Source: a virus. Taken from it: DNA of 64,000 nucleotides. The notes beneath the pieces are model-generated. The model ran no database searches, had not been told where the DNA came from, and was given only the letters and a program-made list of their open reading frames with translations. Below are positions 1-64,000 of the stretch, piece after piece; the stretch's first letter is position 1; every line of letters begins with the position of its first letter. Where the stretch lies: IMG/VR virus record IMGVR_UViG_3300017527_000515, positions 1 to 64,000 of that record. One strand, written 5' to 3'. A program made the translations under genes and the position numbers.

Positions 1-390
1 ATCTTCTTCTGTAGCTGTGTGTGGAAACCCTAAATATTTAGGGTATCTCAACATATCTTTCTTCATTTGATTGCCTGCGTGTTTACCCTGTACAGGTGCA
101 TGTATAACGGGTTCGGCATAATCATGCTGTATCTTATCTATTGTGCCTGGTACTACAGTACTATGAATAATAATATATTTTGGGCTGGCATAAGCATATA
201 TCTTTTTAATCTCTTCGCTAATGTTCAGGTTCCCTGGTATACAGACATGTAAAAAAGTACACGGTGCAGCTTCGTTGTCTGGGTAATTAATTGGGTCCAG
301 CGGTAACGTTTTGTACACACCATTAAATAGTTCATACAAAGGCTTTCCAATCTCTCCTGTACCCATACATATCACGTCATAACTTTCCAT
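1..390 (-). CDS. UDP-glucose/GDP-mannose dehydrogenase family protein, N-terminal part (runs off the left edge; not in the ORF track)
   Basis: Manual translation from ATG at 390 (SD AAGGAG upstream): MESYDVICMGTGEIGKPLYELF...IIIHSTVVPGT...HAPVQGKH. It has a Rossmann GxGxxG and the STVxPGT motif of nucleotide-sugar dehydrogenases, with no stop before position 1. Confidence 0.7.
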   Translation of the reverse strand, partial: MESYDVICMGTGEIGKPLYELFNGVYKTLPLDPINYPDNEAAPCTFLHVCIPGNLNISEEIKKIYAYASPKYIIIHSTVVPGTIDKIQHDYAEPVIHAPVQGKHAGNQMKKDMLRYPKYLGFPHTATEED

Positions 391-402
391 ATTAAATCTC
401 CT

Positions 403-1077
403 TTATTCCGGTATAAATTCATAGGTATCTGATGAGTTGAATCGTTTACCTATTTTATAATTAAAACTATTTAATAGATCTATGACTATTTTTTTATTAT
501 TTGGATCATCAATTTCAATGAACAGTATCGGGCGATGTTTACTTAAAAGATTAGAGGCGCCCCTCAAAGCCCTAACCTCATTGAATTCAACATCCATCTT
601 CATCAAAGATATATTTTCTAATTTTTGCTCGGTCACTATACTATCTATAGTTTTTACTGTAGTATCATCACCCTCTGTTAATTTATGCATTCCACGATTA
701 CTTCTACCACCAACAAAGAATTTCTCCATACTACCTGAACCATTAGCATCAGACACTGCTAAATTCAACGCGATAACTTTATTCTCAACAGAATTAAGAT
801 TTATATTCCCAACTAAATAATTATATGAAGAATTAACAGGCTCTATAGATACGACTTTATCTGTCTGACATACTTTAGCAAAAAATAAAGTGTGGTTGCC
901 GATGGCTGCGCCAACATCCATAAATGTGCCGCCCAAATCGTAATTGCTCTTTATATAATCTAACATTTTGCCTTCATAAAAACGCAAACGCTGCCAGTCT
1001 TTCTGTAAATGCTCGGTAGGCTCACTAATATTAAACTTTACAACCTGACCAGCCTTTTCTATATTAACTACTCTCAT
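403..1077 (-). CDS. FkbM-family SAM-dependent methyltransferase
   Basis: FMDVGAAIGNHT, SIEP, LMKMDVEFNE..ALRGA and P.LFIE are FkbM/Methyltransf_21 motifs. Confidence 0.9.
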   Translation of the reverse strand: MRVVNIEKAGQVVKFNISEPTEHLQKDWQRLRFYEGKMLDYIKSNYDLGGTFMDVGAAIGNHTLFFAKVCQTDKVVSIEPVNSSYNYLVGNINLNSVENKVIALNLAVSDANGSGSMEKFFVGGRSNRGMHKLTEGDDTTVKTIDSIVTEQKLENISLMKMDVEFNEVRALRGASNLLSKHRPILFIEIDDPNNKKIVIDLLNSFNYKIGKRFNSSDTYEFIPE

Positions 1078-1088
1078 AATTAATCTCC

Positions 1089-2165
1089 TTATATAATATT
1101 ATTCCCGTAAATTACTTTTTTCCCTTCCCTAAGCAACTGTTCTACTAAAGAGGCTATGCTCCAATAAGTCCACCAACGGCCTGACTTGGTGTAATTAGGC
1201 GAATAATTAAAATCCCCAGTGTTAATATATTTAAATAGAGTAGAATTCTCAAAATCCCCAACAATTTTTCTAAACACAATATCAGGGAATACTTTATTTG
1301 GATTGTGTCCTTTTCTAGGTAAATCAGCCAACTTAGAGTCCAACCTTTTCACTAGATTATATCTAAGATCATTTACAGCACGGTTTGGCTTAAAACTAAA
1401 AATTGTATCCACTAATTTGGGATATAAAAAAGGAGTTCTTCTATAGAAAGGGAGCGACGCATCAAGTCTAGCATTTCTTGTGTAATACCATTCCTTGAAG
1501 AATTGATCCACAGTACCTCTAGCCTCCAACAATTCATTCTGGTAACTCGAAACAAACATAACTAAATTTTCTTTTGGAATTTTATCTATAGATTGTAGAT
1601 AGTTAACGCAGTGATAAAATCTAAATACTGGATAATCTGACGGTCCATTTAAAGACTGCCACGCCGTTTTAAAATTATATGTTTGTGGGTCTTTGTGAAG
1701 ATCGTATATAAACAAATCCTGTTCGGCCCATCCCTTATAGAACATAATATCCTTGAACAGCCGGGCCTCATTTGGAAAACTAACAAAAAGTATACCCGCT
1801 GGCGCAGCAGTACTATATAATTTATCAATGAAATAAGAAGTAATTCTACTATCATAACCAGATGAATGGAAGATCAAATAAAACTTACCGGGGTCCCATA
1901 AATTACGTATTGACTCCTCTAAAACATCAAAATATAAATCATAATCAAAGGCTTTTACTCTGTTTATTTCCTTTATATAATCAGAAAACACTGTTCGATA
2001 ATCTAATATATCTATATCCTTAAAGGGGGTAGTTGTCTCAGGTTTGCCCTTAGCTACAAACTTAGGATCTATGACAACATCACCTGAAAGGACGTCTTTT
2101 ATATTGTTAGACACCAGTCCAGTTATATTATTTATATACTTCCTTTCGATAGAAAAATGTGACAT
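1089..2165 (-). CDS. Asparagine-synthetase-like (PP-loop ATP pyrophosphatase) domain protein without a glutaminase domain
   Basis: LEESIR...FHSSGYDSR resembles LSGGxDS; RRTPFLYPKLVD resembles RxPFLDxxLV; K..LR-like segment near the C-terminus. Confidence 0.55.
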   Translation of the reverse strand: MSHFSIERKYINNITGLVSNNIKDVLSGDVVIDPKFVAKGKPETTTPFKDIDILDYRTVFSDYIKEINRVKAFDYDLYFDVLEESIRNLWDPGKFYLIFHSSGYDSRITSYFIDKLYSTAAPAGILFVSFPNEARLFKDIMFYKGWAEQDLFIYDLHKDPQTYNFKTAWQSLNGPSDYPVFRFYHCVNYLQSIDKIPKENLVMFVSSYQNELLEARGTVDQFFKEWYYTRNARLDASLPFYRRTPFLYPKLVDTIFSFKPNRAVNDLRYNLVKRLDSKLADLPRKGHNPNKVFPDIVFRKIVGDFENSTLFKYINTGDFNYSPNYTKSGRWWTYWSIASLVEQLLREGKKVIYGNNII

Positions 2166-2175
2166 CTCATCTCCC

Positions 2176-2946
2176 CTAAATATACTTTAATTTATGTAGA
2201 ACTTCTATGGCTTCTGGCGCCAGATCTTTTTTCCAATTAGAAATCCATTTTTTATAATAGCCAATATGTGCAGTGTCTCTTTTTATCAGGTGATCTTCGG
2301 ATTTTCTCAAGGTGCCCTCACTTATCCCGGTAAATATGGACAATTTTTGCGCATTCAAATAAGGGCTTACAATAAAATCCTCAAATCTAATCTCTAAATA
2401 TTGATTGGTCTTTAATTTTTCTCTAATATCAAACCATATATTTAATTTCTCTGCCCAATGCAATGAGTTTTTATAGGCACTAGTAGTTGCCCACGGTCGA
2501 TGGTTCTTGCCGCCTTCACTATGCCTCAGACCAGAGGCAGTACTATCCCTACCATCTCTGTAAATATGTATTATCTTCACGTCCTCCTTTAATATACTTA
2601 CAATATCAAGAAGGTAATATCCAACCCCGCTTTTATCACCAAAAACTTCATATTTATCACCAAACAAAACCTTTTCAACCGAATAAAGTCCTTGAAGCAT
2701 ATTTTTACCTGTGGTATTAGTCTTACATCTACGTAGAAATTCCTGCGGAGTAACATGCATGGGTATTTTGTTACGTGGCCCTAATTTAGTAGATAGAAAT
2801 TTAAAATAATTATTTACATCTGTTTCAACAGTTAGTTGGTTGTAAATTCTCATTTCATTAGTTATATGTGAATTTGGAGGATGACTTAAAACATCTCTAA
2901 GTATAGTTGTGCCACTCCTAGATCTACCTGCTACTATCAGTCTCAT
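2176..2946 (-). CDS. Sulfotransferase (PAPS-dependent)
   Basis: 5'-PSB motif IVAGRSRSGTT, GDK, 3'-PB motif IHIYRDGRD, and IRFEDF. Confidence 0.85.
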   Translation of the reverse strand: MRLIVAGRSRSGTTILRDVLSHPPNSHITNEMRIYNQLTVETDVNNYFKFLSTKLGPRNKIPMHVTPQEFLRRCKTNTTGKNMLQGLYSVEKVLFGDKYEVFGDKSGVGYYLLDIVSILKEDVKIIHIYRDGRDSTASGLRHSEGGKNHRPWATTSAYKNSLHWAEKLNIWFDIREKLKTNQYLEIRFEDFIVSPYLNAQKLSIFTGISEGTLRKSEDHLIKRDTAHIGYYKKWISNWKKDLAPEAIEVLHKLKYI

Positions 2947-3863
2947 AGAACCTCCTCAAATATCTTTTTGTATACTTTATAACAAGCATGTTGGCTGTGG
3001 TATTTTAATGCCCACTTACGCATTTTTTTGCCATAAATTTCCCTATTCTTCTCATAAGAAAAAAATTCTAACATTTCTGGTATTTTTTCACCTCTTCTAC
3101 CTATGTCGTAAACAGGGTATTCGCCGCCTAACAAAACATGTTTTTTATCTTTATCCAATATACTACCAAAACAAGGTATTCCCATCATTCCCGCCTCTAT
3201 TAAAGTGTAACCATAAGCATAATAAATACCATGAGTAAATATATCACAACCAAAGATTCTATCCAAGATCGTAGGATAATCCTGGAACTCAGAAGCCATT
3301 ATACATCTAAAATTTTCTATTTTACTTTCGATGTATGACACCCCTTTAGCGTCTTTTTGCCGTAACCAGCCAGGAGCGGCCGCGGCCACTAACTCTGTAG
3401 TATTATAGTCGGTTTTAACTCTAAAAATATTTTCATCTACTGGCTGTAGCCCCAATTTTAAACCACTAATGGGGTAATTTATTGTAAGAGCTACATAAAA
3501 ATCTGCTAGTTGTCTTACCCTTTCAAACCACTCTGGATTTTTATAATAGACGCTGGAGTTTACTACCATACCTGTAGGTTTGTTTCTTTTAAATCCAATC
3601 TTTTTTAGAAAACTAAAGTCTAATTTACCTTTATAATTTACACATCCACTCTCACATATCATGTATATATCCGCCGCTTCTATTAAAGACATCGCTTTAT
3701 CTTTTTTTGTCCAAAAAGGGACGTCATACCGCGCAGTAAAACCCTCAGTAGTTCTTTCCTTGGTCATAATAACATTAGAAGTAATACCATATCTATTTAG
3801 CGCGTCAGATATATTATGCACCGCATTTGCGTAATCTTTGAAAGCTATAAAGACAACCCGCAT
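2943..3863 (-). CDS. Glycosyltransferase, GT-B fold (GT4-like)
   Basis: KGVSYI, CDIF, YGYTLIEAGMMGIPC and the C-terminal GKKMRKWALKYHS fit GT-B donor-binding domains. Confidence 0.7.
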   Translation of the reverse strand: MRVVFIAFKDYANAVHNISDALNRYGITSNVIMTKERTTEGFTARYDVPFWTKKDKAMSLIEAADIYMICESGCVNYKGKLDFSFLKKIGFKRNKPTGMVVNSSVYYKNPEWFERVRQLADFYVALTINYPISGLKLGLQPVDENIFRVKTDYNTTELVAAAAPGWLRQKDAKGVSYIESKIENFRCIMASEFQDYPTILDRIFGCDIFTHGIYYAYGYTLIEAGMMGIPCFGSILDKDKKHVLLGGEYPVYDIGRRGEKIPEMLEFFSYEKNREIYGKKMRKWALKYHSQHACYKVYKKIFEEVL

Positions 3864-4669
3864 TATTTAACCCCTTCCTTATGAGAACTTAAGTGTTGGC
3901 GACAATCCATTAGATTATCCAAAATATCTTTTGGTATATATCTAGATAAATCTACGTCGCACTTGGATCTAGGTGAGCGTATATTATTAAACCAAGATTT
4001 TTGAGCATGGGATATGTTGTTTAAACCTTTTATATTTAATCCTCGTTTCCAACTATCAGTTTTATCAAAATATATTTGTATTGGCTTTCCTAATGCTTTC
4101 TTATAAGACTCACGAACCATTGCATCGCAGCCTTTTTCTTTATTAGTAAAATATTGAGTAGCTTTTTTTAGAACAGGTGTTCTAAAAGCTCTAGCCGTAC
4201 TATCATCTTTTCGTCTTTGCTTTGTCGCCCAAACATCATAAACTAAGGTGCGGCCATCCTTTATGTTATAGAAAATAGTTTTTGGTATAGAAAACCAATC
4301 TTTGTCCTTGTTGTTCTTTAAAACATGATATGCCGAGCTTAAAAGTCTTGGCGGGGCGTAATAATCATCTGGATTCCAAATAGCCACCTCGGTATCTGAA
4401 AACAAACTAACTAGTTTCTTTAATTTTTTACCTAAAGGAATCCAGCCAACAAGCGGAACGTAATTAAAACTAACACAACCTACTGAATTTAATCTAGGTA
4501 AATATCTTTCTATTTCTTCTCTGCCCATAACCTCTGTGTTATTCTGCTCTTCAATTACAACAAGTTCCCATTCAAAATCTATATGCTCTTGTCTACATAG
4601 TGATTCTAACGCTGCCCAGCCTATATACTTAGATCTAAAAAATGGTAAACCTACCGATAGTTTAATCAT
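3863..4669 (-). CDS. Glycosyltransferase, GT-A fold (GT2-like)
   Basis: LSVGLPFF..ALESLCRQ..WELVVI, LGKK, PDDYY.P.RL. Start set at the ATG with an AGGAG SD. Confidence 0.75.
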   Translation of the reverse strand: MIKLSVGLPFFRSKYIGWAALESLCRQEHIDFEWELVVIEEQNNTEVMGREEIERYLPRLNSVGCVSFNYVPLVGWIPLGKKLKKLVSLFSDTEVAIWNPDDYYAPPRLLSSAYHVLKNNKDKDWFSIPKTIFYNIKDGRTLVYDVWATKQRRKDDSTARAFRTPVLKKATQYFTNKEKGCDAMVRESYKKALGKPIQIYFDKTDSWKRGLNIKGLNNISHAQKSWFNNIRSPRSKCDVDLSRYIPKDILDNLMDCRQHLSSHKEGVK

Positions 4670-5117
4670 CACGTTCTCCTATTTTAACAGCCGGGTTTCC
4701 GGCCCAAATCTCATATGGCGGTACATTCTTAGTAAGAACTGAGCCAGTACCTACTACAGCACCATCACCTATGTTACTAACAGTAACTATAATCGAATTC
4801 ATACCTATAAATACATCTTGACCTATAATTAAATCTATTGCTTCTATACGCTGTATATCTTTCCTTCTTCCTCTTGAGTGGCGCCAGTAATGTTTATGGG
4901 TAAACACCTTAGTGTCATCAGATATCTCACTGTATTTACCAATCTTTATATTACCTGTAAGATCAAACCAACAACCTCTACCTATGTGTAAAGGTTTTTC
5001 TAGAATTATTCTACCGACACCTATGTCTACATGTTGAGCTCTAATCTTGTAGGTCGGGCTACCCATAGATTCATTATGTTTAATCGCTTTTATATTCTCT
5101 AATGTTTGTTTATCCAT
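4662..5117 (-). CDS. Hexapeptide-repeat (LbH) sugar O-acetyltransferase
   Basis: IGKYSEI..VFTHKH, IGQDVFIG, IGDGAVVGTGSVLTKNVPPYEIWAGNPA. Confidence 0.9.
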   Translation of the reverse strand: MDKQTLENIKAIKHNESMGSPTYKIRAQHVDIGVGRIILEKPLHIGRGCWFDLTGNIKIGKYSEISDDTKVFTHKHYWRHSRGRRKDIQRIEAIDLIIGQDVFIGMNSIIVTVSNIGDGAVVGTGSVLTKNVPPYEIWAGNPAVKIGERDD

Positions 5118-5123
5118 AATAGT

Positions 5124-5756
5124 TTAATCTGGCCAGATGTTTTTCCCCCTCTCTTTTCTTCTCAGATGTTCTAAATCATCATAAAAAGCACGCTTTTTCT
5201 CCGGGTCTTTTCCTAATTTTTCCATCCAATAAAATCTAAAATGGTGTTTGATTAAATCTTCTTCAGTTCTAAAACCTTTATAGCCCTGAATAGCAGCGTG
5301 GTAATACTTTTTAGTATGTATCCTTGGATAACCATTGCTTTTACAGACTCTTGGCGGAGTTTTTCTTACCGCTATGGGCTCACCAGTCATTTCAAGATTA
5401 TCCCACTCTAAACGAACAAGACCTAAACACTCAATGCCTGCCAAGTCCGCCTTCTCCACCTTATTTCTTAGGAGAGGGCCTGATTTAGAATCAAATATCT
5501 CGTCGCCGCCCAGAAGTATGTGCCAATCGGATACTTCTTTCATCCACGCTAAGGAAGTGTTCCTGAGTTTACCAAAATTAGCAAAAGCAAATTTTCTAAT
5601 CTCACAGCCGTAGTCTTTACATATTTCCTCTGTTCTATCAGTTGTTAAATCATCTATTAATATATAACCAGCGTCTACAAAAGGCATTATACTTTTAAGC
5701 ATAAACTCTATACAATGCTCTTCGTTTTTAACAAAAGAAACCATAGATAGTCTCAT
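5124..5756 (-). CDS. Glycosyltransferase family 2
   Basis: VKNEEHCI, IDDLTTDRTEEI, FGKLRN, DWHILLGGDE. Confidence 0.8.
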   Translation of the reverse strand: MRLSMVSFVKNEEHCIEFMLKSIMPFVDAGYILIDDLTTDRTEEICKDYGCEIRKFAFANFGKLRNTSLAWMKEVSDWHILLGGDEIFDSKSGPLLRNKVEKADLAGIECLGLVRLEWDNLEMTGEPIAVRKTPPRVCKSNGYPRIHTKKYYHAAIQGYKGFRTEEDLIKHHFRFYWMEKLGKDPEKKRAFYDDLEHLRRKERGKNIWPD

Positions 5757-6481
5757 AGTATAACTCCTTTTTTGTAGAGTATATTAGGATATTTTATTTT
5801 TCTAAAATAATTATTATCCTTAGTCTTTTGGAAGCCGGGCTTCTTCACATAATCTTCAGTCATATAGTGCCCTGGCCCGTTGCGTCTATCAAACTCTGGT
5901 TGGTGGCCTCTAATGCCTATACGGTGCATGTGGTGAATAAGATATTTAGTATTAGTCACGTCTGATCTATCATACATTCTCTTACCACCATAACATAAAA
6001 AATTATGAGCGTTGTTAGTTTCCCACTGCATACCTGCCACATTCCTAAAGATCCTGACCTCTCCACCGTTAGCTGGCTGATGTATAGGTTTATGGTGATC
6101 TAAACTGTATATATAATTTATTCTATAGAATCCATAACCTAATATACTTGGGTGCTCGTTCAGCCAGTCATGCAGATTCTCCCACACATCATCGTCTAAA
6201 AGCTCGTCGCAGCCCAAACATAAAATCCAATCACCATACGCTACGTCCTGTATTATATTACGCCGGTCTCCCTCGTTCCAACCAACACCACCGCGCTCCA
6301 CAGTAGGTTGTGGTATAGTATAATATCTTACCTTGTCATACTTGCTTAGTATAGATATAGTATTATCAGTACTACCACCATCTAGACATACAATCTCATC
6401 TACATGATCATACATATGCTCTATACAGAGGTCAATCCATCTATCTTCATTCAATGTTAATAAACACGCTGATAATCTCAT
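5753..6481 (-). CDS. Glycosyltransferase family 2
   Basis: LTLNEDRWI, VDEIVCLDGGSTDNT, GDWILCLGCDE. Start moved to ATG 6481, which forms an ATGA overlap with the upstream stop. Confidence 0.85.
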   Translation of the reverse strand: MRLSACLLTLNEDRWIDLCIEHMYDHVDEIVCLDGGSTDNTISILSKYDKVRYYTIPQPTVERGGVGWNEGDRRNIIQDVAYGDWILCLGCDELLDDDVWENLHDWLNEHPSILGYGFYRINYIYSLDHHKPIHQPANGGEVRIFRNVAGMQWETNNAHNFLCYGGKRMYDRSDVTNTKYLIHHMHRIGIRGHQPEFDRRNGPGHYMTEDYVKKPGFQKTKDNNYFRKIKYPNILYKKGVIL

Positions 6482-6924
6482 TCTATATCTCTCGCTCCCT
6501 TTCTGGCAGGATTGCCGTACCACAATTCATTAGCAGGGACATCTTTAGTTACAACTGACCCTGCCCCTATCATAGCGTTGCTGCCGACAGTAATCCCCGG
6601 ACAAATAGTAGTATTAGCACCTATACTAACACCATCCTCAATCTTTGTTTTATATGTTTCCCACTGTCCCTCTGTTCTTGGGTACATATCATTAGTAAAA
6701 CATACATGTGGGCCTATAAATACATTGTTGCCTATTTCTATACCTTCAGGTATAAATGCGAAAGCTTGTATCTTACATCCATCACCGATAACTACAGTCT
6801 TCCTGATCTCTACCATTGCACCTATGTTACAGTAATCACCTATAGTACATCCATAGATATTAGATGTTTCCGGGTGCCAGATACCGGTAAAATCCCCTAT
6901 AATTACATCATCTTTTATAGCCAT
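6478..6924 (-). CDS. Hexapeptide-repeat N-acetyltransferase (WbpD/WlbB/FdtC-like)
   Basis: NIYGCTIGDYCNIG, CKIQAFAFIPEGIEIGNNVFIGPHVCFTNDMYP, GAGSVVTKDVP..YGNPA. Start moved to MAIKDD. Confidence 0.9.
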   Translation of the reverse strand: MAIKDDVIIGDFTGIWHPETSNIYGCTIGDYCNIGAMVEIRKTVVIGDGCKIQAFAFIPEGIEIGNNVFIGPHVCFTNDMYPRTEGQWETYKTKIEDGVSIGANTTICPGITVGSNAMIGAGSVVTKDVPANELWYGNPARKGARDIE

Positions 6925-7552
6925 ATTTCTCCATCGCTTCTCCGGCCTTTTGCCAGAAATACTTCTCATCTTCCTTAGTAAAATGATTTTTCCAGTCGCC
7001 TTTTATGCCCCTTCGTGGGGCATGACCCACAAGCTTATTAACGGTGTGTATTTCACTATTCTTAGTCGGCGCGCCTAATTCCGATGAGCATCGGGTAATT
7101 TGCGCCTGCTGGCCGTCTTTTAGATCCTCAAATTTAATTGTAGGTAGTTGACCACACCAACTATCAATGTAATTTGCCCAGTACCCTATAGGATCTGTAT
7201 ACATCTCAGGTTCTGGTTTGTGTCGTTTATAGTCCTGCTGGCCGCCATTATACATCCAGTCCGATGGCGGTATCTGAATCCTTCCATAGATAAAATCTTG
7301 GAAACTTCTGTTCATAAAATAAGGACCAGTACCTCTCTGTAACTTCCACCAATAGTACGAAGATACCATAACATCCCTACCATCTCTGATCATAAATACA
7401 GAAGACGTCTCTTTGATTAGCGCTGCTATGTGATCGTCGAAGGGCCAGTGGACATTTGTCACCTTACCGTCAAAATTTAATCGAAAACATTCTTTCAGGA
7501 AATTATTACCAGACCTTCTATGTCCCCATATTTTAAACTTTCTTACAGACAT
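6908..7552 (-). CDS. Sulfotransferase (Sulfotransfer_1-type)
   Basis: GHRRSGNNF, MIRDGRDVMVSSY, KFEDLK and the C-terminal RRGIKGDWKNHF (RKGxxGDWKNxF signature). Confidence 0.9.
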   Translation of the reverse strand: MSVRKFKIWGHRRSGNNFLKECFRLNFDGKVTNVHWPFDDHIAALIKETSSVFMIRDGRDVMVSSYYWWKLQRGTGPYFMNRSFQDFIYGRIQIPPSDWMYNGGQQDYKRHKPEPEMYTDPIGYWANYIDSWCGQLPTIKFEDLKDGQQAQITRCSSELGAPTKNSEIHTVNKLVGHAPRRGIKGDWKNHFTKEDEKYFWQKAGEAMEKYGYKR

Positions 7553-8535
7553 ACCCACTCCCCCGTCTCCAAAGACCTCAGAGCAGCATCTAGAACCTTA
7601 ACTACTTCTATACCGTTAACTCCGTCGGTCAACGGTACTTCTTTCTTATTGACACACTCTATGAAATGCTCACACTCTCTCTGTAGTGGTTCCCATACCT
7701 CAGTATATGGTGAGTAGACATCTCCATGTCTATAGGCCAACATGTAAGCACCGTGGTCGCTAGTATCTCTAACATCCACACCTTTATTATATATCTTAAT
7801 CTTTTCTTCAGCCAACATATTATATACTAACATCTTCTTTGTGCCGACCACAGTAGTTACTCGTTTCTTTCTGGGGTCTAACCAACTAAGATGTAGATCA
7901 CACACAGGACCTTTCTCATATTCCAAAGTAAGTTTAGCGACCTCAACCACACCCTTGTCTATAAATCCATAACCATTAGCGTGTACTCGAGAGACTTTAT
8001 CTCCTAATAAATAGTTAAATATAGATATATCATGAGGCGCCAGATCAGAGACCACGTTGGCCTTCTGAAATTTACCCAAGTTTAAGCGGGATGCATGTAT
8101 ATACACCACCTCACCTAACTCACCGCTGTCTATGATTTCTTTAATCTTAAGTACTTCTGGCACATACATAAATATATGACCGACCATAACAATTTTTCTC
8201 AGTGTTTTGGCACGATCTAATATCTCCTCAGCCTCTGCTACATCCACAGTCATGGGTTTCTCTATAAAAACATTCTTCTGGGCCATTAAAGAAGCCATAG
8301 CAATGTCATGGTGTGATGATGGAGGGGTTGCTATGAATATACTATCTATGTCGTTACGTCCTAATGCTCTTCGCCAGTCATTATTAAAGTATACCCCCTT
8401 ATATGTGGGGTCATCTCTAAACTTCTTGGTCTGTTCATAATCTATATCGAAAGCGGCGGCCAATACACCTAGCTTATTCAAAACTCTAAGTAGATTGGGG
8501 CCCCAATATCCTAAACCAACTAAAGCTGCTTTCAT
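7543..8535 (-). CDS. Gfo/Idh/MocA NAD-dependent oxidoreductase (WbpB/WlbA-like sugar 3-dehydrogenase)
   Basis: VGLGYWGPN, IATPPSSH, VFIEKPM, MVGH, DLAPHDISI, SWLDPRK. Confidence 0.9.
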   Translation of the reverse strand: MKAALVGLGYWGPNLLRVLNKLGVLAAAFDIDYEQTKKFRDDPTYKGVYFNNDWRRALGRNDIDSIFIATPPSSHHDIAMASLMAQKNVFIEKPMTVDVAEAEEILDRAKTLRKIVMVGHIFMYVPEVLKIKEIIDSGELGEVVYIHASRLNLGKFQKANVVSDLAPHDISIFNYLLGDKVSRVHANGYGFIDKGVVEVAKLTLEYEKGPVCDLHLSWLDPRKKRVTTVVGTKKMLVYNMLAEEKIKIYNKGVDVRDTSDHGAYMLAYRHGDVYSPYTEVWEPLQRECEHFIECVNKKEVPLTDGVNGIEVVKVLDAALRSLETGEWVCL

Positions 8536-8543
8536 AAAGCCTC

Positions 8544-9416
8544 CTAATCATCAAACCCGAATTCCATACCCACTTTGTTTGGATTCGCTTTGAAATTATA
8601 CTTCTCATCTGTCTCTGGATTAAATTGTATGAGCCTATTCCGGGACGCGAACCATTTGTATATCGGGTCCGGGTGAGTCCCCTCAAACTTATCCAAATTC
8701 TTCATATATTTTAGTAATTGGTAGTTAAATGGGACATCTACATCAAGTTTTCCATCGAAATATTCCTTGTCGTCCTCATACCAACTCCTAAATTTCTTCA
8801 ATTTTATACCCGCTACGCGTGCGTCTCTGATCCAACCATAGTGATAGATCGGCGTATCCTTCGGCAGCCAAACAGCATCCTTGCCCCTGTAACCATGACA
8901 AGCACTGCCCTTAAAACATACATCAGACACACAACCATTAGGGGAATTCCGTATACGGAAATCCATACTCTTTCTGCCCATGCGAGCGTGCCTATGATAC
9001 CATGTAGGATTAGGATTAGTGTAGCACGGTAAGCCGTAAAAATGAAGTACTTCGAAGTTGATTAGGTTGATGCGGGGGTGAGCACAGATCTCTTTAATCT
9101 GGTCTGCGTCATCCTCGTGGAATAAATCATCAGCATCCTGAATAACTATCCAATCACCAAGTGCCTTATCTATAGCAAAGTTTCTTTCTCGCTCCTGCCA
9201 TCCCCTATCATGCTTCCATTCACGTCTATATATACGTACAACGTCCTTACCAAACTCGTCTTGTAGCATCTTTAGGGTGTCGTATGTATCATCGAACGAC
9301 ATCCCCTCATTAACCACAACTTCATCGGCGAATTTTAAAGAACTTCTTATCGCTGCCTCAATACAATAGTCTAGATAATTACAGTTATATGCAACCATCG
9401 TAACAGAAATAGCCAT
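8544..9416 (-). CDS. Glycosyltransferase family 2
   Basis: ADEVVVNEGMSFDDT, RNFAI..GDWIVIQDADD (DxD), IYHYGW. Confidence 0.85.
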   Translation of the reverse strand: MAISVTMVAYNCNYLDYCIEAAIRSSLKFADEVVVNEGMSFDDTYDTLKMLQDEFGKDVVRIYRREWKHDRGWQERERNFAIDKALGDWIVIQDADDLFHEDDADQIKEICAHPRINLINFEVLHFYGLPCYTNPNPTWYHRHARMGRKSMDFRIRNSPNGCVSDVCFKGSACHGYRGKDAVWLPKDTPIYHYGWIRDARVAGIKLKKFRSWYEDDKEYFDGKLDVDVPFNYQLLKYMKNLDKFEGTHPDPIYKWFASRNRLIQFNPETDEKYNFKANPNKVGMEFGFDD

Positions 9417-9428
9417 TGTTTCTGCTCC

Positions 9429-10550
9429 TTATATCTTTTTAATTTCCTTTACAATACGATCGCCTATGTGATCCCACGTAAGGTTCTCCTTGATGTATTT
9501 TCTCAACAATCTACCACGCTTGGAGGCCTCATCCTGCTTATTATAACACTGACGCATAAGCTGAGCGCCGTGAAGCACATCAGGCTCGGCCCACAGCTGA
9601 TCGCCGCGGTACCAAGGGCTCCAAGGCATACCAAACACCGGAGTAAGCACATACTGTACCAGATAACTGTTGTTATCCTTAGCGTACTCTCTCGCTCCTC
9701 CATAGCCTGTTACTATGATAGGATTACCACATGCACCTGCTGTAAACGGACTTAAACCAAAGCCCTCTCCTCTGTCCAGGGACACATAACAGTCACCCCG
9801 TGCATGTAAACCACTCATCTCCGACTCACTTAACATATTCGGTAGAAGATAAATAGGAGGATAATAATCCATAGGAGTGACCATCTTAAGACGTTTAATA
9901 GTGGTCCGAATGGCTTCCTTTTCGGCGTCCGCATAGGAACTTCTGTATGTTTTAAGTACCAGAGCCACATTGTCTTCCTCCTTGAACTCATGCCAATAGG
10001 CTTTAATCAACGCTAGAGGATGTTTTCTCTCTGTCCATTGGAAGATGTCGTAGAACATATACGCATCGTCCGGCACCCCAGCTACAGGGAATGGTTTAAT
10101 GTCTTTGAAATCATCTAAATTTATACCGTGCGGTACCACCCCGATGGGCTTCTCCACACCACACAATTTAAATGTTTCTTTGTTCCAATGACACCCCACA
10201 AGCACCTTATTAACCCCACCTATATTCATATAGTCAGGCCAGTCTGGGTGTAACTTACTAGTTTCCCAGATGGTGTAGCCAACATTAGTCTTTTCGTGCT
10301 CCACATGTTTACTCCAGAACTCAGGAGTCAGGTGAATAAACACTATATTGTAGTCGATTTGTTTGTTGACCAGGCTTTCTAAAATAGCTCCGTCTTCACC
10401 TAGATCGGGGCGGGCTTGTTCGAAGGATACGGGACTTAAAGTCAGGGGAATCCCCAGCTTATGTAAAGCTAAGATATTCCCCCTCGATGCTTTAGCGTAT
10501 CCTGAGTTGTCAAAGGTAGGTGATATATATTTTATACCTTTTATTTCCAT
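9429..10550 (-). CDS. Glycosyltransferase family 4
   Basis: SGYAKASR, GYTIWET, VVPHGI, ERKHP, GDCYVSLDRGEGFGL...G.PIIVTGYGG. Confidence 0.9.
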   Translation of the reverse strand: MEIKGIKYISPTFDNSGYAKASRGNILALHKLGIPLTLSPVSFEQARPDLGEDGAILESLVNKQIDYNIVFIHLTPEFWSKHVEHEKTNVGYTIWETSKLHPDWPDYMNIGGVNKVLVGCHWNKETFKLCGVEKPIGVVPHGINLDDFKDIKPFPVAGVPDDAYMFYDIFQWTERKHPLALIKAYWHEFKEEDNVALVLKTYRSSYADAEKEAIRTTIKRLKMVTPMDYYPPIYLLPNMLSESEMSGLHARGDCYVSLDRGEGFGLSPFTAGACGNPIIVTGYGGAREYAKDNNSYLVQYVLTPVFGMPWSPWYRGDQLWAEPDVLHGAQLMRQCYNKQDEASKRGRLLRKYIKENLTWDHIGDRIVKEIKKI

Positions 10551-11119
10551 GGCTCTTCGCCTCCATACCTTTTCGTTAGAAGTTCAGGATGTTCTAACTG
10601 ATTTAATACTTCTTCTATGAAATAATGCCACTCATGTAGCACATGTTTCTTTCTCTGGGCTATCATATTGGCCAGTACTTTGTAGTTTGTACAAACCATT
10701 CGCTTCTGGAGATAACCTTCCGGCAAGTTAGCCTTGATTTGGTTGAACCAGATCTTCTTATTGTCTCCGCCCTTGTTGTACCGATCTATTAACATATTTA
10801 CATGATCGATAGTCTCAATAGGAACTGGGTGTGCAAAGTCCTCTCGGCTCAACGGTTTCTTAGCTATAGTGTGGATGGTAGATTCTGATTGTTTTGTGGT
10901 ACCAACGCGGTAGGTATCAAACTCCTGCCACCAGTAGCGGGCAGCATTGATTTCAATCCAGACCTGGATGGACTCTAAAAACTTATTGTGTCCTCCGTCT
11001 TTATCACAAAGCTTAAAAGCTACGCCTTTTAGGCGCTCAAAATCTGTAATCCCGAAGCTATATCCGATACCCTCGACTGCGGCATCGTAGCCACTTTCGT
11101 TCTTAATAATTACTTCCAT
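10541..11119 (-). CDS. Divergent ThyX-like (flavin-dependent thymidylate synthase fold) protein
   Basis: GHNKFLE, AARYWWQEFDTYRVG..KQSESTIH, LPEG, NYKVLANM..QRKKH.L.EW match the ThyX layout. The canonical RHR is replaced by TYR. Confidence 0.65.
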   Translation of the reverse strand: MEVIIKNESGYDAAVEGIGYSFGITDFERLKGVAFKLCDKDGGHNKFLESIQVWIEINAARYWWQEFDTYRVGTTKQSESTIHTIAKKPLSREDFAHPVPIETIDHVNMLIDRYNKGGDNKKIWFNQIKANLPEGYLQKRMVCTNYKVLANMIAQRKKHVLHEWHYFIEEVLNQLEHPELLTKRYGGEEPWK

Positions 11120-11152
11120 TCTCTCACCTCTACCTAATATAAAGTTAGATAA

Positions 11153-12493
11153 TTAGAACTGTTCTGACTCAATTTCTTGCTTGACGACCTCTGCTACCTC
11201 GTCGTCGGGAGCGTTCATCTCTTCCTGAAACTGCTCGTACATCTTATCGAAAATCTTTATCCAACGATCAACGATGGGACCACCAGAACCCCATGCTAAC
11301 TCAGTGGTTACCCACTCATAAGCACGTTCTGCTCTGGCCATAGCCTCTTCGTAGTCGGCATGAATGTCCAACATCTTCTCTACCATGTCCTCTACATCCA
11401 CCAGTGGGCGGATAACCTCATTGTCATGGGGTAGGATGGTAAGCAGACTTGGGTTGCTGCCACTGTTCACAAGGTACCCCTTGTCTTCGTCGATAGCTTC
11501 AATAAGAGCTGTGTTTCTCGGCATGATAACCGGTGTCTTAGTAGCCATAGCCTCAGACCATGACAACCCCCAGCCCTCACCAAGAGTAGTACTGATGACA
11601 ACATCAACACAGTTGTACAGCATGTTGACTATCTGACGTGGATAGCCCTGATTAGGACCGAAATTCTGCGGAAAGATGACATCTTCTGATGTGCTTAACC
11701 CATAAGAGTTAAGAACCTCAGGTAAATCCCAACCTTGATCCTTCTGTGCCATATGTAGGTACAGTAGGGATTCAGGAACTTCTTTACGGAACTCTACGAA
11801 CGCCTGAATTGTGCGCGGAATGTCTTTTCTCTGCTGATTTCTATTCAAATTCATAAAGATGAACTTCTCGGCATGTTTACCGAAGTATCTCTGTCTGAAT
11901 TCCTCTACCTGCTCTTTAGGTAGTGGGAAATAGTCCTGCACATTGACACCGTGAGGAATAATATCCAGCTCAGGCACGTCAGGGTACACCTTCTTTGCCA
12001 TATCAGCGCCAAACTGTGAGTAAGCTACTGGGTAGTCTACTGCACTGATGTTCTTAATCCATTGTTCCTTAGGCTCACCATCAATCGGAAAGTAGCAGAT
12101 TGATTTAAACTTTTTGCCCTGATTCTCCAAGAACGGGATCAGTTCCGGCAGAAAGTCCATAATAAAGGTGTCCTGTAGGAAGAACAGGATGTCGTATTCC
12201 ATCTGTGGAATCATACTACAGATCTTTTTACGGCCATAAGGGTCCTTCTGAGCATTGGTACCGGTGGGCCAGATTCTGTATGGAAACTGATGGGGGTCTC
12301 CCCAGTAGTTAATTCCCAGAACATCAACCTGGTACCTACCAGTAGCCTGTAAACCCTCGAAAATGTTTCGGCTGACTGTACCAAAACCAGTAGCACAGGT
12401 GGGGCTATCACAATATGCCAGCACCTTAATCTTGGGTAGATCTACATTCCAAGATTTCTTCTGAGTCTTTTTCTTTTTACCACGTTTTGCCAT
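11153..12493 (-). CDS. Glycosyltransferase family 4
   Basis: DSPTCATGFG, IIPHGV, NRNQQRKD, TTLGEGWGLSWSEAMATKTPVI. Confidence 0.9.
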   Translation of the reverse strand: MAKRGKKKKTQKKSWNVDLPKIKVLAYCDSPTCATGFGTVSRNIFEGLQATGRYQVDVLGINYWGDPHQFPYRIWPTGTNAQKDPYGRKKICSMIPQMEYDILFFLQDTFIMDFLPELIPFLENQGKKFKSICYFPIDGEPKEQWIKNISAVDYPVAYSQFGADMAKKVYPDVPELDIIPHGVNVQDYFPLPKEQVEEFRQRYFGKHAEKFIFMNLNRNQQRKDIPRTIQAFVEFRKEVPESLLYLHMAQKDQGWDLPEVLNSYGLSTSEDVIFPQNFGPNQGYPRQIVNMLYNCVDVVISTTLGEGWGLSWSEAMATKTPVIMPRNTALIEAIDEDKGYLVNSGSNPSLLTILPHDNEVIRPLVDVEDMVEKMLDIHADYEEAMARAERAYEWVTTELAWGSGGPIVDRWIKIFDKMYEQFQEEMNAPDDEVAEVVKQEIESEQF

Positions 12494-13659
12494 TACTTAG
12501 TCTCCTTTCCCTTACGGACCTTTTTGGTCGCCAAAAAGGGTGTTGTGAAATTGACCTGAGCAGACTGGAGGATTAGATCTCTCGCTGCTGGGTTCTCATT
12601 AGCGTAATCCTCGACAGCTTTCTTGTTTAGATTCATCATCTTCACCAATCTGTCGTGTGGAATCACTTTTGATACTATATCAAGGTCATACATTGTTCGT
12701 GAATTCTGTCTGATATAAACTTCTTTGTCTCCCCATGTGGGGTTAGAGTCTTCGCGCTTGATCTTTTCCATGAGTATCATAGAAAGCTCTCTATCACGCT
12801 CTTCGAGTATCTTTTTGATGCTTTTTACGTCCTGCCACTCCTGTACAAGCTCTTCTTCTGGGAGGGTAGTGGCTGACTGAAACTTATAGTCAGACCGCTT
12901 ACATGCCTTCTCGTATGTAGGACAATACTCCTTATAATCACACCACGGACAGAACATATTCAGCTGTGCCCTGGCATCTTTCTTAGTGAAAGAGTTCATT
13001 TGGTCATACAATTCCTTAAGATAGTGCTCGAAAGCCTCTCTTTCCTCTGGAGTACGATAGGTGTACAGCATTTCAGACTTTAATAGGTCCAAGCTCAAGA
13101 TAATTCGCTTGTATTGGGGCCATTTATAGCTTGCCACAAGGTCATAAATTGCTAACTGGTTGTCTACCTTCATCTGATCTGCGGTAGGAGCTGTCTTAGA
13201 GGTCTTATAGTCCACGATGAGTAAGGTTTCGTCATCTACCTCTACTACCTTATCTATGGCGCCTATCAACGGGACACCATCGGCCGTAGTCACATCCTCT
13301 GCTCCCCTAAAGCCAAACTCTATCTCCAAGCCCATGATCTTACCCAAGTCAAAGCTATTAACTCGTTTGTTTATGAGTTTCTTTCCCTCAGTGTGAATGA
13401 TCATGTCCTGAATGCCCTCTCTAATAGAGACCTCTTCGTACTTATCAAGTATCTTTTTCTTGTCGGCTTTAGTAAATTTCTCTTTCTTCATCCAGATATT
13501 ACCAGCGAGTTCTAACGCCTCATGAACTGCTGTACCAAGACGAAAAGCAGGACTGGCTACCTTAGGCATATGTTCTACATAATTACACCAGTACTTGTAC
13601 TTGCACTCTAAGAACGAACTAATTCTTGTTGCGCTTATTTTAATTTCTTTCTTCGCCAT
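12493..13659 (-). CDS. PD-(D/E)XK exonuclease, RecB/AddB/Cas4-like, with four-Cys (Fe-S) staple
   Basis: ISATRISSFLEC, GTAVH, GAIDKV, IVDYKT, QLAIY, CPWCDYKEYC. Confidence 0.85.
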   Translation of the reverse strand: MAKKEIKISATRISSFLECKYKYWCNYVEHMPKVASPAFRLGTAVHEALELAGNIWMKKEKFTKADKKKILDKYEEVSIREGIQDMIIHTEGKKLINKRVNSFDLGKIMGLEIEFGFRGAEDVTTADGVPLIGAIDKVVEVDDETLLIVDYKTSKTAPTADQMKVDNQLAIYDLVASYKWPQYKRIILSLDLLKSEMLYTYRTPEEREAFEHYLKELYDQMNSFTKKDARAQLNMFCPWCDYKEYCPTYEKACKRSDYKFQSATTLPEEELVQEWQDVKSIKKILEERDRELSMILMEKIKREDSNPTWGDKEVYIRQNSRTMYDLDIVSKVIPHDRLVKMMNLNKKAVEDYANENPAARDLILQSAQVNFTTPFLATKKVRKGKETK

Positions 13660-14032
13660 CACATATCTCCTTCAATGCTAGTTCGTATAATTCAAAAAAG
13701 TCTTCTACCTTCATTGCTGCATAGGTGTCAGATCTATTTCGTTTGAAGAACACTATGGGTTTGCCACCGTGCTCCTCAGCCTGTGCCAGAGCCTTCCAGA
13801 TGTTCAGGGCCTCTTGATTTTTACACTCAATACCGTGAAATATGAACAACTCTTTAGCTTTGCCACGCAGAATCACATCCCTACCGTTTTGGCCCATCGG
13901 TCTCGGTTCAATATCGCCGTCTTTCTCCACCGGGGTATTGGTGATTTTGGATATGAGCTCTGCAATTTGCTTTTGTAGCCGTCTACCCTTGGCTTTACGA
14001 GCAGCTACACTTATTGGTTTCTTTTTTGCCAT
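13640..14032 (-). CDS. Holliday junction resolvase-like PD-(D/E)XK nuclease
   Basis: KAKGRRLQ, PMGQNGRDV, IECKNQE.LNIW.A..QA, P.VFFKRNR, a common phage resolvase pattern. Confidence 0.75.
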   Translation of the reverse strand: MAKKKPISVAARKAKGRRLQKQIAELISKITNTPVEKDGDIEPRPMGQNGRDVILRGKAKELFIFHGIECKNQEALNIWKALAQAEEHGGKPIVFFKRNRSDTYAAMKVEDFFELYELALKEICDGEERN

Positions 14033-14346
14033 ATCTCCAAGTCCTTACCATATTTTCTTGCTGCCATCATTCTCTTAATTTGACCCATTTTATGCCATAC
14101 TACGGTATCCTCACAGCCACAGGCACATAAATCTGGACTCCAACTACCACCACCTGTGAAGAATCGTTCGTGCCTATAACATTTAGCACAGAATATATCA
14201 TAGGATTTACCATCTGCCTGTATAGTTAGATATGGTTTACGAGAACTTCGTGGTTTTGGATCTCTGCGAGGCGCCAACCTCTGTTCAAGCTTTCTCATAA
14301 ACTCGCGGTGTTCTTTTTCTTTTGTACACTTACAACAATCACACAT
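14011..14346 (-). CDS. Hypothetical Cys-rich (probable Zn-binding) protein
   Basis: MCDCCKC, CAKC...CACGC; tiles between its neighbours. Confidence 0.55.
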   Translation of the reverse strand: MCDCCKCTKEKEHREFMRKLEQRLAPRRDPKPRSSRKPYLTIQADGKSYDIFCAKCYRHERFFTGGGSWSPDLCACGCEDTVVWHKMGQIKRMMAARKYGKDLEIWQKRNQ

Positions 14347-15116
14347 TACAACCCCTCCAGTACTTTACGTTGCTCCTCAGTAACCTCTTCAGCCCTGGGT
14401 ATAACCATATATAACTTGACTATTAGATCACCGTTAGGACCACCGTTCAGGCCTATATGTCCCTCATACTGTAGCCCAACAACATGTCCCTCTCTGATGT
14501 TAGGTGGTATATCAAGTGTTAAATTCTTATCAATACCGCGGGTAGATGACCCATTACATGCCCCACACTGCTTCTTAGCTGTGAAGCCTCTGCCATGACA
14601 TGCTGGACACGCTCTTGCGGACTGTACAAAAACTCCCTGACCATGTTTAGCCTCTATTATCTGGCCTATACCATTACAATTGGAACAGGTTTCCTTCTCC
14701 TCAGCGCCAGTGCCCTGACAATCAGGACAGGCATCTCTGAACGAAAAGTTCACTCTAAATTTACCACCAAAGATAAAATATTTCAGTGGAACTTCATGCT
14801 CCAACACTATATTCTTACCTCTTCTCGGTGCATTAGGATTAGGTGGACTAAAGGGGGGCCTTCCACCAAAAGGATTGCCAAAGTTACCAAAACCGCCTGG
14901 CATACCCCCTGGCATCTGCCTCATGGGGTTGTCATAATCTGCACGTTTCTCAGGGTCTGATAGAGTAGAGTAGGCTTCGTTGATTTCTTTAAACTTCTCA
15001 GCGTCGCCACCACGATCAGGGTGATGCTCCTTGGATAGCTCGCGGTAGGCTTTTTTAAGCTCTTCCTTATCAGCTCCCTTGTCTACACCCAATATTTCAT
15101 AGTAATTTTTACTCAA
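14346..15116 (-). CDS. dnaJ: DnaJ-like co-chaperone (J domain, G/F region, zinc finger, one C-terminal domain)
   Basis: [28 protein letters not shown]-rich linker, [36 protein letters not shown]. Confidence 0.92.
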
Positions 15117-15531
15117 ATCTCACTACCTCCCACTCAAAACCACAGTCTGTACACTTATATGTTCCATCATGTACATCGACTGCTGTAGATTCACATTGTA
15201 AGCACTTATGTACATAATCTGCCATGGATGCCTCACCACGTTCCATCTTATCTATCTTGGTTAGGTGCTCCGTGATATTATCCATGATAGCCGAGTCTTC
15301 TTCCGACATCTCTGGGGGTGCCTCTCCCGTCATAAGACCAGCAAAATCCCCTATATCCTGGATATGCATCTGCGAATCTTCCATGGGCACACCGTTTACC
15401 GAGCGCCACATCCAACCACAGTCTGGGCAGATGTTGTACTCAATCACGTTCTCCTCGGTGCAGTGGGCACAGGGGAAGGCTTCTCTGAAAAATGACGATT
15501 CCTGTCCGTTTTCACACTTAAAACAATTCAT
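15109..15531 (-). CDS. Multi zinc-ribbon protein
   Basis: CFKC, CAHC, CPDCG, CLQC, CTDCG. Start moved to ATG 15531 with an AAGGAG SD. Confidence 0.7.
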
Positions 15532-15541
15532 GTTGCTCTCC

Positions 15542-15961
15542 TTACTTAGTCGCCGTAGATTTTGCTCTCTCTGGCGGTAACATTTCAATTATCTGCCCTA
15601 TGATATGCACTTCATCGTCGTCGATTAGCAGTGCAATAGGGGCAAACAGCTGATTTGACTCCAAATCAGGGTACTTGTTGACTGCGAATAAAATCTTGGT
15701 GATTGCAGGTAGATACATCACTGCGTTGTCCTCATCATACACCATGAAGTCGCCGTCCTCTTCTGTGAAGAATTCTGGTGCTATCTCATGGTAGTTGCCC
15801 TTACGAGGGATTACGATCTCGTGCTCGTTTTTAGCCACCCTAAAGTGGAAATTGCGGGCTGGAAACATAACCATCGTAGGTGTTCCAAGTTGAGCATCAC
15901 CGACCACCCATTCATTCAGATCAGCTGGCGCTTCTTTAACTGTTTTCTTTCTCTTAGCCAT
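15542..15961 (-). CDS. Hypothetical protein
   Basis: 139-aa ORF with a GGAGGAG SD, tiling the operon; no motif recognised. Confidence 0.7.
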   Translation of the reverse strand: MAKRKKTVKEAPADLNEWVVGDAQLGTPTMVMFPARNFHFRVAKNEHEIVIPRKGNYHEIAPEFFTEEDGDFMVYDEDNAVMYLPAITKILFAVNKYPDLESNQLFAPIALLIDDDEVHIIGQIIEMLPPERAKSTATK

Positions 15962-15963
15962 AA

Positions 15964-16281
15964 TTACTCCTCCACTATAATAAAGTTATCGATGACAACG
16001 TTCGTCCAGTAAACCTTAGAGTACCCACTACAGTGGCGGCACTTACCATCATAGGATCTCTCCTCTATGTGGCCGTGTACTTTAATAAACGTGTCCTTTG
16101 GTAGTTCTGCAATTGCCTCGGCTGTGCTGCCCCAAGCAGCCACCTTGACGTACTGATGCTTACCAGTACCTGTAGGTACAGCTATCTTAGCATTAAGCAG
16201 ACTACTATTATTCATACCCACAGTTTTAAGATTTGGGTAGTGAACTTTTCCTGTTAAAACTACAAAATTTTCGCCAATCAT
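15964..16281 (-). CDS. ssb: Single-stranded DNA-binding protein (OB fold)
   Basis: NFVVLTGKV, YVKVAAWG.TAE, KDTFIKVHGHIEERSY...TNVVID follow the SSB pattern. Start moved to MIGENF. Confidence 0.8.
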   Translation of the reverse strand: MIGENFVVLTGKVHYPNLKTVGMNNSSLLNAKIAVPTGTGKHQYVKVAAWGSTAEAIAELPKDTFIKVHGHIEERSYDGKCRHCSGYSKVYWTNVVIDNFIIVEE

Positions 16282-16285
16282 TTTA

Positions 16286-17308
16286 TCACCTATTAAGATA
16301 GGGAGAGAGATACTCATATATGGTATCTTTATCCAAATCTGCGGGGTCTTTCCCCTCTTCCGTTATAAATACAGGCCATACGTCCATTCTATAGCGTAGA
16401 GCCTCGTATGCTGCCATTGCTCCCTCAATACCTGCTACATCACAGTCAAAAAATATCACTGCTCCGTGTAATGCATTGGAAAACAACAGCTTTTGTTGTC
16501 CTTGAGTGATCTTAGAGCCCATTGCGGCCACTACATCCTTGATGCCGTACTCCCATAGTCTCCAGACACTCTTGAACCCTTCTACTACTATGATTGGGCC
16601 ATCGACTGGCACTATACTATTAAGGTTATACAGTACATTATCCTTATCAAAGCCTGGAGTTATCCAATATTTGGACTCATATTCAGCATCTGGCCTAATA
16701 TCCCTCAGACTGTAGGCCACGAGCTTACTATCTATATCTCTAATGGGGATCACATCCCGGATGAGATCATCACTGGTCCTATATCCACCACCAATTTCGA
16801 AATAATCCAACGTTTTACTGTCAAATCCGTCATCTCTGAACAAAGTTGAACGGTTGCCCAGGTACTTTGACAGCCTCTCCTCGGAGACTTTAGGATGAAT
16901 GTAGGGCTCTGTCTTAGTATTGTTTATAAACTCCTTCTGCTCCTTCTCACGCCTATATTTTAACGCTTCTATAGCAGAATCGAAGTCCCCCACCAGTCCA
17001 CTGAGGTAGTCCACAGCGCCCATGAAATCCATCTTCATCATGCCGCGGATCAATCCTATGACATCATTGCCATACACATCATGGCACTTGTGAGAGAAGC
17101 AAACCCACGTCTTTTTGTCCTTATTGAAGCGAAATGACGTAGGGTTATCGCCTCCATGGACAGCACAGTTTCCTCGCAGTTCTTTGGGAGTTTCTCTGGT
17201 GACCACAATCCCCATAGATTCTGCCAAATACCTTGGATCTACCATATCTTTGAGATAATCAAGCTTTAGCTTGAATTCTGCCCATCTTTCTTCCTTACTT
17301 GACTGCAT
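16286..17308 (-). CDS. dnaG: DNA primase (CHC2 zinc finger + Toprim)
   Basis: CAVHGGDNPTSF..WVCFSHKC, IPIRD, KY, LYNL, VVEG, FFDCDVAG, KDPAD. Start moved to MQSSK with a GGAG SD. Confidence 0.9.
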   Translation of the reverse strand: MQSSKEERWAEFKLKLDYLKDMVDPRYLAESMGIVVTRETPKELRGNCAVHGGDNPTSFRFNKDKKTWVCFSHKCHDVYGNDVIGLIRGMMKMDFMGAVDYLSGLVGDFDSAIEALKYRREKEQKEFINNTKTEPYIHPKVSEERLSKYLGNRSTLFRDDGFDSKTLDYFEIGGGYRTSDDLIRDVIPIRDIDSKLVAYSLRDIRPDAEYESKYWITPGFDKDNVLYNLNSIVPVDGPIIVVEGFKSVWRLWEYGIKDVVAAMGSKITQGQQKLLFSNALHGAVIFFDCDVAGIEGAMAAYEALRYRMDVWPVFITEEGKDPADLDKDTIYEYLSPYLNR

Positions 17309-18689
17309 CTTCGCTGTCTCCGTGATTGTATACCTTGTCGCCGTAGTCATGTATCTGATCTGGTGGCTCTGCTTCCTTAATGCTTAGGGTTGTCTTGTGA
17401 AATAGGTACCCAATACCCTCTTCTGGGGTCATACCACCACGTCTGGTCTCTCTCACCACTAATTTGTACTGGCCGCCAGCGTCCCCTTTGATCTCCTGCT
17501 CGTCTTCCGTCTTATATGTCCACTCCATGATGGTGTCAGCGTATCTGACGATCCTATCACTGTCTGCTACTGACCCCTCACGGTTGACCTGCACCGCGGT
17601 AAGACAGGGAATGTTAAGAGAACCAGCTAAATCCTTCAATTTAGTGGTAACATCACCTAAAACCTGGTATTCTTTACGATTTCTCTCTATACTATTAGAA
17701 TCTGGCTCTTTGATGTAATCAAAGATCATCAGCCCTATGTTGTGCTTTAGTTTATATTTCTTATATAGTGCTGTTATCTTGTCAACGGTGTATCCAGGCA
17801 TGAATTCATGGTACAATCTGCCTTTTTCTATGATTCCTATGGCAACTTGAATCTTCTGGTATTCCTCTTTGCTGTACCCACCGTGCTTGATCTGTCGCTC
17901 GGGTATCCCTGTCATCTTAGCAACGATTCTATCACGCCACTGGTCGAATGGCATCTCAGTATCTACATATAATATAGGTATTCTCTCATTAGCAAGGTAA
18001 GCTAAGAACGATGCCACGTTAGATAAGAATGTACTCTTACCTCTCTTAGGACGTGCTGAGATGATGTTCAGTGTTCCAGGCACTAACCCGTCAATTTGCT
18101 TGTCAAGGATGGGAAATCCAGTAGAAAGTCCCATCTGTACTACAGGGTTAGCCATACGCTCCTCGATCAGTTCTCTTAGGCCATCTGCCAAGTCCCGAGG
18201 CTCGTGTATAGACTTACTTTCGGTCGATAAATCCAGTATTTTACGCTCTATACTGCCTATAAGGTCCTCACTGGTGAGTCCTTCCTTAGCGTTCTCTGAG
18301 ATCTTATTTAGATCATCCTGTATAGTATAGTATAGTTTATATTTAGTACTGGCTTCTAACACATTCTGCAGATATATCTCATAATTACTACGATCTACTC
18401 TCATTTCGTTTATAGATTGCAGATAGTCTATACCACCTACACTGATTAGATCACCGAACATTTGTTGGGCGGTGTTCATTACCATAGGGAGATCGAATGT
18501 CTTAACATCTTGCTGTGCCAGGGCCCCCAAAAGTGTAAATAATGTGCTATGATCTACATGTAAGAAGTCTCCTGCATCCATCTTACTGACCAGATCATAA
18601 AAGCTATCCATGTCCTTAAAACAATACGAAAGTAAGGCTCGTTCATCTGTTGGTTTGCAGAATAATTCTTTCATTTCTACATTATTCAT
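17295..18689 (-). CDS. dnaB: Replicative DNA helicase
   Basis: GLSTGFPILD..GL.PG.L.IISARPKRGKS (Walker A), DTEM, IFDYI, QVNR, plus an N-terminal DnaB domain (ERALL). Confidence 0.93.
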   Translation of the reverse strand: MNNVEMKELFCKPTDERALLSYCFKDMDSFYDLVSKMDAGDFLHVDHSTLFTLLGALAQQDVKTFDLPMVMNTAQQMFGDLISVGGIDYLQSINEMRVDRSNYEIYLQNVLEASTKYKLYYTIQDDLNKISENAKEGLTSEDLIGSIERKILDLSTESKSIHEPRDLADGLRELIEERMANPVVQMGLSTGFPILDKQIDGLVPGTLNIISARPKRGKSTFLSNVASFLAYLANERIPILYVDTEMPFDQWRDRIVAKMTGIPERQIKHGGYSKEEYQKIQVAIGIIEKGRLYHEFMPGYTVDKITALYKKYKLKHNIGLMIFDYIKEPDSNSIERNRKEYQVLGDVTTKLKDLAGSLNIPCLTAVQVNREGSVADSDRIVRYADTIMEWTYKTEDEQEIKGDAGGQYKLVVRETRRGGMTPEEGIGYLFHKTTLSIKEAEPPDQIHDYGDKVYNHGDSEDAVK

Positions 18690-19147
18690 TAACGTCTCTC
18701 CTTACGAATGGTATATAACTCATTATCTCTACGTGTCATCTCACGTTTGAAAGCTGCTATAAGTTCTGATACTGATCTATCTATACCATCTACCCTTATC
18801 AACTCAGCCTGTAGCTTACGTAGTTTGTCATCCATTAATGACGACGATGCGTTGCCTCGTATAATGTATTCTCGGGCGGCCGTTTGAGTTTTGTATTCTT
18901 TTAATATCTTTTCATTCATACATGTAGACACAATGACATTCAAATCACTTTTAAGTTGGTTAATCTGAGCCTTGGTCTCGTTGACCTGAGATTTAAGATA
19001 TACTAACCACTGGCTTAGAGCTATAACATACTGACTTAATGTTGGGTCAGCTAACGCATGTAAATTTACCACATCAAATGCCCAAATCTCATCAATTAAG
19101 TCTTGTCTGGGCTGAACCTTAGTAAAAGATAATACACCTTCATCCAT
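18689..19147 (-). CDS. Helical/coiled-coil protein, possibly a UvsY-like recombination mediator
   Basis: 152 aa with heptad-like helices, lying between recA and dnaB. The function is inferred only. Confidence 0.4.
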   Translation of the reverse strand: MDEGVLSFTKVQPRQDLIDEIWAFDVVNLHALADPTLSQYVIALSQWLVYLKSQVNETKAQINQLKSDLNVIVSTCMNEKILKEYKTQTAAREYIIRGNASSSLMDDKLRKLQAELIRVDGIDRSVSELIAAFKREMTRRDNELYTIRKERR

Positions 19148-19159
19148 TTGTCAATCCCC

Positions 19160-19480
19160 CTAAGAAACTTTTTCGTCCTCAATTCGCTCTTTTAGTGATC
19201 TTAGATCATACATACCAGTACAGAAAATCTGATGTTCTATGATCGCTCCTGTTTCATCCGCTACGGGCAGTAAATTACCCTCCATAGGCATGGCCTCACC
19301 GTTCGGAAGTATGTCTATCTGCCTACACATGAGGCTAAGATCACAATAACGACACTCTCTGGTGATGGTACCATCTTCCAGACAGACGAAGTCGTCGCAG
19401 TCCTTCTTATATTTTATAGCGTCCTGAGTACGGCCGTCTTCCCTCTCATCATTGGGGACATTTATTAATAATTTACTCAT
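19160..19480 (-). CDS. Hypothetical Cys-containing protein
   Basis: CDDFVC, CRYC..MC, FC. Start moved to ATG 19480 with a GGAG SD. Confidence 0.6.
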   Translation of the reverse strand: MSKLLINVPNDEREDGRTQDAIKYKKDCDDFVCLEDGTITRECRYCDLSLMCRQIDILPNGEAMPMEGNLLPVADETGAIIEHQIFCTGMYDLRSLKERIEDEKVS

Positions 19481-19838
19481 AAAAACACTCTCCACTTAAA
19501 ACCTTATTGATTTTCTTCTTAACAAGGGCCTTAGTTATTTTTTCATTGAAATTGAATCGAACGAGGCACTGCCCGTTCTCCTCTACATACTGTATCTTGA
19601 GGTTATCTCGCATCTTTTGGGCCTTAAATGCCTCTTTTTCGCCGTGAAAATGCTTAACAAACTCTGTATGTTGCCGCCCTTGGACCTCCACGTACACCCC
19701 TATTTCTTTTATAAAGAAATCAAAGAACAATTTCTGTCCCTTGTATCTTATATAAATTTCTTTAGATATTCTGGGGGCCGAAAGCCTTGGGAATATACCC
19801 TCTAATATATCATATATTTTATCAGCTATTTTGCTCAT
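19473..19838 (-). CDS. Vsr/DUF559-like PD-(D/E)XK endonuclease
   Basis: LFFDFFI....VEVQGRQH...RDNLK..Y......LVRF. Confidence 0.75.
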   Translation of the reverse strand: MSKIADKIYDILEGIFPRLSAPRISKEIYIRYKGQKLFFDFFIKEIGVYVEVQGRQHTEFVKHFHGEKEAFKAQKMRDNLKIQYVEENGQCLVRFNFNEKITKALVKKKINKVLSGECFYE

Positions 19839-20868
19839 ATATCTCAGTCAGTCCTACCATATCCACGACTTTAGCTCGGATTTCATCGTAGATCTTTTCA
19901 TTTTCCTCAGACTTTAAATACGCAGCGGCGTTGGGCTCACCTTGAGCAATATTAGTACCCTCATAAGAGTACCACGCTCCCTTCTTATCTATGATTCCGA
20001 AATCAACCGCTAAGTTCAGCACTTCCCAATGAGTATCATAACCCTTACCGTAGATTAAATTAATCTCTGTTTTCTTAAACGGTGGGGCTAATTTGTTTTT
20101 AACAATTTCAAATAGGGTAGTGTGGCCTATAATCTCACCAGACATTGGGTCTGGGATACGGCGGGCCTTAGCTTCTGGGCCTCTGATAGAAATTCTGCCA
20201 GTAGTGTAAAATGCGAGAGCTTCACCGCCTGTAGTAGTCTCAGGATTACCGTAACCACCTACTTTCATTCGTAATTGATTAATAAAGATGATTAAACACC
20301 CTGCTCTATTTGCGATGGGAGTAATTCTTCTTGTTGCCTTACTCATAAGCCTGGCTAACAGTGCTATATGATCGTCGCCGATCTCTGCTGCTGCTTCGTT
20401 ACTGGGTATTAGGGAGCTGACACTGTCTACTACTGCTACTTTAAAAGCTCCTGAGGACACCAACATCTCTAAAATATCAAGATTGTCTTCCCCATTATAC
20501 CCCTGTACTAATTTAAGAGCCTTAGTGTCGACACCGTAATCTTTAAACAAACGTGGGTCTACTGCGTGTTCAGCATCTATATAACAGCATCTTAGCCCTC
20601 GTTTCTGGGCCTGAATAACAACATTGGCTGCCAAAGTCGATTTACCACCACTGTTGGGGCCAAATATCTCATAAATTCTGCCGAATGCCATACCACCTCG
20701 CCCCAGAGCTACATCTAAACTAATGGAACCAGTAGACACAGTGGGAATTATCATGTCCTCATGATCACTTAGGTTGGTTATAACATCGCCATACTTCTTA
20801 GTGATAGCAGCCATGATTATATCAAGACTATCACCCTGCGACTTATCATTTTTCTTCTTTTTTGCCAT
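19822..20868 (-). CDS. recA: Recombinase RecA
   Basis: STGSISLDVALG.GG...GRIYEIFGPNSGGKST, IDAEHA, VVDSV, ARLMS, FINQLR, GNPETTTGG.AL.FY, KNKLAPPFK, GAWYSY. Confidence 0.97.
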   Translation of the reverse strand: MAKKKKNDKSQGDSLDIIMAAITKKYGDVITNLSDHEDMIIPTVSTGSISLDVALGRGGMAFGRIYEIFGPNSGGKSTLAANVVIQAQKRGLRCCYIDAEHAVDPRLFKDYGVDTKALKLVQGYNGEDNLDILEMLVSSGAFKVAVVDSVSSLIPSNEAAAEIGDDHIALLARLMSKATRRITPIANRAGCLIIFINQLRMKVGGYGNPETTTGGEALAFYTTGRISIRGPEAKARRIPDPMSGEIIGHTTLFEIVKNKLAPPFKKTEINLIYGKGYDTHWEVLNLAVDFGIIDKKGAWYSYEGTNIAQGEPNAAAYLKSEENEKIYDEIRAKVVDMVGLTEIYEQNS

Positions 20869-21475
20869 CTTCATCCTCCAGTCTTTTGCTGATAGCCAGT
20901 AGATCTTCCAGAGAATGCCCTGTTTTGTAGGTTTTCTCTATTCTTGCGGTCATTTTATCTACTGCCCTCTCAGTTCTTGTAGCCTCTTCCTTGGCCAACT
21001 CTTTGTTAATTATTTGAACTGCTCTCTCAGTAACCCAGGCCATATTTCCCTGGCCGAAGATACCAAACGATGGAGCAGAGTCAAACTTAAACACATCAGA
21101 GCGGTTGAATACAACTTTAACTATAAGACCACACTGCTTGAGTGCCGTCTTTCTATCTATACCGCCCGCCGCCATGCGATTCTCCACAAACGCCTTCGCT
21201 ATGGCTCTGTCCTGCTTTTTGTTTGGATATGACCACATTTGTTTTGGGTAGATGTTACGCATAAAACTATAGAATGTAGATATAAGCACATCTAAGCTCT
21301 CTATTTCAATAGGATATTCATATGGCGGGCCAACACTGTATCCTTGACCTTTTAAATAGGCAACGCACACCTTCTCCGCTTTGGTGGCAAGTGCGGCCTT
21401 GTTCCCAAACAAATCCCCCTGCTGAGATGAGACTATTAACCTCTGCATCTCACCCAAAAACTTGTCGAAATCCAT
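20846..21475 (-). CDS. Hypothetical protein
   Basis: 209-aa ORF translationally coupled between the clamp gene and recA. Confidence 0.7.
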   Translation of the reverse strand: MDFDKFLGEMQRLIVSSQQGDLFGNKAALATKAEKVCVAYLKGQGYSVGPPYEYPIEIESLDVLISTFYSFMRNIYPKQMWSYPNKKQDRAIAKAFVENRMAAGGIDRKTALKQCGLIVKVVFNRSDVFKFDSAPSFGIFGQGNMAWVTERAVQIINKELAKEEATRTERAVDKMTARIEKTYKTGHSLEDLLAISKRLEDEDGKKEEK

Positions 21476-22608
21476 TACCTTCTCCTGATAGGAGTAATAA
21501 GCGCCTTCTGGTCTTCAAAGTTGCCAGAATCAAATATTAAAACACTGTCGTCGTCAGAGAATCTAATCGTAATCTTGTCGTCTTTGATAACCTCTACTGT
21601 CTGTATCATAGATTGACCATTAATATCAATCACGAAAGCTCCTGGGTAGTCCACAGCACCGTCGTAGGTAAATTCTGCCACATCACAGCTCAAAACCATC
21701 TCACCTTTAGACAGTGAGAATGTCAGCCTGTAGTTATCATCTGGGTTCAGAACGTCAACGAACGGAAGTAAGCTGCTCATTAGAACTTCCTTATCCAGCA
21801 CGATAGAACTCTCAAATGTGGACAAAATTGGCTTATACTCAGGAAAATCGTGCCCTATAATGGTACGGCCCCAGAAAACTACGTTATCGAAGGTGGCCTT
21901 AACATTACGATCTTCGAACTCAAACGCTACTTGGCTCTCCGAATCCACAACTCGGCGCAGTCCCATGATAAAATCATACCTAAGGAGGAACATTCCCTCA
22001 CTTAAATCACTGATATTCTTGACCTTATATTCTGACAGACGCTGTCCGTCAGTACCAACAAAACAAATCTCATCCTCTGCGAACACCACGTTCATACCAC
22101 GTAGAAATACCTGGTTGTGGCCTGGATCTATAGCATACAGCACTTTATTAGTGGCTGTTCTAAAGATGTTGGAGTTCAGCACGAAGTTGGGGTTGCCAAA
22201 CTTTTTAGGCTCACGCACCGTATAAACATCATACACCTTAAGCTTTAGATTTCCCTTGGAAACCTTGTCATTCTCGTAGGTATTCACTACAGATACGTTG
22301 AGGAAGTTGTTGGTGAGGTCAAAATGAAAATCCTTTACGCCGTATTTATCATTCCAGGCATGGAATGACGACACAAAGGACTTGATTTTACCGTATTCTA
22401 TTACGGCGGCGCCTGGAGTCCTAACCTCTGCTTTGTTAGAGGAGAAGGACAGCGCAGTGGAATTGTTGTTGGATAAGAATGTTATAACACCATCCTCTCC
22501 AGCGGTTATGAGAACCATTCCTGTTGAATCTAAGACGTTTACCTTGGCAGTAACGCTTAGAAGCTTGATGGCCTTCTGGAGGTCACCAGTCTCAATAGAA
22601 AAATCCAT
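21475..22608 (-). CDS. dnaN: DNA polymerase III beta sliding clamp-like protein
   Basis: 377 aa, FVGTDGQRLS (ATDGHRLA-like), DFPEYKPI (FPDY-like), C-terminal LITPIR (xxMPxR-like). Confidence 0.85.
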   Translation of the reverse strand: MDFSIETGDLQKAIKLLSVTAKVNVLDSTGMVLITAGEDGVITFLSNNNSTALSFSSNKAEVRTPGAAVIEYGKIKSFVSSFHAWNDKYGVKDFHFDLTNNFLNVSVVNTYENDKVSKGNLKLKVYDVYTVREPKKFGNPNFVLNSNIFRTATNKVLYAIDPGHNQVFLRGMNVVFAEDEICFVGTDGQRLSEYKVKNISDLSEGMFLLRYDFIMGLRRVVDSESQVAFEFEDRNVKATFDNVVFWGRTIIGHDFPEYKPILSTFESSIVLDKEVLMSSLLPFVDVLNPDDNYRLTFSLSKGEMVLSCDVAEFTYDGAVDYPGAFVIDINGQSMIQTVEVIKDDKITIRFSDDDSVLIFDSGNFEDQKALITPIRRR

Positions 22609-22660
22609 ATCGTAAATCCTTTCTTTAATTTTTTACGGTCGAATTGTTCGGCCTAACAGT

Positions 22661-22688
22661 AATATAATACATCTTTTTGATTTGTCAA
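22661..22688 (-). promoter_or_regulatory. Sigma70-type promoter P2 (TTGACA-N16-TATATT) with upstream A-tract
   Basis: Minus strand ccTTGACAaatcaaaaagatgtatTATATT; A-rich UP-like tract at about 22691-22716. Confidence 0.75.
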
Positions 22689-22725
22689 GGGAAAAATTAA
22701 CTTTTTTTTATTTTTTCCTGTGAAT

Positions 22726-22753
22726 AATATAATACACAATCTGCATTTGTCAA
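22726..22753 (-). promoter_or_regulatory. Sigma70-type promoter P1 (TTGACA-N16-TATATT)
   Basis: Minus strand acTTGACAaatgcagattgtgtatTATATT, immediately after the stop of the upstream gene and 65 bp from P2. Confidence 0.75.
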
Positions 22754-22754
22754 G

Positions 22755-24830
22755 TTAAAATTCTAAATATCCTACTCCGTCGTCTGTGTATGCAATTATA
22801 ACATCGTAATCATGTGTTGCCTTTCCATTAATATAAGAGGTTAGATTATTATCCTCTGTAAAGTATCTTGTGGCTCCTATTCTAGCCGTTAGATCAGCGT
22901 CTCCGTCTGGGGCAACTGAATTGATGTAGGCACTTAGCTCTTTCGTAGGCGTTGTTGTAACGTACCATATAGCATAGCGCATGGCCTCATCTGTTGTGGC
23001 GAAATGACGCATGTCATATAAATATTTAACCTTGTGTAGCTTTCTATTAAGTATGCGGCTCCTGGTGGGTGAGTAATATGATGCAACTTTGGTTACAAAG
23101 TGGGTGTATTTGTCCACTTTGGCAACCACATCGCTGCCTGAGCTGTAGAAATAGTCCTTCACAATAGTCTGAAACGATATATCGACCTCCTCATAATCCT
23201 GGAGCACCTGTGTGTATGAAGTATCGAAGACCTTCTCTGAGCCCTTCCAACTTTCAAAGTCGTACGGTAATACATCACGAGCAACTATCGACGCAGTTAG
23301 ATCTACTGGTAGTGTATAACCAGTAATAGACGCTCCTAAACTTAAACCACTACGGAATACACTTATGTCAACATTAAACTTGTCTTCTGTCCTCCAACCC
23401 AAAGGTTCTATGTGGATATTTATATTAAGTTTGTCCGTTACTACTGTATCAGTTGCGTAACCAAAGGTAGCGCTAAGATTATTTTGGGCCCACACATACC
23501 CCTTAGGATAAATCTGGGCGGATAAATCTCTCTGATATACAGGACGTATGTAACTAGACAAATCTTTAAAATTAGAGTAAAAACATGGTATACTTATTGT
23601 CGCAGACAAATCACTGTGCTCCATGGTAACAACCCCTAAGATACCTGTCAAGCGTATTCTCTTTGGGTAAATTTCTGCAGTAAGATTACCGATGTCCTGG
23701 CCCGGATCAATATAGGCGGTAAGGTTTCTAGCCTGTTGGGCCCAGAGCTGTGCTGGTAAATCGGTAACACCTTGAGTTACTAGTATATAGGCACTCAAAT
23801 CCGTCGGCAGAGCTAGAAATCTCTTACCTTCAATAGACGCTGGTAAGTGTGTATATCCACCAGTAATATTAATAGATGCCGGTAAGTTCCATGGATAAGC
23901 GGTTGGATTTATAATACCACCTAAATCAGCTTCTTGCCAACCATGTATGAAAGCTGAGATATTTCTTGGTTGTACAGGAAATAAATACGCAGGCAGCTGA
24001 GCCATTTCTGTTGCTCTAATAAACGCTCCTAAATCTTCGAGTGCAAATGAATGCACAGCCGCTCCTAAATCATACGTCGCCTCACGTACCCATCCTTTAA
24101 TTAATGCACCTAGATTCCTCGGTCTATGACCACCTATAATAGCTCCTAGATTTCTAAATCCTATCATATTTATGTAGGCACTTAGATCAGCTTCTTGCCA
24201 ACCATGTATAAAACCAGGTAAGTCTTCTTGTGGCCACACCTTTAAATACGCCGACAGGTCTTCCGGTGGTATACCAAAGAGCGAGGCTGTTAAATTTTCC
24301 TCGTGTATAGATGTAATATATGCAGGCAGATCTCTAAAAGCAAAACCACGGATGTACGCAGTAATATTCTCCGGGTCATGCATATCTATGTAAGCGCTAA
24401 GATCTCTAGGTAAATGGGCACCTATCTCTGCCGACAAATCATCATCACCATGACGAATAAACGCTGCAATATATGCTGGCAGGTCAACTGCTACCAAACC
24501 ACCAATAGTGGCAGGCAGATTGACTGGATCATGTGCAGCAATTGTAGCACCTAAGTCTCTTATACCGCCGTAATGACACTTACCTTTGATCACTTGTACG
24601 CCGTGTTGGCTGTACCCAACTATGTATGTTTCACAATATTTTAAGAAGGTGAAGGTCTCATGTTGATACGTACGAATACCTTTAATGGCAGCACCAAAAC
24701 TAGCCATCTGTTGCTTGATTTTACCAGTATCAAAATTAGCACTGATGTTGTTGAAATCAGGTGACTGATAACCGCCAGTATTAAAACTAAATGGTATATT
24801 ATTTTTGGGTGGTGGAGTATATTCCGCCAT
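22755..24830 (-). CDS. Putative virion protein with ~12-aa [D/N]L[P/S/G]A-x-I tandem repeats
   Basis: DLGATI, NLPATI, DLPAYI, DLSAEI, DLSAYI, NITAYI, DLPAYI and more; N-terminal YTPP..F / YQSP..F peptides. Confidence 0.7.
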   Translation of the reverse strand: MAEYTPPPKNNIPFSFNTGGYQSPDFNNISANFDTGKIKQQMASFGAAIKGIRTYQHETFTFLKYCETYIVGYSQHGVQVIKGKCHYGGIRDLGATIAAHDPVNLPATIGGLVAVDLPAYIAAFIRHGDDDLSAEIGAHLPRDLSAYIDMHDPENITAYIRGFAFRDLPAYITSIHEENLTASLFGIPPEDLSAYLKVWPQEDLPGFIHGWQEADLSAYINMIGFRNLGAIIGGHRPRNLGALIKGWVREATYDLGAAVHSFALEDLGAFIRATEMAQLPAYLFPVQPRNISAFIHGWQEADLGGIINPTAYPWNLPASINITGGYTHLPASIEGKRFLALPTDLSAYILVTQGVTDLPAQLWAQQARNLTAYIDPGQDIGNLTAEIYPKRIRLTGILGVVTMEHSDLSATISIPCFYSNFKDLSSYIRPVYQRDLSAQIYPKGYVWAQNNLSATFGYATDTVVTDKLNINIHIEPLGWRTEDKFNVDISVFRSGLSLGASITGYTLPVDLTASIVARDVLPYDFESWKGSEKVFDTSYTQVLQDYEEVDISFQTIVKDYFYSSGSDVVAKVDKYTHFVTKVASYYSPTRSRILNRKLHKVKYLYDMRHFATTDEAMRYAIWYVTTTPTKELSAYINSVAPDGDADLTARIGATRYFTEDNNLTSYINGKATHDYDVIIAYTDDGVGYLEF
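23925..24209. repeat. Exact 24-nt direct repeat pair (atcagcttcttgccaaccatgtat) at 23925-23948 and 24186-24209
   Basis: Read directly from the sequence; both copies encode the IHGWQEAD segment, in frame, 261 nt apart. Confidence 0.85.
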
Positions 24831-24839
24831 TCATATCTC

Positions 24840-26732
24840 CTATGGTGTTATCCAATCATAAGTTATAGCATTTGTTCCGCTAGCTGTATAAAGTGCTGTT
24901 ATATAATGCTCCTCATCGTACGGTGTGTCTATTGTAAATAGCCCGCCGCTATGGGTAGTGTCAGAGCCTGCCAATTCACCTGTTGATCTTCGATATAGCC
25001 TGACTGGTATACCATCTGTCAATAAAGCATCTACAGTTACAGTACCCGACGCTGTAAAAACAGGTTTGAATTCTGCAGATATAACCATCAGGTTATCAAA
25101 TGTTGTATAATAAGTGGCCTTCATCCAGGATTCTGACCTAATAATATTTGAATATCGAGCCTCAATTAGAGGACCTGTATGGTAAGTAGCAGAACCAGTA
25201 AAGATATTTCCCGTTCCTATTTCAAGATTTTGATTAGAATCTGTTATCCCATTTAACGCGCCCGAGCCGCCATTAGAAACTACACTGATATTTTCTAACC
25301 AATCATTAACTACAACAGTCGGTGATGATCCGTCGCCGATATATGAAAATCCAATATAGTAGTAGTCAGCTGTGTTGAATGCTGTATTACCAGCAACGCC
25401 TGTGTAATCACTGCCGGTCTTTTTAAACCCCAAAAACATATTAGTATCAGATCTTATTTTAAATCCCCAACCTTTGGAATTTCCAGAGTCTGTTTTTGCA
25501 AATATAGCATCAGACGCAGGACTTGTAGTCTTAAACACACATTCGGCGGTAAGGTTAGATGTTAGTTGTAAACTAGAATCATTACCACATTGTACGTATT
25601 CATTTACACCATCAGTATTTATACCTATAAACTTACCTTCATTTATAGAATCTGAATTTTCCATATTTACAGATGTACCATGATTGCCCGTATCAGTGGA
25701 ATCTTTTAGGCTAGATGCTGTATTATCCGGCACACCGGCCAAGTGCCAAACACCAACATAGTTATCATCCCAAACTTCCATCGCTGGGGCAGTGCCTGTG
25801 TCGCCTACCCATAGGTCATTATCTAAATGATTTTTATCATAGTAAAGGTATAACGTGGTATCTGTACCACTGACTATAGTGGGAACTTTTGTCCATAAAT
25901 TAGCCAACTCCTCATGAAAATTAAATTTTTCTATTTCTACATATAATTGATTAGTTCCTGTGTAATCAGTAACAGCTATTCTTTTATCATACCCAGCAAT
26001 TAATATATCAGTAAGTACCACATCATCAAAACCAGAGCTATTAGAGTTGCGCGTCAAGAATGACACGTGACCTTGCGTTGGGAAAGCTACAACATGTTCC
26101 CCTATATAATCCCATAGTTCAGGCTCAACCTCCCCTTGATACCAATGTTTAAAATATAAAACATTACCTGTTTTGCGAGCCCGGACATAAAACCAACCGG
26201 CACTAGCATTATAGTTGTATTTACTACTGCTTACTGGCTGGGTATTTACTCCTGATATACGGAAACCGAAACGGAATCTATTTATAGAACTATATCTTTG
26301 GAGATGCACATAAAAATAATCGTTAGTTGCTGGTGTGTCAGAATTCCAATAAAGCAAACAATCAGAATTACCACTGTTACTACTGCCTTGATATAGTCTA
26401 AAAGTCATTTCCCAATCAGTAACGCTATAAGTACCACTAGTAGATACTACCCCGTCATTATATATCCTCATATAACCAGCAGGATCTACATTTAAAGTGC
26501 CAGATTCAGCATACCAACCTTCGCCGTTACTTCCTGTAAAATCATCTTCGAATATTACACCACTACCCGTAGTGTAAATAAGTTCATCAAAAACTATACC
26601 AGCATTGAAATTATTACGGCCGGAGCCAGACGTCAATGTCAAACTCACAGGAAAATCAGTTAGATCTTCGTCTACTCTCTCATGATCTATTGTGTATTTT
26701 AACCTATTATCCCAACCAGCTAACCAGGCCAT
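24840..26732 (-). CDS. DUF2341 + LamG/concanavalin-like putative virion protein with shared C-terminal domain
   Basis: W..RLKYTID..LTDFPV, LYVEIE..LWTKVP..LYLYY, VWDDNYVGVWHL..DST..NHG, EARYSNIIRS..W; C-terminal VRLYRRSTGEL module. Confidence 0.8.
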   Translation of the reverse strand: MAWLAGWDNRLKYTIDHERVDEDLTDFPVSLTLTSGSGRNNFNAGIVFDELIYTTGSGVIFEDDFTGSNGEGWYAESGTLNVDPAGYMRIYNDGVVSTSGTYSVTDWEMTFRLYQGSSNSGNSDCLLYWNSDTPATNDYFYVHLQRYSSINRFRFGFRISGVNTQPVSSSKYNYNASAGWFYVRARKTGNVLYFKHWYQGEVEPELWDYIGEHVVAFPTQGHVSFLTRNSNSSGFDDVVLTDILIAGYDKRIAVTDYTGTNQLYVEIEKFNFHEELANLWTKVPTIVSGTDTTLYLYYDKNHLDNDLWVGDTGTAPAMEVWDDNYVGVWHLAGVPDNTASSLKDSTDTGNHGTSVNMENSDSINEGKFIGINTDGVNEYVQCGNDSSLQLTSNLTAECVFKTTSPASDAIFAKTDSGNSKGWGFKIRSDTNMFLGFKKTGSDYTGVAGNTAFNTADYYYIGFSYIGDGSSPTVVVNDWLENISVVSNGGSGALNGITDSNQNLEIGTGNIFTGSATYHTGPLIEARYSNIIRSESWMKATYYTTFDNLMVISAEFKPVFTASGTVTVDALLTDGIPVRLYRRSTGELAGSDTTHSGGLFTIDTPYDEEHYITALYTASGTNAITYDWITP

Positions 26733-26742
26733 ATTATTCTCC

Positions 26743-27090
26743 TTATGGTGTGTCTACATTCAAATCTCTTGTGTCGTTATTAGTCAGAGTCTCCTCTGCG
26801 CGGCCGCCATAATTCTGAGTATAGTGGTCGTATAATCTTTTATCATCTAAATTTAAAACGCTCAGTGCTGTGCCAGGTCCCCAAGACATGGTATATACCT
26901 TACCGTTTGTTAGGCTGGCGTCGGGGTCAGCCCAGATACCTGTAAATATATTAGAGAAACCTGCCAGTACATAATATACAGATAGAGCGAAGTCCATGTC
27001 AGCTTGGTTACCTTCAGGCGGACTGTACCCGGCTATATCAAAATTAATATTTGCGTTGTTTGCCTCTGGTGGGCTATATGCTTCCGCCAT
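26743..27090 (-). CDS. Small putative virion protein with two N-terminal YSPP...F peptides
   Basis: MAEAYSPPEANNANINFDIAGYSPPEGNQADMDF. Start moved to ATG 27090 with a GGGGAG SD. Confidence 0.7.
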   Translation of the reverse strand: MAEAYSPPEANNANINFDIAGYSPPEGNQADMDFALSVYYVLAGFSNIFTGIWADPDASLTNGKVYTMSWGPGTALSVLNLDDKRLYDHYTQNYGGRAEETLTNNDTRDLNVDTP

Positions 27091-30000
27091 CGTATCCATC
27101 TCCCCATACAGTGTCTTGTGTAATTGGATATGGGTCCATTTTACCAAGCACTAAGTGATTGTAGTCCACTGGTAGATCATCGTCCTGACATACTATATAA
27201 TGAGTACCACTATAAGAAGTTTCTAATCTATAATAGCCAGTACCACTGGCTGACACCGTGTAGTCCACGCGCTCATTAGTGTCTGCTCTAAAACATGCTA
27301 CTGGTCTAGATATAGGCACGTCTCTCTCAGTAATAGTACCTTCGAAATAATGAGTCTTATACTCAGGCCACTCTATCCATTGAAACCAATTCCAACTAGA
27401 ATTACCGCCATTATAGTTTGTTATGGTGGCTGTATTACTATCAGTTAGTACTACCTTATGACAGCTGGCATTGCTATCATTAGCGCCTGTACCATCGGCG
27501 CTGCCTTGGCTACTTACCATCGACATGCAAGCTACAGATCTGTCCATATTCCAATAATGACCTATAGACCCTTTAGTTTCTGATGTTACACCGCTGGATA
27601 AATCAGTCCAATAACCGCCATTTCTTATACCGTAAGCGGGGTTAAACTGTATAACTTCACAAGCGCGGCGATATAAAGCATCAGCACTGCTAGATTTGTT
27701 CCATTGTATTCCGTGGTCTTGTCTTGGGTATAATCTATAGTTTGCTCTGTCTGTATAATAGTTGTCTGTAGTAGGAGTATAGGAGCCAATTAGAAATCTA
27801 ACATGTTGTCCCCAACCACCACTAAAGTTAGCGTAGTCATAAAAATTAGTGTTACTGCCCGCGCTAGTATCATTAACGACGTGAGATACATACCATTGGT
27901 CTTGTAAACATTCTACTATATAAATACTTACCATGACAGCGTTAGCGCTGTTTTCTCTTTGGAAATGTAAAGTAGAAGAATCGGTAAACTTACCCCTAAC
28001 CTTATTTCTACTCTGGTAAGCCCCCCAGTCATCAGAAACCATGTGGAATTGCATAAATGTTTTAGTTAGGTCTACCGCCTCAGGTATATTTACTGCGGCA
28101 CTGGTACCAGTAAACACATATTCAATTCTCTGAATTTTTACTTGTCGCGGGTCAAACTCTACTATGTATACAGACTCGTCTGTGGTACCGCCACTACCTG
28201 CGGCCTCAGCACTACCTATCACAGCACTATTCACAGTGTCCATGTGCCACTTTCTCTGTAAATAAACCTGGTAGCCATTACTGGCGCCTGCTCGCCAACT
28301 AGCGAACGGCACACAATTATCAGCGTTCATACCATTGGGTAGATAGTTATATCTGACTGAACCTGTGGTGCCTTCAATATGATGTATATTTCTGACTAGA
28401 GAATTAGTAGGGTTACTAGTATTTACCAATGAATTAAATTTCTCATCAGCGTCTGGATGAGCATAACCAATCCAATCTATTAATCCGCCATATGAAGGAT
28501 TTAAGTTCGTTCCGGCAGGCGTATCTCTAGAACATTCCACCTGGGTATTACTAGTTACTAATCTATAGACATGAAAAGCACCGCGGAAATCATTAGAACC
28601 GGTGCCATCGGTGCGACCAACATTATTTAAACTTGCATTAAAAACAGTCCAGGCATCTTCATTTCCTAAGTGTCTAGTAGGTATAGTTCCAGTTTCTTGC
28701 GACTCTCCGGTGTCAAGAGTAGGAGCGTATAGATATAAATGCCGTCTGTTATCTAGAAACGTAATAACTTGAACATGTGAATACATTGTGTCAGCATTAG
28801 TAATACGATTGGTGAATACTCTATGACCACTAGGAGTATGACCAACCCTGGCAGTTGCTCTATCTGTGTAATAGTTATCTGTCGAAACAGCATATGATCC
28901 TAGTTCAAATCTAGAATAATAAGACCCCCATGAAGGCGTGTACACATTTCTATAAGTAGTTACATTCCCTGTATTATGATATACGTCTATCCAATTCCCA
29001 GTTAGATCCTCTACTACCCAGTAAACACCGTGAACTGAATTTCCAGCATCATTTCTATAGAATTCCACCTGGTCGCCGCTTGACACAAATCTAGATCTAA
29101 TAGAACTTCTACTGAACCAAGTCCCTTCATTTTGTTCCCAGTTATTTAGTATGAATGCTTTAGAAGTATCAACCCCACTAGCCAACGTCATAGTTTCTGT
29201 TGTGCTGCCCCAATTTGTAAACTCCCCGTATTCCACTTTAACCTGGTCTGGATAGAATTCCACCACACTTATGTCCACATAAGCATCCCCTGTAGCATCT
29301 GTTCTATGGGTTATTGCAACTCCTGGCTCTCTCAGCCAGGTTACACATTTATGTTCTCGTATCTGACTACAGCCCTCACCACGAGATGCTGCGAATACCG
29401 CACAGTTAGATATGTCCTGCCCTTTAGTTAGATCGTAGTAGTCCCAATAAGTATAATTATATATTCTAAAAGTCTCTACTGATTTAACTGGTGTTATGTC
29501 TGGGTCAAGTGGGGAGGGATTGGTTCCTGTGTTAATCACTATACCGCCCCAATCTATTACAGTTGCACCTTCGTAACTAGTATTACCACCGCCGTCTGAA
29601 TTTCTTTGCCTCTGTGCTTGGGTGGTGCTGTTGAACTTGTGTGACACCCACAAAGAATCTATCTGAGTAGTAGCGGTGGTCGTACCTCGTGCCACATGGC
29701 CGTTTGTGACTATCATGGCCTTGTTTAAATTGACTGGTCGATTAAAATTCCAAACACCTGTAGTGACTCCAGAGGCACCTAAGCTTAACTCCCTTTGATC
29801 TGATATATATACCTTACTATCGTCATTAAAGGTTATAAGTTGCCATGATGGGTATATAGTTCCGGTGGAATTGATTCTATCACATCGCCAAAAAGTTTTA
29901 AAGTAGGACCAAACTCTTACTGTACTACGGTCACAATAATAACCGTCGTCAGTAGGGGCCCAGGAAAATATAACCCAGGTCTTGGTGGGGTCATTTCGGT

Positions 30001-30610
30001 CCGAAGTAGCACCTGCTGGCCTCTTATCTTGTGCAGTGCCAGTAAAAGAAGAAGAATTATGTGTAACATTAAAATGTTCGTTAGTGGCACTTATGTCCTC
30101 AAACAAAAAATAGTGGCCAGAGACTGTCCCTGACCCCTCATTACGGTACATATCTACATATGTTCCGCCAGAATCCACCCTTCCTCTGACCATACACGTA
30201 TCCCAACGTCTATTGCCTGAAGAAGATCTCCAGTAATGTTTCATAGCAGTTTTATTCTGTGTAAATGATGAGGGGGTAGTGTAATTAGTAGTAGTTCCAC
30301 CTGGCAGAGATGAGAACGAACCTTGTTGCACCTTAATTTCAGCGGGCTCGAATTCAACTACGAAACATTTAATGTATATATTAGTAGATCTAGTGGTAGC
30401 TCTCTGAAAATTTATTACGCCGGACGCTACAGTCCCGCCGAAATATATATCAGTCAGATGACTATCTTGATAATCCTGCCCGCCATGTAAAGTCATGAAG
30501 GGCACACAATTCTGATAGTTCTGTCCCTTGGTTAGATCTATGGTCGACAACGTAGAGCCGGTGCCCTGTGTTATCTCTATGAATTCAACTGATTTTACCA
30601 TATCTGCCAT
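27074..30610 (-). CDS. Large putative receptor-binding/virion protein with three internal repeats and shared C-terminal domain
   Basis: Three copies of VKSVE..LTKGQ..NC.PF...VVEF.P..KV and of D.YY.DR; C-terminal RPVACFRADTNE module. Confidence 0.75.
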   Translation of the reverse strand: MADMVKSVEFIEITQGTGSTLSTIDLTKGQNYQNCVPFMTLHGGQDYQDSHLTDIYFGGTVASGVINFQRATTRSTNIYIKCFVVEFEPAEIKVQQGSFSSLPGGTTTNYTTPSSFTQNKTAMKHYWRSSSGNRRWDTCMVRGRVDSGGTYVDMYRNEGSGTVSGHYFLFEDISATNEHFNVTHNSSSFTGTAQDKRPAGATSDRNDPTKTWVIFSWAPTDDGYYCDRSTVRVWSYFKTFWRCDRINSTGTIYPSWQLITFNDDSKVYISDQRELSLGASGVTTGVWNFNRPVNLNKAMIVTNGHVARGTTTATTQIDSLWVSHKFNSTTQAQRQRNSDGGGNTSYEGATVIDWGGIVINTGTNPSPLDPDITPVKSVETFRIYNYTYWDYYDLTKGQDISNCAVFAASRGEGCSQIREHKCVTWLREPGVAITHRTDATGDAYVDISVVEFYPDQVKVEYGEFTNWGSTTETMTLASGVDTSKAFILNNWEQNEGTWFSRSSIRSRFVSSGDQVEFYRNDAGNSVHGVYWVVEDLTGNWIDVYHNTGNVTTYRNVYTPSWGSYYSRFELGSYAVSTDNYYTDRATARVGHTPSGHRVFTNRITNADTMYSHVQVITFLDNRRHLYLYAPTLDTGESQETGTIPTRHLGNEDAWTVFNASLNNVGRTDGTGSNDFRGAFHVYRLVTSNTQVECSRDTPAGTNLNPSYGGLIDWIGYAHPDADEKFNSLVNTSNPTNSLVRNIHHIEGTTGSVRYNYLPNGMNADNCVPFASWRAGASNGYQVYLQRKWHMDTVNSAVIGSAEAAGSGGTTDESVYIVEFDPRQVKIQRIEYVFTGTSAAVNIPEAVDLTKTFMQFHMVSDDWGAYQSRNKVRGKFTDSSTLHFQRENSANAVMVSIYIVECLQDQWYVSHVVNDTSAGSNTNFYDYANFSGGWGQHVRFLIGSYTPTTDNYYTDRANYRLYPRQDHGIQWNKSSSADALYRRACEVIQFNPAYGIRNGGYWTDLSSGVTSETKGSIGHYWNMDRSVACMSMVSSQGSADGTGANDSNASCHKVVLTDSNTATITNYNGGNSSWNWFQWIEWPEYKTHYFEGTITERDVPISRPVACFRADTNERVDYTVSASGTGYYRLETSYSGTHYIVCQDDDLPVDYNHLVLGKMDPYPITQDTVWGDGYDGGSI

Positions 30611-30622
30611 TGTAAATACCCC

Positions 30623-31483
30623 TTATTGTGCTGTATAGTAAGTGGTACCTTCGTCAATTTCTTCATCTATTACGAAGATTCCGCTGGTAGTAGCCACAAA
30701 TATGGTGTTGTTCACACCACTATCTGAAGTTCCTTCCGTTACAAATATATCCAGTATATCTACGCCTGCGTTGATGAGGAACGTACCAGTCTCATAAAAC
30801 TTGTCTGGTTGGTCCCAATCCTGATTATTTGCATTCTTTATATTAACACGCCACTTATTCCCATCCCATGTAGTATAGTATATCTTACCACTGGGGGTTA
30901 CAAATACCTTACGAGCTAACTTAGTATGCCCTTCTGCCCTTTGATAATATAAATCTGGCCCTCTATAGTTTACTCCAGAAGCCGTGCTCATAACTAGATG
31001 ACCGTTATTACCGTGTATATATCTAACTTGGTTAGATAATATGTCCGGTGTAGATAAATAATCACTGAGACATATTATCAGCTCATATGGGTTATCTGTA
31101 TCGCCGTCTATGCAAGTCTTGGGGAAGTATTTTACCCCGCTGGCCGGTGTTGCTAGATAAACATAAGTATCATCTGCCCATACTGAATTAAAGCCATGTT
31201 TATATGTTATATGCGCATAAGCTTTCTCTGATTCTAACTCTATTATATTTAATCCATCTGTAGTAGCTGCATATACATAGGTGTCATCTGTCCATATCTG
31301 CTTTAAATAAGTAAAAGGATCTGGACATTTGCCCCACTGTAACTCCGGTGGCCGTTCCCATTGCTCATCTTCATCCAACCATTGGGTAAAACAAGTCCCC
31401 TCTGTTGCACTTGAGAAATTAAACAAGTACGGAGATTGAGGATTCCAGCCTGGATCAGTGAAGTTAAATATATTTTGTGCCAT
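30623..31483 (-). CDS. Putative beta-propeller virion protein
   Basis: Blade-like repeats IWTDDTYVYAATTDGLNII / VWADDTYVYLATPASGVKY / IFVATTSGIFVI; N-terminal FNF..GWNP...FNF peptide. Confidence 0.7.
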   Translation of the reverse strand: MAQNIFNFTDPGWNPQSPYLFNFSSATEGTCFTQWLDEDEQWERPPELQWGKCPDPFTYLKQIWTDDTYVYAATTDGLNIIELESEKAYAHITYKHGFNSVWADDTYVYLATPASGVKYFPKTCIDGDTDNPYELIICLSDYLSTPDILSNQVRYIHGNNGHLVMSTASGVNYRGPDLYYQRAEGHTKLARKVFVTPSGKIYYTTWDGNKWRVNIKNANNQDWDQPDKFYETGTFLINAGVDILDIFVTEGTSDSGVNNTIFVATTSGIFVIDEEIDEGTTYYTAQ

Positions 31484-32349
31484 TACGCCCCCGAAAAAGT
31501 AGTTGGGTAAACATTACCTATAATTAAATCATTATATGCATCGCCAGCTGCATCATCTAATGCTACTATGTAATGCGATCCGCTGTAAGAAGTCTCAATG
31601 TAATAACCACCGTCACCGCTTGAGGTTGTTTCTCCAAGTACGCCACCGTTATCTCTTCTGTGTAGCCTTACTGACCTCTCTACCGGCAACCCCTCTTGAA
31701 AAATATAACCGTCAAAATACCCTAATACAAGCCTTTTGTAGTATTCCCCGTATTCAGGACCATAACCAGAGGTGGTAGTGGTGACGTTATCGTTTATGGC
31801 AGCAGAGCCCACACAACTATAACAGTTGTAAGCATTATTAAAATGTGTTTTTAATATCTGGCCGCCTGTTGTCACATTCGGCCAATTAGCGTTTATTATA
31901 TGTGCATAGCCCCTCTGAAAATAGCAATTTTTTATTTCCAAGGTATCAAAAAGCTGGTCCGATGGCTCAAACGGATATTGATCATTACCTGCTACTATGT
32001 AACATTTATTAATATAAAGAGACAGGTCATCATTAGAACTAGTTACATCCACTACTCTGGTCCATGAGCTATTAGGTTTAGTTATTTTAAATCCTTCTAT
32101 ATAAATAGACTGTTCACTGACAGGTGCGTAAGTTATATACACTGAAGAAGACCCACCTGACGGACTACGTATCTCAACGGTACCTGTATAATTATCAGTA
32201 CTCGCCCTAAGACTCACAGCCTTATCTATAGTTACACTTTCAACATATTGAGCAGGATCTACAATTATTAAATCACCATCTGAAGCTGCGTCAATAGCTA
32301 ACTGTATACCTAAATAGTCTTTGCCTACACCTACATATATAAAAGCCAT
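31483..32349 (-). CDS. Pectin-lyase-like parallel beta-helix protein with shared C-terminal domain
   Basis: VGVGKDY..IQLAIDAASDGD.I.V....Y.E.V.IDK.V.L beta-helix cap, IEGFKIT; C-terminal RSVRLHRRDNG module. Confidence 0.7.
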   Translation of the reverse strand: MAFIYVGVGKDYLGIQLAIDAASDGDLIIVDPAQYVESVTIDKAVSLRASTDNYTGTVEIRSPSGGSSSVYITYAPVSEQSIYIEGFKITKPNSSWTRVVDVTSSNDDLSLYINKCYIVAGNDQYPFEPSDQLFDTLEIKNCYFQRGYAHIINANWPNVTTGGQILKTHFNNAYNCYSCVGSAAINDNVTTTTSGYGPEYGEYYKRLVLGYFDGYIFQEGLPVERSVRLHRRDNGGVLGETTSSGDGGYYIETSYSGSHYIVALDDAAGDAYNDLIIGNVYPTTFSGA

Positions 32350-32352
32350 AAT

Positions 32353-35300
32353 TTAAGCTCCTGTATAAATATAATCTGGTAAAGTAAAACTATCTGTTCT
32401 TACATATACTCCATCGGGAGTAGCGCTGCCGAAGTATATCAATATAGTACCGTCATCATTTACTAAGACTGGTTTTGAATTTACATTAGCAGAATTAGCA
32501 GATGATTGTCGGGCTACGTGGTGCCCACCATAGGTACTATCAGTACGATAATATAGATCTTGATTATCATTACTATTATTAATTAAAAAAGTAGCAGCAG
32601 CTTGGCATTTCCACCCTGGAGGAACAACCAGTGTAGTAGAAGTCTCCGAATCAGATGGATTTTGCCAACCGTTAGGGTTGGCTGCTGATCTCCACACCAC
32701 CTCTCCGGCAAAAAGGTCAAAGATAAGTACCTCTGAAGAGTCAGTACTGTAGATAACCCCTATACATCTATCGTCTCCATCATAGTACCCCATGTTTGGG
32801 TAATCTATTGTAGGTATACCTGAAGATGCTGTGAAATTAGAACTATCTAATGTGGATGTAGAACCAGATACATTAGTGTATACATAGTACCATGTATCTG
32901 TTGCTAGTCCAGAAACAGTGACTTCAGTTCTATCATTCAATTCGTACATACCATAGTAACTATCTTTCATGTGTATAGTTCCTGGGTTTATGTATATACC
33001 ACTTGTTGTTGCGTACTCTACCTGTAAGGATTGCTTTCCTTTATCAACTGGTATGTCTGTTATATCTCTCCAGCGATAAACTTTTATAGTACAAGATACG
33101 GCATTAGCTACTGCTATATCTATTGACGTTACGTTATCTTCAGTATTAGACCAATAACCAGCAAAGGTACTTGTTATTCTGTCTGTGTTAGCAGAATCAT
33201 ACACAGTATCTTGGCAATTAACAAATCTTGGGCCTCCTGATTTTAAATACACATCAGTGGTAGCAAATATCTGCCTTGTAGCTAGTGGAGTTCCTAAGCA
33301 GTATCTAAAATCACTGCCAGAAAGCACTGACCCTCCGTCAGCAGAAGAACCATGTTGTGTAATGAGTCCCACACTGTAATTAGAACCTGAATCATTATTT
33401 AATCTAAAAGTAGTGTCAGGGGCCACTGTAGTCATCTTTGTCCACGATGATTCTATCTTTGCTCGCGGCCAATTATCACCATCCCATGGAATAGACTCAC
33501 TGAATGTTTCGTTATCAGCTTCGATAGTTGCCACTAGTACCCAGTTTCCTTCCGCAGGCGGAGCCTCAGTATAACTACCACTTATTTTAGCGATAGCACC
33601 TGTGTTGCCGGAAAGATCTGTGGGGCCAGCAACACCAGTAACCGCCGAACCATCAGAAGCATACGCAAGGAATTCTACATAATCACCGGCATTTAAGTAT
33701 TCTGTGCAGGCATGTGCTCTGGCATCATTGGAACCTTGGCCAGAAATTCTATTAAAATCTAATATTTTAGTGCCATTTACCTGCCACTTAGTTCTTACAC
33801 TAGTGGGGGCAGAACTAGTATTAAATCCTGCGGTAAATACGTACCAACCATCAGACGGAGCAGTTAGTCTAGTTGGGTTACTTACATCCCAATAACCTTC
33901 ATCGTCTCGCAGTGTGGTATCCCAACTTAAAGGTGTGTAAACACCATCAGGTAACGACTGAGTAGTGCTTCTATAAACCCTAGCACCAGATGTACCCAGC
34001 CCTCCAGCGGCCGCGCTAACGAAATCTATACCAGAGCCAGTAGAAACCAACAGTTGCCCTGTTTCACCATAATCATCTGGGGTATCAGTTAAACCAGAGA
34101 ATGTTGTTGGAGATTCAGGTAATTCCTCCCACACAATTCCAGAGCCAGTAGATATTAAGTGTTGATTTTCTGTGCCAGAATACGTTACTGGGGTATCGTT
34201 CAGATCCAAAAAGCTCTCTACATAACTAGGAAATAGTTTGAACTCTAAGGCTGTAGCCGCATCATTTGCTCCTAAATAACCACTAAAGGGAACTTCTGTG
34301 ACTTCATATGTACATAAAGTATTTCTCAGAGAAAAATTAGTAGCTTTTATCCAAGCATCTGTTCTAGCTATCTTAGATATTCTAATGTTATCAACAACGC
34401 CATCAAAGCCATTGGCTGAGTTGCTGTATTCACCACCAATAACAATGGTGTGGGTGTTAACCTCAAAGTTCGTTTCTCCAGAAGCATTGGTTGTGTGACT
34501 GCCGTTGTGGAAACCTTTCATGGCGCCGCTATTCTGGGTCAGGGCTGAATAATAGTAAACATCTTCTGGAACATAAGCATTTGATATGTTTATGCTGTGT
34601 GATGTAGAAGATGGGTGGTAAGTACCACCTAATAAATTATCGGTAGATCCAGTAGCACCTGCACCTGTTTGGAAAAAATAATCAAAAGCTGGGTTAGCAC
34701 CACCGCGCACTACTATTTTTTGGTATCCATCTATAGAAAAATCATCTGGTTTATGTAGTGCTTCTAGAGTAAGTTGTGTGGTTAGATTTTGAGAACTTGT
34801 ATACGGAATATTAATCTCATCGTCGCCGCCATCAAAATCTATACCCTTACCAACCAAGCCATTTACTAAATCCCCGCCACCCATACCACCAGCCGGAGTA
34901 CCGTGGTTGTGATTAGAGGTACTATCTTTTATGCATAAAGAGCCGCCAGCAGGAGACTGTGCCATATTATATACAGCTATGAAATCACTATCCCAAACTG
35001 CTTCAGCCGGTGTGCTATTCACATCCCCAACGTAGGTGGTGTTGTCTGGCAAGTCTGCACTATAAACCAGCCTTAATACCGTATCTTCTACGGAAGATAT
35101 ACTAGGAACTTTAGTATGAAGAACAGCTTTATTACTTCCTTCTTCCCACAATTCTATTTCTGTATAACATTGCTGGCTAGCTTCTGTTAGTATCTGAAAC
35201 TTTTTAGAGTTAGCGCCGAGCTCCGTAAAAACTAAAGAACTATTTAGTACTACTGTTAAAGGAAAATTGGTCAGAGTAGAATCTATTTTAGTATGATCTA

Positions 35301-38300
35301 TGGTTATTACTACTTGCTTTACTACGTCTGGATAAACTGAAGGAGTATCAGTTAGTCCCAAAAATGTTGAACTTCCTGACGCCGTACTGACTGGCGCATC
35401 GTTGACTAGTAAATCATTACCATCAGCCGAAAGTTTTAAATCTCCTATGTACACTGTTCCGCTGGAAGTATAAATATCATTACAATGAATGTCTCCAGTA
35501 CCTGATATAGTACCCGTGCCGAAGTTCCATGGCACATAGTCACTAAGATCCCCGCCTCCTCCTCCTGTATTTTCAGCCATCTGAATAACTGACATTCTGG
35601 CTGGGTGTGTCGCAAATTGTGCTGTTTCTGTCGAACCTTTTTCCTGTCTAACATACGTATCTATATAATCACCAGCAACACAATCCACCAAAGTTGTTAT
35701 TTGTAGACTCTCTACTGATGTAGCAGCAGCTACTCTTTTACCGACCGTTTGGATGGGCACACCGTTTTTGCGGATTGCAATAGTAATAATATCCTGGTCG
35801 CCCATAAGAGTCAAACGTTCGGCAGTAGAGGTAACTAGATACTTACCGTCTTGTTTGGCAGTAACCCTGTTGTTAACTGTATCTGCTATATCACCCACAT
35901 TAAGGTCTACCCCGTTAAAAGGTACCTTATACCATACACCACTATCCATAGAAATACCAGAGTTGCAGGTCATCTTAGCCATGTGTAATGACGCACCCTG
36001 GTCTACACTGGCGTATTCGACCAGCTGTACAACGGAAATGGTTGGTGGTTCTGGCGTCACAACCTCTTGAGCAGAGCCTGTGTTTTGCCACATATGTAGT
36101 TCTAATTCGTCGCCCTCATTCAAATCTAACACGGTGTTTAATTCTACTGGAGCATATCCACCGCCGCCGGAAGCTTCCCATATGTCAAGAGCTACAGAAG
36201 TACCATTTACAAATAAATATAGCCAAGATTCCTTCTGGTCGGTAAATATAGCGCCATAACGATGTTTTAAATTTATATAGTATTTACCATCTCTTTGTAT
36301 GAAAACAGAACCGCTTGTAGTATTAGCCATACCACCGGCATCAAATTCTATAGTGTCTAAAGGTATCTTAGTGTCTGCTCCCCCAGTAGGTAAGCTGAAT
36401 GAAGCCTGTCGGCTCATCTTTGTCATATGCATTATAGTACCACTAGGTACTACGTCTACAAATTCTACACCCGATGCTGTAGTTTGAAGGTATTTACCTA
36501 CCTCACCGGCGTATGAAGTGGGAGTATCATCTAGATCTAAGAACGTTTGAACATCTGATGTACCACCTCCCCCACCTTCAGAGCTGGTAAATTCAGCCAG
36601 TCTCACCACTGACATTTTAGGTTCCCACGATCCAGTGTTTGTGTCACGATCACTACCGTGATTATGATAGATATAATATTCTAAATAATCATCTTTTTGT
36701 AAATCAAGAATATCAACTATCGTAGGGGTGTTATTATTAATATGAGCAGCGCCAGCGCCCGGACTACCATTGACATATATATAAGTTAGTAAATCTCCAG
36801 AAAGACCATCCAGATTACATTTACCAGTGACTAGGTATTTTCCCGCAGTCTTAATAACAAACTTACTGTTATTAATATCTCCTATGTCGCCCATATTATA
36901 TTCTAGAGTATCAAAATCTACTTTTTGTACGGCACCACTGGATATACTTTGCGCACCGGCTCTCGACATACTGGCCATGTCTGATGATATACCAGAAGCT
37001 ACTGGTAATTGTAGATTAACACGTTTATACAACCTAAATGTACCAGTTAGATCTGTGTTGTCTGTCCATAGTCTGAAAGATGTAATTTTATCTGATGTAT
37101 TATCCCAAAAAAAACCCTGATTTGATGACCACCATTTGTCAGTATCATCACTTCTTTGAGCTGATCTGTTATTAAGAATTACCCGCTTCTGGCCAGTATT
37201 TTTTAGATACCATGTAGTTTTTTCAGTTTCTACATAATCATAAGAGTTGGTCAAGTAGAAAAAGGTCGAGCCAGGAGATGTATTTGATACAGGGACGGCA
37301 CCATCCTGTGTAACATAACCAACATCATAATTAGCGCCACTATCGTTATTGAATCTTAATTTAACATTAGATCCACCTGGAATCTCGGCGTTTATAACTT
37401 CGAATATTACCACATCATCTACATCACCGTCCCATGTAAAGGTTTGGTCGATGCCGCCCGAAATTAAAGTCCACTCTTGTACCAGCTCATTAACATAAAT
37501 ATTAGTATCTATATAATCAGGTTCATATATAGGTAGAGATACATTTGTTCTTTTGTATATTTTAACATATCCTGTAATATCATCAGTAGTACTTAAAGTA
37601 AAAGATTCTACCTCATCTGCAGTATTATCCCATATACCAGTCAGTAATACATTATTATGATCAGCCTCATCAACCTCGTATCTCCATTGCTGTGATGCGG
37701 ATACTCTTTTTTTGCCGGACTTTAGAAATAAATTATTTACAGAAGCAACATAACCGTTAAGGACAGTATTTGCCACTGACATATATGTATACGGATCTTC
37801 CGCTCCACCTGACGCGCCATTAGATATTTGCCCTAACCAAGACATAGAATAATTTGTTGAAGTATCATTATTAAATCTTAAATAAGTAGCAGAACCTCCC
37901 GTACCAGTTGCCTGATACTGACACTCTATTACCCATCTATCATCGGTATTTCCTTGTATACCAGACAAAGTAACATTTAAAGTTTCATCATTAGCACTAT
38001 ACTCAGCCACCAGTTCCAGGGCCTCATAATCCGTACCTACAGAGTTTATATTATGTGCCGAAAAATCTATACCCGAACCAGTGGACACCAGTACCTTGCC
38101 TATAGTGTCAATATAGTCATTTGGGGTGTCGTTGTGGTCTGTAAATGCTTCAGCGCCAGGTGCCTCTCCGCCGGAAGCAGTAGTTGGCATATATAACAAG
38201 TCCCACTCTGCGCTGCTAAGCTCCATCATCTCTATTTCACTTAGATGAACCTCTGCTCCGCCAGAGTTGATGGCAGTAATGAATACTCTATAGTATAAGA

Positions 38301-39489
38301 AATCCTCATCATTGGTGAATTCATACTCTTTCCAAACGCTTTCTGGCCATTGGGGCTCACCAGTCACAGTAAAGAATGTAGTTTCTTCACCCGCGAAAGC
38401 GCCTGTGTTTGATCCTCTGAATGAAAAATCCCTTGGGCTTTTAATATCATTTGCTGGATGCATTCTAATCTTTTGTATCTGCTTCTGTGCTGCAAACTGA
38501 TACCCTATCCACACGGGATATGTGGGTGAATTTCCAGTAGACCAACGACTAGTATAAGAAGTATTGTTATCAAATGCTTTAGAAGGAGTATAACTAAGGG
38601 CATACTCACTGCCTTGCGGCGTGCCCCCAGTACATTCATCAGAACCATATGTAAGTATAGTTTTGGCAAATATACTACCTGATATAGTATCTAGATAATA
38701 ATTATTTGGATCGCCCAATGCTCCTGATGGAGTACCTTCACCATTAAGCCAGAGTGTTCCAGCAGGAACCTCCACCCATTTGGTACCGTTAGCTTTAGAA
38801 TATAGGAATTTACCCTCATCATAAGTAGGTGGTGTGTCTGTTAACTCTAACAGCGTAGTGGCTTTAGTGTCCACATAGGATACAGTGGCCATCTCAGTAC
38901 CAGCCACAAATAGATTACCATTAACAGCAGTGAGTTCTACTTCTCCTATATATACTGTACCACTGGCTGTGTATATATCATTACAGTAGATGTCTCCCGT
39001 GCCAGAGATCGTTCCACTCCCAAAATCCCACGGCACGAAGTTATCGTAAGCAGCATGTGTGTGGTCATCAGTACCAGATACGGGTACAAATGCAAACTCA
39101 ACGCCGGATGCTGTAGCGCTGACCATCACAAATTGACCCTCTGATCCTGAGTACGTGGTTGGAGTATCAGTTAAGTTTATAAACTCAGACACTCCGGCCG
39201 CTATTATAGTACCACCACTGCCCTCTGACCCGTCATGATCGTGATCTGGTAGACTGCCGGTGGGGCCTTGAGTTATAACACTATACCAGGCATCTGTTAA
39301 AGAAGCGGTCAGTCCTGACTCATCTATTATTACTGTTGTATAAGGTGAGGAATAAGTTGACGACACGATAGTGGCGTACTTTACCCCGTCCAAACCACAA
39401 TCCAGCTTAACTCGTCTAGTCACAATAAAGTTAGTTGTCTCATTGCCTATGACTTTGAAGCTGTTAGCACTTACATAAATAGCATCCAT
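32353..39489 (-). CDS. Giant multi-domain tail fibre/adhesin (2378 aa)
   Basis: Seven F/LxxLxDTPxxY shaft repeats, one discoidin-like, four C1q-like, three RFNNDxxxNY..WxNT domains, and DUF2341+LamG. Confidence 0.8.
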   Translation of the reverse strand: MDAIYVSANSFKVIGNETTNFIVTRRVKLDCGLDGVKYATIVSSTYSSPYTTVIIDESGLTASLTDAWYSVITQGPTGSLPDHDHDGSEGSGGTIIAAGVSEFINLTDTPTTYSGSEGQFVMVSATASGVEFAFVPVSGTDDHTHAAYDNFVPWDFGSGTISGTGDIYCNDIYTASGTVYIGEVELTAVNGNLFVAGTEMATVSYVDTKATTLLELTDTPPTYDEGKFLYSKANGTKWVEVPAGTLWLNGEGTPSGALGDPNNYYLDTISGSIFAKTILTYGSDECTGGTPQGSEYALSYTPSKAFDNNTSYTSRWSTGNSPTYPVWIGYQFAAQKQIQKIRMHPANDIKSPRDFSFRGSNTGAFAGEETTFFTVTGEPQWPESVWKEYEFTNDEDFLYYRVFITAINSGGAEVHLSEIEMMELSSAEWDLLYMPTTASGGEAPGAEAFTDHNDTPNDYIDTIGKVLVSTGSGIDFSAHNINSVGTDYEALELVAEYSANDETLNVTLSGIQGNTDDRWVIECQYQATGTGGSATYLRFNNDTSTNYSMSWLGQISNGASGGAEDPYTYMSVANTVLNGYVASVNNLFLKSGKKRVSASQQWRYEVDEADHNNVLLTGIWDNTADEVESFTLSTTDDITGYVKIYKRTNVSLPIYEPDYIDTNIYVNELVQEWTLISGGIDQTFTWDGDVDDVVIFEVINAEIPGGSNVKLRFNNDSGANYDVGYVTQDGAVPVSNTSPGSTFFYLTNSYDYVETEKTTWYLKNTGQKRVILNNRSAQRSDDTDKWWSSNQGFFWDNTSDKITSFRLWTDNTDLTGTFRLYKRVNLQLPVASGISSDMASMSRAGAQSISSGAVQKVDFDTLEYNMGDIGDINNSKFVIKTAGKYLVTGKCNLDGLSGDLLTYIYVNGSPGAGAAHINNNTPTIVDILDLQKDDYLEYYIYHNHGSDRDTNTGSWEPKMSVVRLAEFTSSEGGGGGTSDVQTFLDLDDTPTSYAGEVGKYLQTTASGVEFVDVVPSGTIMHMTKMSRQASFSLPTGGADTKIPLDTIEFDAGGMANTTSGSVFIQRDGKYYINLKHRYGAIFTDQKESWLYLFVNGTSVALDIWEASGGGGYAPVELNTVLDLNEGDELELHMWQNTGSAQEVVTPEPPTISVVQLVEYASVDQGASLHMAKMTCNSGISMDSGVWYKVPFNGVDLNVGDIADTVNNRVTAKQDGKYLVTSTAERLTLMGDQDIITIAIRKNGVPIQTVGKRVAAATSVESLQITTLVDCVAGDYIDTYVRQEKGSTETAQFATHPARMSVIQMAENTGGGGGDLSDYVPWNFGTGTISGTGDIHCNDIYTSSGTVYIGDLKLSADGNDLLVNDAPVSTASGSSTFLGLTDTPSVYPDVVKQVVITIDHTKIDSTLTNFPLTVVLNSSLVFTELGANSKKFQILTEASQQCYTEIELWEEGSNKAVLHTKVPSISSVEDTVLRLVYSADLPDNTTYVGDVNSTPAEAVWDSDFIAVYNMAQSPAGGSLCIKDSTSNHNHGTPAGGMGGGDLVNGLVGKGIDFDGGDDEINIPYTSSQNLTTQLTLEALHKPDDFSIDGYQKIVVRGGANPAFDYFFQTGAGATGSTDNLLGGTYHPSSTSHSINISNAYVPEDVYYYSALTQNSGAMKGFHNGSHTTNASGETNFEVNTHTIVIGGEYSNSANGFDGVVDNIRISKIARTDAWIKATNFSLRNTLCTYEVTEVPFSGYLGANDAATALEFKLFPSYVESFLDLNDTPVTYSGTENQHLISTGSGIVWEELPESPTTFSGLTDTPDDYGETGQLLVSTGSGIDFVSAAAGGLGTSGARVYRSTTQSLPDGVYTPLSWDTTLRDDEGYWDVSNPTRLTAPSDGWYVFTAGFNTSSAPTSVRTKWQVNGTKILDFNRISGQGSNDARAHACTEYLNAGDYVEFLAYASDGSAVTGVAGPTDLSGNTGAIAKISGSYTEAPPAEGNWVLVATIEADNETFSESIPWDGDNWPRAKIESSWTKMTTVAPDTTFRLNNDSGSNYSVGLITQHGSSADGGSVLSGSDFRYCLGTPLATRQIFATTDVYLKSGGPRFVNCQDTVYDSANTDRITSTFAGYWSNTEDNVTSIDIAVANAVSCTIKVYRWRDITDIPVDKGKQSLQVEYATTSGIYINPGTIHMKDSYYGMYELNDRTEVTVSGLATDTWYYVYTNVSGSTSTLDSSNFTASSGIPTIDYPNMGYYDGDDRCIGVIYSTDSSEVLIFDLFAGEVVWRSAANPNGWQNPSDSETSTTLVVPPGWKCQAAATFLINNSNDNQDLYYRTDSTYGGHHVARQSSANSANVNSKPVLVNDDGTILIYFGSATPDGVYVRTDSFTLPDYIYTGA

Positions 39490-39500
39490 ACTTAACTCCC

Positions 39501-42500
39501 TTATAATCTTATGTTAAAATCGTCTACTGCTCCTGACAGTGTGGCATAATGAATTAGCTTGTCGAATTCTACAGTACTAAATTTGTCATTAGTAAAATAT
39601 ACAGTGCCGCTGCTTAAAGTAGAAGTTGGGTCGGCCCATATATTATTTATGTAGTTAGTATCTCCATCTAACACTCTCACGTTATAAGCTTCTTCTGAGC
39701 GCTCCACCATCTCCCATTCTGACATCTTAATCTTATCGTCAGCAGCGCGCCAATTATCAACACAGGTTAATTTGTATTGATAATATGACTTAAAATTATC
39801 AAACGAATATCTGCTCCACCTACCATAAGCGTAGTCTGTAAATGGAGTTGGTGTATCAGTGCTAGGCAATAATAAGTCCCAAGTATAGCCGTTGTTACTA
39901 GCACTTAAGGACACCTGCTTCGGGTAATAATATTCATTATCTGTAAAAGTCACTGGACGTAATCTTAGTTGGGATATCACTCTCTTACCCATTATAGGAT
40001 CACGTTCGTATAACTCCCATTCTTGTATGGCTATGTTGCCGCCATGTGTATTCAGAACATCTAATATATAATATTTGTAGTATGTAAGACCTGTACTAAA
40101 ATAGAAAACCTGCTCCTGCTCATTAGGTAAAGCTTCGCCTTCATATAGTAAAACTTTCTCATCCCAACCACTAAATCTAGGATTGTACTGAGAACCATAG
40201 AATTTGAAATCCTTGGCCATTCTACTAGTCGAGCCGGGGACAGCACGTATGGCGAGACATGCTATATCCTTAGTGGTATCAAACTTTATAGCTGCCCAAC
40301 CAGATGTGGTAGTAGTCTGCCAATAGTCTCTGTCGTGCACATCAGCATCATGGTCCGATAATTTAGACGCATTATAGAAATATACACTATTGGAACTATT
40401 ATAGTGTCTGTGATCAACACTGTTTATTGAATTCTCAGTTCTGCCAAAATCTATAGTTATATTACCTGTAGTAACAGAATCATCACTTATAAATACTGTG
40501 GATGGACTGCCAGTAGCATTATCCGACATTCTATACGGGTCCCCGCCCATGTCTGATAGGTGATGGAAATCCACATTCGTAACATCCGGGCCATAACTAC
40601 GACCGTCTAGCGGTTGGTGCCCAATATACTCATGATCTATATATAAATTGCTGGTATTTACTAATAGTTCTTTAGAGGGATCAAAGTCCCTTACTATCAC
40701 CCAATCTATTGCAACACCATTAGCTGAGCTCTGGTCTTCTCCGTATATTCTGAAGTTACTTACCTCTGTATTTCTATGTACCTTACGTTCCCAGCTGTCA
40801 TCATAATCAAATTCGCTTGAGTAGTGAGTTATTTTATACATTTCTACTTCTGGTAAATATGGGCTGCCGCCACTGGGGTATACTATTCTCCAATATAGAT
40901 ATGGAACGGTGTTATCAAAATTTATAATCCACTCATCTACAGCCGATGCTCCACTGCCGGGTACTACAATTATAAGATCCCATACCTTATCATCCCAGCC
41001 CGCTGCTGGATCATTTGAAGCCTCTATTTGATGATCATATATAGGCTGATTGCTCATATAAATTGTGATTCTGGTTATAGGTTGTGCTTCATCGAAATAA
41101 TACCCCCACCACATAGGTGCCTCAGAGCCTCCTATCCACTGTGTAGCAGGATCGCCGTCCACAGCCCGATAGGGTTTCCAATACTCAGGATGCCCTGTGT
41201 TATAGGATAACGCTGTAGCATGGCTGCTCTCTGTAGCCAAATCATCACTATATTGAGGAGTTGCCTCGCCACCTCGGTTAGTCATTCCCTGATAACAACG
41301 GTCGGTGCCTTCGTAATAACCAAAATATGTTTGGTTGTAACTATTTTCAATCAGGCCTTTATTGGTGCCGGGATAAGTTATATACGAACCGGCGTTAACA
41401 AAATCATGATATCTGTCAGTAGCGCCCTCCCAATAATAGTTAATACCCATTACATTTTCGCCGCCATAGCATCTGTATCTATGTGCTGCCACTGATGTAG
41501 AGGTGGGAGATCCTATTCCCCTAATGCCGTCTTCTATTATAAAAGTTCCTGGTTCAGTTAATGTCAAAACATCATCTGCAAAAACTTTAATCTCAGACAC
41601 TCTAATATTACTGCTTGTAGGAGCAAAACCAAACTTACCATTAAATCTAAAATAACGAGCTGTTAGGCCGGGAGCATCTAACACTAAGTCGATGTACCAG
41701 ACATAATCTTGTGCTCTCTGTAAAGGCATCTCCTGGTAAGAAAAGGTATATATAGCTGTCCAAGTACTATTATCATTGGACCAATACGGAGTACACCATG
41801 AAGTGTCATTCCAATATAAGTCTTGCGTTATATGCTCGCTATAGTTCCACCAATATACTCTTAATCTTTTAATGTTGGCTACTTCAGAACCCATATCCAC
41901 ACCCAGGTCGCAGCCTGGAGAAGATATATAAGAGTACGATGTGGTGCCTGAAGTTACTACACCGTCGATTAAACCAAGCTCGTTACCTCCCCAGCCACTA
42001 AAGCCGAGGTAGCAATTACCAGTATGCTGGTGGCTGCCCCAAAACGCATCTATAGGTCTTAATTCATATTCAAAGTTCAGCCAGCTGGATGACTGACCGC
42101 CTAAAACATCTGGTGATCTTATCCAGGCATCAGTCCCTAGGTTTATTTCAGAACTACTTATACTCCAACTACCACCATTTGAGGGCCACTTATTTACATC
42201 TAACGAGCCGCCCAGGAAATCATCTCCGAACCTAAACACTGGAGTAGAAACACTCTCAGCTTCATTGACAGCCATTAACGCTATTTTTTCTACTCTCCAA
42301 TAGACCTGTCCTTTGTCATTTACTATACGATACTTGGAGTACGAATTATCATTACCAAAGTAATACTCCCTATCGTAATGATATATATTATCTGTAATAT
42401 CTACTATTAAAACATCTTCACTGACAAAGTTGTCGTTGGACGCTCTTAACTCAAACCCAGCACCGTAGTAGCCAGAACCATCTCCCCTAGCCACCAGCTT

Positions 42501-43031
42501 AGTTATTCTCTCTGGAGCACTAAGATTACATTGTACCCACCCATCTTTTATTATATCACAATATGCGTCGGTGCCATCGAAAGCATTATCTGGTGAGATA
42601 GTACCTGGTGAAGACCCAGAAGTACTAGCTCCCAACGCTAAATCATCAGTATAAATTATAGACCCTTCTGTTGATTCTCCTAGCAAATATCTTAAATCCG
42701 ACACGCCGGTATCATACTCAAATCCCCAGAAAGCATACAGTGTTCTAACCTCACCACCTAGTATTTCTGGCAACTTAAACCACAAAGTAGCTCTACGCTC
42801 GATGGCATTCCAATAGGCAATCCACATCTGTAAAACACCAGTTCCATTAGAGCTTTCGGCCAATCTAAAGTCTGTGCCGTCTGTCCTAGACAAATCAAAA
42901 TTGAAGTTAGTATCTGTCAAAATCAACTTCAACGGGATATACGTCTGCCTTTCGCCTGAGGGTTCAGTAACATAAATTGGCTGGCGATATTTATATAAAG
43001 AAGTATTCACATCTGAAGAATATTCAGCCAT
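39501..43031 (-). CDS. DUF2341 + multiple F5/8 (discoidin)-like domain putative virion protein
   Basis: NFNFD....DGTDFR...W.....LWFKLP; repeated AFDG/AVDGD..W, ASND/SNDN, Y.YYR..I, EWE[LM] motifs. Confidence 0.8.
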   Translation of the reverse strand: MAEYSSDVNTSLYKYRQPIYVTEPSGERQTYIPLKLILTDTNFNFDLSRTDGTDFRLAESSNGTGVLQMWIAYWNAIERRATLWFKLPEILGGEVRTLYAFWGFEYDTGVSDLRYLLGESTEGSIIYTDDLALGASTSGSSPGTISPDNAFDGTDAYCDIIKDGWVQCNLSAPERITKLVARGDGSGYYGAGFELRASNDNFVSEDVLIVDITDNIYHYDREYYFGNDNSYSKYRIVNDKGQVYWRVEKIALMAVNEAESVSTPVFRFGDDFLGGSLDVNKWPSNGGSWSISSSEINLGTDAWIRSPDVLGGQSSSWLNFEYELRPIDAFWGSHQHTGNCYLGFSGWGGNELGLIDGVVTSGTTSYSYISSPGCDLGVDMGSEVANIKRLRVYWWNYSEHITQDLYWNDTSWCTPYWSNDNSTWTAIYTFSYQEMPLQRAQDYVWYIDLVLDAPGLTARYFRFNGKFGFAPTSSNIRVSEIKVFADDVLTLTEPGTFIIEDGIRGIGSPTSTSVAAHRYRCYGGENVMGINYYWEGATDRYHDFVNAGSYITYPGTNKGLIENSYNQTYFGYYEGTDRCYQGMTNRGGEATPQYSDDLATESSHATALSYNTGHPEYWKPYRAVDGDPATQWIGGSEAPMWWGYYFDEAQPITRITIYMSNQPIYDHQIEASNDPAAGWDDKVWDLIIVVPGSGASAVDEWIINFDNTVPYLYWRIVYPSGGSPYLPEVEMYKITHYSSEFDYDDSWERKVHRNTEVSNFRIYGEDQSSANGVAIDWVIVRDFDPSKELLVNTSNLYIDHEYIGHQPLDGRSYGPDVTNVDFHHLSDMGGDPYRMSDNATGSPSTVFISDDSVTTGNITIDFGRTENSINSVDHRHYNSSNSVYFYNASKLSDHDADVHDRDYWQTTTTSGWAAIKFDTTKDIACLAIRAVPGSTSRMAKDFKFYGSQYNPRFSGWDEKVLLYEGEALPNEQEQVFYFSTGLTYYKYYILDVLNTHGGNIAIQEWELYERDPIMGKRVISQLRLRPVTFTDNEYYYPKQVSLSASNNGYTWDLLLPSTDTPTPFTDYAYGRWSRYSFDNFKSYYQYKLTCVDNWRAADDKIKMSEWEMVERSEEAYNVRVLDGDTNYINNIWADPTSTLSSGTVYFTNDKFSTVEFDKLIHYATLSGAVDDFNIRL

Positions 43032-43033
43032 TT

Positions 43034-45907
43034 TTACTCCGCATTCAGATACCAGTAAGCTCTAATTTTAGAGGTGTAATCACCAGTGTCCTGTGGATTC
43101 AAATACTGTACGTCTGACTTTAAATAATATCTACCATAATTCCCTGGATATATATTAGGTATTTCTATAGCACGTTGTGTGTAGATACCAGCTACTTCAG
43201 GAGAATTAGCAGAGTTGTCTGCACGTAAAGTTATTCTTACCTGGTGATACTGTTCATTAGAAAAATTATAATCTCGTAATGAGACTTTCTGCCACTCAGA
43301 ATGATTGGCCCACTGGCCATCTATTGATATAGGGAAATTAGAAGCGTGGTCATCAGTTAAATCATTATATACCTGTGATCTCACTCCGTACCTATTGTAA
43401 TCAAAAGTTCCCTTTGCGCCACCTTCTACCCTAGGGTAAGCCCAAGTTCTTAATATTCGCTTGTGCTCTTTACTAACATAACTAGCTTCTGGTGCTACAG
43501 ACGAACTGCCGCCAGATTGCTTAGTTATAACGCCGGAATCACACACTGTAAAATGAAACAGATCTGGAATCTCCACGCTGAAATACTCTGTACCGTCCGA
43601 CCTCAGATGTCTGATAACATACCCATCATGCAGCCAAAAACCATCTTCACCGTCACTATATACATAGGATGCAGTATCTGAAGGTATATCTATAGCTGTA
43701 ACAAACTCACCAGCATAGTTCAATCTTTGTAACACTGCGCCCTGTATGAACCAACAACCTCCGTCAGGCAGAGAAAATAACCCACGAACTTCATCTGTAG
43801 CTAAGTAAGAAGCTATTATACTGCCCGTTTTATCTATTTTAAATACGGTGGATAGATCCCTATCTGTATACCACAGTTCACCTGAGCTATCGTAAACAGA
43901 ATCCATGTCGTACAGAAATGTTCCTTGGGCGGCGGTGGCTGATCTCCTATATTGTCTGCTTAAAGAACTATTATAGTAGTCTAAGTAGTAGGAACCTCCC
44001 GATGCTCCATTTCTACTTAAATAAAAATATACCCAGAATCCACCGACATTATTAGGAGTCAGTTTATAAGTACTCCAATAACATGAATAATCGTAGTCAC
44101 CGTCTGATATTTTGAGACTAGTTAGGTTGCCACTTTTTCTTCTGATCCTAAACCATATCTCTGTATCACCGTAATATCCTGTGTAGTAAGGTTTGTCAAC
44201 TATATACTCATCTTCTCTTATGGAATCATACCAATATTCCCAATAGTTACTTGTTCGGCCCCATCTGCCCCAGTCTGAACTTGTTTCTGCTATGGACCCA
44301 TCAGCTGCCCATCTGTGTCTAGTAAATTTAGTTTCGGCAGTGTAATTTCCAGTCATTTCTATATACGACAATCTATCCATGGGCTTAGAATTAGAACTTC
44401 TAATCTCTATATTCTCTAAGGTGTCCTCATCATCAGTGGCTATTATAGACTTGGCTCCAGCAGTAGCGGTGTAATTCTTTATTACTTTCACATTATCTAG
44501 AGAAGTATTTCTAGTAACAGACATATTTTCTACATCCAGTACTATTTTACCGGTCAAATCTATGTCGGTATGTTGAGCTAATACATAAGTATACATCCAA
44601 TCTGGTTCGGGGTCCCCAGAAGGCCAGAATTTTAATCTAACATCATTAAATTCTCTCTGGAATTTAAAATCATACCAAGTATCTAGATTATATCTAGCCC
44701 AATCATTACCATAATAATCCCTCAGGTCCCAAATATGAGTTCCATTTATGTACCATTGAAAAATATCATACTCCGGGTTTCCGTTGTAATGGTTAGTGCC
44801 CGGACTAAATCTCAAGTATAATCCATCTGAAAAAGTCAGAGTACCACCATAATAGGTAGGCCCATAATATACATACGGCCATCTAAACTTAAAGGAGAGC
44901 ATAAAGTCCTGGCTGTAACTGACATCGTACTTCGTTTCTACAGTAGCAGAATCTGGATTAGTATGCTCATCGTATATATTTAAGTTGTTATTGAAAGTTA
45001 TGTTCACATTGTTATCACGAACTATAGTCCATTTTTCTCCGCCGAAGCTAAAATCATCAAAGAATGAGGTCTCCGGTAAGACAATGGGATACTCTCTAGG
45101 TATCATCACGTGACTAAGTCGTTGGTTTTCGTCTAAAAGAAGTACTCTGGTGGTATAAGTACCTTCGGTTTGCGCGGCAGAAAGTTTCAATAACCCAGCG
45201 TCTTCTTCTGTATTATCATACGTACCAGTATCCCATGAGGTACCGGCCGCTATCTCATCTTCATCCCTATACACCCCATACCATGGACCGGCGGATGAGT
45301 TAGATATAGATAGTATATCGTCAGCCACTGTGTCCTGGGGCTCTATTAAAACCTTAGCGTTGGCTCTTATAGGACCACTGTTGTATATAAACATGGTGTT
45401 TATTTCAGTGAGGTCATTCTCTAGAGATAGGTTAACATTATGATCTGTCTTATCTCCATCCTCACCAAAATCTACATAAGTGTCGTCGTTTAATACTTGA
45501 AAACCATTTACAGAGCCGCCTGCGCCGCTTATTACAGTATGCTCTACTCGGATATATCTAGGGGCATCGGTGCCGGACACTATCGTGTACCAGTAAGCAC
45601 CATTATAGTAAGTGTTTAGACTTATATACACATCAAAGCTTTCATTTTTACAGAAAAATTTCACGCCTGAAGTAACTGTGCTGATCGGCGCGACAGTATC
45701 AAAATGATAATTAATCTCATCCACATGCACTCTAGACCCAAGATCACAATCGAGTACTAGGGTGCCTGATACCGTGCCGGAAGCTGGGACTGTAACATTA
45801 GCTGAAGTAGTAGATATAAGCTGTATAACCTCATCAGTGGATAGTTCTATATTACCCTCTGTTGTGTTGGCTATAACCTGTGAATGTGTAGCTAAGTTAT
45901 ACTTCAT
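43034..45907 (-). CDS. Large putative virion protein (concanavalin-like + beta-propeller)
   Basis: FFDDFS..W...LDTWY..KF...LKFW...EP.W lectin-like domain; DGGCWF / EDGFWL propeller blades. Confidence 0.7.
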   Translation of the reverse strand: MKYNLATHSQVIANTTEGNIELSTDEVIQLISTTSANVTVPASGTVSGTLVLDCDLGSRVHVDEINYHFDTVAPISTVTSGVKFFCKNESFDVYISLNTYYNGAYWYTIVSGTDAPRYIRVEHTVISGAGGSVNGFQVLNDDTYVDFGEDGDKTDHNVNLSLENDLTEINTMFIYNSGPIRANAKVLIEPQDTVADDILSISNSSAGPWYGVYRDEDEIAAGTSWDTGTYDNTEEDAGLLKLSAAQTEGTYTTRVLLLDENQRLSHVMIPREYPIVLPETSFFDDFSFGGEKWTIVRDNNVNITFNNNLNIYDEHTNPDSATVETKYDVSYSQDFMLSFKFRWPYVYYGPTYYGGTLTFSDGLYLRFSPGTNHYNGNPEYDIFQWYINGTHIWDLRDYYGNDWARYNLDTWYDFKFQREFNDVRLKFWPSGDPEPDWMYTYVLAQHTDIDLTGKIVLDVENMSVTRNTSLDNVKVIKNYTATAGAKSIIATDDEDTLENIEIRSSNSKPMDRLSYIEMTGNYTAETKFTRHRWAADGSIAETSSDWGRWGRTSNYWEYWYDSIREDEYIVDKPYYTGYYGDTEIWFRIRRKSGNLTSLKISDGDYDYSCYWSTYKLTPNNVGGFWVYFYLSRNGASGGSYYLDYYNSSLSRQYRRSATAAQGTFLYDMDSVYDSSGELWYTDRDLSTVFKIDKTGSIIASYLATDEVRGLFSLPDGGCWFIQGAVLQRLNYAGEFVTAIDIPSDTASYVYSDGEDGFWLHDGYVIRHLRSDGTEYFSVEIPDLFHFTVCDSGVITKQSGGSSSVAPEASYVSKEHKRILRTWAYPRVEGGAKGTFDYNRYGVRSQVYNDLTDDHASNFPISIDGQWANHSEWQKVSLRDYNFSNEQYHQVRITLRADNSANSPEVAGIYTQRAIEIPNIYPGNYGRYYLKSDVQYLNPQDTGDYTSKIRAYWYLNAE

Positions 45908-45908
45908 A

Positions 45909-48900
45909 TTAAACTCCTATATCCCAACTTGTTATTATGCCAGCTGTTCTATCTTCCTTACCTGTCAGATCATTTGGAATGATAGATCTTACGTATATTT
46001 GTTCTGAATCACCGGCCGGAACTTTCTCAAAAAAGAACGGCAGCATTGCGTCTCCTACCTTATAATAGGTTACATTATCTTGTGATATTTCAATCATTTT
46101 GGCCGGAAGTAGTAGGTCACTACTGTTGGTTGTGAATGTATTATTCATAGAATCTGTGAAGTCTGATTTACAATAATTATATATCCTAAGATTAGACACA
46201 ACACTGTTAACAGATGTAGTTTTTAGAGAACTAGAATGCTCTACCATAGCCAGTGGAGCTTTACCACCTAGTGTAAATTTCCAAAGCTTTTCATCTGTAT
46301 AAGACCATGGGTCATAATTAGTGGCTACTAGTCCATTATTGAGATAAATTTTTAGTGAACTATTATCACCACCTAGATTTTGACCATTAGCAGAAAATGA
46401 CACTGCTATATGAAAGAGTGCATCAGAAGTACCAGCTATTAATCCTTTAACTGCCATAGCCCTTAGGTCTTCTGCCAGATTACCATAGTATACTATCAAT
46501 CCCTCGGTGTTTATCATACAACCAAACACATCGTTGGCTACGTTACCAAAGTGGAATAAAGATCTATTCCTAAATCTACCATACACATCCAGACCAGCAA
46601 AATCATAGTCTGTTCTGAGCCACATCTCTACAGTACCTGCTTTAAGATCCAACTCACTAATAGGAGTTTCAAAATAATCAGAGCCTGCTAGATAGAGGCC
46701 CGGACCAAACTTAGATTGATCAGCAAAATGGTTTCTACCTATAACACCGCCATCTATGCTCATACTGAAAGCCTCGCCCCTACCTTTAAATTTAATACCC
46801 CATGTCTTGAGAGTTGTATACTCAGGTATCTCGGGTAGTATTATAGAAAATGGGTCGGCATCTTCATTATATATGAACTCGTCGGCCTCTCTTAATCTAA
46901 AGAACGGGAAATTCCAACCAGTGTTTAGCACCTCAACTCCAGACAAAGTACTTAAATACCATCTATATTCTACGGGTTCTGGGGAATTTGTTCCGTCAAC
47001 CCCGCCAAAGAATACATACCCTTCACTTGTGTCCAGTTTGTCTATATCCTCTATATACCATCTAAATGTTAGACCGTCTCTCCACTCTATATCAGAGTCC
47101 ACACCCCAGTCAGACCCCTCTATGAATCTAACTGTGTCTAACGCTGAGGATGCCGGATAATCTATCTTTAACGCGCTGGTGCACATAGTTACTGGCATAC
47201 TGTAATCTCTAGATAACTCACTGATTGTAGATTCCCACCACCATGGATAATCTATGGGATTCTCTTTACTTTCAGATTTTATTATTAAGTGCTTTAAATA
47301 ATCCACACCATACGCTTGATCACTTGCTGGGGTAGTAGCATTAGGTGGCTCCATGTTATGATACGTAGCAGTATCTCTCTTAACTAGTACCCACTGTTCG
47401 TAATCAGGTGTTACACCCCAATCAGTAAACGCTATCTTTTTAGGATCTTGATGAATCTCACCGGACCAAGCATAATTGGAGGAAGAGTTATCCCAGTCCA
47501 TTACATCACTCTCGACATCAAACCCTACCATTTCGTGGCCTAGGATGTAAAACTGATCTCTAAGATTCACTGCTATTATAGGCCATTCCTCACTGCTTAT
47601 TAGAGAATATCCGTAGTCCTCAAATACCTGAATCTCCCTCATACAGGTACCAGACCATCTATAGAAGTTTATCCCATCCTCCTCTTTAATCATGAACTCA
47701 CTGTTGGCTTTATAGTCAGTAATATATAGTCTTATATATCTAGCAACAAATGACGATGCCTTGTCATGGGTTCTAGTAAAAGATGTGTTGCTTGTTATAT
47801 CCCATCTAGTGGTAAATGTCTGACCATCCAAAGAAGATTCTATTCTATAGTCAGTGGCCATGAAATCACTATCACTAGTGCTGTAGCCATGGTATAATTT
47901 AACGCGGTAGATGGTCTTCTCAGATCCTAAATCTACCAACAACCACTGCTCGGATGAATTATCTGACAACCACGCATGTGCCCTCTCGTTATCTATCACG
48001 CCGTCTGTAACATTGACAGGTAGATATGTACCTACTGAGCTAGAGCCAGTTACTGCGGCACCTAACGCTGCATTATTACCGGTGGAGTATCCAGTTACTG
48101 AAGGTCCTAGGTCTACCCACCCATTAGTATTATAACTATGATTATCTGGGGATCTCACTTCAGTCAAGTCTGGGTATAATCCCAGCTTCTTAATGTAGCG
48201 CGAAGTATTATCACCATTTAACATTTCTACCGCTATCCAACGTGCGTCATCATACCAACTACGTTTGACTACTCTATCAGCATAATTTATCTTGAAATCT
48301 CTCCAGTATATCTTGGTAGTTGGGTAAGCGTTATCGCACTTCAATCCTAATTGTAGTCTGAAAACATCTTTGCCTTCGGCATCATGTACTGGTCTATCAT
48401 ATAACTCGTGCCATGAACCATTCTGATAGTACATCACATAGAAATGAAAGCCCTCTCTTATAACTCTTAATCCGACATCACTACTACTTAGAGCAGTATG
48501 TGATGAGGAGGTTGAGCCGCCATCGTAAAACACAGCTTTAGCTCTATAATATGGATTAGCAGTATCAGATCTATATTCCATTCTGGCCGAAACACGGGTG
48601 GTGTCTGTGGTAGTATCCTGCCAGCTAGATAAAACTTCATCAGAAAACTGCACCATTAAGAAGGCCCACCATTGAAAGGTGCTAGGGGCATTTACCTTGC
48701 CGCATTTTATTTCTATATCGAAATCACCTCTGAAGCCAAAGTTGGAAGTGAACCTACCGTCGGTCATATCACTGTCTACTCGTTGCTCTAATCTACCATT
48801 GTGCATACTTAGATATTTAGTTTCTTGGCCTGTAACGCTGTTGCTAATATACCATCTATCTCTATCTATAGGTAGCCCGCCATACCCATAGAAATCATCA

Positions 48901-51900
48901 TCGGTATCGTACTCTGGCTCAGTCATGAAAGCTTCGTGGGGATCATCTGTATCTATATTGGAGTAAATTACATTAGCTGTCTTAGTTATTAGATGATCAT
49001 TAGTAGCACCGTATCTTCTGAGGAAATCTATGTTATATCTATGGCCCAGATCTATGGCAAAATATGTGTTATATTTAGCCGCAAAGCTATTGTCCGGGAA
49101 GTAATACAAGTAAGGTAAATATGTATTATTAGCCACAGGGAATTGAGAGTCTACGTTAGAATGATGACCAAAGAATTGATTGTCATCACTGACATAAAAT
49201 GAAAATGGGTACATTCTTTCATAGGGCTTAATTGGTGTTTGCCACATACTAGCATAGCCCAAAGTAGCACCTGCTCCTGAAGTACTTCCAGTAGCGTATC
49301 TATGCCCACCATGGTCTGTGCCACCATCATAGTTAGCTCTTGACGTTCTTGGCTCACATATCCAGCCATCTAAACCCTTGCCTATAAGTATATCAGAACC
49401 GCCAGGCATAAAATACATAATAGACGAATTGCCTGGGTAAGAACTATCAAATGTGGCTCTACCATCTATATCAAAAAAAGCTAATCTATAGAACCCACCA
49501 TAAGCATACTGTTTGCCAGATGAAAAGACCATAAAATACCACTTGTCTTTTACTATGTTGAAATGGTTTACATACCTACTGTATCCAGTTTGGCCATTAT
49601 ATTCTTGTAGAGACCAATTATAGCTATATGCAGAGCCTTTGTTAACCCACCACTCCCATCTATAATAGCTACCATCACTGGCACAATACAACGCCAACCT
49701 CCATCCTCTATACTGGCTTACAGGGGTAGCACTGTAATCGTACTGCTCCATTATAACCTGTCTTTCGCCGCGGGCAGGTAATGTTCTAAACTTTATCCAA
49801 AAATCATGAGTGTGGTATCTACTAGTTACATCCAGTTCTTTACTATTCGTTACCTGTAAATAGTTGTTGGTACCGGAAGGTATTCTCACGCTGCATTTTT
49901 CATAGTCTTCCAGCTCCTCGTCTCTGAACGGGTAATGTTTAACATCATGATCTACATGTAGTTTTAAATCATATACAGTACCTGTTACAGAACCACAGCT
50001 ATTTTCAGTACCTATTGCCGACGTTATGGGGTGTAAAGCACTGCCACCTACAGCTAACTCATTGGCTTCCCAATATATATTAGTAGTCCTTGTGAGATTT
50101 GCTATACGATTGGTTCCATCTATAGCATCAGTCCATACTTCGGCTCTGTATGTTATAGCGTCCGTATCTCTATGATCGTTATCCCCGCCATAACATGTTA
50201 ACTTACAATAGTATTTAGTATCCATATCTAAACCACTAACATAAGTATTCGAATAGCCATTGGGGCTAGTCACACTATAATATCCAATAGTAAAAGGAGC
50301 ATTCTGTCTTACAGCTAAACCAAACCTACCGGGCCATGTACCATTAGAACCTGACTTTGATGGCGGTCCGAACCACATCTGGACTCCAGCAAAGAAATTA
50401 CTACTTATCCTCCGTCTGGCGCTAATCACTCCTACACTCACTGCTGGTTGGTAATCTGTGTAGGTACCACCGTGTGGGTCGCGGCTTCCTGGAGTATAAT
50501 CATTAAGCTCTATCTCAAATGTCACTTCGAATGGCATCTGCTGAAATAGTTTGTATGCTTCGTAACCAGGGTCCTCTCTCATGTCATAATAATATCTATC
50601 ATTTCCTGTCCGGTAGCATCTTGCTACAAAGTCTACATATCCTGGGAACTCACAAATTCCGCTAGTAACTGTACCGCTAGCTGACACGCCAGTAAAACTA
50701 GTTGGTGGTGCCCCTGCGGCATTAGGATAACTAGAGTCGGTTTTCTTTGCCCATTCTGTTAGTGCTGTTGTGCAGCCCATATCTGCATCCAACGCCACAT
50801 TACTGTCAGCCTCTCCTAGATCTATATATGTAGATCCATGCATAGTTACATCGTGTTCATAGTAACTAACGTCTTGTATATATCTTTCGCCGGTGTTTCT
50901 ATCGAACCAAGAGCGCAGACACATCTTAGTATATTTATCTATACCAGAATAGGGGGTCGATGTTCTTTGGAAATTTATATAATCACTTCTACCATCATGC
51001 CATAATTCTATTCTGCCCAACGATATTTGCTCACCTAAATCCATTGTTATGTATTGATCGCCTGCCAGTGTGTAATAACTACCCACTATAGAAGTGTTCT
51101 CTAAATGAGGAGCACGTTCATTAACTGGAGCATCCTCCCAAGTCTTATTTAGATCATGATAAAACTCTGGGTCCAGTAGGTTACCATCACCATCGTAAGC
51201 CCTCATCTCTCTCACGTTCATTGTAGTTCTTGGGTCCATTAATCCGAACTTCCAATATCTATTACGTGAAAGCTGTGGCACGTAAACAGTAGTCTTAGAA
51301 GACGTAGGTAAATTATAGAAATTTATAGAATCACCATTGCTGAGTTCTCCATACTCAGTCCAGTCCAACATATCATTGTATGTATAATGGGCTGTGGCTC
51401 CCTCTATTAAATCCGCAAGGCCAAAAGTATGACAGTTTATAGCACAGTTATAATCTTGGTTCTTTAAAGCGTAGTTAGGTAATTTATAATAACCTGAATC
51501 TGGGCCAATTACTGGATTAGATATATTTGGTATGTTAGATAAGTCACTGTAATAGATCAGTCCCTCTTCTACTAATTTACCTGGGTCTATATCCACATAT
51601 AAATCATACGGTGCTCCGTAGTTATTCTTAATAGTAACCAGTTGGCCTTCATTTATCTGACCTACCTTAGAGTGCTCAGAGTAATATATATATTCACAGC
51701 CCTTCTCGCCAGCATGTAGGTCTTCAGTTTTAACGTATAAAACTACATCATCATACCTGGTTTCGGTTACTGGTATTATCTCCAGTGTGAAGTGTTGGGG
51801 GGAGTCCCCTACGTATATTTCCACTAAATTTTCAGTTTTCTGTACGGACTCTGTAGGCCACCACTCCTCACCGTAGTCAGAGAAAGTCATAACAATTCCG

Positions 51901-54644
51901 CCGGATAAATTAGAACCTATATCCTCAGCAACACCGTAAAGCTCCATCTCTGTAATCTTTGTAGATTTGTGGAAGTCTGTATAAATTCTCCAACCCTTAC
52001 AGATTATAGGCTCCCATTGGTGCTCTATTATTTGCCAATCTACCCTGCGGGCTGTTTGCCATTCTTCAGCATTTGACACATCGAACGTCTGATAAGTAAA
52101 ATAACCACTCTCCTGGCCGGAGTCTGCTCTGTGAGAATAATCCTGTATAACGTCAGAGTATACTGGGTCCCACTCATAAATCACACTACTGGTGGGAGTA
52201 GCTATCATCTCACCGGTGGTGGGGTTCTTAAATAGATATTCAGCTACCTGATTATAGGTTGGCGAGCCTTCGTAAAATTCCACATTGTCCAATATAATCT
52301 TAGTATATTCTGGTATAAGATCATAACGATAATCATCAGCATCGCCTAGAGTGTAATAGAAACCTCCATATGTAGAGGTAGCAAAGTTTCTAAAATTAAA
52401 TTTTTCTTTGAAATAAATTTTAGATTTATATATCTTCTTCTCTTTCTCGTGTGGGAAATGAATATATATAGCTATAGGATCTTCGTCGAAATCAAACACT
52501 GCCTGACTACCGTGTATGTACGTGGCGTGTAACCACACAGCTAACCACTCTTCATCACCATTGACCCAAAAATAATGAGGATTACTAGGAACAACTCCTG
52601 GTCCGGCGTCGTAATTCCAATGTGTGCTAGACAAATCTGTAGTGAGACTATAACTATCACAAGCCAAGCCATCAGGCACATTGTACACACCGTCACTGAG
52701 ATTATCTAAACCATAGTGCACATTAAATCTTTGATACCAAAACTCTCCTGGCATATCTATACGTTTGTGGAATGTCCAATGAAATTCACCGAAAAGGCTA
52801 ACCTCCCAGTTTATGTCCAAACACCTAGCTATATTATATTCTAAAATATTATTAAGGGCCTCGCCCTTCATCTCTACTTTTTCTATATTATACCTATGTC
52901 CTAGATCTATATCAAGGTATAATCTCTTTTGGGGATCATAACCGTGGGCGTATACCAATAGCCCGCCGCTACCTTCTCCGTATAGCCTAAGGGGATTAAA
53001 AATTTCGCCCTGCTCTGGCTTACCTTCTATCTGATGGTACTGAGCATCCACTTCATTACCGGTAACACTCTTACCCACATACATATTTATATTGTAAAAG
53101 GCAAGCATGTCGCCTTTATTTACAAAAACATCTATATCTATATCTATACCTTCTTGGGTTAATGAATACAAAGCATCGTTATAACCTCTATCGATATCTC
53201 TATCAACTAAGGACCATTCATATATAACCTGCATTGTACCGTCTCTTTTGGGACGTACCACCATAACCTTGGCGCCCGATAACTCATCTCCTTTACGTGT
53301 TCCTGTAGTATGGCCACTTGAGCCAGTTTCATGGGGCGTTTTTCTATAATTTGGAGAATCCAATGAGCACATAGCCCATATTTTTCTTATTCTACCGCTG
53401 GCATTAAATGGATGGTTGTAGTCTATTATAGTGCGATCATCGTTAGTTATCATGTAATATTTACGAATTACTTGACCACTAACATCACCATCATTATTTC
53501 CTATTGCAGAAGACATTACGCCGGTGCTTGAAGATAACCAATCCCTGCGGCCGCCCTCTATACTATATTGAAATGGATTAAATGTTAATGCAGTCCTTTC
53601 ATTGTTATCTAACAATCCAAATGCTTGATGAGTTTTTATTTTAAAACTAGACAGAGGAGAGTACCCATTAACTGGCGTAGTGCCATCCGTTTTAGTGGTT
53701 ACATCTTGCCCATATTTATTAGTAAAGTTTAAATACCTAGCCAGATCATTGTCCACAACCTCAACTGTGGAATCTACGTGAAGTGTACCACTGTGTATTT
53801 TAAAAGTATTATCGCTTGTGTACTCTACTTGTACCTCAGAGTACCCACCTATGTTCGTCCTAGATATACCCCTAGCTAGAGAGTTTGCTACCTCTCTGCC
53901 GCTGCCATTCAGTACTTCTCTAATCTTTACTATTTCTTCACCATAGCCATTTATATTTATTATAAATTCCGTAAGATCTTCTATATTGAATCTTTTATTT
54001 GGTTCATGTGATTGGGATTCACACGTAGCTCTTTCGCCTATCCACGGACATGGGTAGGAATATTCACTAAACTTTTCACAGGTAGTATTTCTACATTCAT
54101 GGGATTCAGTAGAAAATATCTCTATCCCTCTTATAAAAAACTCATCGCCATCTGCGCCGTCCGCAATAGCTGGCCAAAATCTTAAGTCATTGATGTCGCC
54201 CTGCCACCACTGTTGAACTCCCACATTAATAACATAGGTGTGCCACTGATTATCTGCCTCTATATCAAATAGTATTTCTTTATCTTCCCCCCAATTAGCT
54301 GACTGTAGAGTTCTCCATTCTAACTTAGCTTGGGTAGGTAGTGGGTGATTACCTCTCTCGTCTCTGGGCCAAGGGTTATACTTCATCACTATACGAACAA
54401 AGTAATGGGTGATAGCATTAACGGGACGGAATACACTAAACCTACCTATAGTTCCCCATTCTCCTAACAACGTACCGAACAGGAATCCTCCCCAACAACC
54501 ATAGGTATGTATATTTCTGAAATATTCCCAACCATCTACCTCACCATTTCTAGAAAAGTCTGCAGAGTATCCAGTAGTACTGTCGTGTAAGCACTTGAGA
54601 GATTGAGTTATGGTAGCATCCTGTGCTATATAATTAGAACCCAT
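45909..54644 (-). CDS. Giant putative virion/baseplate protein (2911 aa) with discoidin and LamG domains
   Basis: N.ALGA.VTGSS..VTDG..W.S..QWLLVDLG..ARYIRL (F5/8-C); GTVEMW..FHIAVS..KIYLN..SNLRIYN (LamG). Confidence 0.8.
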   Translation of the reverse strand: MGSNYIAQDATITQSLKCLHDSTTGYSADFSRNGEVDGWEYFRNIHTYGCWGGFLFGTLLGEWGTIGRFSVFRPVNAITHYFVRIVMKYNPWPRDERGNHPLPTQAKLEWRTLQSANWGEDKEILFDIEADNQWHTYVINVGVQQWWQGDINDLRFWPAIADGADGDEFFIRGIEIFSTESHECRNTTCEKFSEYSYPCPWIGERATCESQSHEPNKRFNIEDLTEFIININGYGEEIVKIREVLNGSGREVANSLARGISRTNIGGYSEVQVEYTSDNTFKIHSGTLHVDSTVEVVDNDLARYLNFTNKYGQDVTTKTDGTTPVNGYSPLSSFKIKTHQAFGLLDNNERTALTFNPFQYSIEGGRRDWLSSSTGVMSSAIGNNDGDVSGQVIRKYYMITNDDRTIIDYNHPFNASGRIRKIWAMCSLDSPNYRKTPHETGSSGHTTGTRKGDELSGAKVMVVRPKRDGTMQVIYEWSLVDRDIDRGYNDALYSLTQEGIDIDIDVFVNKGDMLAFYNINMYVGKSVTGNEVDAQYHQIEGKPEQGEIFNPLRLYGEGSGGLLVYAHGYDPQKRLYLDIDLGHRYNIEKVEMKGEALNNILEYNIARCLDINWEVSLFGEFHWTFHKRIDMPGEFWYQRFNVHYGLDNLSDGVYNVPDGLACDSYSLTTDLSSTHWNYDAGPGVVPSNPHYFWVNGDEEWLAVWLHATYIHGSQAVFDFDEDPIAIYIHFPHEKEKKIYKSKIYFKEKFNFRNFATSTYGGFYYTLGDADDYRYDLIPEYTKIILDNVEFYEGSPTYNQVAEYLFKNPTTGEMIATPTSSVIYEWDPVYSDVIQDYSHRADSGQESGYFTYQTFDVSNAEEWQTARRVDWQIIEHQWEPIICKGWRIYTDFHKSTKITEMELYGVAEDIGSNLSGGIVMTFSDYGEEWWPTESVQKTENLVEIYVGDSPQHFTLEIIPVTETRYDDVVLYVKTEDLHAGEKGCEYIYYSEHSKVGQINEGQLVTIKNNYGAPYDLYVDIDPGKLVEEGLIYYSDLSNIPNISNPVIGPDSGYYKLPNYALKNQDYNCAINCHTFGLADLIEGATAHYTYNDMLDWTEYGELSNGDSINFYNLPTSSKTTVYVPQLSRNRYWKFGLMDPRTTMNVREMRAYDGDGNLLDPEFYHDLNKTWEDAPVNERAPHLENTSIVGSYYTLAGDQYITMDLGEQISLGRIELWHDGRSDYINFQRTSTPYSGIDKYTKMCLRSWFDRNTGERYIQDVSYYEHDVTMHGSTYIDLGEADSNVALDADMGCTTALTEWAKKTDSSYPNAAGAPPTSFTGVSASGTVTSGICEFPGYVDFVARCYRTGNDRYYYDMREDPGYEAYKLFQQMPFEVTFEIELNDYTPGSRDPHGGTYTDYQPAVSVGVISARRRISSNFFAGVQMWFGPPSKSGSNGTWPGRFGLAVRQNAPFTIGYYSVTSPNGYSNTYVSGLDMDTKYYCKLTCYGGDNDHRDTDAITYRAEVWTDAIDGTNRIANLTRTTNIYWEANELAVGGSALHPITSAIGTENSCGSVTGTVYDLKLHVDHDVKHYPFRDEELEDYEKCSVRIPSGTNNYLQVTNSKELDVTSRYHTHDFWIKFRTLPARGERQVIMEQYDYSATPVSQYRGWRLALYCASDGSYYRWEWWVNKGSAYSYNWSLQEYNGQTGYSRYVNHFNIVKDKWYFMVFSSGKQYAYGGFYRLAFFDIDGRATFDSSYPGNSSIMYFMPGGSDILIGKGLDGWICEPRTSRANYDGGTDHGGHRYATGSTSGAGATLGYASMWQTPIKPYERMYPFSFYVSDDNQFFGHHSNVDSQFPVANNTYLPYLYYFPDNSFAAKYNTYFAIDLGHRYNIDFLRRYGATNDHLITKTANVIYSNIDTDDPHEAFMTEPEYDTDDDFYGYGGLPIDRDRWYISNSVTGQETKYLSMHNGRLEQRVDSDMTDGRFTSNFGFRGDFDIEIKCGKVNAPSTFQWWAFLMVQFSDEVLSSWQDTTTDTTRVSARMEYRSDTANPYYRAKAVFYDGGSTSSSHTALSSSDVGLRVIREGFHFYVMYYQNGSWHELYDRPVHDAEGKDVFRLQLGLKCDNAYPTTKIYWRDFKINYADRVVKRSWYDDARWIAVEMLNGDNTSRYIKKLGLYPDLTEVRSPDNHSYNTNGWVDLGPSVTGYSTGNNAALGAAVTGSSSVGTYLPVNVTDGVIDNERAHAWLSDNSSEQWLLVDLGSEKTIYRVKLYHGYSTSDSDFMATDYRIESSLDGQTFTTRWDITSNTSFTRTHDKASSFVARYIRLYITDYKANSEFMIKEEDGINFYRWSGTCMREIQVFEDYGYSLISSEEWPIIAVNLRDQFYILGHEMVGFDVESDVMDWDNSSSNYAWSGEIHQDPKKIAFTDWGVTPDYEQWVLVKRDTATYHNMEPPNATTPASDQAYGVDYLKHLIIKSESKENPIDYPWWWESTISELSRDYSMPVTMCTSALKIDYPASSALDTVRFIEGSDWGVDSDIEWRDGLTFRWYIEDIDKLDTSEGYVFFGGVDGTNSPEPVEYRWYLSTLSGVEVLNTGWNFPFFRLREADEFIYNEDADPFSIILPEIPEYTTLKTWGIKFKGRGEAFSMSIDGGVIGRNHFADQSKFGPGLYLAGSDYFETPISELDLKAGTVEMWLRTDYDFAGLDVYGRFRNRSLFHFGNVANDVFGCMINTEGLIVYYGNLAEDLRAMAVKGLIAGTSDALFHIAVSFSANGQNLGGDNSSLKIYLNNGLVATNYDPWSYTDEKLWKFTLGGKAPLAMVEHSSSLKTTSVNSVVSNLRIYNYCKSDFTDSMNNTFTTNSSDLLLPAKMIEISQDNVTYYKVGDAMLPFFFEKVPAGDSEQIYVRSIIPNDLTGKEDRTAGIITSWDIGV

Positions 54645-55047
54645 ACGGTAGCCTCTTTAATTCGCATTTATTATAAATATGTTGAGGACACGACCCCTTA
54701 CCGTCGTACCCGTTACATTTCCCACAATAATAGAATATTCTATTAGTCTTTCTAAGTCCGCCTGGGTCGGGCATTTGCCCCATAGCAATCCTAGTAAATA
54801 TTCTATCTGAAAGATGTTTTCTAAATACTTTTTCTATTTCCTTCATGGTGTATCTGACTTCTGCATCGCAATCATTACATGTCATTACCAATATATCACT
54901 TATGGTCCCATCTTTTAATTTATCTATATCATCCAGTTTGAATACTTCTGGGTGCTGCCACGCCTCCATAGTTAATCTCTGGTTGTACATAAGCCTTCCC
55001 TTGTCGCAAGAATCACACGGTAAATATCTTATCATATCACTAAACAT
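54634..55047 (-). CDS. Zinc-finger protein
   Basis: CDSC, CNDC, CGKC.G.DG.G.C.....C. Confidence 0.7.
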   Translation of the reverse strand: MFSDMIRYLPCDSCDKGRLMYNQRLTMEAWQHPEVFKLDDIDKLKDGTISDILVMTCNDCDAEVRYTMKEIEKVFRKHLSDRIFTRIAMGQMPDPGGLRKTNRIFYYCGKCNGYDGKGSCPQHIYNKCELKRLPYGF

Positions 55048-55057
55048 ATCCTACTCC

Positions 55058-58000
55058 TTATACAGCAGTACCAGCAAAAGTACCGCCTCCTAGTCCCCAT
55101 TTATCTGTATACTCAGGATCGCCGCCTGCTAATATCATAGCCCTATCATACTTGGCCTGTTGTGTGTAAAATCTCAAAGAATAATATGAGTTGCCTGGAT
55201 CTATAGGTTTACTAGCATCTCGTTCAAGGGGTGTGCCAATCCCAGCATGATCTACATGTATATACCTACCACTAAATACATTCTCTGGGCCGCCGAATAA
55301 CATACACTTTTCTCTCCTGAAGTTACTGGACCATGTGTAATAGTGACCGCCTGGCCTCCAGAAATCGTACTGCTTAAAGTCTTTGTATCTCCAATGCCTT
55401 TCGAATGGTAATTTTTCTGAATTTATCACCAGATTAGCTGAGGGAAATGACTCGCCTATTGTGTTTAAAAATGCTTCACATTTATAAGGGGCTACTGGAG
55501 CATAGTTTATAGTATCACTAGATGGATCTAAATTATATGCATACTCATACAGATCTCGTTGCTCTTTAGCCTCTGTTTCATGTAGATTATCATATGTAAC
55601 TCCTACTATGCGTTCGTCGTCGGGGTGTGATATTCCAGTAACAATTACTTTAGTTTTATCCATAGCCACAACTTCTTTATCAGCAAATCTAGGAGAGCGT
55701 AGGGAGAAATATTGTCCCATGTTCAGTAGATTATCCTCGTGTTTTAAATGATCTCCAGGACCATCTAAATTAATACCCTGGCCGCCTATATCTGATAATT
55801 GTGAAGCTATATATTTTCTTTCATATGTTTTAATATTTTCGTATTTTATATCCACATATCTAGCGAAATATAACTCTACGCTGTCCACAGATATAAAGCT
55901 GCCTGCATAATTATTTAAAGTTACCTGCACGCTATTTGCTATTTTATTTGCCATCTCATAAGGACCTACCAAGAAATCCATATATATAATATATTCTTCT
56001 TGGCCAGACGCTGGGTATTCTGGGGAACCAGCAGCTGAAGAAAGTCCTTTCGGTGAGCCGGTGCTTCCATCATTGAAATTACATGACACGCGTATACCAG
56101 GTCTAACCACTGTGTGTATGGTAGGCCTTGGTGGGTCCGAATCATTTAGCCCCTGAATATCTCCCCATATACCCCGTACCACAACTCTAGATAAAGGAGC
56201 TACAGACACTGGAGTGTAATCTATCACTACACTTCCAGAATCCCATACAAAAGAGCCGGGTATATTCATATCACCAGCTGTTTCTGAGGCTGTATTGCCC
56301 AGATCCATCTCCTCTATAGTCTCCTCTTTGGGTAGATAATACAGTCTATCTCGTGTCATCTCGGCTATCAATCCTCTGTTGTAATAACCATAAATATATC
56401 CTAGATTTATTCCGGTGTCTGGAGTTTTACCTATTATACCTTTACGTTCGGCAGCATCAGCATCTTCGATGGTAAATGATGCTGAACTATCAAACAGCAT
56501 GTTATCTTCATGTATCCAATCCGATCCGTAAGCCTTCTCATATATGTTGTCCTCGCCCTGGCCTGCATCCGTATCAGCGCCGCCACCTTCATCATTCCAA
56601 TCTACTGGTTGTGATGCCACATACTCATTCTCACCGTACAGTACTTCAAATGCTCTAGGATGTGCACCACCTATGGACAATGTTGGATATACGGACAGAA
56701 ATCCCTCTTCGAACTTCGGCGCTGTATATACTATTTTGTAATCACCTTCATCCAATATAGTTCTATGCTCGTTTTTATAATAATCCCATATGTATGGTGC
56801 CTTCTTTAAATCTACAAAATCTAAGAACCCCACGGCTGTTGTCGTATCAGTGTCGGCGTCCTCATCCTCTCCGGGCTCTGTTACTGGTAATTCATTAGAA
56901 GCATTTCTTTCTATTTCCAGCCAATCCTCCTGCCAGGCCCAAGCAGCCTTTTGTTTTTTTAAATAGTAAAACACAGCTTTAGTTGCTATAGTACCTATGG
57001 GGTATGTGGGAAGTGGATAACTACTATTACCTTCATGATGCACTTCAAACAACTCATCCCATCTGTATCTACCGCCCAAAGCTTCTGGATCATCCTCTAC
57101 TTCCTCTTCGGTAGGCTCGACGGGTTTTCGCTCTTCATTTACAGCTGCACAAGTAGCCATGGTCATTTGATGGAAATATCTAAAAGGTTCGAACCCTTGA
57201 TCTGGGGATATACCTACATACTTATCCTCATAAGCGTCGTCATAAGAGTTAAACCCTGAATAAAAACTGCTATGATCTAACATCAAAGGCATCCAATCAG
57301 CCTTTTGTAATATCCCATTCACTACAAACGGTATTATATGAGTAATATAATCCTCACTTAAATATTTCTCTACGTATTCTCTACCTTCATTGCCAAACGG
57401 AGGTGGATACCAACCATTCTCAGCGTACTCTCCTAAATCTACTGGGCCCCTCTTAAACACCCTACCGGCAAAGATTACTGAAGATGCCTCGGCATCACTA
57501 TACCAAAAATCACAACCGCAGTCACAAGAGGATGCCCAATTACCTCTAACATCACCAAAAGCATCGTATTTATAAGGACCACAGTATCTATAGTCCCATC
57601 TCTTCAGTACTGTTCCACCGCCTACAAATTCTTTTTCTCCAGTAAGTGGGTTAACATTACCGCCAGAATCGGGACCTACATAACCAGCTTGACAATTATT
57701 ACATACAGTAAATTCATCATACATATCATAGCCGCGGCACACATTATAAGGAAACCACATAGGCCCTTCCCATTTTTGCCATGAATGTAGATGATCTCCA
57801 CAGTTAGGTACTTCAACGTGTTTATATGGAGCTGATAGTGGTGCATCCTGCTTGATATCTATACAAAAACCTGATCTAGGCTGTAGTGCGTACTGTCTAC
57901 CTTCCGCGCTATATCTATAGAATATATCCACGCCACGGCAGCCTTCTTTAACAATTTGTGTTACCATTTTAGTTGCGAATGAGTTTATAGTTCTCCCATT

Positions 58001-60712
58001 GTCGTCCTTGAAATGAGCCATGAATTGTACAGAGCCTCTAGATATACCATTTACCTCTAATGACCCTCCGCCGCCGAATATATTATACGGAGTACCCACA
58101 AGAACATTAGTTTCATTTTTACCACCCCCGTATTTTATTACACCTTCGCCAGGATTATTGGTTAATTGTATGTAACCATAATCCAAGACTAGATCCCATT
58201 GGGAATTTCTAAACGTCATCTTGTGCTCTTCATCTACAGGTTGTAATACCGCCATAGCAGCGCCTATGTAATTATCGTCTTCTATAATAGATTCTAACTC
58301 TACCTCATCTGGTAAGCCGCCGGGTGGGTAATCCTCGCCGCCGATATAAACTAACTTGGCATTTATTATTTCCCAGTCATACACATAATTTATGTTTTTG
58401 TCTTCTAATTCTATAAGAATCTTATTTGATTGGCCTATCCCGCCCCAAAACTCACAGGATACATCTGTCTCTTCTACTTGCTCGTATGCGTAATCGAAAT
58501 ACCTTTCGCCAGTCCATAGGTTATCCAAGCTGAATGTTGATACTATTTCTGTGTCTTCGCCAAACCTAGCTCCGCCCATTGATACTATACTTGCAGTGGC
58601 TGTGGCGCCAGGCTCTATAGCTGTAGGAACTTTATTCTCCCAGCCAGTATCATTATCCTCATATAAATGTGTGTACTCTGTCTGTTTTACTACTCCGCCG
58701 TACCAAATACTATTCACTTCTCTCCATCTATATTCCCACGTACCATCTCCTAGATCTACACATACTAGTAATAGGTTAGGATTGCTAGAATAATCTAGTC
58801 TTACTTCTGATGTCATAAAAAATCCAAACTCATCATCAGACGCCGATCTCGCTATATACCCCGGCGCTTCAGCAAATCCTCTAGATACAGTCTCCCTTAA
58901 AAAATTATATACATCTTCTTTTATTATTTTTGCTGGCCGCCCGAATATGTTATCATCTTTAATAGCATATACTCCGGTGAAATAACCCAACATACTTGAT
59001 ATTGGAATTCTGTTAGTGTTTATAACATAAACTTGTTTATTGGTATACGTTTGCCCTATTGTTTTTATACGATCTCCTTTAATATTATTAGATCGTTTTG
59101 TGTATCCTGGGTCCCCAGCATCTCTACAAATCTCAGAATTAAAATAATTATTATCATATGGCGGATACACTACCGTAAGAGGAGCAAAATCAGGGAAAGT
59201 ATGTTCTCTCACTAGATTTGGATAGTGTCTTTGTCCCCCCTCTGTACTAGTTCCTATCTGTGCATGGTGGTACTCAACATCTTCTGCCTCAATATAGGCT
59301 TTGGTAAATTCCCTCATATGTAAAGGAGATGGCTGGCACAACCATAGTTTTTTACCTACCATCTTACTGTCAGTAACTCCACTTTCGCCGGTATCATCCT
59401 CTATCTTTTTCCAATTAGTAAATGTATATATAGCAGGTGTATGTGGGTCATCAAAGTTGGGTTTGATATTATAGAAAGTATCGTATTCATCTTGACTGTC
59501 CCATGTAGATGCCCAGAATCTAAGCTCCAACACCTGGTTAGCTGTAATAGGCATACCAGCTTGTGTTCTAGTAGACGTAACATATATCCATTCACCAGTA
59601 TAGCATGGGCATTCTGGTCGGGCGCCATTACATACTGGTCCGCCACCCTTAGCCCATACACCGTCTAATGCTAATTGTGCTCCTGTGTGGTCTTCCCACG
59701 CGCCGCCTTCTTGTGAAAGGTCCTCTAATACTCGAGTATTAAACGGTACAGCATCTGAGTGTGGGCACTTACAGAACTCTACTCTACCCCCATCATCAAA
59801 TATATCTGGATCGCCTTCCAAGTATATGGTAGCACCGTATTCGTCTATGTGATATTCCCGGCCGGTATCTTCATCCCACCATTGGCATTTTTGAAATCTT
59901 GCGCGGTCGTTGAATAACTTATAGTTTAGTGGTAATCTATATCTATCATCATAACCGTCGTCATTCTCCCATGCTTGGGCTCGTTCCCAACCTTGCTTAG
60001 TGATAGTGATGTTATCAGGTTCTACATCTCCTGGAGATTTGCCAGCGGGGGATATAATACCAAACCCCATCTGATATGGTCTGTATAAATTACATACTAC
60101 AGGAAGTTCCGATAGACGGTCCTCAGCATCCTCACTCTCCGATATTATACTACAACCCTGTTCTCCTCTACCCCAACCATGACAATCACATTTACCGACA
60201 CCGTCGCCCTCTGAATCATTATAGCCCCAAACATCATCGCGTTTTATGGATTTGAATATAGCATCTTTATCACCACCCAGAGATTTTTCTCCTAATCCAG
60301 TAACATATGGGTTAGGTGCGGTACAAATCCATTCCTCTGGATCATGTTCAGCGCCGGGCTCGTACGCACTACACCAACTACGTCTACCTAAGAAGTCACA
60401 TTGGCCAAAATTGAACCCAGATGGTATCTCTGGTTTAGGGTCGTTTGGATTATCTGATGTGTTGTCGGTCTCATAACTACAACTATAGCCTGCACCCTCG
60501 CCCTCGCCTTTCTTAAACCATGCGCACACTGGAGGCATGCCTTTTAGAAAGTACTGACAGGTTCTCCAAGCCCTTGCTCCTTCGCCCGTGGATGCTCTCA
60601 GACCAGTAGAAACATCTGTATAGTTCCAATCAGAGTAAGGAGTTACGTCATCCCAACAATATTCCCATTGGGTTCCGTCCTCAAATTTTACTGATATGCA
60701 ATCTCCTGCCAT
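55058..60712 (-). CDS. Giant acidic, Cys-rich protein (1884 aa), probably structural
   Basis: Uninterrupted ORF with dense Cys clusters in the N-terminal ~380 aa and near aa 930-1080, plus D/E-rich linkers. No family recognised. Confidence 0.7.
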   Translation of the reverse strand: MAGDCISVKFEDGTQWEYCWDDVTPYSDWNYTDVSTGLRASTGEGARAWRTCQYFLKGMPPVCAWFKKGEGEGAGYSCSYETDNTSDNPNDPKPEIPSGFNFGQCDFLGRRSWCSAYEPGAEHDPEEWICTAPNPYVTGLGEKSLGGDKDAIFKSIKRDDVWGYNDSEGDGVGKCDCHGWGRGEQGCSIISESEDAEDRLSELPVVCNLYRPYQMGFGIISPAGKSPGDVEPDNITITKQGWERAQAWENDDGYDDRYRLPLNYKLFNDRARFQKCQWWDEDTGREYHIDEYGATIYLEGDPDIFDDGGRVEFCKCPHSDAVPFNTRVLEDLSQEGGAWEDHTGAQLALDGVWAKGGGPVCNGARPECPCYTGEWIYVTSTRTQAGMPITANQVLELRFWASTWDSQDEYDTFYNIKPNFDDPHTPAIYTFTNWKKIEDDTGESGVTDSKMVGKKLWLCQPSPLHMREFTKAYIEAEDVEYHHAQIGTSTEGGQRHYPNLVREHTFPDFAPLTVVYPPYDNNYFNSEICRDAGDPGYTKRSNNIKGDRIKTIGQTYTNKQVYVINTNRIPISSMLGYFTGVYAIKDDNIFGRPAKIIKEDVYNFLRETVSRGFAEAPGYIARSASDDEFGFFMTSEVRLDYSSNPNLLLVCVDLGDGTWEYRWREVNSIWYGGVVKQTEYTHLYEDNDTGWENKVPTAIEPGATATASIVSMGGARFGEDTEIVSTFSLDNLWTGERYFDYAYEQVEETDVSCEFWGGIGQSNKILIELEDKNINYVYDWEIINAKLVYIGGEDYPPGGLPDEVELESIIEDDNYIGAAMAVLQPVDEEHKMTFRNSQWDLVLDYGYIQLTNNPGEGVIKYGGGKNETNVLVGTPYNIFGGGGSLEVNGISRGSVQFMAHFKDDNGRTINSFATKMVTQIVKEGCRGVDIFYRYSAEGRQYALQPRSGFCIDIKQDAPLSAPYKHVEVPNCGDHLHSWQKWEGPMWFPYNVCRGYDMYDEFTVCNNCQAGYVGPDSGGNVNPLTGEKEFVGGGTVLKRWDYRYCGPYKYDAFGDVRGNWASSCDCGCDFWYSDAEASSVIFAGRVFKRGPVDLGEYAENGWYPPPFGNEGREYVEKYLSEDYITHIIPFVVNGILQKADWMPLMLDHSSFYSGFNSYDDAYEDKYVGISPDQGFEPFRYFHQMTMATCAAVNEERKPVEPTEEEVEDDPEALGGRYRWDELFEVHHEGNSSYPLPTYPIGTIATKAVFYYLKKQKAAWAWQEDWLEIERNASNELPVTEPGEDEDADTDTTTAVGFLDFVDLKKAPYIWDYYKNEHRTILDEGDYKIVYTAPKFEEGFLSVYPTLSIGGAHPRAFEVLYGENEYVASQPVDWNDEGGGADTDAGQGEDNIYEKAYGSDWIHEDNMLFDSSASFTIEDADAAERKGIIGKTPDTGINLGYIYGYYNRGLIAEMTRDRLYYLPKEETIEEMDLGNTASETAGDMNIPGSFVWDSGSVVIDYTPVSVAPLSRVVVRGIWGDIQGLNDSDPPRPTIHTVVRPGIRVSCNFNDGSTGSPKGLSSAAGSPEYPASGQEEYIIYMDFLVGPYEMANKIANSVQVTLNNYAGSFISVDSVELYFARYVDIKYENIKTYERKYIASQLSDIGGQGINLDGPGDHLKHEDNLLNMGQYFSLRSPRFADKEVVAMDKTKVIVTGISHPDDERIVGVTYDNLHETEAKEQRDLYEYAYNLDPSSDTINYAPVAPYKCEAFLNTIGESFPSANLVINSEKLPFERHWRYKDFKQYDFWRPGGHYYTWSSNFRREKCMLFGGPENVFSGRYIHVDHAGIGTPLERDASKPIDPGNSYYSLRFYTQQAKYDRAMILAGGDPEYTDKWGLGGGTFAGTAV

Positions 60713-61026
60713 TAGAGTTTTTTAACCTCCATAGTCATTTTACCTGTGAATTCATTAACTGTGTACCAAATCTTCACTGGCTTATCATCAACGGTATCGT
60801 AATAACCTATAGACCTTGATTCTATACGAAAACTTTCCGGTACTCCAGGTACAGCAGAACCACGTTTTTTCTGATCGTAGGCCATTTTATTATCTAACGT
60901 CCACTGTCTCCCTTCGAAGTGAAGAGTCACTCTGACTATATTTATCTTTGGTATCTTCTTCCAGCCCATTTGGGTTTCTCTGATTATGGTGCCGTCAGAG
61001 TATTCTACTTCCCAACCTCGTCTCAT
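60712..61026 (-). CDS. Hypothetical protein
   Basis: Start moved to ATG 61026 (MRRGW) with an AGGAGG SD; its stop overlaps the start of the next gene. Confidence 0.7.
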   Translation of the reverse strand: MRRGWEVEYSDGTIIRETQMGWKKIPKINIVRVTLHFEGRQWTLDNKMAYDQKKRGSAVPGVPESFRIESRSIGYYDTVDDKPVKIWYTVNEFTGKMTMEVKKL

Positions 61027-61042
61027 ATTGCCTCCTATAAAC

Positions 61043-61085
61043 AAAAATAGGGAACAGATATAGCACTACGCCATCTCTGTTCCCT
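61043..61085 (-). terminator. Rho-independent terminator
   Basis: Perfect 10-bp arms AGGGAACAGA / TCTGTTCCCT (61049-58, 61076-85), extendable by AUGGC/GCUAU, followed by AUUUUU on the minus strand. Confidence 0.8.
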
Positions 61086-61119
61086 TCCTTAACTTTAGAA
61101 TAGAATTATACAGCGGCAT
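61066..61119 (-). CDS. Possible 17-aa leader peptide MPLYNSILKLRKGTEMA
   Basis: SD AAGGGAGG 7 nt before the ATG; the TAG falls in the terminator loop. Confidence 0.3.
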   Translation of the reverse strand: MPLYNSILKLRKGTEMA

Positions 61120-61162
61120 GTAAATGCCTCCCTTTTCCTAAAAAATTCTTAACCTGTCCTAA

Positions 61163-62728
61163 TTACGCGTAGTCGAAATAGATACGGTAATTAATAGTGC
61201 TATTCGCGCCTACTTCTGATGCTCCAAGTTTTATATTGAGCCATACAGGATCAGCTACCATACCTCCTGCGGTGCTAGTTCCTAAGGCTTCACTAGAGTC
61301 TGCGTCTGCTACAACAGCGAGACCTTCTTTGGTTGCATATAAATAGCTAGGTGGTACATCACTGCTTATATCAGCAGCGGTTACATTGGTTCTCCATTCA
61401 TACCCGTCCATGGGGGCAGTGCCAGCATTATTACCTGGACCTACGGTACCAAATCTAAAATAAGTATCATTGTTACCTTCTCCGTGGTGTTCGAAGTTTC
61501 CATGGTTTTGAAGACCAAATTTAACTGTGTCAATCTCCACAGCGCCTGCCATGATTTCAAACAAGACACTCCTAACCGGAGATTCTGTGGATACTGTAAC
61601 ATTACCATAGTTTAAGTTGGTTATATCATATGCTGATGGTTGCGGAGGAGTACAGATTAACATGAATTCATCACCGGCCGTTAAATCGGCACTCAAAGGT
61701 GCTGTAAATTTAACATACAAACCCCTACTACCTAGACGTGTCCAGCCAGTAGATGTAGTGTATGCAGTATCTGCGTCATCCCCCCTACTACTTCCCCATA
61801 TAAATTGAGCTGTTCCTATTGGCGCCGAAGTGTTCGAACCTTCTGCGAATTGAACTTGCTGGCAGGTAATATCCCAAGCAGGGTCACAGGTATTAAAGAT
61901 AGCATCGGTAAACTTAACCATCAGCCCCTTAGTCCCTACCTTGTACCAATAATTTGCATATAACAGTTCTATACCAGTAAGGTTGTCATCCACATTTCCA
62001 GTAGATTCCCAGGTAAGAACAGGTACATTACCAGTACCAGCACCCATAGTAGTACCGTTAGTAGTACTAATTGCTAAGGTGTATTGGATAGTAGTATTCC
62101 AGTTGTAATAACCTCCAGTTGTGATCGTTCCAGTGTAACTATTAGTTCCACCCTTAGAAGGTGTCCCTATACTTACCTCTTTATTAACAACTATGGTGTA
62201 TGTCTCATCAAAAAATCCATTGTATGTACCAGAAACGGAAACATAGTTATTCGTTTCTGCATTGGGTGAGCCAGTTGAGTTATTAACCGAACCACCTACT
62301 TCGGTTTTAGTTCCCCAACCTAACTCTAGATGTGCTGTATTAGTACCACTCCATACAGTCATACTAGCTGAGCTGCCGAGAGTTCCAGAATATAATTTAA
62401 ACTGGTTATCGTCCCAAACACACTGAGCTTGATCCCAGGCTGTAGTGGCCTGGCCTGCATTATGCATGGCTTCTGTAATATCTTTTGCAACAAATCTGGG
62501 GTCAAGGTCTACGCCGCTTGCCAGCGTAATACCAAGAGGGCTTGCCGGGCTTCCATCTATCTTAAGATAGAGTCTATTGTTTGTGGTACCTATATTAAAT
62601 GTGTCATCTACAGGAGCTGTAGCCAACGAATAGCCTCGGGTACCTCTTCCCCAATTGGTTCCTCCACCAGTGCCACCTACACCGGCCTCAGAAATGTCGT
62701 ATTGTACCCATCGAGTTACTGCACTCAT
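61163..62728 (-). CDS. Gly/Thr/Ser-rich putative major structural (tail/decoration) protein
   Basis: Beta-rich composition, internal LG..GL.VKFT repeat, strong AAGGAGG SD, followed by a terminator (suggests an abundantly expressed gene). Confidence 0.6.
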   Translation of the reverse strand: MSAVTRWVQYDISEAGVGGTGGGTNWGRGTRGYSLATAPVDDTFNIGTTNNRLYLKIDGSPASPLGITLASGVDLDPRFVAKDITEAMHNAGQATTAWDQAQCVWDDNQFKLYSGTLGSSASMTVWSGTNTAHLELGWGTKTEVGGSVNNSTGSPNAETNNYVSVSGTYNGFFDETYTIVVNKEVSIGTPSKGGTNSYTGTITTGGYYNWNTTIQYTLAISTTNGTTMGAGTGNVPVLTWESTGNVDDNLTGIELLYANYWYKVGTKGLMVKFTDAIFNTCDPAWDITCQQVQFAEGSNTSAPIGTAQFIWGSSRGDDADTAYTTSTGWTRLGSRGLYVKFTAPLSADLTAGDEFMLICTPPQPSAYDITNLNYGNVTVSTESPVRSVLFEIMAGAVEIDTVKFGLQNHGNFEHHGEGNNDTYFRFGTVGPGNNAGTAPMDGYEWRTNVTAADISSDVPPSYLYATKEGLAVVADADSSEALGTSTAGGMVADPVWLNIKLGASEVGANSTINYRIYFDYA

Positions 62729-62748
62729 AAAACTGTCCTCCTTAATTG

Positions 62749-63999
62749 TTATTCGGGCTCGTCTTCTATTCTAAATTCAAACGTGAATGGTTCCATCACG
62801 TTGCCTGCGAAATCTTTTGCCCTTACTTCTACTCTAAATACCTTGCCATAAAAATAAATGGTGTCCGTAGTAGGAGTGATAGATGCGCCTAAATTTTTCT
62901 CGCTCCAAGGCATGCCGACTATACTAGCGCCTAGACTTATGGACTCTTTAGGCGTCGATCTGAAAAAATAAGCGTCGGTGCCGGTATTAGGACAGCTAGC
63001 TAAATTTTCTGCGGTGCCCCTCACAACTACCTGACTTCCAAAGCCATAATCCTGTGTACGATTATCATACTCTACTATGTAACCAGAGGTTAAATAAAAA
63101 TCTCTCTCCAGGGCATCACCATTATCATTCTCTGTATGTACCGTAACTGTAGTAGCTCCGGTCAGGTCAGCGAAATCATTTGGAGAGTCAAAACACATTG
63201 TATACCCATCTGTTATCGGGGTATAGGTGTTGCCCGAAGTCACAGTCTCACCTATTATAAAATATGATCCTGAGGTTACTACATTATGGACATCATCAGT
63301 TAAATCTACACATATTGTTCCTGATGCGGAAGCATATTCTTCTATATCCAAAGAGAAATTAGAAATCTTTAGAGATAACAAATCTACATCGAAAGTCCAG
63401 CCATTAGTTCCAGACACTCCACTGATAGCTTCGTAATAATAATACCCTATTGTGCCTGATACAACCTCACCCTCAAAGGAGTAAGACACCAAGTCAACTG
63501 GGAAATCTATCCCTGAGAACGATGTGTGGCCACATACACCATCAAAATAATAAAACCCAGACGTTGTAGCGGTAGATTCTATATCTAAAGGTATATCTAT
63601 TACCGATCCTGATATTACTGTAGCTTCCCACTCCGCGGCCTGCCTATCCTTCTCTAATCCATTTAACATGTGAAATCTGTAAGTATATTTATCTGGATGA
63701 AACTCTACAGGATATCCAGCTAAAAATAATTCACAATCTTGTGATTGGGTACCTTCGTAATCCAATGCACCCATCGTAAAATAATGTGTGAAATTTTCTA
63801 TCCCAGAGTTTATAACTTGATCCTCTGGCGGGCCAGGAATTAACGGATCGTAATGCCCACCTGCTGTATAATGAGCTTCATAATCATCGTCTATCTCCTC
63901 ATCACCGAAGATCCAATAAGTTCCTAATATATTATCTGATGATGGATATAATTGGCCACCTGTGTATTTTATTCTGGCATCTAAGGCGCCAGATATCTT
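62749..63999 (-). CDS. Putative virion protein, 5'-truncated by the window; C-terminal Ig-like strands
   Basis: The frame of the 62749..63774 ORF stays open to the window end (manual check); C-terminal V.VRAKDFAGN motif; many SG dipeptides. Confidence 0.7.
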   Translation of the reverse strand, partial: KISGALDARIKYTGGQLYPSSDNILGTYWIFGDEEIDDDYEAHYTAGGHYDPLIPGPPEDQVINSGIENFTHYFTMGALDYEGTQSQDCELFLAGYPVEFHPDKYTYRFHMLNGLEKDRQAAEWEATVISGSVIDIPLDIESTATTSGFYYFDGVCGHTSFSGIDFPVDLVSYSFEGEVVSGTIGYYYYEAISGVSGTNGWTFDVDLLSLKISNFSLDIEEYASASGTICVDLTDDVHNVVTSGSYFIIGETVTSGNTYTPITDGYTMCFDSPNDFADLTGATTVTVHTENDNGDALERDFYLTSGYIVEYDNRTQDYGFGSQVVVRGTAENLASCPNTGTDAYFFRSTPKESISLGASIVGMPWSEKNLGASITPTTDTIYFYGKVFRVEVRAKDFAGNVMEPFTFEFRIEDEPE

Positions 64000-64000
64000 A

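Follow-up and report, generated by a model that had tools for sequence, protein, structure and literature searches.

A Putative Glycan-Assembly Pathway of Soluble Enzymes Encoded by a Marine Jumbo-Phage Lineage

Among eukaryotic viruses, the chloroviruses and mimivirus encode their own nucleotide-sugar (NDP-sugar) synthesis, glycosyltransferases (GTs), and methyl- and acetyltransferases and do not use the host export route; the chlorovirus capsid is glycosylated by the virus's own enzymes. In mycobacteriophages of clusters F and O, the capsid and tail tube are reported to be glycosylated in the cytoplasm by operons of 2-4 genes encoding tandem GTs and an O-methyltransferase, with no sulfation reported (Freeman et al. 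2023, cited by PMC11600133 and PMC12619734). The jumbo cyanomyoviruses P-SSM2, S-SCSM1, and S-SCSM2R carry clusters of LPS/cell-wall-like GTs, and the passages that quote Iyer et al. 2021 give such clusters the name 'capsular polysaccharide modification systems' (PMC12801897, PMC7824862). The cultured Flavobacterium phage immuto, a 160-kb myovirus with a host in Bacteroidota, has a module in the order PD-(D/E)XK nuclease, GT, GT, GT2, followed by a DegT/WecE aminotransferase, a methyltransferase, and a further GT; its published analysis covered DNA bases only, not module function (bioRxiv 10.1101/2023.04.13.536721). A further comparison set is the DNA-glycosylation clusters (T4 α/β-GT; the arabosyl-5hoC systems of RB69 and DLP3; the 5mYOX-linked GTs of Pyle et al.), in which, as here, a GT4-like GT-B lies by a thymidylate synthase (TS) homologue and an HAD phosphatase in nucleotide-metabolism genes (PMC13326640; 10.1101/2023.12.21.572611).

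The locus described here lies in the window, i.e., the whole stretch of 64,000 nt that was analysed (positions 1 to 64,000 of IMG/VR record IMGVR_UViG_3300017527_000515). The island studied, positions 1-12493, contains approximately 16 co-directional genes (Table 1). The 115-kb contig ends at position 1, the left edge, and the left flank was therefore read from relatives. The contig is of phage origin and belongs to a marine jumbo-phage lineage, the host of which is probably a member of the Bacteroidota. A sequence-only reading had described phage-borne, mostly overlapping or abutting glycan-enzyme genes contiguous with replication genes, and this description holds: the context is viral and not a bacterial chromosome, Pfam matches and gene context place nuclease, DnaJ, primase, DnaB, UvsX, and clamp genes next to the island, and the ORFs overlap by 1-62 nt or are separated by 6-33 nt. 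Most of its inventory was recovered as well, i.e., two sulfotransferases, two LbH acetyltransferases, an FkbM methyltransferase, and an oxidoreductase by Pfam, an Asn-synthetase-like protein by ESM Atlas features and structure, and an NDP-sugar-dehydrogenase-like protein by its GxGxxG motif and the UDPG_MGDP_dh central domain (E 8e-10) of a full-length homologue (L003:12319-13116, 49% identity). It had counted seven GTs (4 GT-A and 3 GT-B); five have Pfam support, one was recognised by ESM Atlas, and one match is weak and confined to the N-terminus, so the count becomes three GT-B, three firm GT-A, and one doubtful GT-A. The ThyX-fold gene was omitted from that list.

Table 1. Genes of the island and the adjoining nuclease gene
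Feature	Coordinates	Strand	Evidence
NDP-sugar-dehydrogenase-like, N-terminal 130 aa, cut by contig end	1..390	-	GxGxxG, residues 10-15
FkbM-family SAM methyltransferase	403..1077	-	Pfam Methyltransf_21 E 9e-18; weak V. cholerae RfbT match; no relative in IMG/VR
Asn-synthase-domain protein without glutaminase domain	1089..2165	-	ESM Atlas features 0.96; TM 0.67-0.79 to Asn_synthase clusters; degenerate PP-loop SSGYDS; no match in Pfam, NCBIfam, or PDB sequence searches
PAPS-type sulfotransferase	2176..2946	-	Pfam Sulfotransfer_3 E 4e-16, Sulfotransfer_1 E 2e-10
Third GT-B, GT1-family-like	2943..3863	-	ESM Atlas features 0.97-0.98, TM 0.8 to GT family 1 clusters; C-terminal E-x7-G-x-P-like motif; no Pfam match
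Possible GT-A (doubtful)	3863..4672	-	hhalign E 0.04, 45 N-terminal residues only, vs island GT2 profile; no match in Pfam or PDB
LbH (hexapeptide) O-acetyltransferase-like	4662..5117	-	Pfam Hexapep; NCBIfam WcaF/WbbJ/Vat-type matches below cut-off
Small GT2	5124..5756	-	Pfam Glycos_transf_2 E 4e-5
GT2	5753..6523	-	Pfam Glycos_transf_2 E 4e-14
LbH N-acetyltransferase, NeuD/PglB/VioB type	6478..6969	-	Pfam Hexapep E 1.5e-25; NCBIfam NeuD_NnaD E 1e-26, below cut-off
Second, short sulfotransferase	6908..7558	-	Pfam Sulfotransfer_1 E 2e-8
GFO/IDH/MocA oxidoreductase, UDP-GlcNAc-3-dehydrogenase-like	7543..8535	-	Pfam, three domains; best NCBIfam match UDP-GlcNAc 3-dehydrogenase, E 3e-49, below cut-off
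GT2	8544..9416	-	Pfam Glycos_transf_2 E 2e-12
Core GT-B no. 2, GT4-like, 373 aa	9429..10550	-	Pfam Glycos_transf_1
Divergent ThyX-fold protein in TS slot	10541..11119	-	AF2 pLDDT 94; Foldseek top = ThyX
Core GT-B no. 1, GT4-like, 446 aa	11153..12493	-	Pfam Glycos_transf_1 and GT4-conflict
PD-(D/E)XK (Cas4/RecB-like) nuclease	12493..13662	-	Pfam PDDEXK_1 E 1.5e-27

The 446-aa GT-B is the best-conserved gene of the block. It matches 118 IMG/VR contigs, from which 80 loci with at least 50% identity were kept; identity is 50-84% across the lineage and 63-84% in the first 15 relatives, in which DnaB identity is 47-83%. The 373-aa GT-B is also conserved lineage-wide (54-80% identity in relatives), and inteins are present in the 446-aa GT-B of L008 and L010 and in the 373-aa GT-B of L008 and L016. 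The order nuclease, 446-aa GT-B, slot, 373-aa GT-B is constant in approximately 100 related contigs, the nuclease, which is the conserved upstream flank outside the glycan pathway, lying ahead of the two GTs in almost every relative. A hypervariable island follows the GT pair, and then an HAD phosphatase, a KdsC/Cof-type enzyme that is the module's conserved partner on the far side, followed by clamp loader, PolA, and RNR; the island is nested in this way in G001 and G002, and L010, which is without an island, has the order GT, GT, HAD. The oxidoreductase type is present in 16 of the 80 loci, and homologues of the small GT2 (35-41% identity) adjoin its gene in L005, L006, L012, and L016.

The slot between the core GTs is occupied in the window by the ThyX-fold protein, which is probably outside the glycan pathway; its top Foldseek match is 3n3y (E 7e-9, TM 0.71), and T-Y-R replaces the RHR motif. 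Relatives differ at this site: some have a canonical ThyX (L129, L132, and L143; 208-222 bits), others a canonical ThyA with DHFR (plus Nudix in L186) or a ThyA-like protein, and some no gene at all; in the complete genomes G006 and G007 the GT pair is kept, the slot is empty, and a canonical ThyA (362-405 bits) is encoded at another site. In L005, L006, and L013, where a divergent ThyA-like gene occupies the slot, the residue at the position of E. coli Leu143 is Asp, a hydroxymethylase-type feature. The ThyX-like family comprises 2136 clusters, and 74 of 80 other viral loci show no GT neighbour, the ThyX-like genes there adjoining RNR, dUTPase, and dCTP deaminase genes.

The immuto module shares the order nuclease, GT (446-aa profile, E 9e-16), GT (373-aa profile, E 2e-20), GT2, but identity is approximately 25%, there is no TS slot, and no sulfotransferase is annotated in the module stretch considered. 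With the cyanomyovirus clusters the locus shares paralogous GTs plus NDP-sugar enzymes, large aquatic phages, variation between close relatives, and an unproven acceptor, and it differs in the universal two-GT core beside nuclease and TS slot, the GT inteins, the sulfotransferases, and the lack of a membrane or export component (pgaA is reported in S-SCSM2R). The mycobacteriophage operons likewise combine phage-encoded GTs with a methyltransferase, but they are small and lack reported sulfation. Matches to the core GT profile (E 3e-20 to 2e-61) were also found between portal, capsid, and neck genes of the cultured siphophages S-CBS4, Mae-JY09, and phiPsal1. The island shares the virus-encoded enzyme types of the chlorovirus/mimivirus machinery, and the top PDB match of the 446-aa GT-B AF2 model is the chlorovirus NY2A GT 3oy2 (E 1e-18; 18% identity, to a protein whose function is not established), followed by BshA, MshA, and SPS; such GT4 fold matches are generic.

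The absence of a flippase, Wzy, ABC exporter, priming GT, and evident membrane protein, from which the sequence-only reading had argued against a normal export locus, extends to the lineage members examined. Seven records, including three complete 270-300-kb genomes, were searched with profiles of Bac_transf, Glycos_transf_4, Polysacc_synt (Wzx), Wzy_C, and ABC2_membrane, and none was found, while positive-control genomes scored. No 19-residue window of any island product reaches Kyte-Doolittle 1.6, and a hydropathy scan detected no membrane helices in the islands of four phages. The left flank, which the sequence-only reading had marked for a check of export genes, is made up in relatives of the genes for HAD phosphatase, clamp loader, PolA, and RNR.

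We propose that the phages encode a glycan-assembly pathway of wholly soluble enzymes, with the two GT4-type GT-B enzymes (446 and 373 aa) as the core kept throughout the lineage and the fast-changing island genes downstream supplying unusual nucleotide sugars, chain extension, and capping. The UDP-GlcNAc-3-dehydrogenase-like oxidoreductase and the NeuD/PglB-type N-acetyltransferase point to a 2,3-diacetamido sugar; both enzyme types are shared with the Wbp/Wlb/Gnn 2,3-diacetamido-2,3-dideoxy sugar pathways. In contrast to those pathways, the window holds no aminotransferase, which would be expected past the contig end that cuts the island (the relatives G001 and immuto do encode a DegT aminotransferase), and every NCBIfam score falls short of its equivalog cut-off. 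The NDP-sugar dehydrogenase together with the Asn-synthase-like protein, which may act as an amidotransferase on a uronic acid, suggests a uronamide. The chain would be extended by three or four GT-A and the further GT-B and capped by sulfate (two enzymes), acetyl, and methyl, the FkbM enzyme probably carrying out glycan O-methylation.

Because no protein for priming, flipping, polymerisation, or export was found in the phage, we infer that the glycan would be assembled in the cytoplasm on a phage-supplied acceptor, the likeliest being a conserved protein of the virion's capsid, tail, or fibre; we hold this assignment to a phage or virion protein tentatively. A phage acceptor that is itself conserved would be in keeping with a constant core and a variable periphery. 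The chlorovirus match of the core GT, the core-GT homologues beside portal, capsid, and neck genes of siphophages, and the reported mycobacteriophage operons also favour a viral protein as acceptor. Earlier, a soluble pathway with a virion protein or DNA as cytoplasmic acceptor had been suggested; the solubility and the missing exporter stand, and the DNA acceptor looks unlikely. Counter to a virion protein, the module's neighbours are genes for replication and nucleotide metabolism instead of structural genes, the fold matches are generic for GT4, the left end of the island is missing, and no protein-O/N-glycosyltransferase signature was found.

The enzymes might instead remodel the host envelope, acting at the inner membrane face on host Und-PP or lipid A-core intermediates, with a host flippase or ABC transporter and ligase exporting the altered O-antigen or capsule, so that superinfection is blocked or progeny are kept from sticking to debris; we consider this doubtful. 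Non-priming O-antigen GTs normally have no membrane helices, and since a primed lipid carrier and exporter of the host could be used, envelope glycans are compatible with the missing membrane proteins. The gene content is O-antigen/CPS-like (3-dehydrogenase and N-acetyltransferase for diacetamido sugars, FkbM/RfbT-like methyltransferase, WcaF/WbbJ-like acetyltransferases), G002 has UDP-GlcNAc 2-epimerase and Caps_synth-like proteins typical of such loci, the site beside early replication genes suits early action, and published readings of similar jumbo-cyanophage clusters favour host-surface modification (PMC7824862, PMC12801897). However, with priming GT, Wzx, Wzy, and ABC genes absent from the three complete genomes, an envelope pathway would rest wholly on host specificity, and the conservation of the core GTs across a lineage so divergent in DnaB would require a single host acceptor that does not vary. 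The two core GTs are for the most part acidic (pI 4.9 for the 446-aa GT-B), a poor fit to a membrane or DNA surface, whereas basic patches are used by many membrane-associated GT-B enzymes; no lysogeny genes were seen in an unsystematic look through the window.

It is rather unlikely that the GT4 enzymes and HAD phosphatase start a cytoplasmic oligosaccharide from a small phosphorylated acceptor molecule, in the manner of the sucrose-P, trehalose-P, glucosylglycerate, and mycobacterial methylated polysaccharide pathways, or that a host protein is glycosylated, the product being kept in the cell or packaged. The conserved KdsC/Cof-type partner, the many methyl- and acetyltransferases, and the top structural neighbours of the core GT, all enzymes with small acceptors (BshA, MshA, sucrose-P synthase, trehalose-6-P synthase, GlgM, and methylmannose-polysaccharide GT) agree with such a product, but those fold matches are not specific within GT4, no phage precedent is known, the benefit is not obvious, and the variability between sister phages resembles arms-race diversification of an exposed structure.

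That the GT-B pair glycosylates a hydroxylated or hydroxymethylated pyrimidine from the TS-type gene between them, the island extending the DNA glycan on the model of arabinosyl-5hoC in RB69 and DLP3, is quite unlikely. In its favour, the gene order GT4, TS homologue, GT4, HAD phosphatase recalls that of the validated clusters in DLP3 and RB69, in which the GTs acting on DNA likewise have structural matches to BshA, MshA, and SPS (PMC13326640), and the site among replication genes, the Leu143-position Asp, and the T-Y-R substitution point the same way. Against it, the slot accepts any kind of TS, including canonical ThyX or ThyA with DHFR, the GT pair persists where the slot is empty and ThyA lies elsewhere, the ThyX-like family mostly has no GT neighbours, neither an N177D or D169N signature nor an adjacent dNMP kinase was seen, Tet_JBP was not found (in a search without positive control), immuto virion DNA, despite the related module, contains dA, dC, dT, and fdPreQ1 for dG with no glycosylated nucleoside reported (bioRxiv 10.1101/2023.04.13.536721), and DNA packaging would be burdened by the sugars of seven GTs plus sulfate, known DNA glycans having at most three sugars and no sulfate.

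If, as we tentatively prefer, a virion protein is decorated, each phage of the lineage would carry its own type of surface glycan.

The window begins at base 1 of a phage contig of 115,457 bp (CheckV completeness 40%), and the left edge of the glycan island is therefore the end of the contig; the stretch is present in sequencing runs from marine sediment and seawater. The island (1-12493) consists of 16 ORFs, all on the minus strand, which overlap by 1-62 nt or are separated by gaps of 6-33 nt. Twelve of the 16 were named by Pfam, a sub-threshold Thy1 match among them (see table). Pfam and ESM Atlas assignments essentially agree with the inventory of the sequence-only reading, which had left out the ThyX-fold gene. 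Searches of PDB sequences with three unnamed island ORFs gave no match. The expectation that the island encodes no membrane protein was borne out in a Kyte-Doolittle scan, where no 19-mer of 1.6 or above was found in any of its products; in the island of the related phage G001 marginally hydrophobic 19-mers occur in two soluble enzymes only. Beyond the window, the same contig carries an ORF of 8081 aa (79535-103780).

Features of the glycan island in the window and of related loci (L-numbers, loci in relatives)
Feature	Location	Strand	Basis or remark
NDP-sugar-dehydrogenase-like protein, start	1-390	minus	full-length homologue in L003, 49% identity, carries UDPG_MGDP_dh
FkbM methyltransferase	403-1077	minus	Pfam
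Asn-synthase domain protein without glutaminase domain	1089-2165	minus	
Sulfotransferases (two)	2176-2946, 6908-7558	minus	Pfam
Third GT-B, GT1-family	2943-3863	minus	ESM Atlas
GT-A-like, weak only	3863-4672	minus	
Hexapeptide (LbH) acetyltransferases (two)	4662-5117, 6478-6969	minus	Pfam
GT2 (three)	5124-5756, 5753-6523, 8544-9416	minus	Pfam
GFO/IDH/MocA oxidoreductase	7543-8535	minus	Pfam
GT4-type GT-B, core (373 and 446 aa)	9429-10550, 11153-12493	minus	Pfam
ThyX-fold gene	10541-11119	minus	Pfam Thy1, sub-threshold
Divergent ThyA-like slot genes	L005:11825-12481, L006:13563-14360, L013:12537-13223		about 40-47 bits
Inteins in core GTs, ThyX-like gene and canonical ThyX	L008:12249-15254, L008:16989-20270, L010:8964-11399, L016:12545-16063		Intein_splicing/Hint + LAGLIDADG
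Same	L008:15263-16855		LAGLIDADG match only
Same	L138:8310-9530		Intein_splicing only
Zn-ribbon/CapR-Mom/REase-like ORFs	L017:4723-6135; L005:5776-6702, 8670-10271; L006:11154-12221, 15535-16449; L008		three copies in L008

Relatives were collected through the nuclease (15) and through the 446-aa GT (118), on contigs of up to 298 kb, and their common gene order is nuclease, 446-aa GT-B, a slot for genes of thymidylate synthase type, and 373-aa GT-B. Identity of the 446-aa GT is 63-84% over the first 15 relatives, compared with 47-83% for DnaB in the same set, and does not fall below 50% in the 80 loci kept from the 118. The genes beyond the second core GT vary between phages: G001 has methyltransferases, three GT2, a GFO oxidoreductase, an LbH protein, a sulfotransferase and a DegT aminotransferase; another relative (G002) has a UDP-GlcNAc 2-epimerase, a DXD GT, a GT2, a Caps_synth-like protein, a methyltransferase and a sulfotransferase; and locus L010 has no island genes at all. 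Sulfotransferase-like genes are found in at least seven other lineage members. Upstream of the island lie genes for a PD-(D/E)XK nuclease, DnaJ, primase, DnaB, a UvsX-like recombinase and the clamp. Its far end in relatives is a KdsC/Cof-type HAD phosphatase gene, followed by clamp loader, PolA, RNR, NT5C, RNase HII and Dam, and the island is thus nested within the replication/nucleotide block; the window's own contig carries no HAD, clamp loader, PolA, RNR or DegT gene. In-frame inteins with LAGLIDADG domains interrupt both core GTs in some relatives (L008, L010, L016), and we know of no report of inteins in glycosyltransferases. A LAGLIDADG intein is also present in the PolA of G001 (L017:16408-19620) and absent from that of G002. 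Directly after its GT-GT-HAD block, L010 encodes an 871-aa DUF2341 + LamG protein (13078-15693), so that a fibre-like gene adjoins the glycan core there; the same domain pair is present in the 2378-aa fibre of the window. The published "moraphages" (PMC12619734), jumbo phages of Bacteroidota that encode DnaJ and four groups of core GTs, may belong to the same lineage as the window phage or a near one.

The first 6 kb have a GC content of 34-36% vs about 41% over the remaining contig, and the FkbM, Asn-synthase-like and third GT-B genes have no relative in IMG/VR, the JGI metagenomes or the 80 lineage loci. Taken together, base composition and missing relatives suggest that the distal part of the island is a recent acquisition. 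An attempt to recover the left flank of the window itself through the FkbM and Asn-synthase-like genes found no relative in IMG/VR or the JGI metagenomes.

Export genes had been named earlier as absent from the window, and their occurrence just beyond its left edge would have spoken against a soluble pathway. In seven lineage records (G000, the window's contig, G001 and G006-G010), including three complete genomes of 269-298 kb, no match over cut-off was found for Bac_transf, Glycos_transf_4, Polysacc_synt (Wzx), Wzy_C or ABC2_membrane. As positive controls, each family was detected in 10-14 of 14 control genomes, with Bac_transf and Glycos_transf_4 in 10-12 of the 14. The absence of priming GT, Wzx, Wzy and ABC exporter therefore holds in relatives as well, and no bacterial chromosomal context was found either, since the contig is that of a phage. 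O-antigen or capsule loci dependent on Wzx/Wzy or an ABC exporter share with the island NDP-sugar synthesis, serial GTs and tailoring enzymes, but the priming enzyme (WbaP/Bac_transf or WecA/Glycos_transf_4), flippase, polymerase/ligase and ABC-2 exporter are missing from these seven records. Unlike Gtr-type seroconversion modules, which consist of the GtrA flippase, the bactoprenol GT GtrB and the membrane GT GtrC, the island has no membrane protein, and no Gtr family is among its Pfam matches.

We tentatively propose, at somewhat below an even chance, that the acceptor of the glycan is a phage or virion protein. The pattern of a constant core and changing surrounding genes suits a phage acceptor that is itself conserved. 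In structural comparison of its predicted model, the 446-aa core GT best matches the chlorovirus GT 3oy2, with BshA, MshA and SPS as the next matches, and profile-matching GT homologues are located between portal, capsid and neck genes in S-CBS4, Mae-JY09 and phiPsal1; both observations favour a virion protein. In mycobacteriophages the capsid and the tail tube are reportedly glycosylated by operons of GT and O-methyltransferase genes (PMC11600133, PMC12619734), and the island shares with such virion-glycosylation systems the soluble phage-encoded GTs and tailoring enzymes. Against this proposal, the module sits in the replication block and outside the structural block, and other GT homologues are next to non-structural genes: primase (S-EIVl), PolA and RNR (RM378), RNR and ThyX (Streptomyces phages) and NDP-sugar genes (TJE1).

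Remodelling of the host envelope, with the island enzymes working through host priming and export, is unlikely in our estimate. The gene content resembles that of O-antigen loci, and ordinary O-antigen GTs are also devoid of membrane helices. This is also the published view of cyanophage GT clusters (PMC12801897, PMC7824862), but it would make the phages fully reliant on host priming and export and would call for a host acceptor that stays the same throughout a diverse lineage. A soluble product built on a small acceptor is a more remote possibility, the core GT resembling enzymes that pair with HAD phosphatases.

DNA was the other cytoplasmic acceptor considered in the sequence-only reading, and this part of it has fared worse than the soluble pathway, which the absence of export genes supports. 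Action of the core GTs and island enzymes on phage DNA is quite improbable. The window's slot gene is predicted to have a ThyX fold (pLDDT 94; top Foldseek matches all ThyX, TM 0.6-0.72), with a Thy1 score of 18.3 bits, below the Pfam cut-off of 24.8. The ThyX motif RHR-x7-S is not kept: 32 members of the family read T-Y-R...S-x-S-T instead, and the family has also lost the Arg90-type position; a profile of the family found no ThyX by sequence in PDB. Such an altered enzyme would suit DNA modification, as would the divergent ThyA-like slot genes of three relatives (L005, L006, L013), in which Asp replaces the Leu143 of E. coli, with N177 and D169 kept. Asp at this position has been linked to hydroxymethylation, and the validated clusters of RB69 and DLP3 have a similar layout, GT4 - TS homologue - GT4 - HAD (PMC13326640). 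By these residues the ThyA-like genes would fit a dUMP hydroxymethylase, and some lineage members may contain hmU.

In relatives, however, the slot is also occupied by canonical ThyX (208-222 bits in L129, L132 and L143; intein-bearing in L138) or by canonical ThyA with DHFR and Nudix (L186). It holds a ThyA-like gene in about 12 loci and a ThyX-like gene in about 11 and is empty in about 30, and two otherwise matching phages (L147, L148) differ solely by a swap of ThyA-like for ThyX-like in place. In the complete genomes G006 and G007 the slot is empty and only a canonical ThyA is encoded, elsewhere (362-405 bits), yet the GT pair is kept. We conclude that every genome encodes a single thymidylate synthase, whichever its kind, and that the GT pair is kept regardless of its type, in agreement with the anticorrelation of TS and ThyX reported for jumbo phages (PMC7824862). 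Because of the canonical ThyX and ThyA + DHFR slots, and of the ThyA genes elsewhere in complete genomes with an empty slot, DNA glycosylation via the ThyX-like gene was set aside as the main reading. The unnamed ThyX-like family (the window's gene, A2 and L031-L106) has 2136 protein clusters and is found on 322 IMG/VR contigs; in neighbourhoods sampled from IMG/VR alone, 74 of 80 other viral loci have no GT neighbour, and the neighbours are RNR, NrdD/G, dUTPase, dCTP deaminase and PolA. Association of GTs with nucleotide-metabolism genes is old. A GT-B pair or single GT-B by RNR, PolA and hydrolase genes, with ThyX nearby, is also seen in two distant phages, Streptomyces phage Faust (L107) and Rhodothermus phage RM378 (L190).

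The cultured Flavobacterium phage vB_FspM_immuto also counts, indirectly, against DNA. In this remote relative the module reads nuclease-GT-GT-GT2-DegT-MTase, its GTs and the two core GTs are reciprocal profile matches, and LC-UV-MS/MS of the virion DNA gave dA, dC, dT and fdPreQ1 in place of dG (10.1101/2023.04.13.536721). Unlike known phage DNA-glycosylation clusters, the island was not found with an enzyme that would put a hydroxyl or hydroxymethyl group on a pyrimidine (a modified TS homologue, or C5-MT with 5mYOX); Tet_JBP was not found in a search run without positive control, and both core GTs are mostly acidic, net charge of GTs being weak evidence. A Pfam "Mom" match in G001 was rejected as a sign of DNA modification, because the distribution is the usual one for mobile endonuclease-like genes: ORFs with a Zn-ribbon/CapR N-terminus and a Mom- or REase-like C-terminus occur in one to three copies at shifting positions near nuclease, primase and core GTs, and are probably mobile homing-endonuclease-like genes. 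Known sugars on phage bases are mono- to trisaccharides, and it is very improbable that phage DNA carries a complex oligosaccharide with sulfate, methyl and acetyl groups, attached by an acceptor chemistry needing neither a thymidylate synthase homologue nor TET.

Whatever the acceptor, a sugar chemistry may be outlined from the enzymes. The best NCBIfam matches, both below cut-off, are UDP-GlcNAc 3-dehydrogenase for the GFO oxidoreductase and NeuD/PglB/VioB for the 163-aa LbH protein, and a DegT aminotransferase is present in G001 and immuto. Together with a DegT enzyme expected past the contig end, the two proteins would produce a 2,3-diacetamido sugar; the NDP-sugar-dehydrogenase-like and Asn-synthase-like proteins could form a uronamide; O-methylation and O-acetylation would be the work of FkbM and the second LbH protein, respectively; and the two sulfotransferases would depend on host PAPS.

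Multi-GT clusters of large aquatic phages, virion glycosylation and DNA glycosylation are known already. New here are the invariant, intein-invaded GT-B pair around a thymidylate synthase slot, the hypervariable island nested ahead of the HAD phosphatase with repeated sulfotransferases, and the demonstrable absence of export genes from complete genomes. Sugar-transfer genes are often numerous in large aquatic phages. For asking what such genes decorate, the lineage offers a clean test case, with an invariant two-enzyme core, a hypervariable tailoring island with sulfotransferases, complete genomes without export genes and the same module in a cultured Flavobacterium phage. It is conceivable, if rather doubtful, that each strain of the lineage coats its virions with a sulfated glycan of its own, in effect a viral "serotype", and such a coat might mimic marine algal polysaccharides bound by Bacteroidota. 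Should a virion protein indeed be the target, bacteriophages would have their first example of a sulfated glycoprotein coat; it would provide a marker for marine phage "serotypes" and would bear on how marine viruses adsorb, how sticky they are and how they are grazed.

Follow-up and report, generated by a model that had tools for sequence, protein, structure and literature searches.

In KP32, K11 and KP34, podophages of Klebsiella, a branching domain of one receptor-binding protein (RBP1) is combined with a conserved docking peptide of a second (RBP2), and loss of either the domain or the peptide was shown experimentally to abolish incorporation (Latka et al. 2019, PMC6872550; Latka et al. 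2026, PMC13352976). In Tfa-type systems, represented by the fibre chaperone gp25 of phage Pam3 (PMC9608196) and the 'transient chaperone caps' of an Alteromonas phage (PMC10579305), the gene downstream of a fibre gene encodes a product that recognises the fibre's C-terminal end, and the pair is exchanged as a cassette. Our literature search returned the Klebsiella branching-domain work and the Tfa papers, and no description of the pair reported here, which consists of a C-terminal domain (socket) and a peptide that opens the product of the following gene (plug).

The window analysed (64,000 nucleotides, positions 1 to 64,000 of IMG/VR record IMGVR_UViG_3300017527_000515) belongs to an uncultivated large phage, whose record comprises 115,457 bp, with 454 ORFs and about 90 genes. 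A preliminary description of the window had proposed three consecutive gene pairs in the order A-B, and the ORF listing contained all six ORFs, with this order in each pair:

31483..32349, minus strand: A1, ORF of 288 aa with an N-terminal head and a C-terminal socket
31486..31755, minus strand: socket of A1 (residues ~199-288); hmmsearch with a three-sequence profile, 1.2e-44 (self-inclusive), and BLASTP
30623..31483, minus strand: B1, 286 aa, N-terminal plug and propeller-like blade repeats
31415..31471, minus strand: plug of B1 (residues 5-23), a degenerate copy; plug profile E 0.12
27074..30610, minus strand: A2, 1178 aa, three ~360-aa repeats, C-terminal socket and an 18-aa tail
27077..27373, minus strand: socket of A2 (residues ~1080-1178); BLASTP and profile search
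26743..27090, minus strand: B2, 115 aa, tandem plug and one four-stranded blade
26989..27090, minus strand: plug of B2 (residues 1-34); plug profile 1.5e-10
24840..26732, minus strand: A3, 630 aa, DUF2341, lectin-like region and C-terminal socket
24843..25067, minus strand: socket of A3 (residues ~556-630), a second subtype; BLASTP to A1 and profile search
22755..24830, minus strand: B3, 691 aa, plug and about 26 copies of a 12-residue [DN]-L-x-A-x-I repeat
24729..24830, minus strand: plug of B3 (residues 1-34), tandem Y-x-P-P...F-x-F units; plug profile 1.5e-13 and alignment

With about 90 genes, adjacency of three such pairs would be expected by chance with a probability of ~1e-5. A1 and B1 overlap by 1 nt (TAATG) and A2 and B2 by 17 nt, the best reading of B2 being the 115-aa frame that starts with ATG; A3 and B3 are separated by 9 nt. 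Programmed read-through from A3 into B3 was rejected because the 9-nt spacer region contains two stop codons in frame. B3 is the final structural gene ahead of the sliding clamp and RecA genes.

None of the six proteins could be assigned to a PHROG family. The head of A1 had no Pfam match either, and B1 gave a weak Pfam match to the PorZ beta-propeller. The DUF2341 head attributed earlier to A3 was confirmed (Pfam, 1.7e-5). The triple unit described for A2 was recovered as three repeats by reading recurring motifs, but not as off-diagonal BLAST matches; homologues of A2 with ~1130-1200 aa were numerous among the representatives. In the ESM Atlas, B3 fell into unnamed viral clusters only (at 0.75).

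Like the Klebsiella system, the locus combines a folded domain with a short N-terminal peptide of a neighbouring gene product, and its heads are modular and exchangeable. In Klebsiella phages, however, the T4 gp10-like domain lies within RBP1, which is anchored to the virion, and the peptide is carried by the passenger RBP2, whereas here the C-terminal beta-sandwich would be on the passenger and the peptide on the resident protein, with three pairs in a row. No Pfam or PHROG match to the T4 gp10-like branching domain was found in the six proteins, and the counterpart of the KP32-type conserved N-terminal peptide, a stretch of ~25-35 aa on B1, B2 and B3, is analogous but not homologous in sequence. 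Putative recognition of an upstream C-terminal end by a downstream product, and exchange of the pair as a cassette, are likenesses to the Tfa systems, but the conserved parts here are the C-terminal domain and the first ~30 residues of its partner, the bodies are variable, and the partners include large structural proteins.

The socket is a predicted C-terminal beta-sandwich of ~75 aa common to A1, A2 and A3. The claim that three otherwise unrelated proteins end in one shared domain, put at ~80 aa, was borne out by BLASTP (A1/A2 4e-13, 40% over 86 aa; A1/A3 2e-7; A2/A3 0.036), and a profile of the three detected no further copy anywhere among the record's 454 ORFs. The socket family comprised 1173 clusters, and among the best 150 representatives of these the socket was C-terminal in 127. 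The heads ahead of it were LamG (42 of 103 proteins scanned), DUF2341 (19), SPRY, F5/8C, CBM96 and disaggregatase-repeat domains; the heads are highly variable ahead of a conserved socket, which supports the proposal that different heads are joined to different scaffolds. Because of its C-terminal position behind these heads, the socket is the only candidate anchor in proteins of 200-300 aa. Searches with sockets further afield gave little: tblastn against cultured phages returned only 7 and 4 records, and no match was obtained in a profile search of genome contigs with the socket alignment, nor were socket loci found by IMG/VR scans with three distant socket proteins.

In AlphaFold2 (AF2) models the socket had 5-7 strands, with a pLDDT of about 90 in an A2-B2 fusion and 75-84 in an artificial A3-B3 surrogate. 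The best structural matches (VIA-align) were macroglobulin (MG), SdrD-B, TTR-52 and RgpB-CTD domains over 55-77 residues, with Z 4.8-6.0, a range that according to the tool may mean merely a common arrangement. Beta-sandwiches of the transthyretin clan (CarboxypepD_reg PF13620, TTR-52, SdrD B, MG) resemble the socket in size and strand pattern, in structural matches (Z 5-6 over 55-77 residues) and in weak profile matches (E 3e-4 to 0.08). The best Pfam match to the clan was PF13620 in one cultured-phage socket (E 2.9e-4, 21.5 bits, below the cut-off of 32.3), and a TTR-52 match (0.038) occurred in 5 of 15 A3-type sockets. No socket match to the CarboxypepD_reg/transthyretin clan reached the curated Pfam threshold, and the three sockets of the window had no Pfam match to it. 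Foldseek against the PDB gave nothing at E <= 0.001, nor did a profile search against PDB sequences. To our knowledge, none of the known members of this clan has been described as anchoring phage tail proteins by docking a peptide, and the literature search likewise returned none.

The plug is a PHI-x-F...G-Y-x-P...PHI-x-F peptide of ~25-35 aa at the N-terminus of B1, B2 and B3, often preceded by Y-x-P-P and rich in aromatic residues and proline. The N-termini of B2 and B3 match at 5e-5. When 34 N-termini from other contigs, without the window's own peptides, were made into a profile, it ranked B3, B2 and B1 as the top three of the 454 ORFs, with each match at the very N-terminus; this upheld the claim that the genes following the sockets open with a related peptide, and that the B1 copy is the weakest. 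Since the B1 homologues of contigs L040 and L042 bear a clear copy (5e-10 and 8e-9), the B1 peptide belongs to the same family.

The three sockets are homologous to each other, as are the three plugs, and the two elements are strictly adjacent and are gained and lost jointly. Judged from the sequences, the most likely role of socket and plug is that of a docking pair, by which core tail proteins carry exchangeable adhesins. We put at roughly 0.6 the probability that accessory adhesins are anchored through the socket to a docking peptide of such proteins. The transthyretin/CarboxypepD_reg-like socket would then be the virion-anchoring domain of accessory proteins with lectin-like or enzymatic N-terminal heads, and would bind the ~25-35-residue plug, in which two PHI-x-F strands may flank a G-Y-x-P turn. 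The plug-bearing product would be a resident tail component (a propeller in B1/B2, a repeat fibre in B3), with A1, A2 and A3 as passengers hung on B1, B2 and B3. Head gene, socket and the plug-coding 5' end of the next gene behave as one cassette, being gained, lost and exchanged together. We infer direct binding, its beta-augmentation-like nature and, from gene position, the presence of all partners in the virion.

The proposed mode of binding can be compared with cohesin-dockerin pairs and chaperone-usher donor-strand systems, in which variable heads are likewise attached modularly to scaffolds by pairing a small domain with a short partner element. The suggested dockerin-like and donor-strand mechanisms were not supported: Pfam scans detected no cohesin, dockerin or pilin families, and the plug has no acidic calcium-loop pattern. 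The acceptor in donor-strand exchange is an incomplete Ig-like fold that lacks its last strand. The socket is predicted as a closed, six- to seven-stranded sandwich, modelled with good confidence by itself; the models do not point to a missing strand, and augmentation at an edge strand may occur. In the AF2 model of a fragment of the natural A2-B2 fusion (L005, P0001), the socket was confident, the B2 blade fair and the plug (residues 91-131) below pLDDT 50, in an alignment where MAFFT had aligned the last strand of the sockets with the plug columns, possibly to the detriment of the model. The A3-B3 surrogate, not a natural protein, ran from the A3 socket through the two in-frame stops (as Gly) into B3 residues 1-43; with 6 paired and 10 unpaired rows, its plug also remained below 50. 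The plug was disordered in both models.

Pairing was surveyed in 40 related contigs, mostly relatives with conserved gene order and with most loci reached through B3. The preliminary description had proposed a test of adjacency of the two motifs across phage genomes, and in these contigs a plug followed 40 of the 42 distinct sockets, within 120 nt in 37. In three cases the plug lay 214-911 nt downstream, two of them being split by an inserted HNH-like gene that left the pairing intact. No plug above the threshold followed the remaining two sockets, one of which precedes the window's weak B1 copy and the other of which is the first socket of L048, where the next gene has no plug. Conversely, 41 of 44 distinct plugs had an upstream socket and the other three were at contig starts, so that no plug was demonstrably without a socket. 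On the B3 tree, three plug changes and three socket changes all fell on identical branches, including close sister pairs. In the B1 family, three members had both elements, five had neither and none was discordant. A3, which is optional in relatives, was missing together with the B3 plug in 11 contigs, and L010/L014 had neither A1 and the B1 plug nor A3 and the B3 plug, while A2 and the B2 plug were retained. A2 and B2 form one ORF in L005, and in P0152 the B1 and B2 bodies are in a single chain, with A2, socket and plug all missing. These results strongly support functional coupling between the C-terminal domain and the N-terminal peptide of the next gene product. Since socket and plug are contiguous and one deletion or recombination event moves both, joint gain and loss is weaker evidence than it would be for unlinked genes.

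The same data bear on the view that the plug-bearing product is an assembly chaperone or cap, perhaps transient, that binds the upstream C-terminal domain only for folding or capping and provides no structural docking. This would follow a known pattern, as downstream products act on the C-terminal tip of the upstream fibre (PMC9608196, PMC10579305), and B2 as well as the plug proteins of cultured phages (54-82 aa) are of chaperone size, one of them (gp25 of Sphingomonas phage MMDA13) being annotated as 'putative tail assembly protein'. However, B3, B1 and the J-like proteins of siphophages are large structural proteins, and B1, B2 and B3 gave no match to Tfa or tail-assembly-chaperone families (Pfam E <= 0.1, PHROG 0.01). 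Moreover, B1 and B3 lose the plug exactly when the respective A gene is missing and their bodies persist, so B is not there to serve A; because B persists without the peptide, it is best regarded as the resident scaffold and A as the optional passenger. We consider the chaperone explanation unlikely.

A different possibility is that no binding takes place and the junction is a recombination linker or insertion scar, the socket being a glycan-binding tip and the plug an independent baseplate anchor. Socket and plug are contiguous DNA and always exchanged together, receptor-binding tips are typically C-terminal, and such beta-sandwiches often bind sugars. The junction is also the locally best conserved stretch of DNA, beside a very variable head: in most comparisons identity was 62-79% in the socket and 73-83% in the plug (59% for the plug against L026), compared with 30-45% in the head. 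Yet ~60-83% nucleotide identity is too low for efficient homologous exchange between relatives, and the window's three copies share only ~35-40% protein identity, for which reason DNA-level recombination among its own three junctions was dropped. Insertion of HNH-like genes does not break the pairing, and head-less socket ORFs of 73-77 aa, present directly before the plug gene in three lineages, would have no route to the virion. Together with the comparative data above, the junction identities strongly support the idea of exchangeable heads on constant connectors.

Megablast of the region found no match among cultured phages. Unrelated cultured siphophages keep the pair without one DNA junction. 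Sphingomonas phage MMDA13 encodes a SPRY protein with a socket and, after it, a tandem-plug protein of 54 aa. In Xanthomonas phages Elanor and Mallos the plug is at the C-terminus of a J-like tail protein and the socket at the end of the next gene, a layout shared by Variovorax phage V45iii, Stenotrophomonas phage Bhz59 and IMG/VR contig L006. In Pseudomonas phage Epa43, a triple-plug protein of 82 aa is encoded two genes ahead of a 171-aa socket protein. J-like relatives without a plug, in Salmonella phage BP12C and Sphingomonas phage Lucius (n=2), also had no socket. Against the pairing, in Xanthomonas phage DoCa6 there was only a marginal internal socket-like match (E 0.004) near the plug protein. 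On balance, a junction that does not bind appears improbable.

Conserved synteny alone, with the genes neighbours by descent in one lineage and the motifs low-information tail features, is very improbable, although most loci were relatives found through B3, the plug is short and its B1 copy scored only 0.12, because the window-excluded profile picked exactly the three genes after sockets, joint gains and losses were repeated and independent, the pair recurs, in another gene order, in Mesyanzhinovviridae and a Sphingomonas siphovirus, and no socket-bearing representative carried a plug of its own.

Docking through socket and plug may also have a wider use. More speculatively, and on balance doubtful, the pair could be a widespread cassette that brings its own docking site: the plug segment would fuse in frame to any downstream resident tail gene and make it a carrier for a new adhesin, splitting a propeller gene into B1 and plug-B2 (P0152 being the unsplit form), and siphophages would use it as a J-protein C-terminus or as stand-alone multi-plug adaptors, making it a general, previously undescribed connector.

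The host range of a phage depends on the receptor-binding heads that it carries and on how these are attached. The connector of Klebsiella podophages is proven experimentally and is in use for plug-and-play phage engineering. If true, socket and plug would constitute a second, unrelated domain-peptide connector, which is small (a ~75-aa domain and a ~30-aa peptide) and appears portable between N-terminal, C-terminal and stand-alone contexts. It is represented by over a thousand protein clusters, and its carriers include cultured Xanthomonas, Stenotrophomonas, Pseudomonas and Sphingomonas phages. Such a connector would explain how lectin-like proteins with no recognisable anchor join the tail, provide a functional annotation for many hypothetical proteins, and offer a new handle for retargeting phages.

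The six genes under study lie, like all genes of their setting, on the minus strand. They close a run of very large structural genes (1884, 2911, 957, 1176 and 2378 aa) and stand directly ahead of replication genes (sliding clamp, RecA, DnaB). The IMG/VR record, whose first 64 kb make up the window, has 115,457 bp and an estimated completeness of ~40%. In order of transcription the locus reads:

31483-32349, minus strand: A1, protein with the C-terminal domain (socket)
30623-31483, minus strand: B1, protein with a degenerate N-terminal peptide (plug)
27074-30610, minus strand: A2, socket protein
26743-27090, minus strand: B2, plug protein
24840-26732, minus strand: A3, socket protein
22755-24830, minus strand: B3, plug protein

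The 2378-aa protein directly upstream of A1 (32353-39489) contains C1q/BclA-C-like, LamG and DUF2341-like parts together with repeated T-D-T-P-x-x-Y segments, and carries neither socket nor plug. Outside the window, positions 79535-103780 of the record (minus strand) form one unbroken ORF of 8081 aa. A2 contains three ~360-aa internal repeats, recognised by recurring motifs (V-K-S-V-E..., D-N-Y-Y-T-D-R...) and undetected in a BLAST self-comparison; the protein has no family match. In B3, for which Pfam and PHROG gave no family, residues 92-440 hold ~26 copies of a 12-residue repeat, [DN]-L-[PSGT]-A-x-[IL], most of them at exact 12-residue spacing.

The preliminary description had noted that the three A proteins end in the same domain and that each following gene opens with a related peptide. 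BLASTP confirmed the common domain (A1/A2 4e-13, A1/A3 2e-7, A2/A3 0.036), and a three-sequence profile detected no fourth socket among the 454 ORFs of the record. The N-termini of B2 and B3 match each other in a tandem peptide (5e-5). A plug profile based, to avoid circularity, on 34 N-termini taken solely from other contigs placed B3 (1.5e-13), B2 (1.5e-10) and B1 (0.12) at the top of the 454 ORFs, with the match at the N-terminus each time. B1, already regarded as the weakest match, carries a degenerate copy; clear copies are present in the B1 homologues of two related contigs (L040, L042). The preliminary observation is thereby upheld for all three pairs. The plug core is PHI-x-F, 3-4 residues, G-Y-x-P, 4-6 residues, PHI-[ND]-[FW], frequently with Y-x-P-P in front of it.

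Searched against 1.84 billion representatives, a socket profile matched 1173 clusters, 335 of them at E <= 1e-10, in proteins of 81 to 2141 aa. In 127 of the 150 best representatives the socket stopped no more than 10 residues short of the C-terminus, and none of the 150 carried a plug. The domains ahead of the socket are lectin-like or enzymatic heads: Pfam matches in the 103 proteins scanned were LamG_3 (42), DUF2341 (19), SPRY (6), and disaggregatase repeats, F5/8 type C and CBM96 (3 each). Where a protein of 200-300 aa is made up of one lectin head and a socket, the socket is left as the sole candidate for attachment. The AF2 model of the socket is a confident small beta-sandwich resembling MG, SdrD-B and TTR-52 domains (Z 5-6), and matches to transthyretin-clan families were all sub-threshold. 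One representative of 1416 aa (P0026) contains at least five tandem socket copies (11 matched stretches), indicating that the socket can be an internal repeat too, not solely a C-terminal module. Some A2-like and other socket proteins (P0008, P0033, P0060, P0130 and others) continue beyond the socket with a conserved stretch of ~30 aa, P-T-V-I-S-G-x-F-A-Y-N-E-G-L...G-V-P-L-G-R-Q; A2 of the window ends in a different tail of 18 aa.

The socket and B3, used as queries against IMG/VR and JGI metagenomes, gave 40 usable loci, and the gene adjacency predicted by the preliminary description was found there (counts non-redundant by nucleotide sequence).

Table. Distance to the nearest partner in 40 loci.
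Sockets (42): plug within 120 nt, 37; at 214-911 nt, 3; none found, 2
Plugs (44): socket within 120 nt, 38; at 214-911 nt, 3; none found, 0; undeterminable because the contig starts there, 3

The two sockets without a plug are the one facing the weak B1 copy of the window and one in contig L048. In two of the three sockets at 214-911 nt, an HNH-like gene lies in between. Such homing-endonuclease-type genes (~285 aa, Cys-rich N-terminus) sit exactly between the socket gene and plug-bearing B3 in several relatives (L019:9150-10001, L035:406-1278, L051:1917-2789, L045:1-459, L036:3-404), and L019 has a similar gene upstream of its B1-like gene.

Socket and plug were also gained and lost together. 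In L010/L014, A1 is absent and B1 has no plug, A3 is absent and B3 has no plug, and A2 is retained with a plug-bearing B2. The B3 tree shows three changes of state for the plug and three for the socket, every time on the same branches, including close sister pairs (e.g. L022/L029, L021/L025). In the B1 family both were present in three members, both absent in five and discordant in none. The heads ahead of the B3 plug range from 133 to 1007 aa, and in three lineages the preceding ORF is a head-less socket of 73-77 aa. DNA identity between relatives was 30-45% for the A3 head, 62-79% for the A3 socket, 59-83% for the B3 plug (73-83% in three of four comparisons) and 47-79% for the B3 body. In L005, A2 and B2 form one continuous ORF. 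In a single case (L016/L048), two consecutive socket genes precede a B2-like protein with a doubled N-terminal plug. Socket and plug directly adjoin each other on the DNA of this lineage, so their joint gain and loss here could be single events.

The layouts in cultured phages lift the case above synteny. A tblastn search found the socket in a few cultured siphophages. Sphingomonas phage MMDA13 has gp24 (SPRY plus socket) and, directly after it, gp25, whose 54 residues amount essentially to a tandem plug. Another layout is shared by Xanthomonas phages Elanor and Mallos, Variovorax phage V45iii, Stenotrophomonas phage Bhz59 and IMG/VR contig L006: their J-like tail protein has the plug as its C-terminal end, and the socket ends the next gene (~300 aa). 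Pseudomonas phage Epa43 encodes a triple-plug protein of 82 aa, and a socket protein of 171 aa follows two genes later; Xanthomonas phage DoCa6 has a plug mini-protein, with only a marginal internal socket-like match nearby. J-like relatives in Salmonella phage BP12C and Sphingomonas phage Lucius lack both elements. The pair is thus kept without a single DNA junction and with the peptide at the C-terminus, a persistence hard to explain without functional partnership. The stand-alone plug proteins of 54-82 aa (L054:5183-5347, MMDA13 gp25; L068:841-1005, DoCa6; L059:4637-4885, Epa43) have in common a linker rich in Gly and, at the C-terminus, a conserved hydrophobic strand (...N-F-M-I-L-L...), and could be adaptors inserting into a third protein.

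A metagenome protein from ENA (P0152, contig of 2458 nt) joins the B1 body (64% identity) and B2 body (71%) in one 320-aa chain; A2, socket and plug are all missing. From this one-chain form, B2 looks like the last blade of a B1 propeller, and A2 with socket and plug may be an insertion that split an ancestral B1-B2 gene; both readings come from a single observation, possibly an assembly artefact.

The principle, a domain on one receptor-binding protein matched by a conserved peptide on the neighbouring one, is established in Klebsiella podophages (PMC6872550, PMC13352976), although domain, peptide and polarity all differ from those seen here. Neither Pfam nor PHROG gave a family for the socket/plug pair, and no description of it was found in the literature searched. 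The main functional rival is the fibre-chaperone pattern (PMC9608196, PMC10579305). Direct docking of socket to plug is proposed with a probability of roughly 0.6; the alternating aromatics of the plug would form two short strands packing against or extending the sandwich. In two single-chain AF2 runs, on the natural L005 fusion and an artificial A3-B3 read-through, the plug had pLDDT < 50. B bodies persist where both A gene and plug are absent, and the plug also occurs on siphophage tail-tip proteins. On the most economical model, accordingly, resident tail proteins would offer the plug as a docking site, to which optional passengers would be anchored by their socket.
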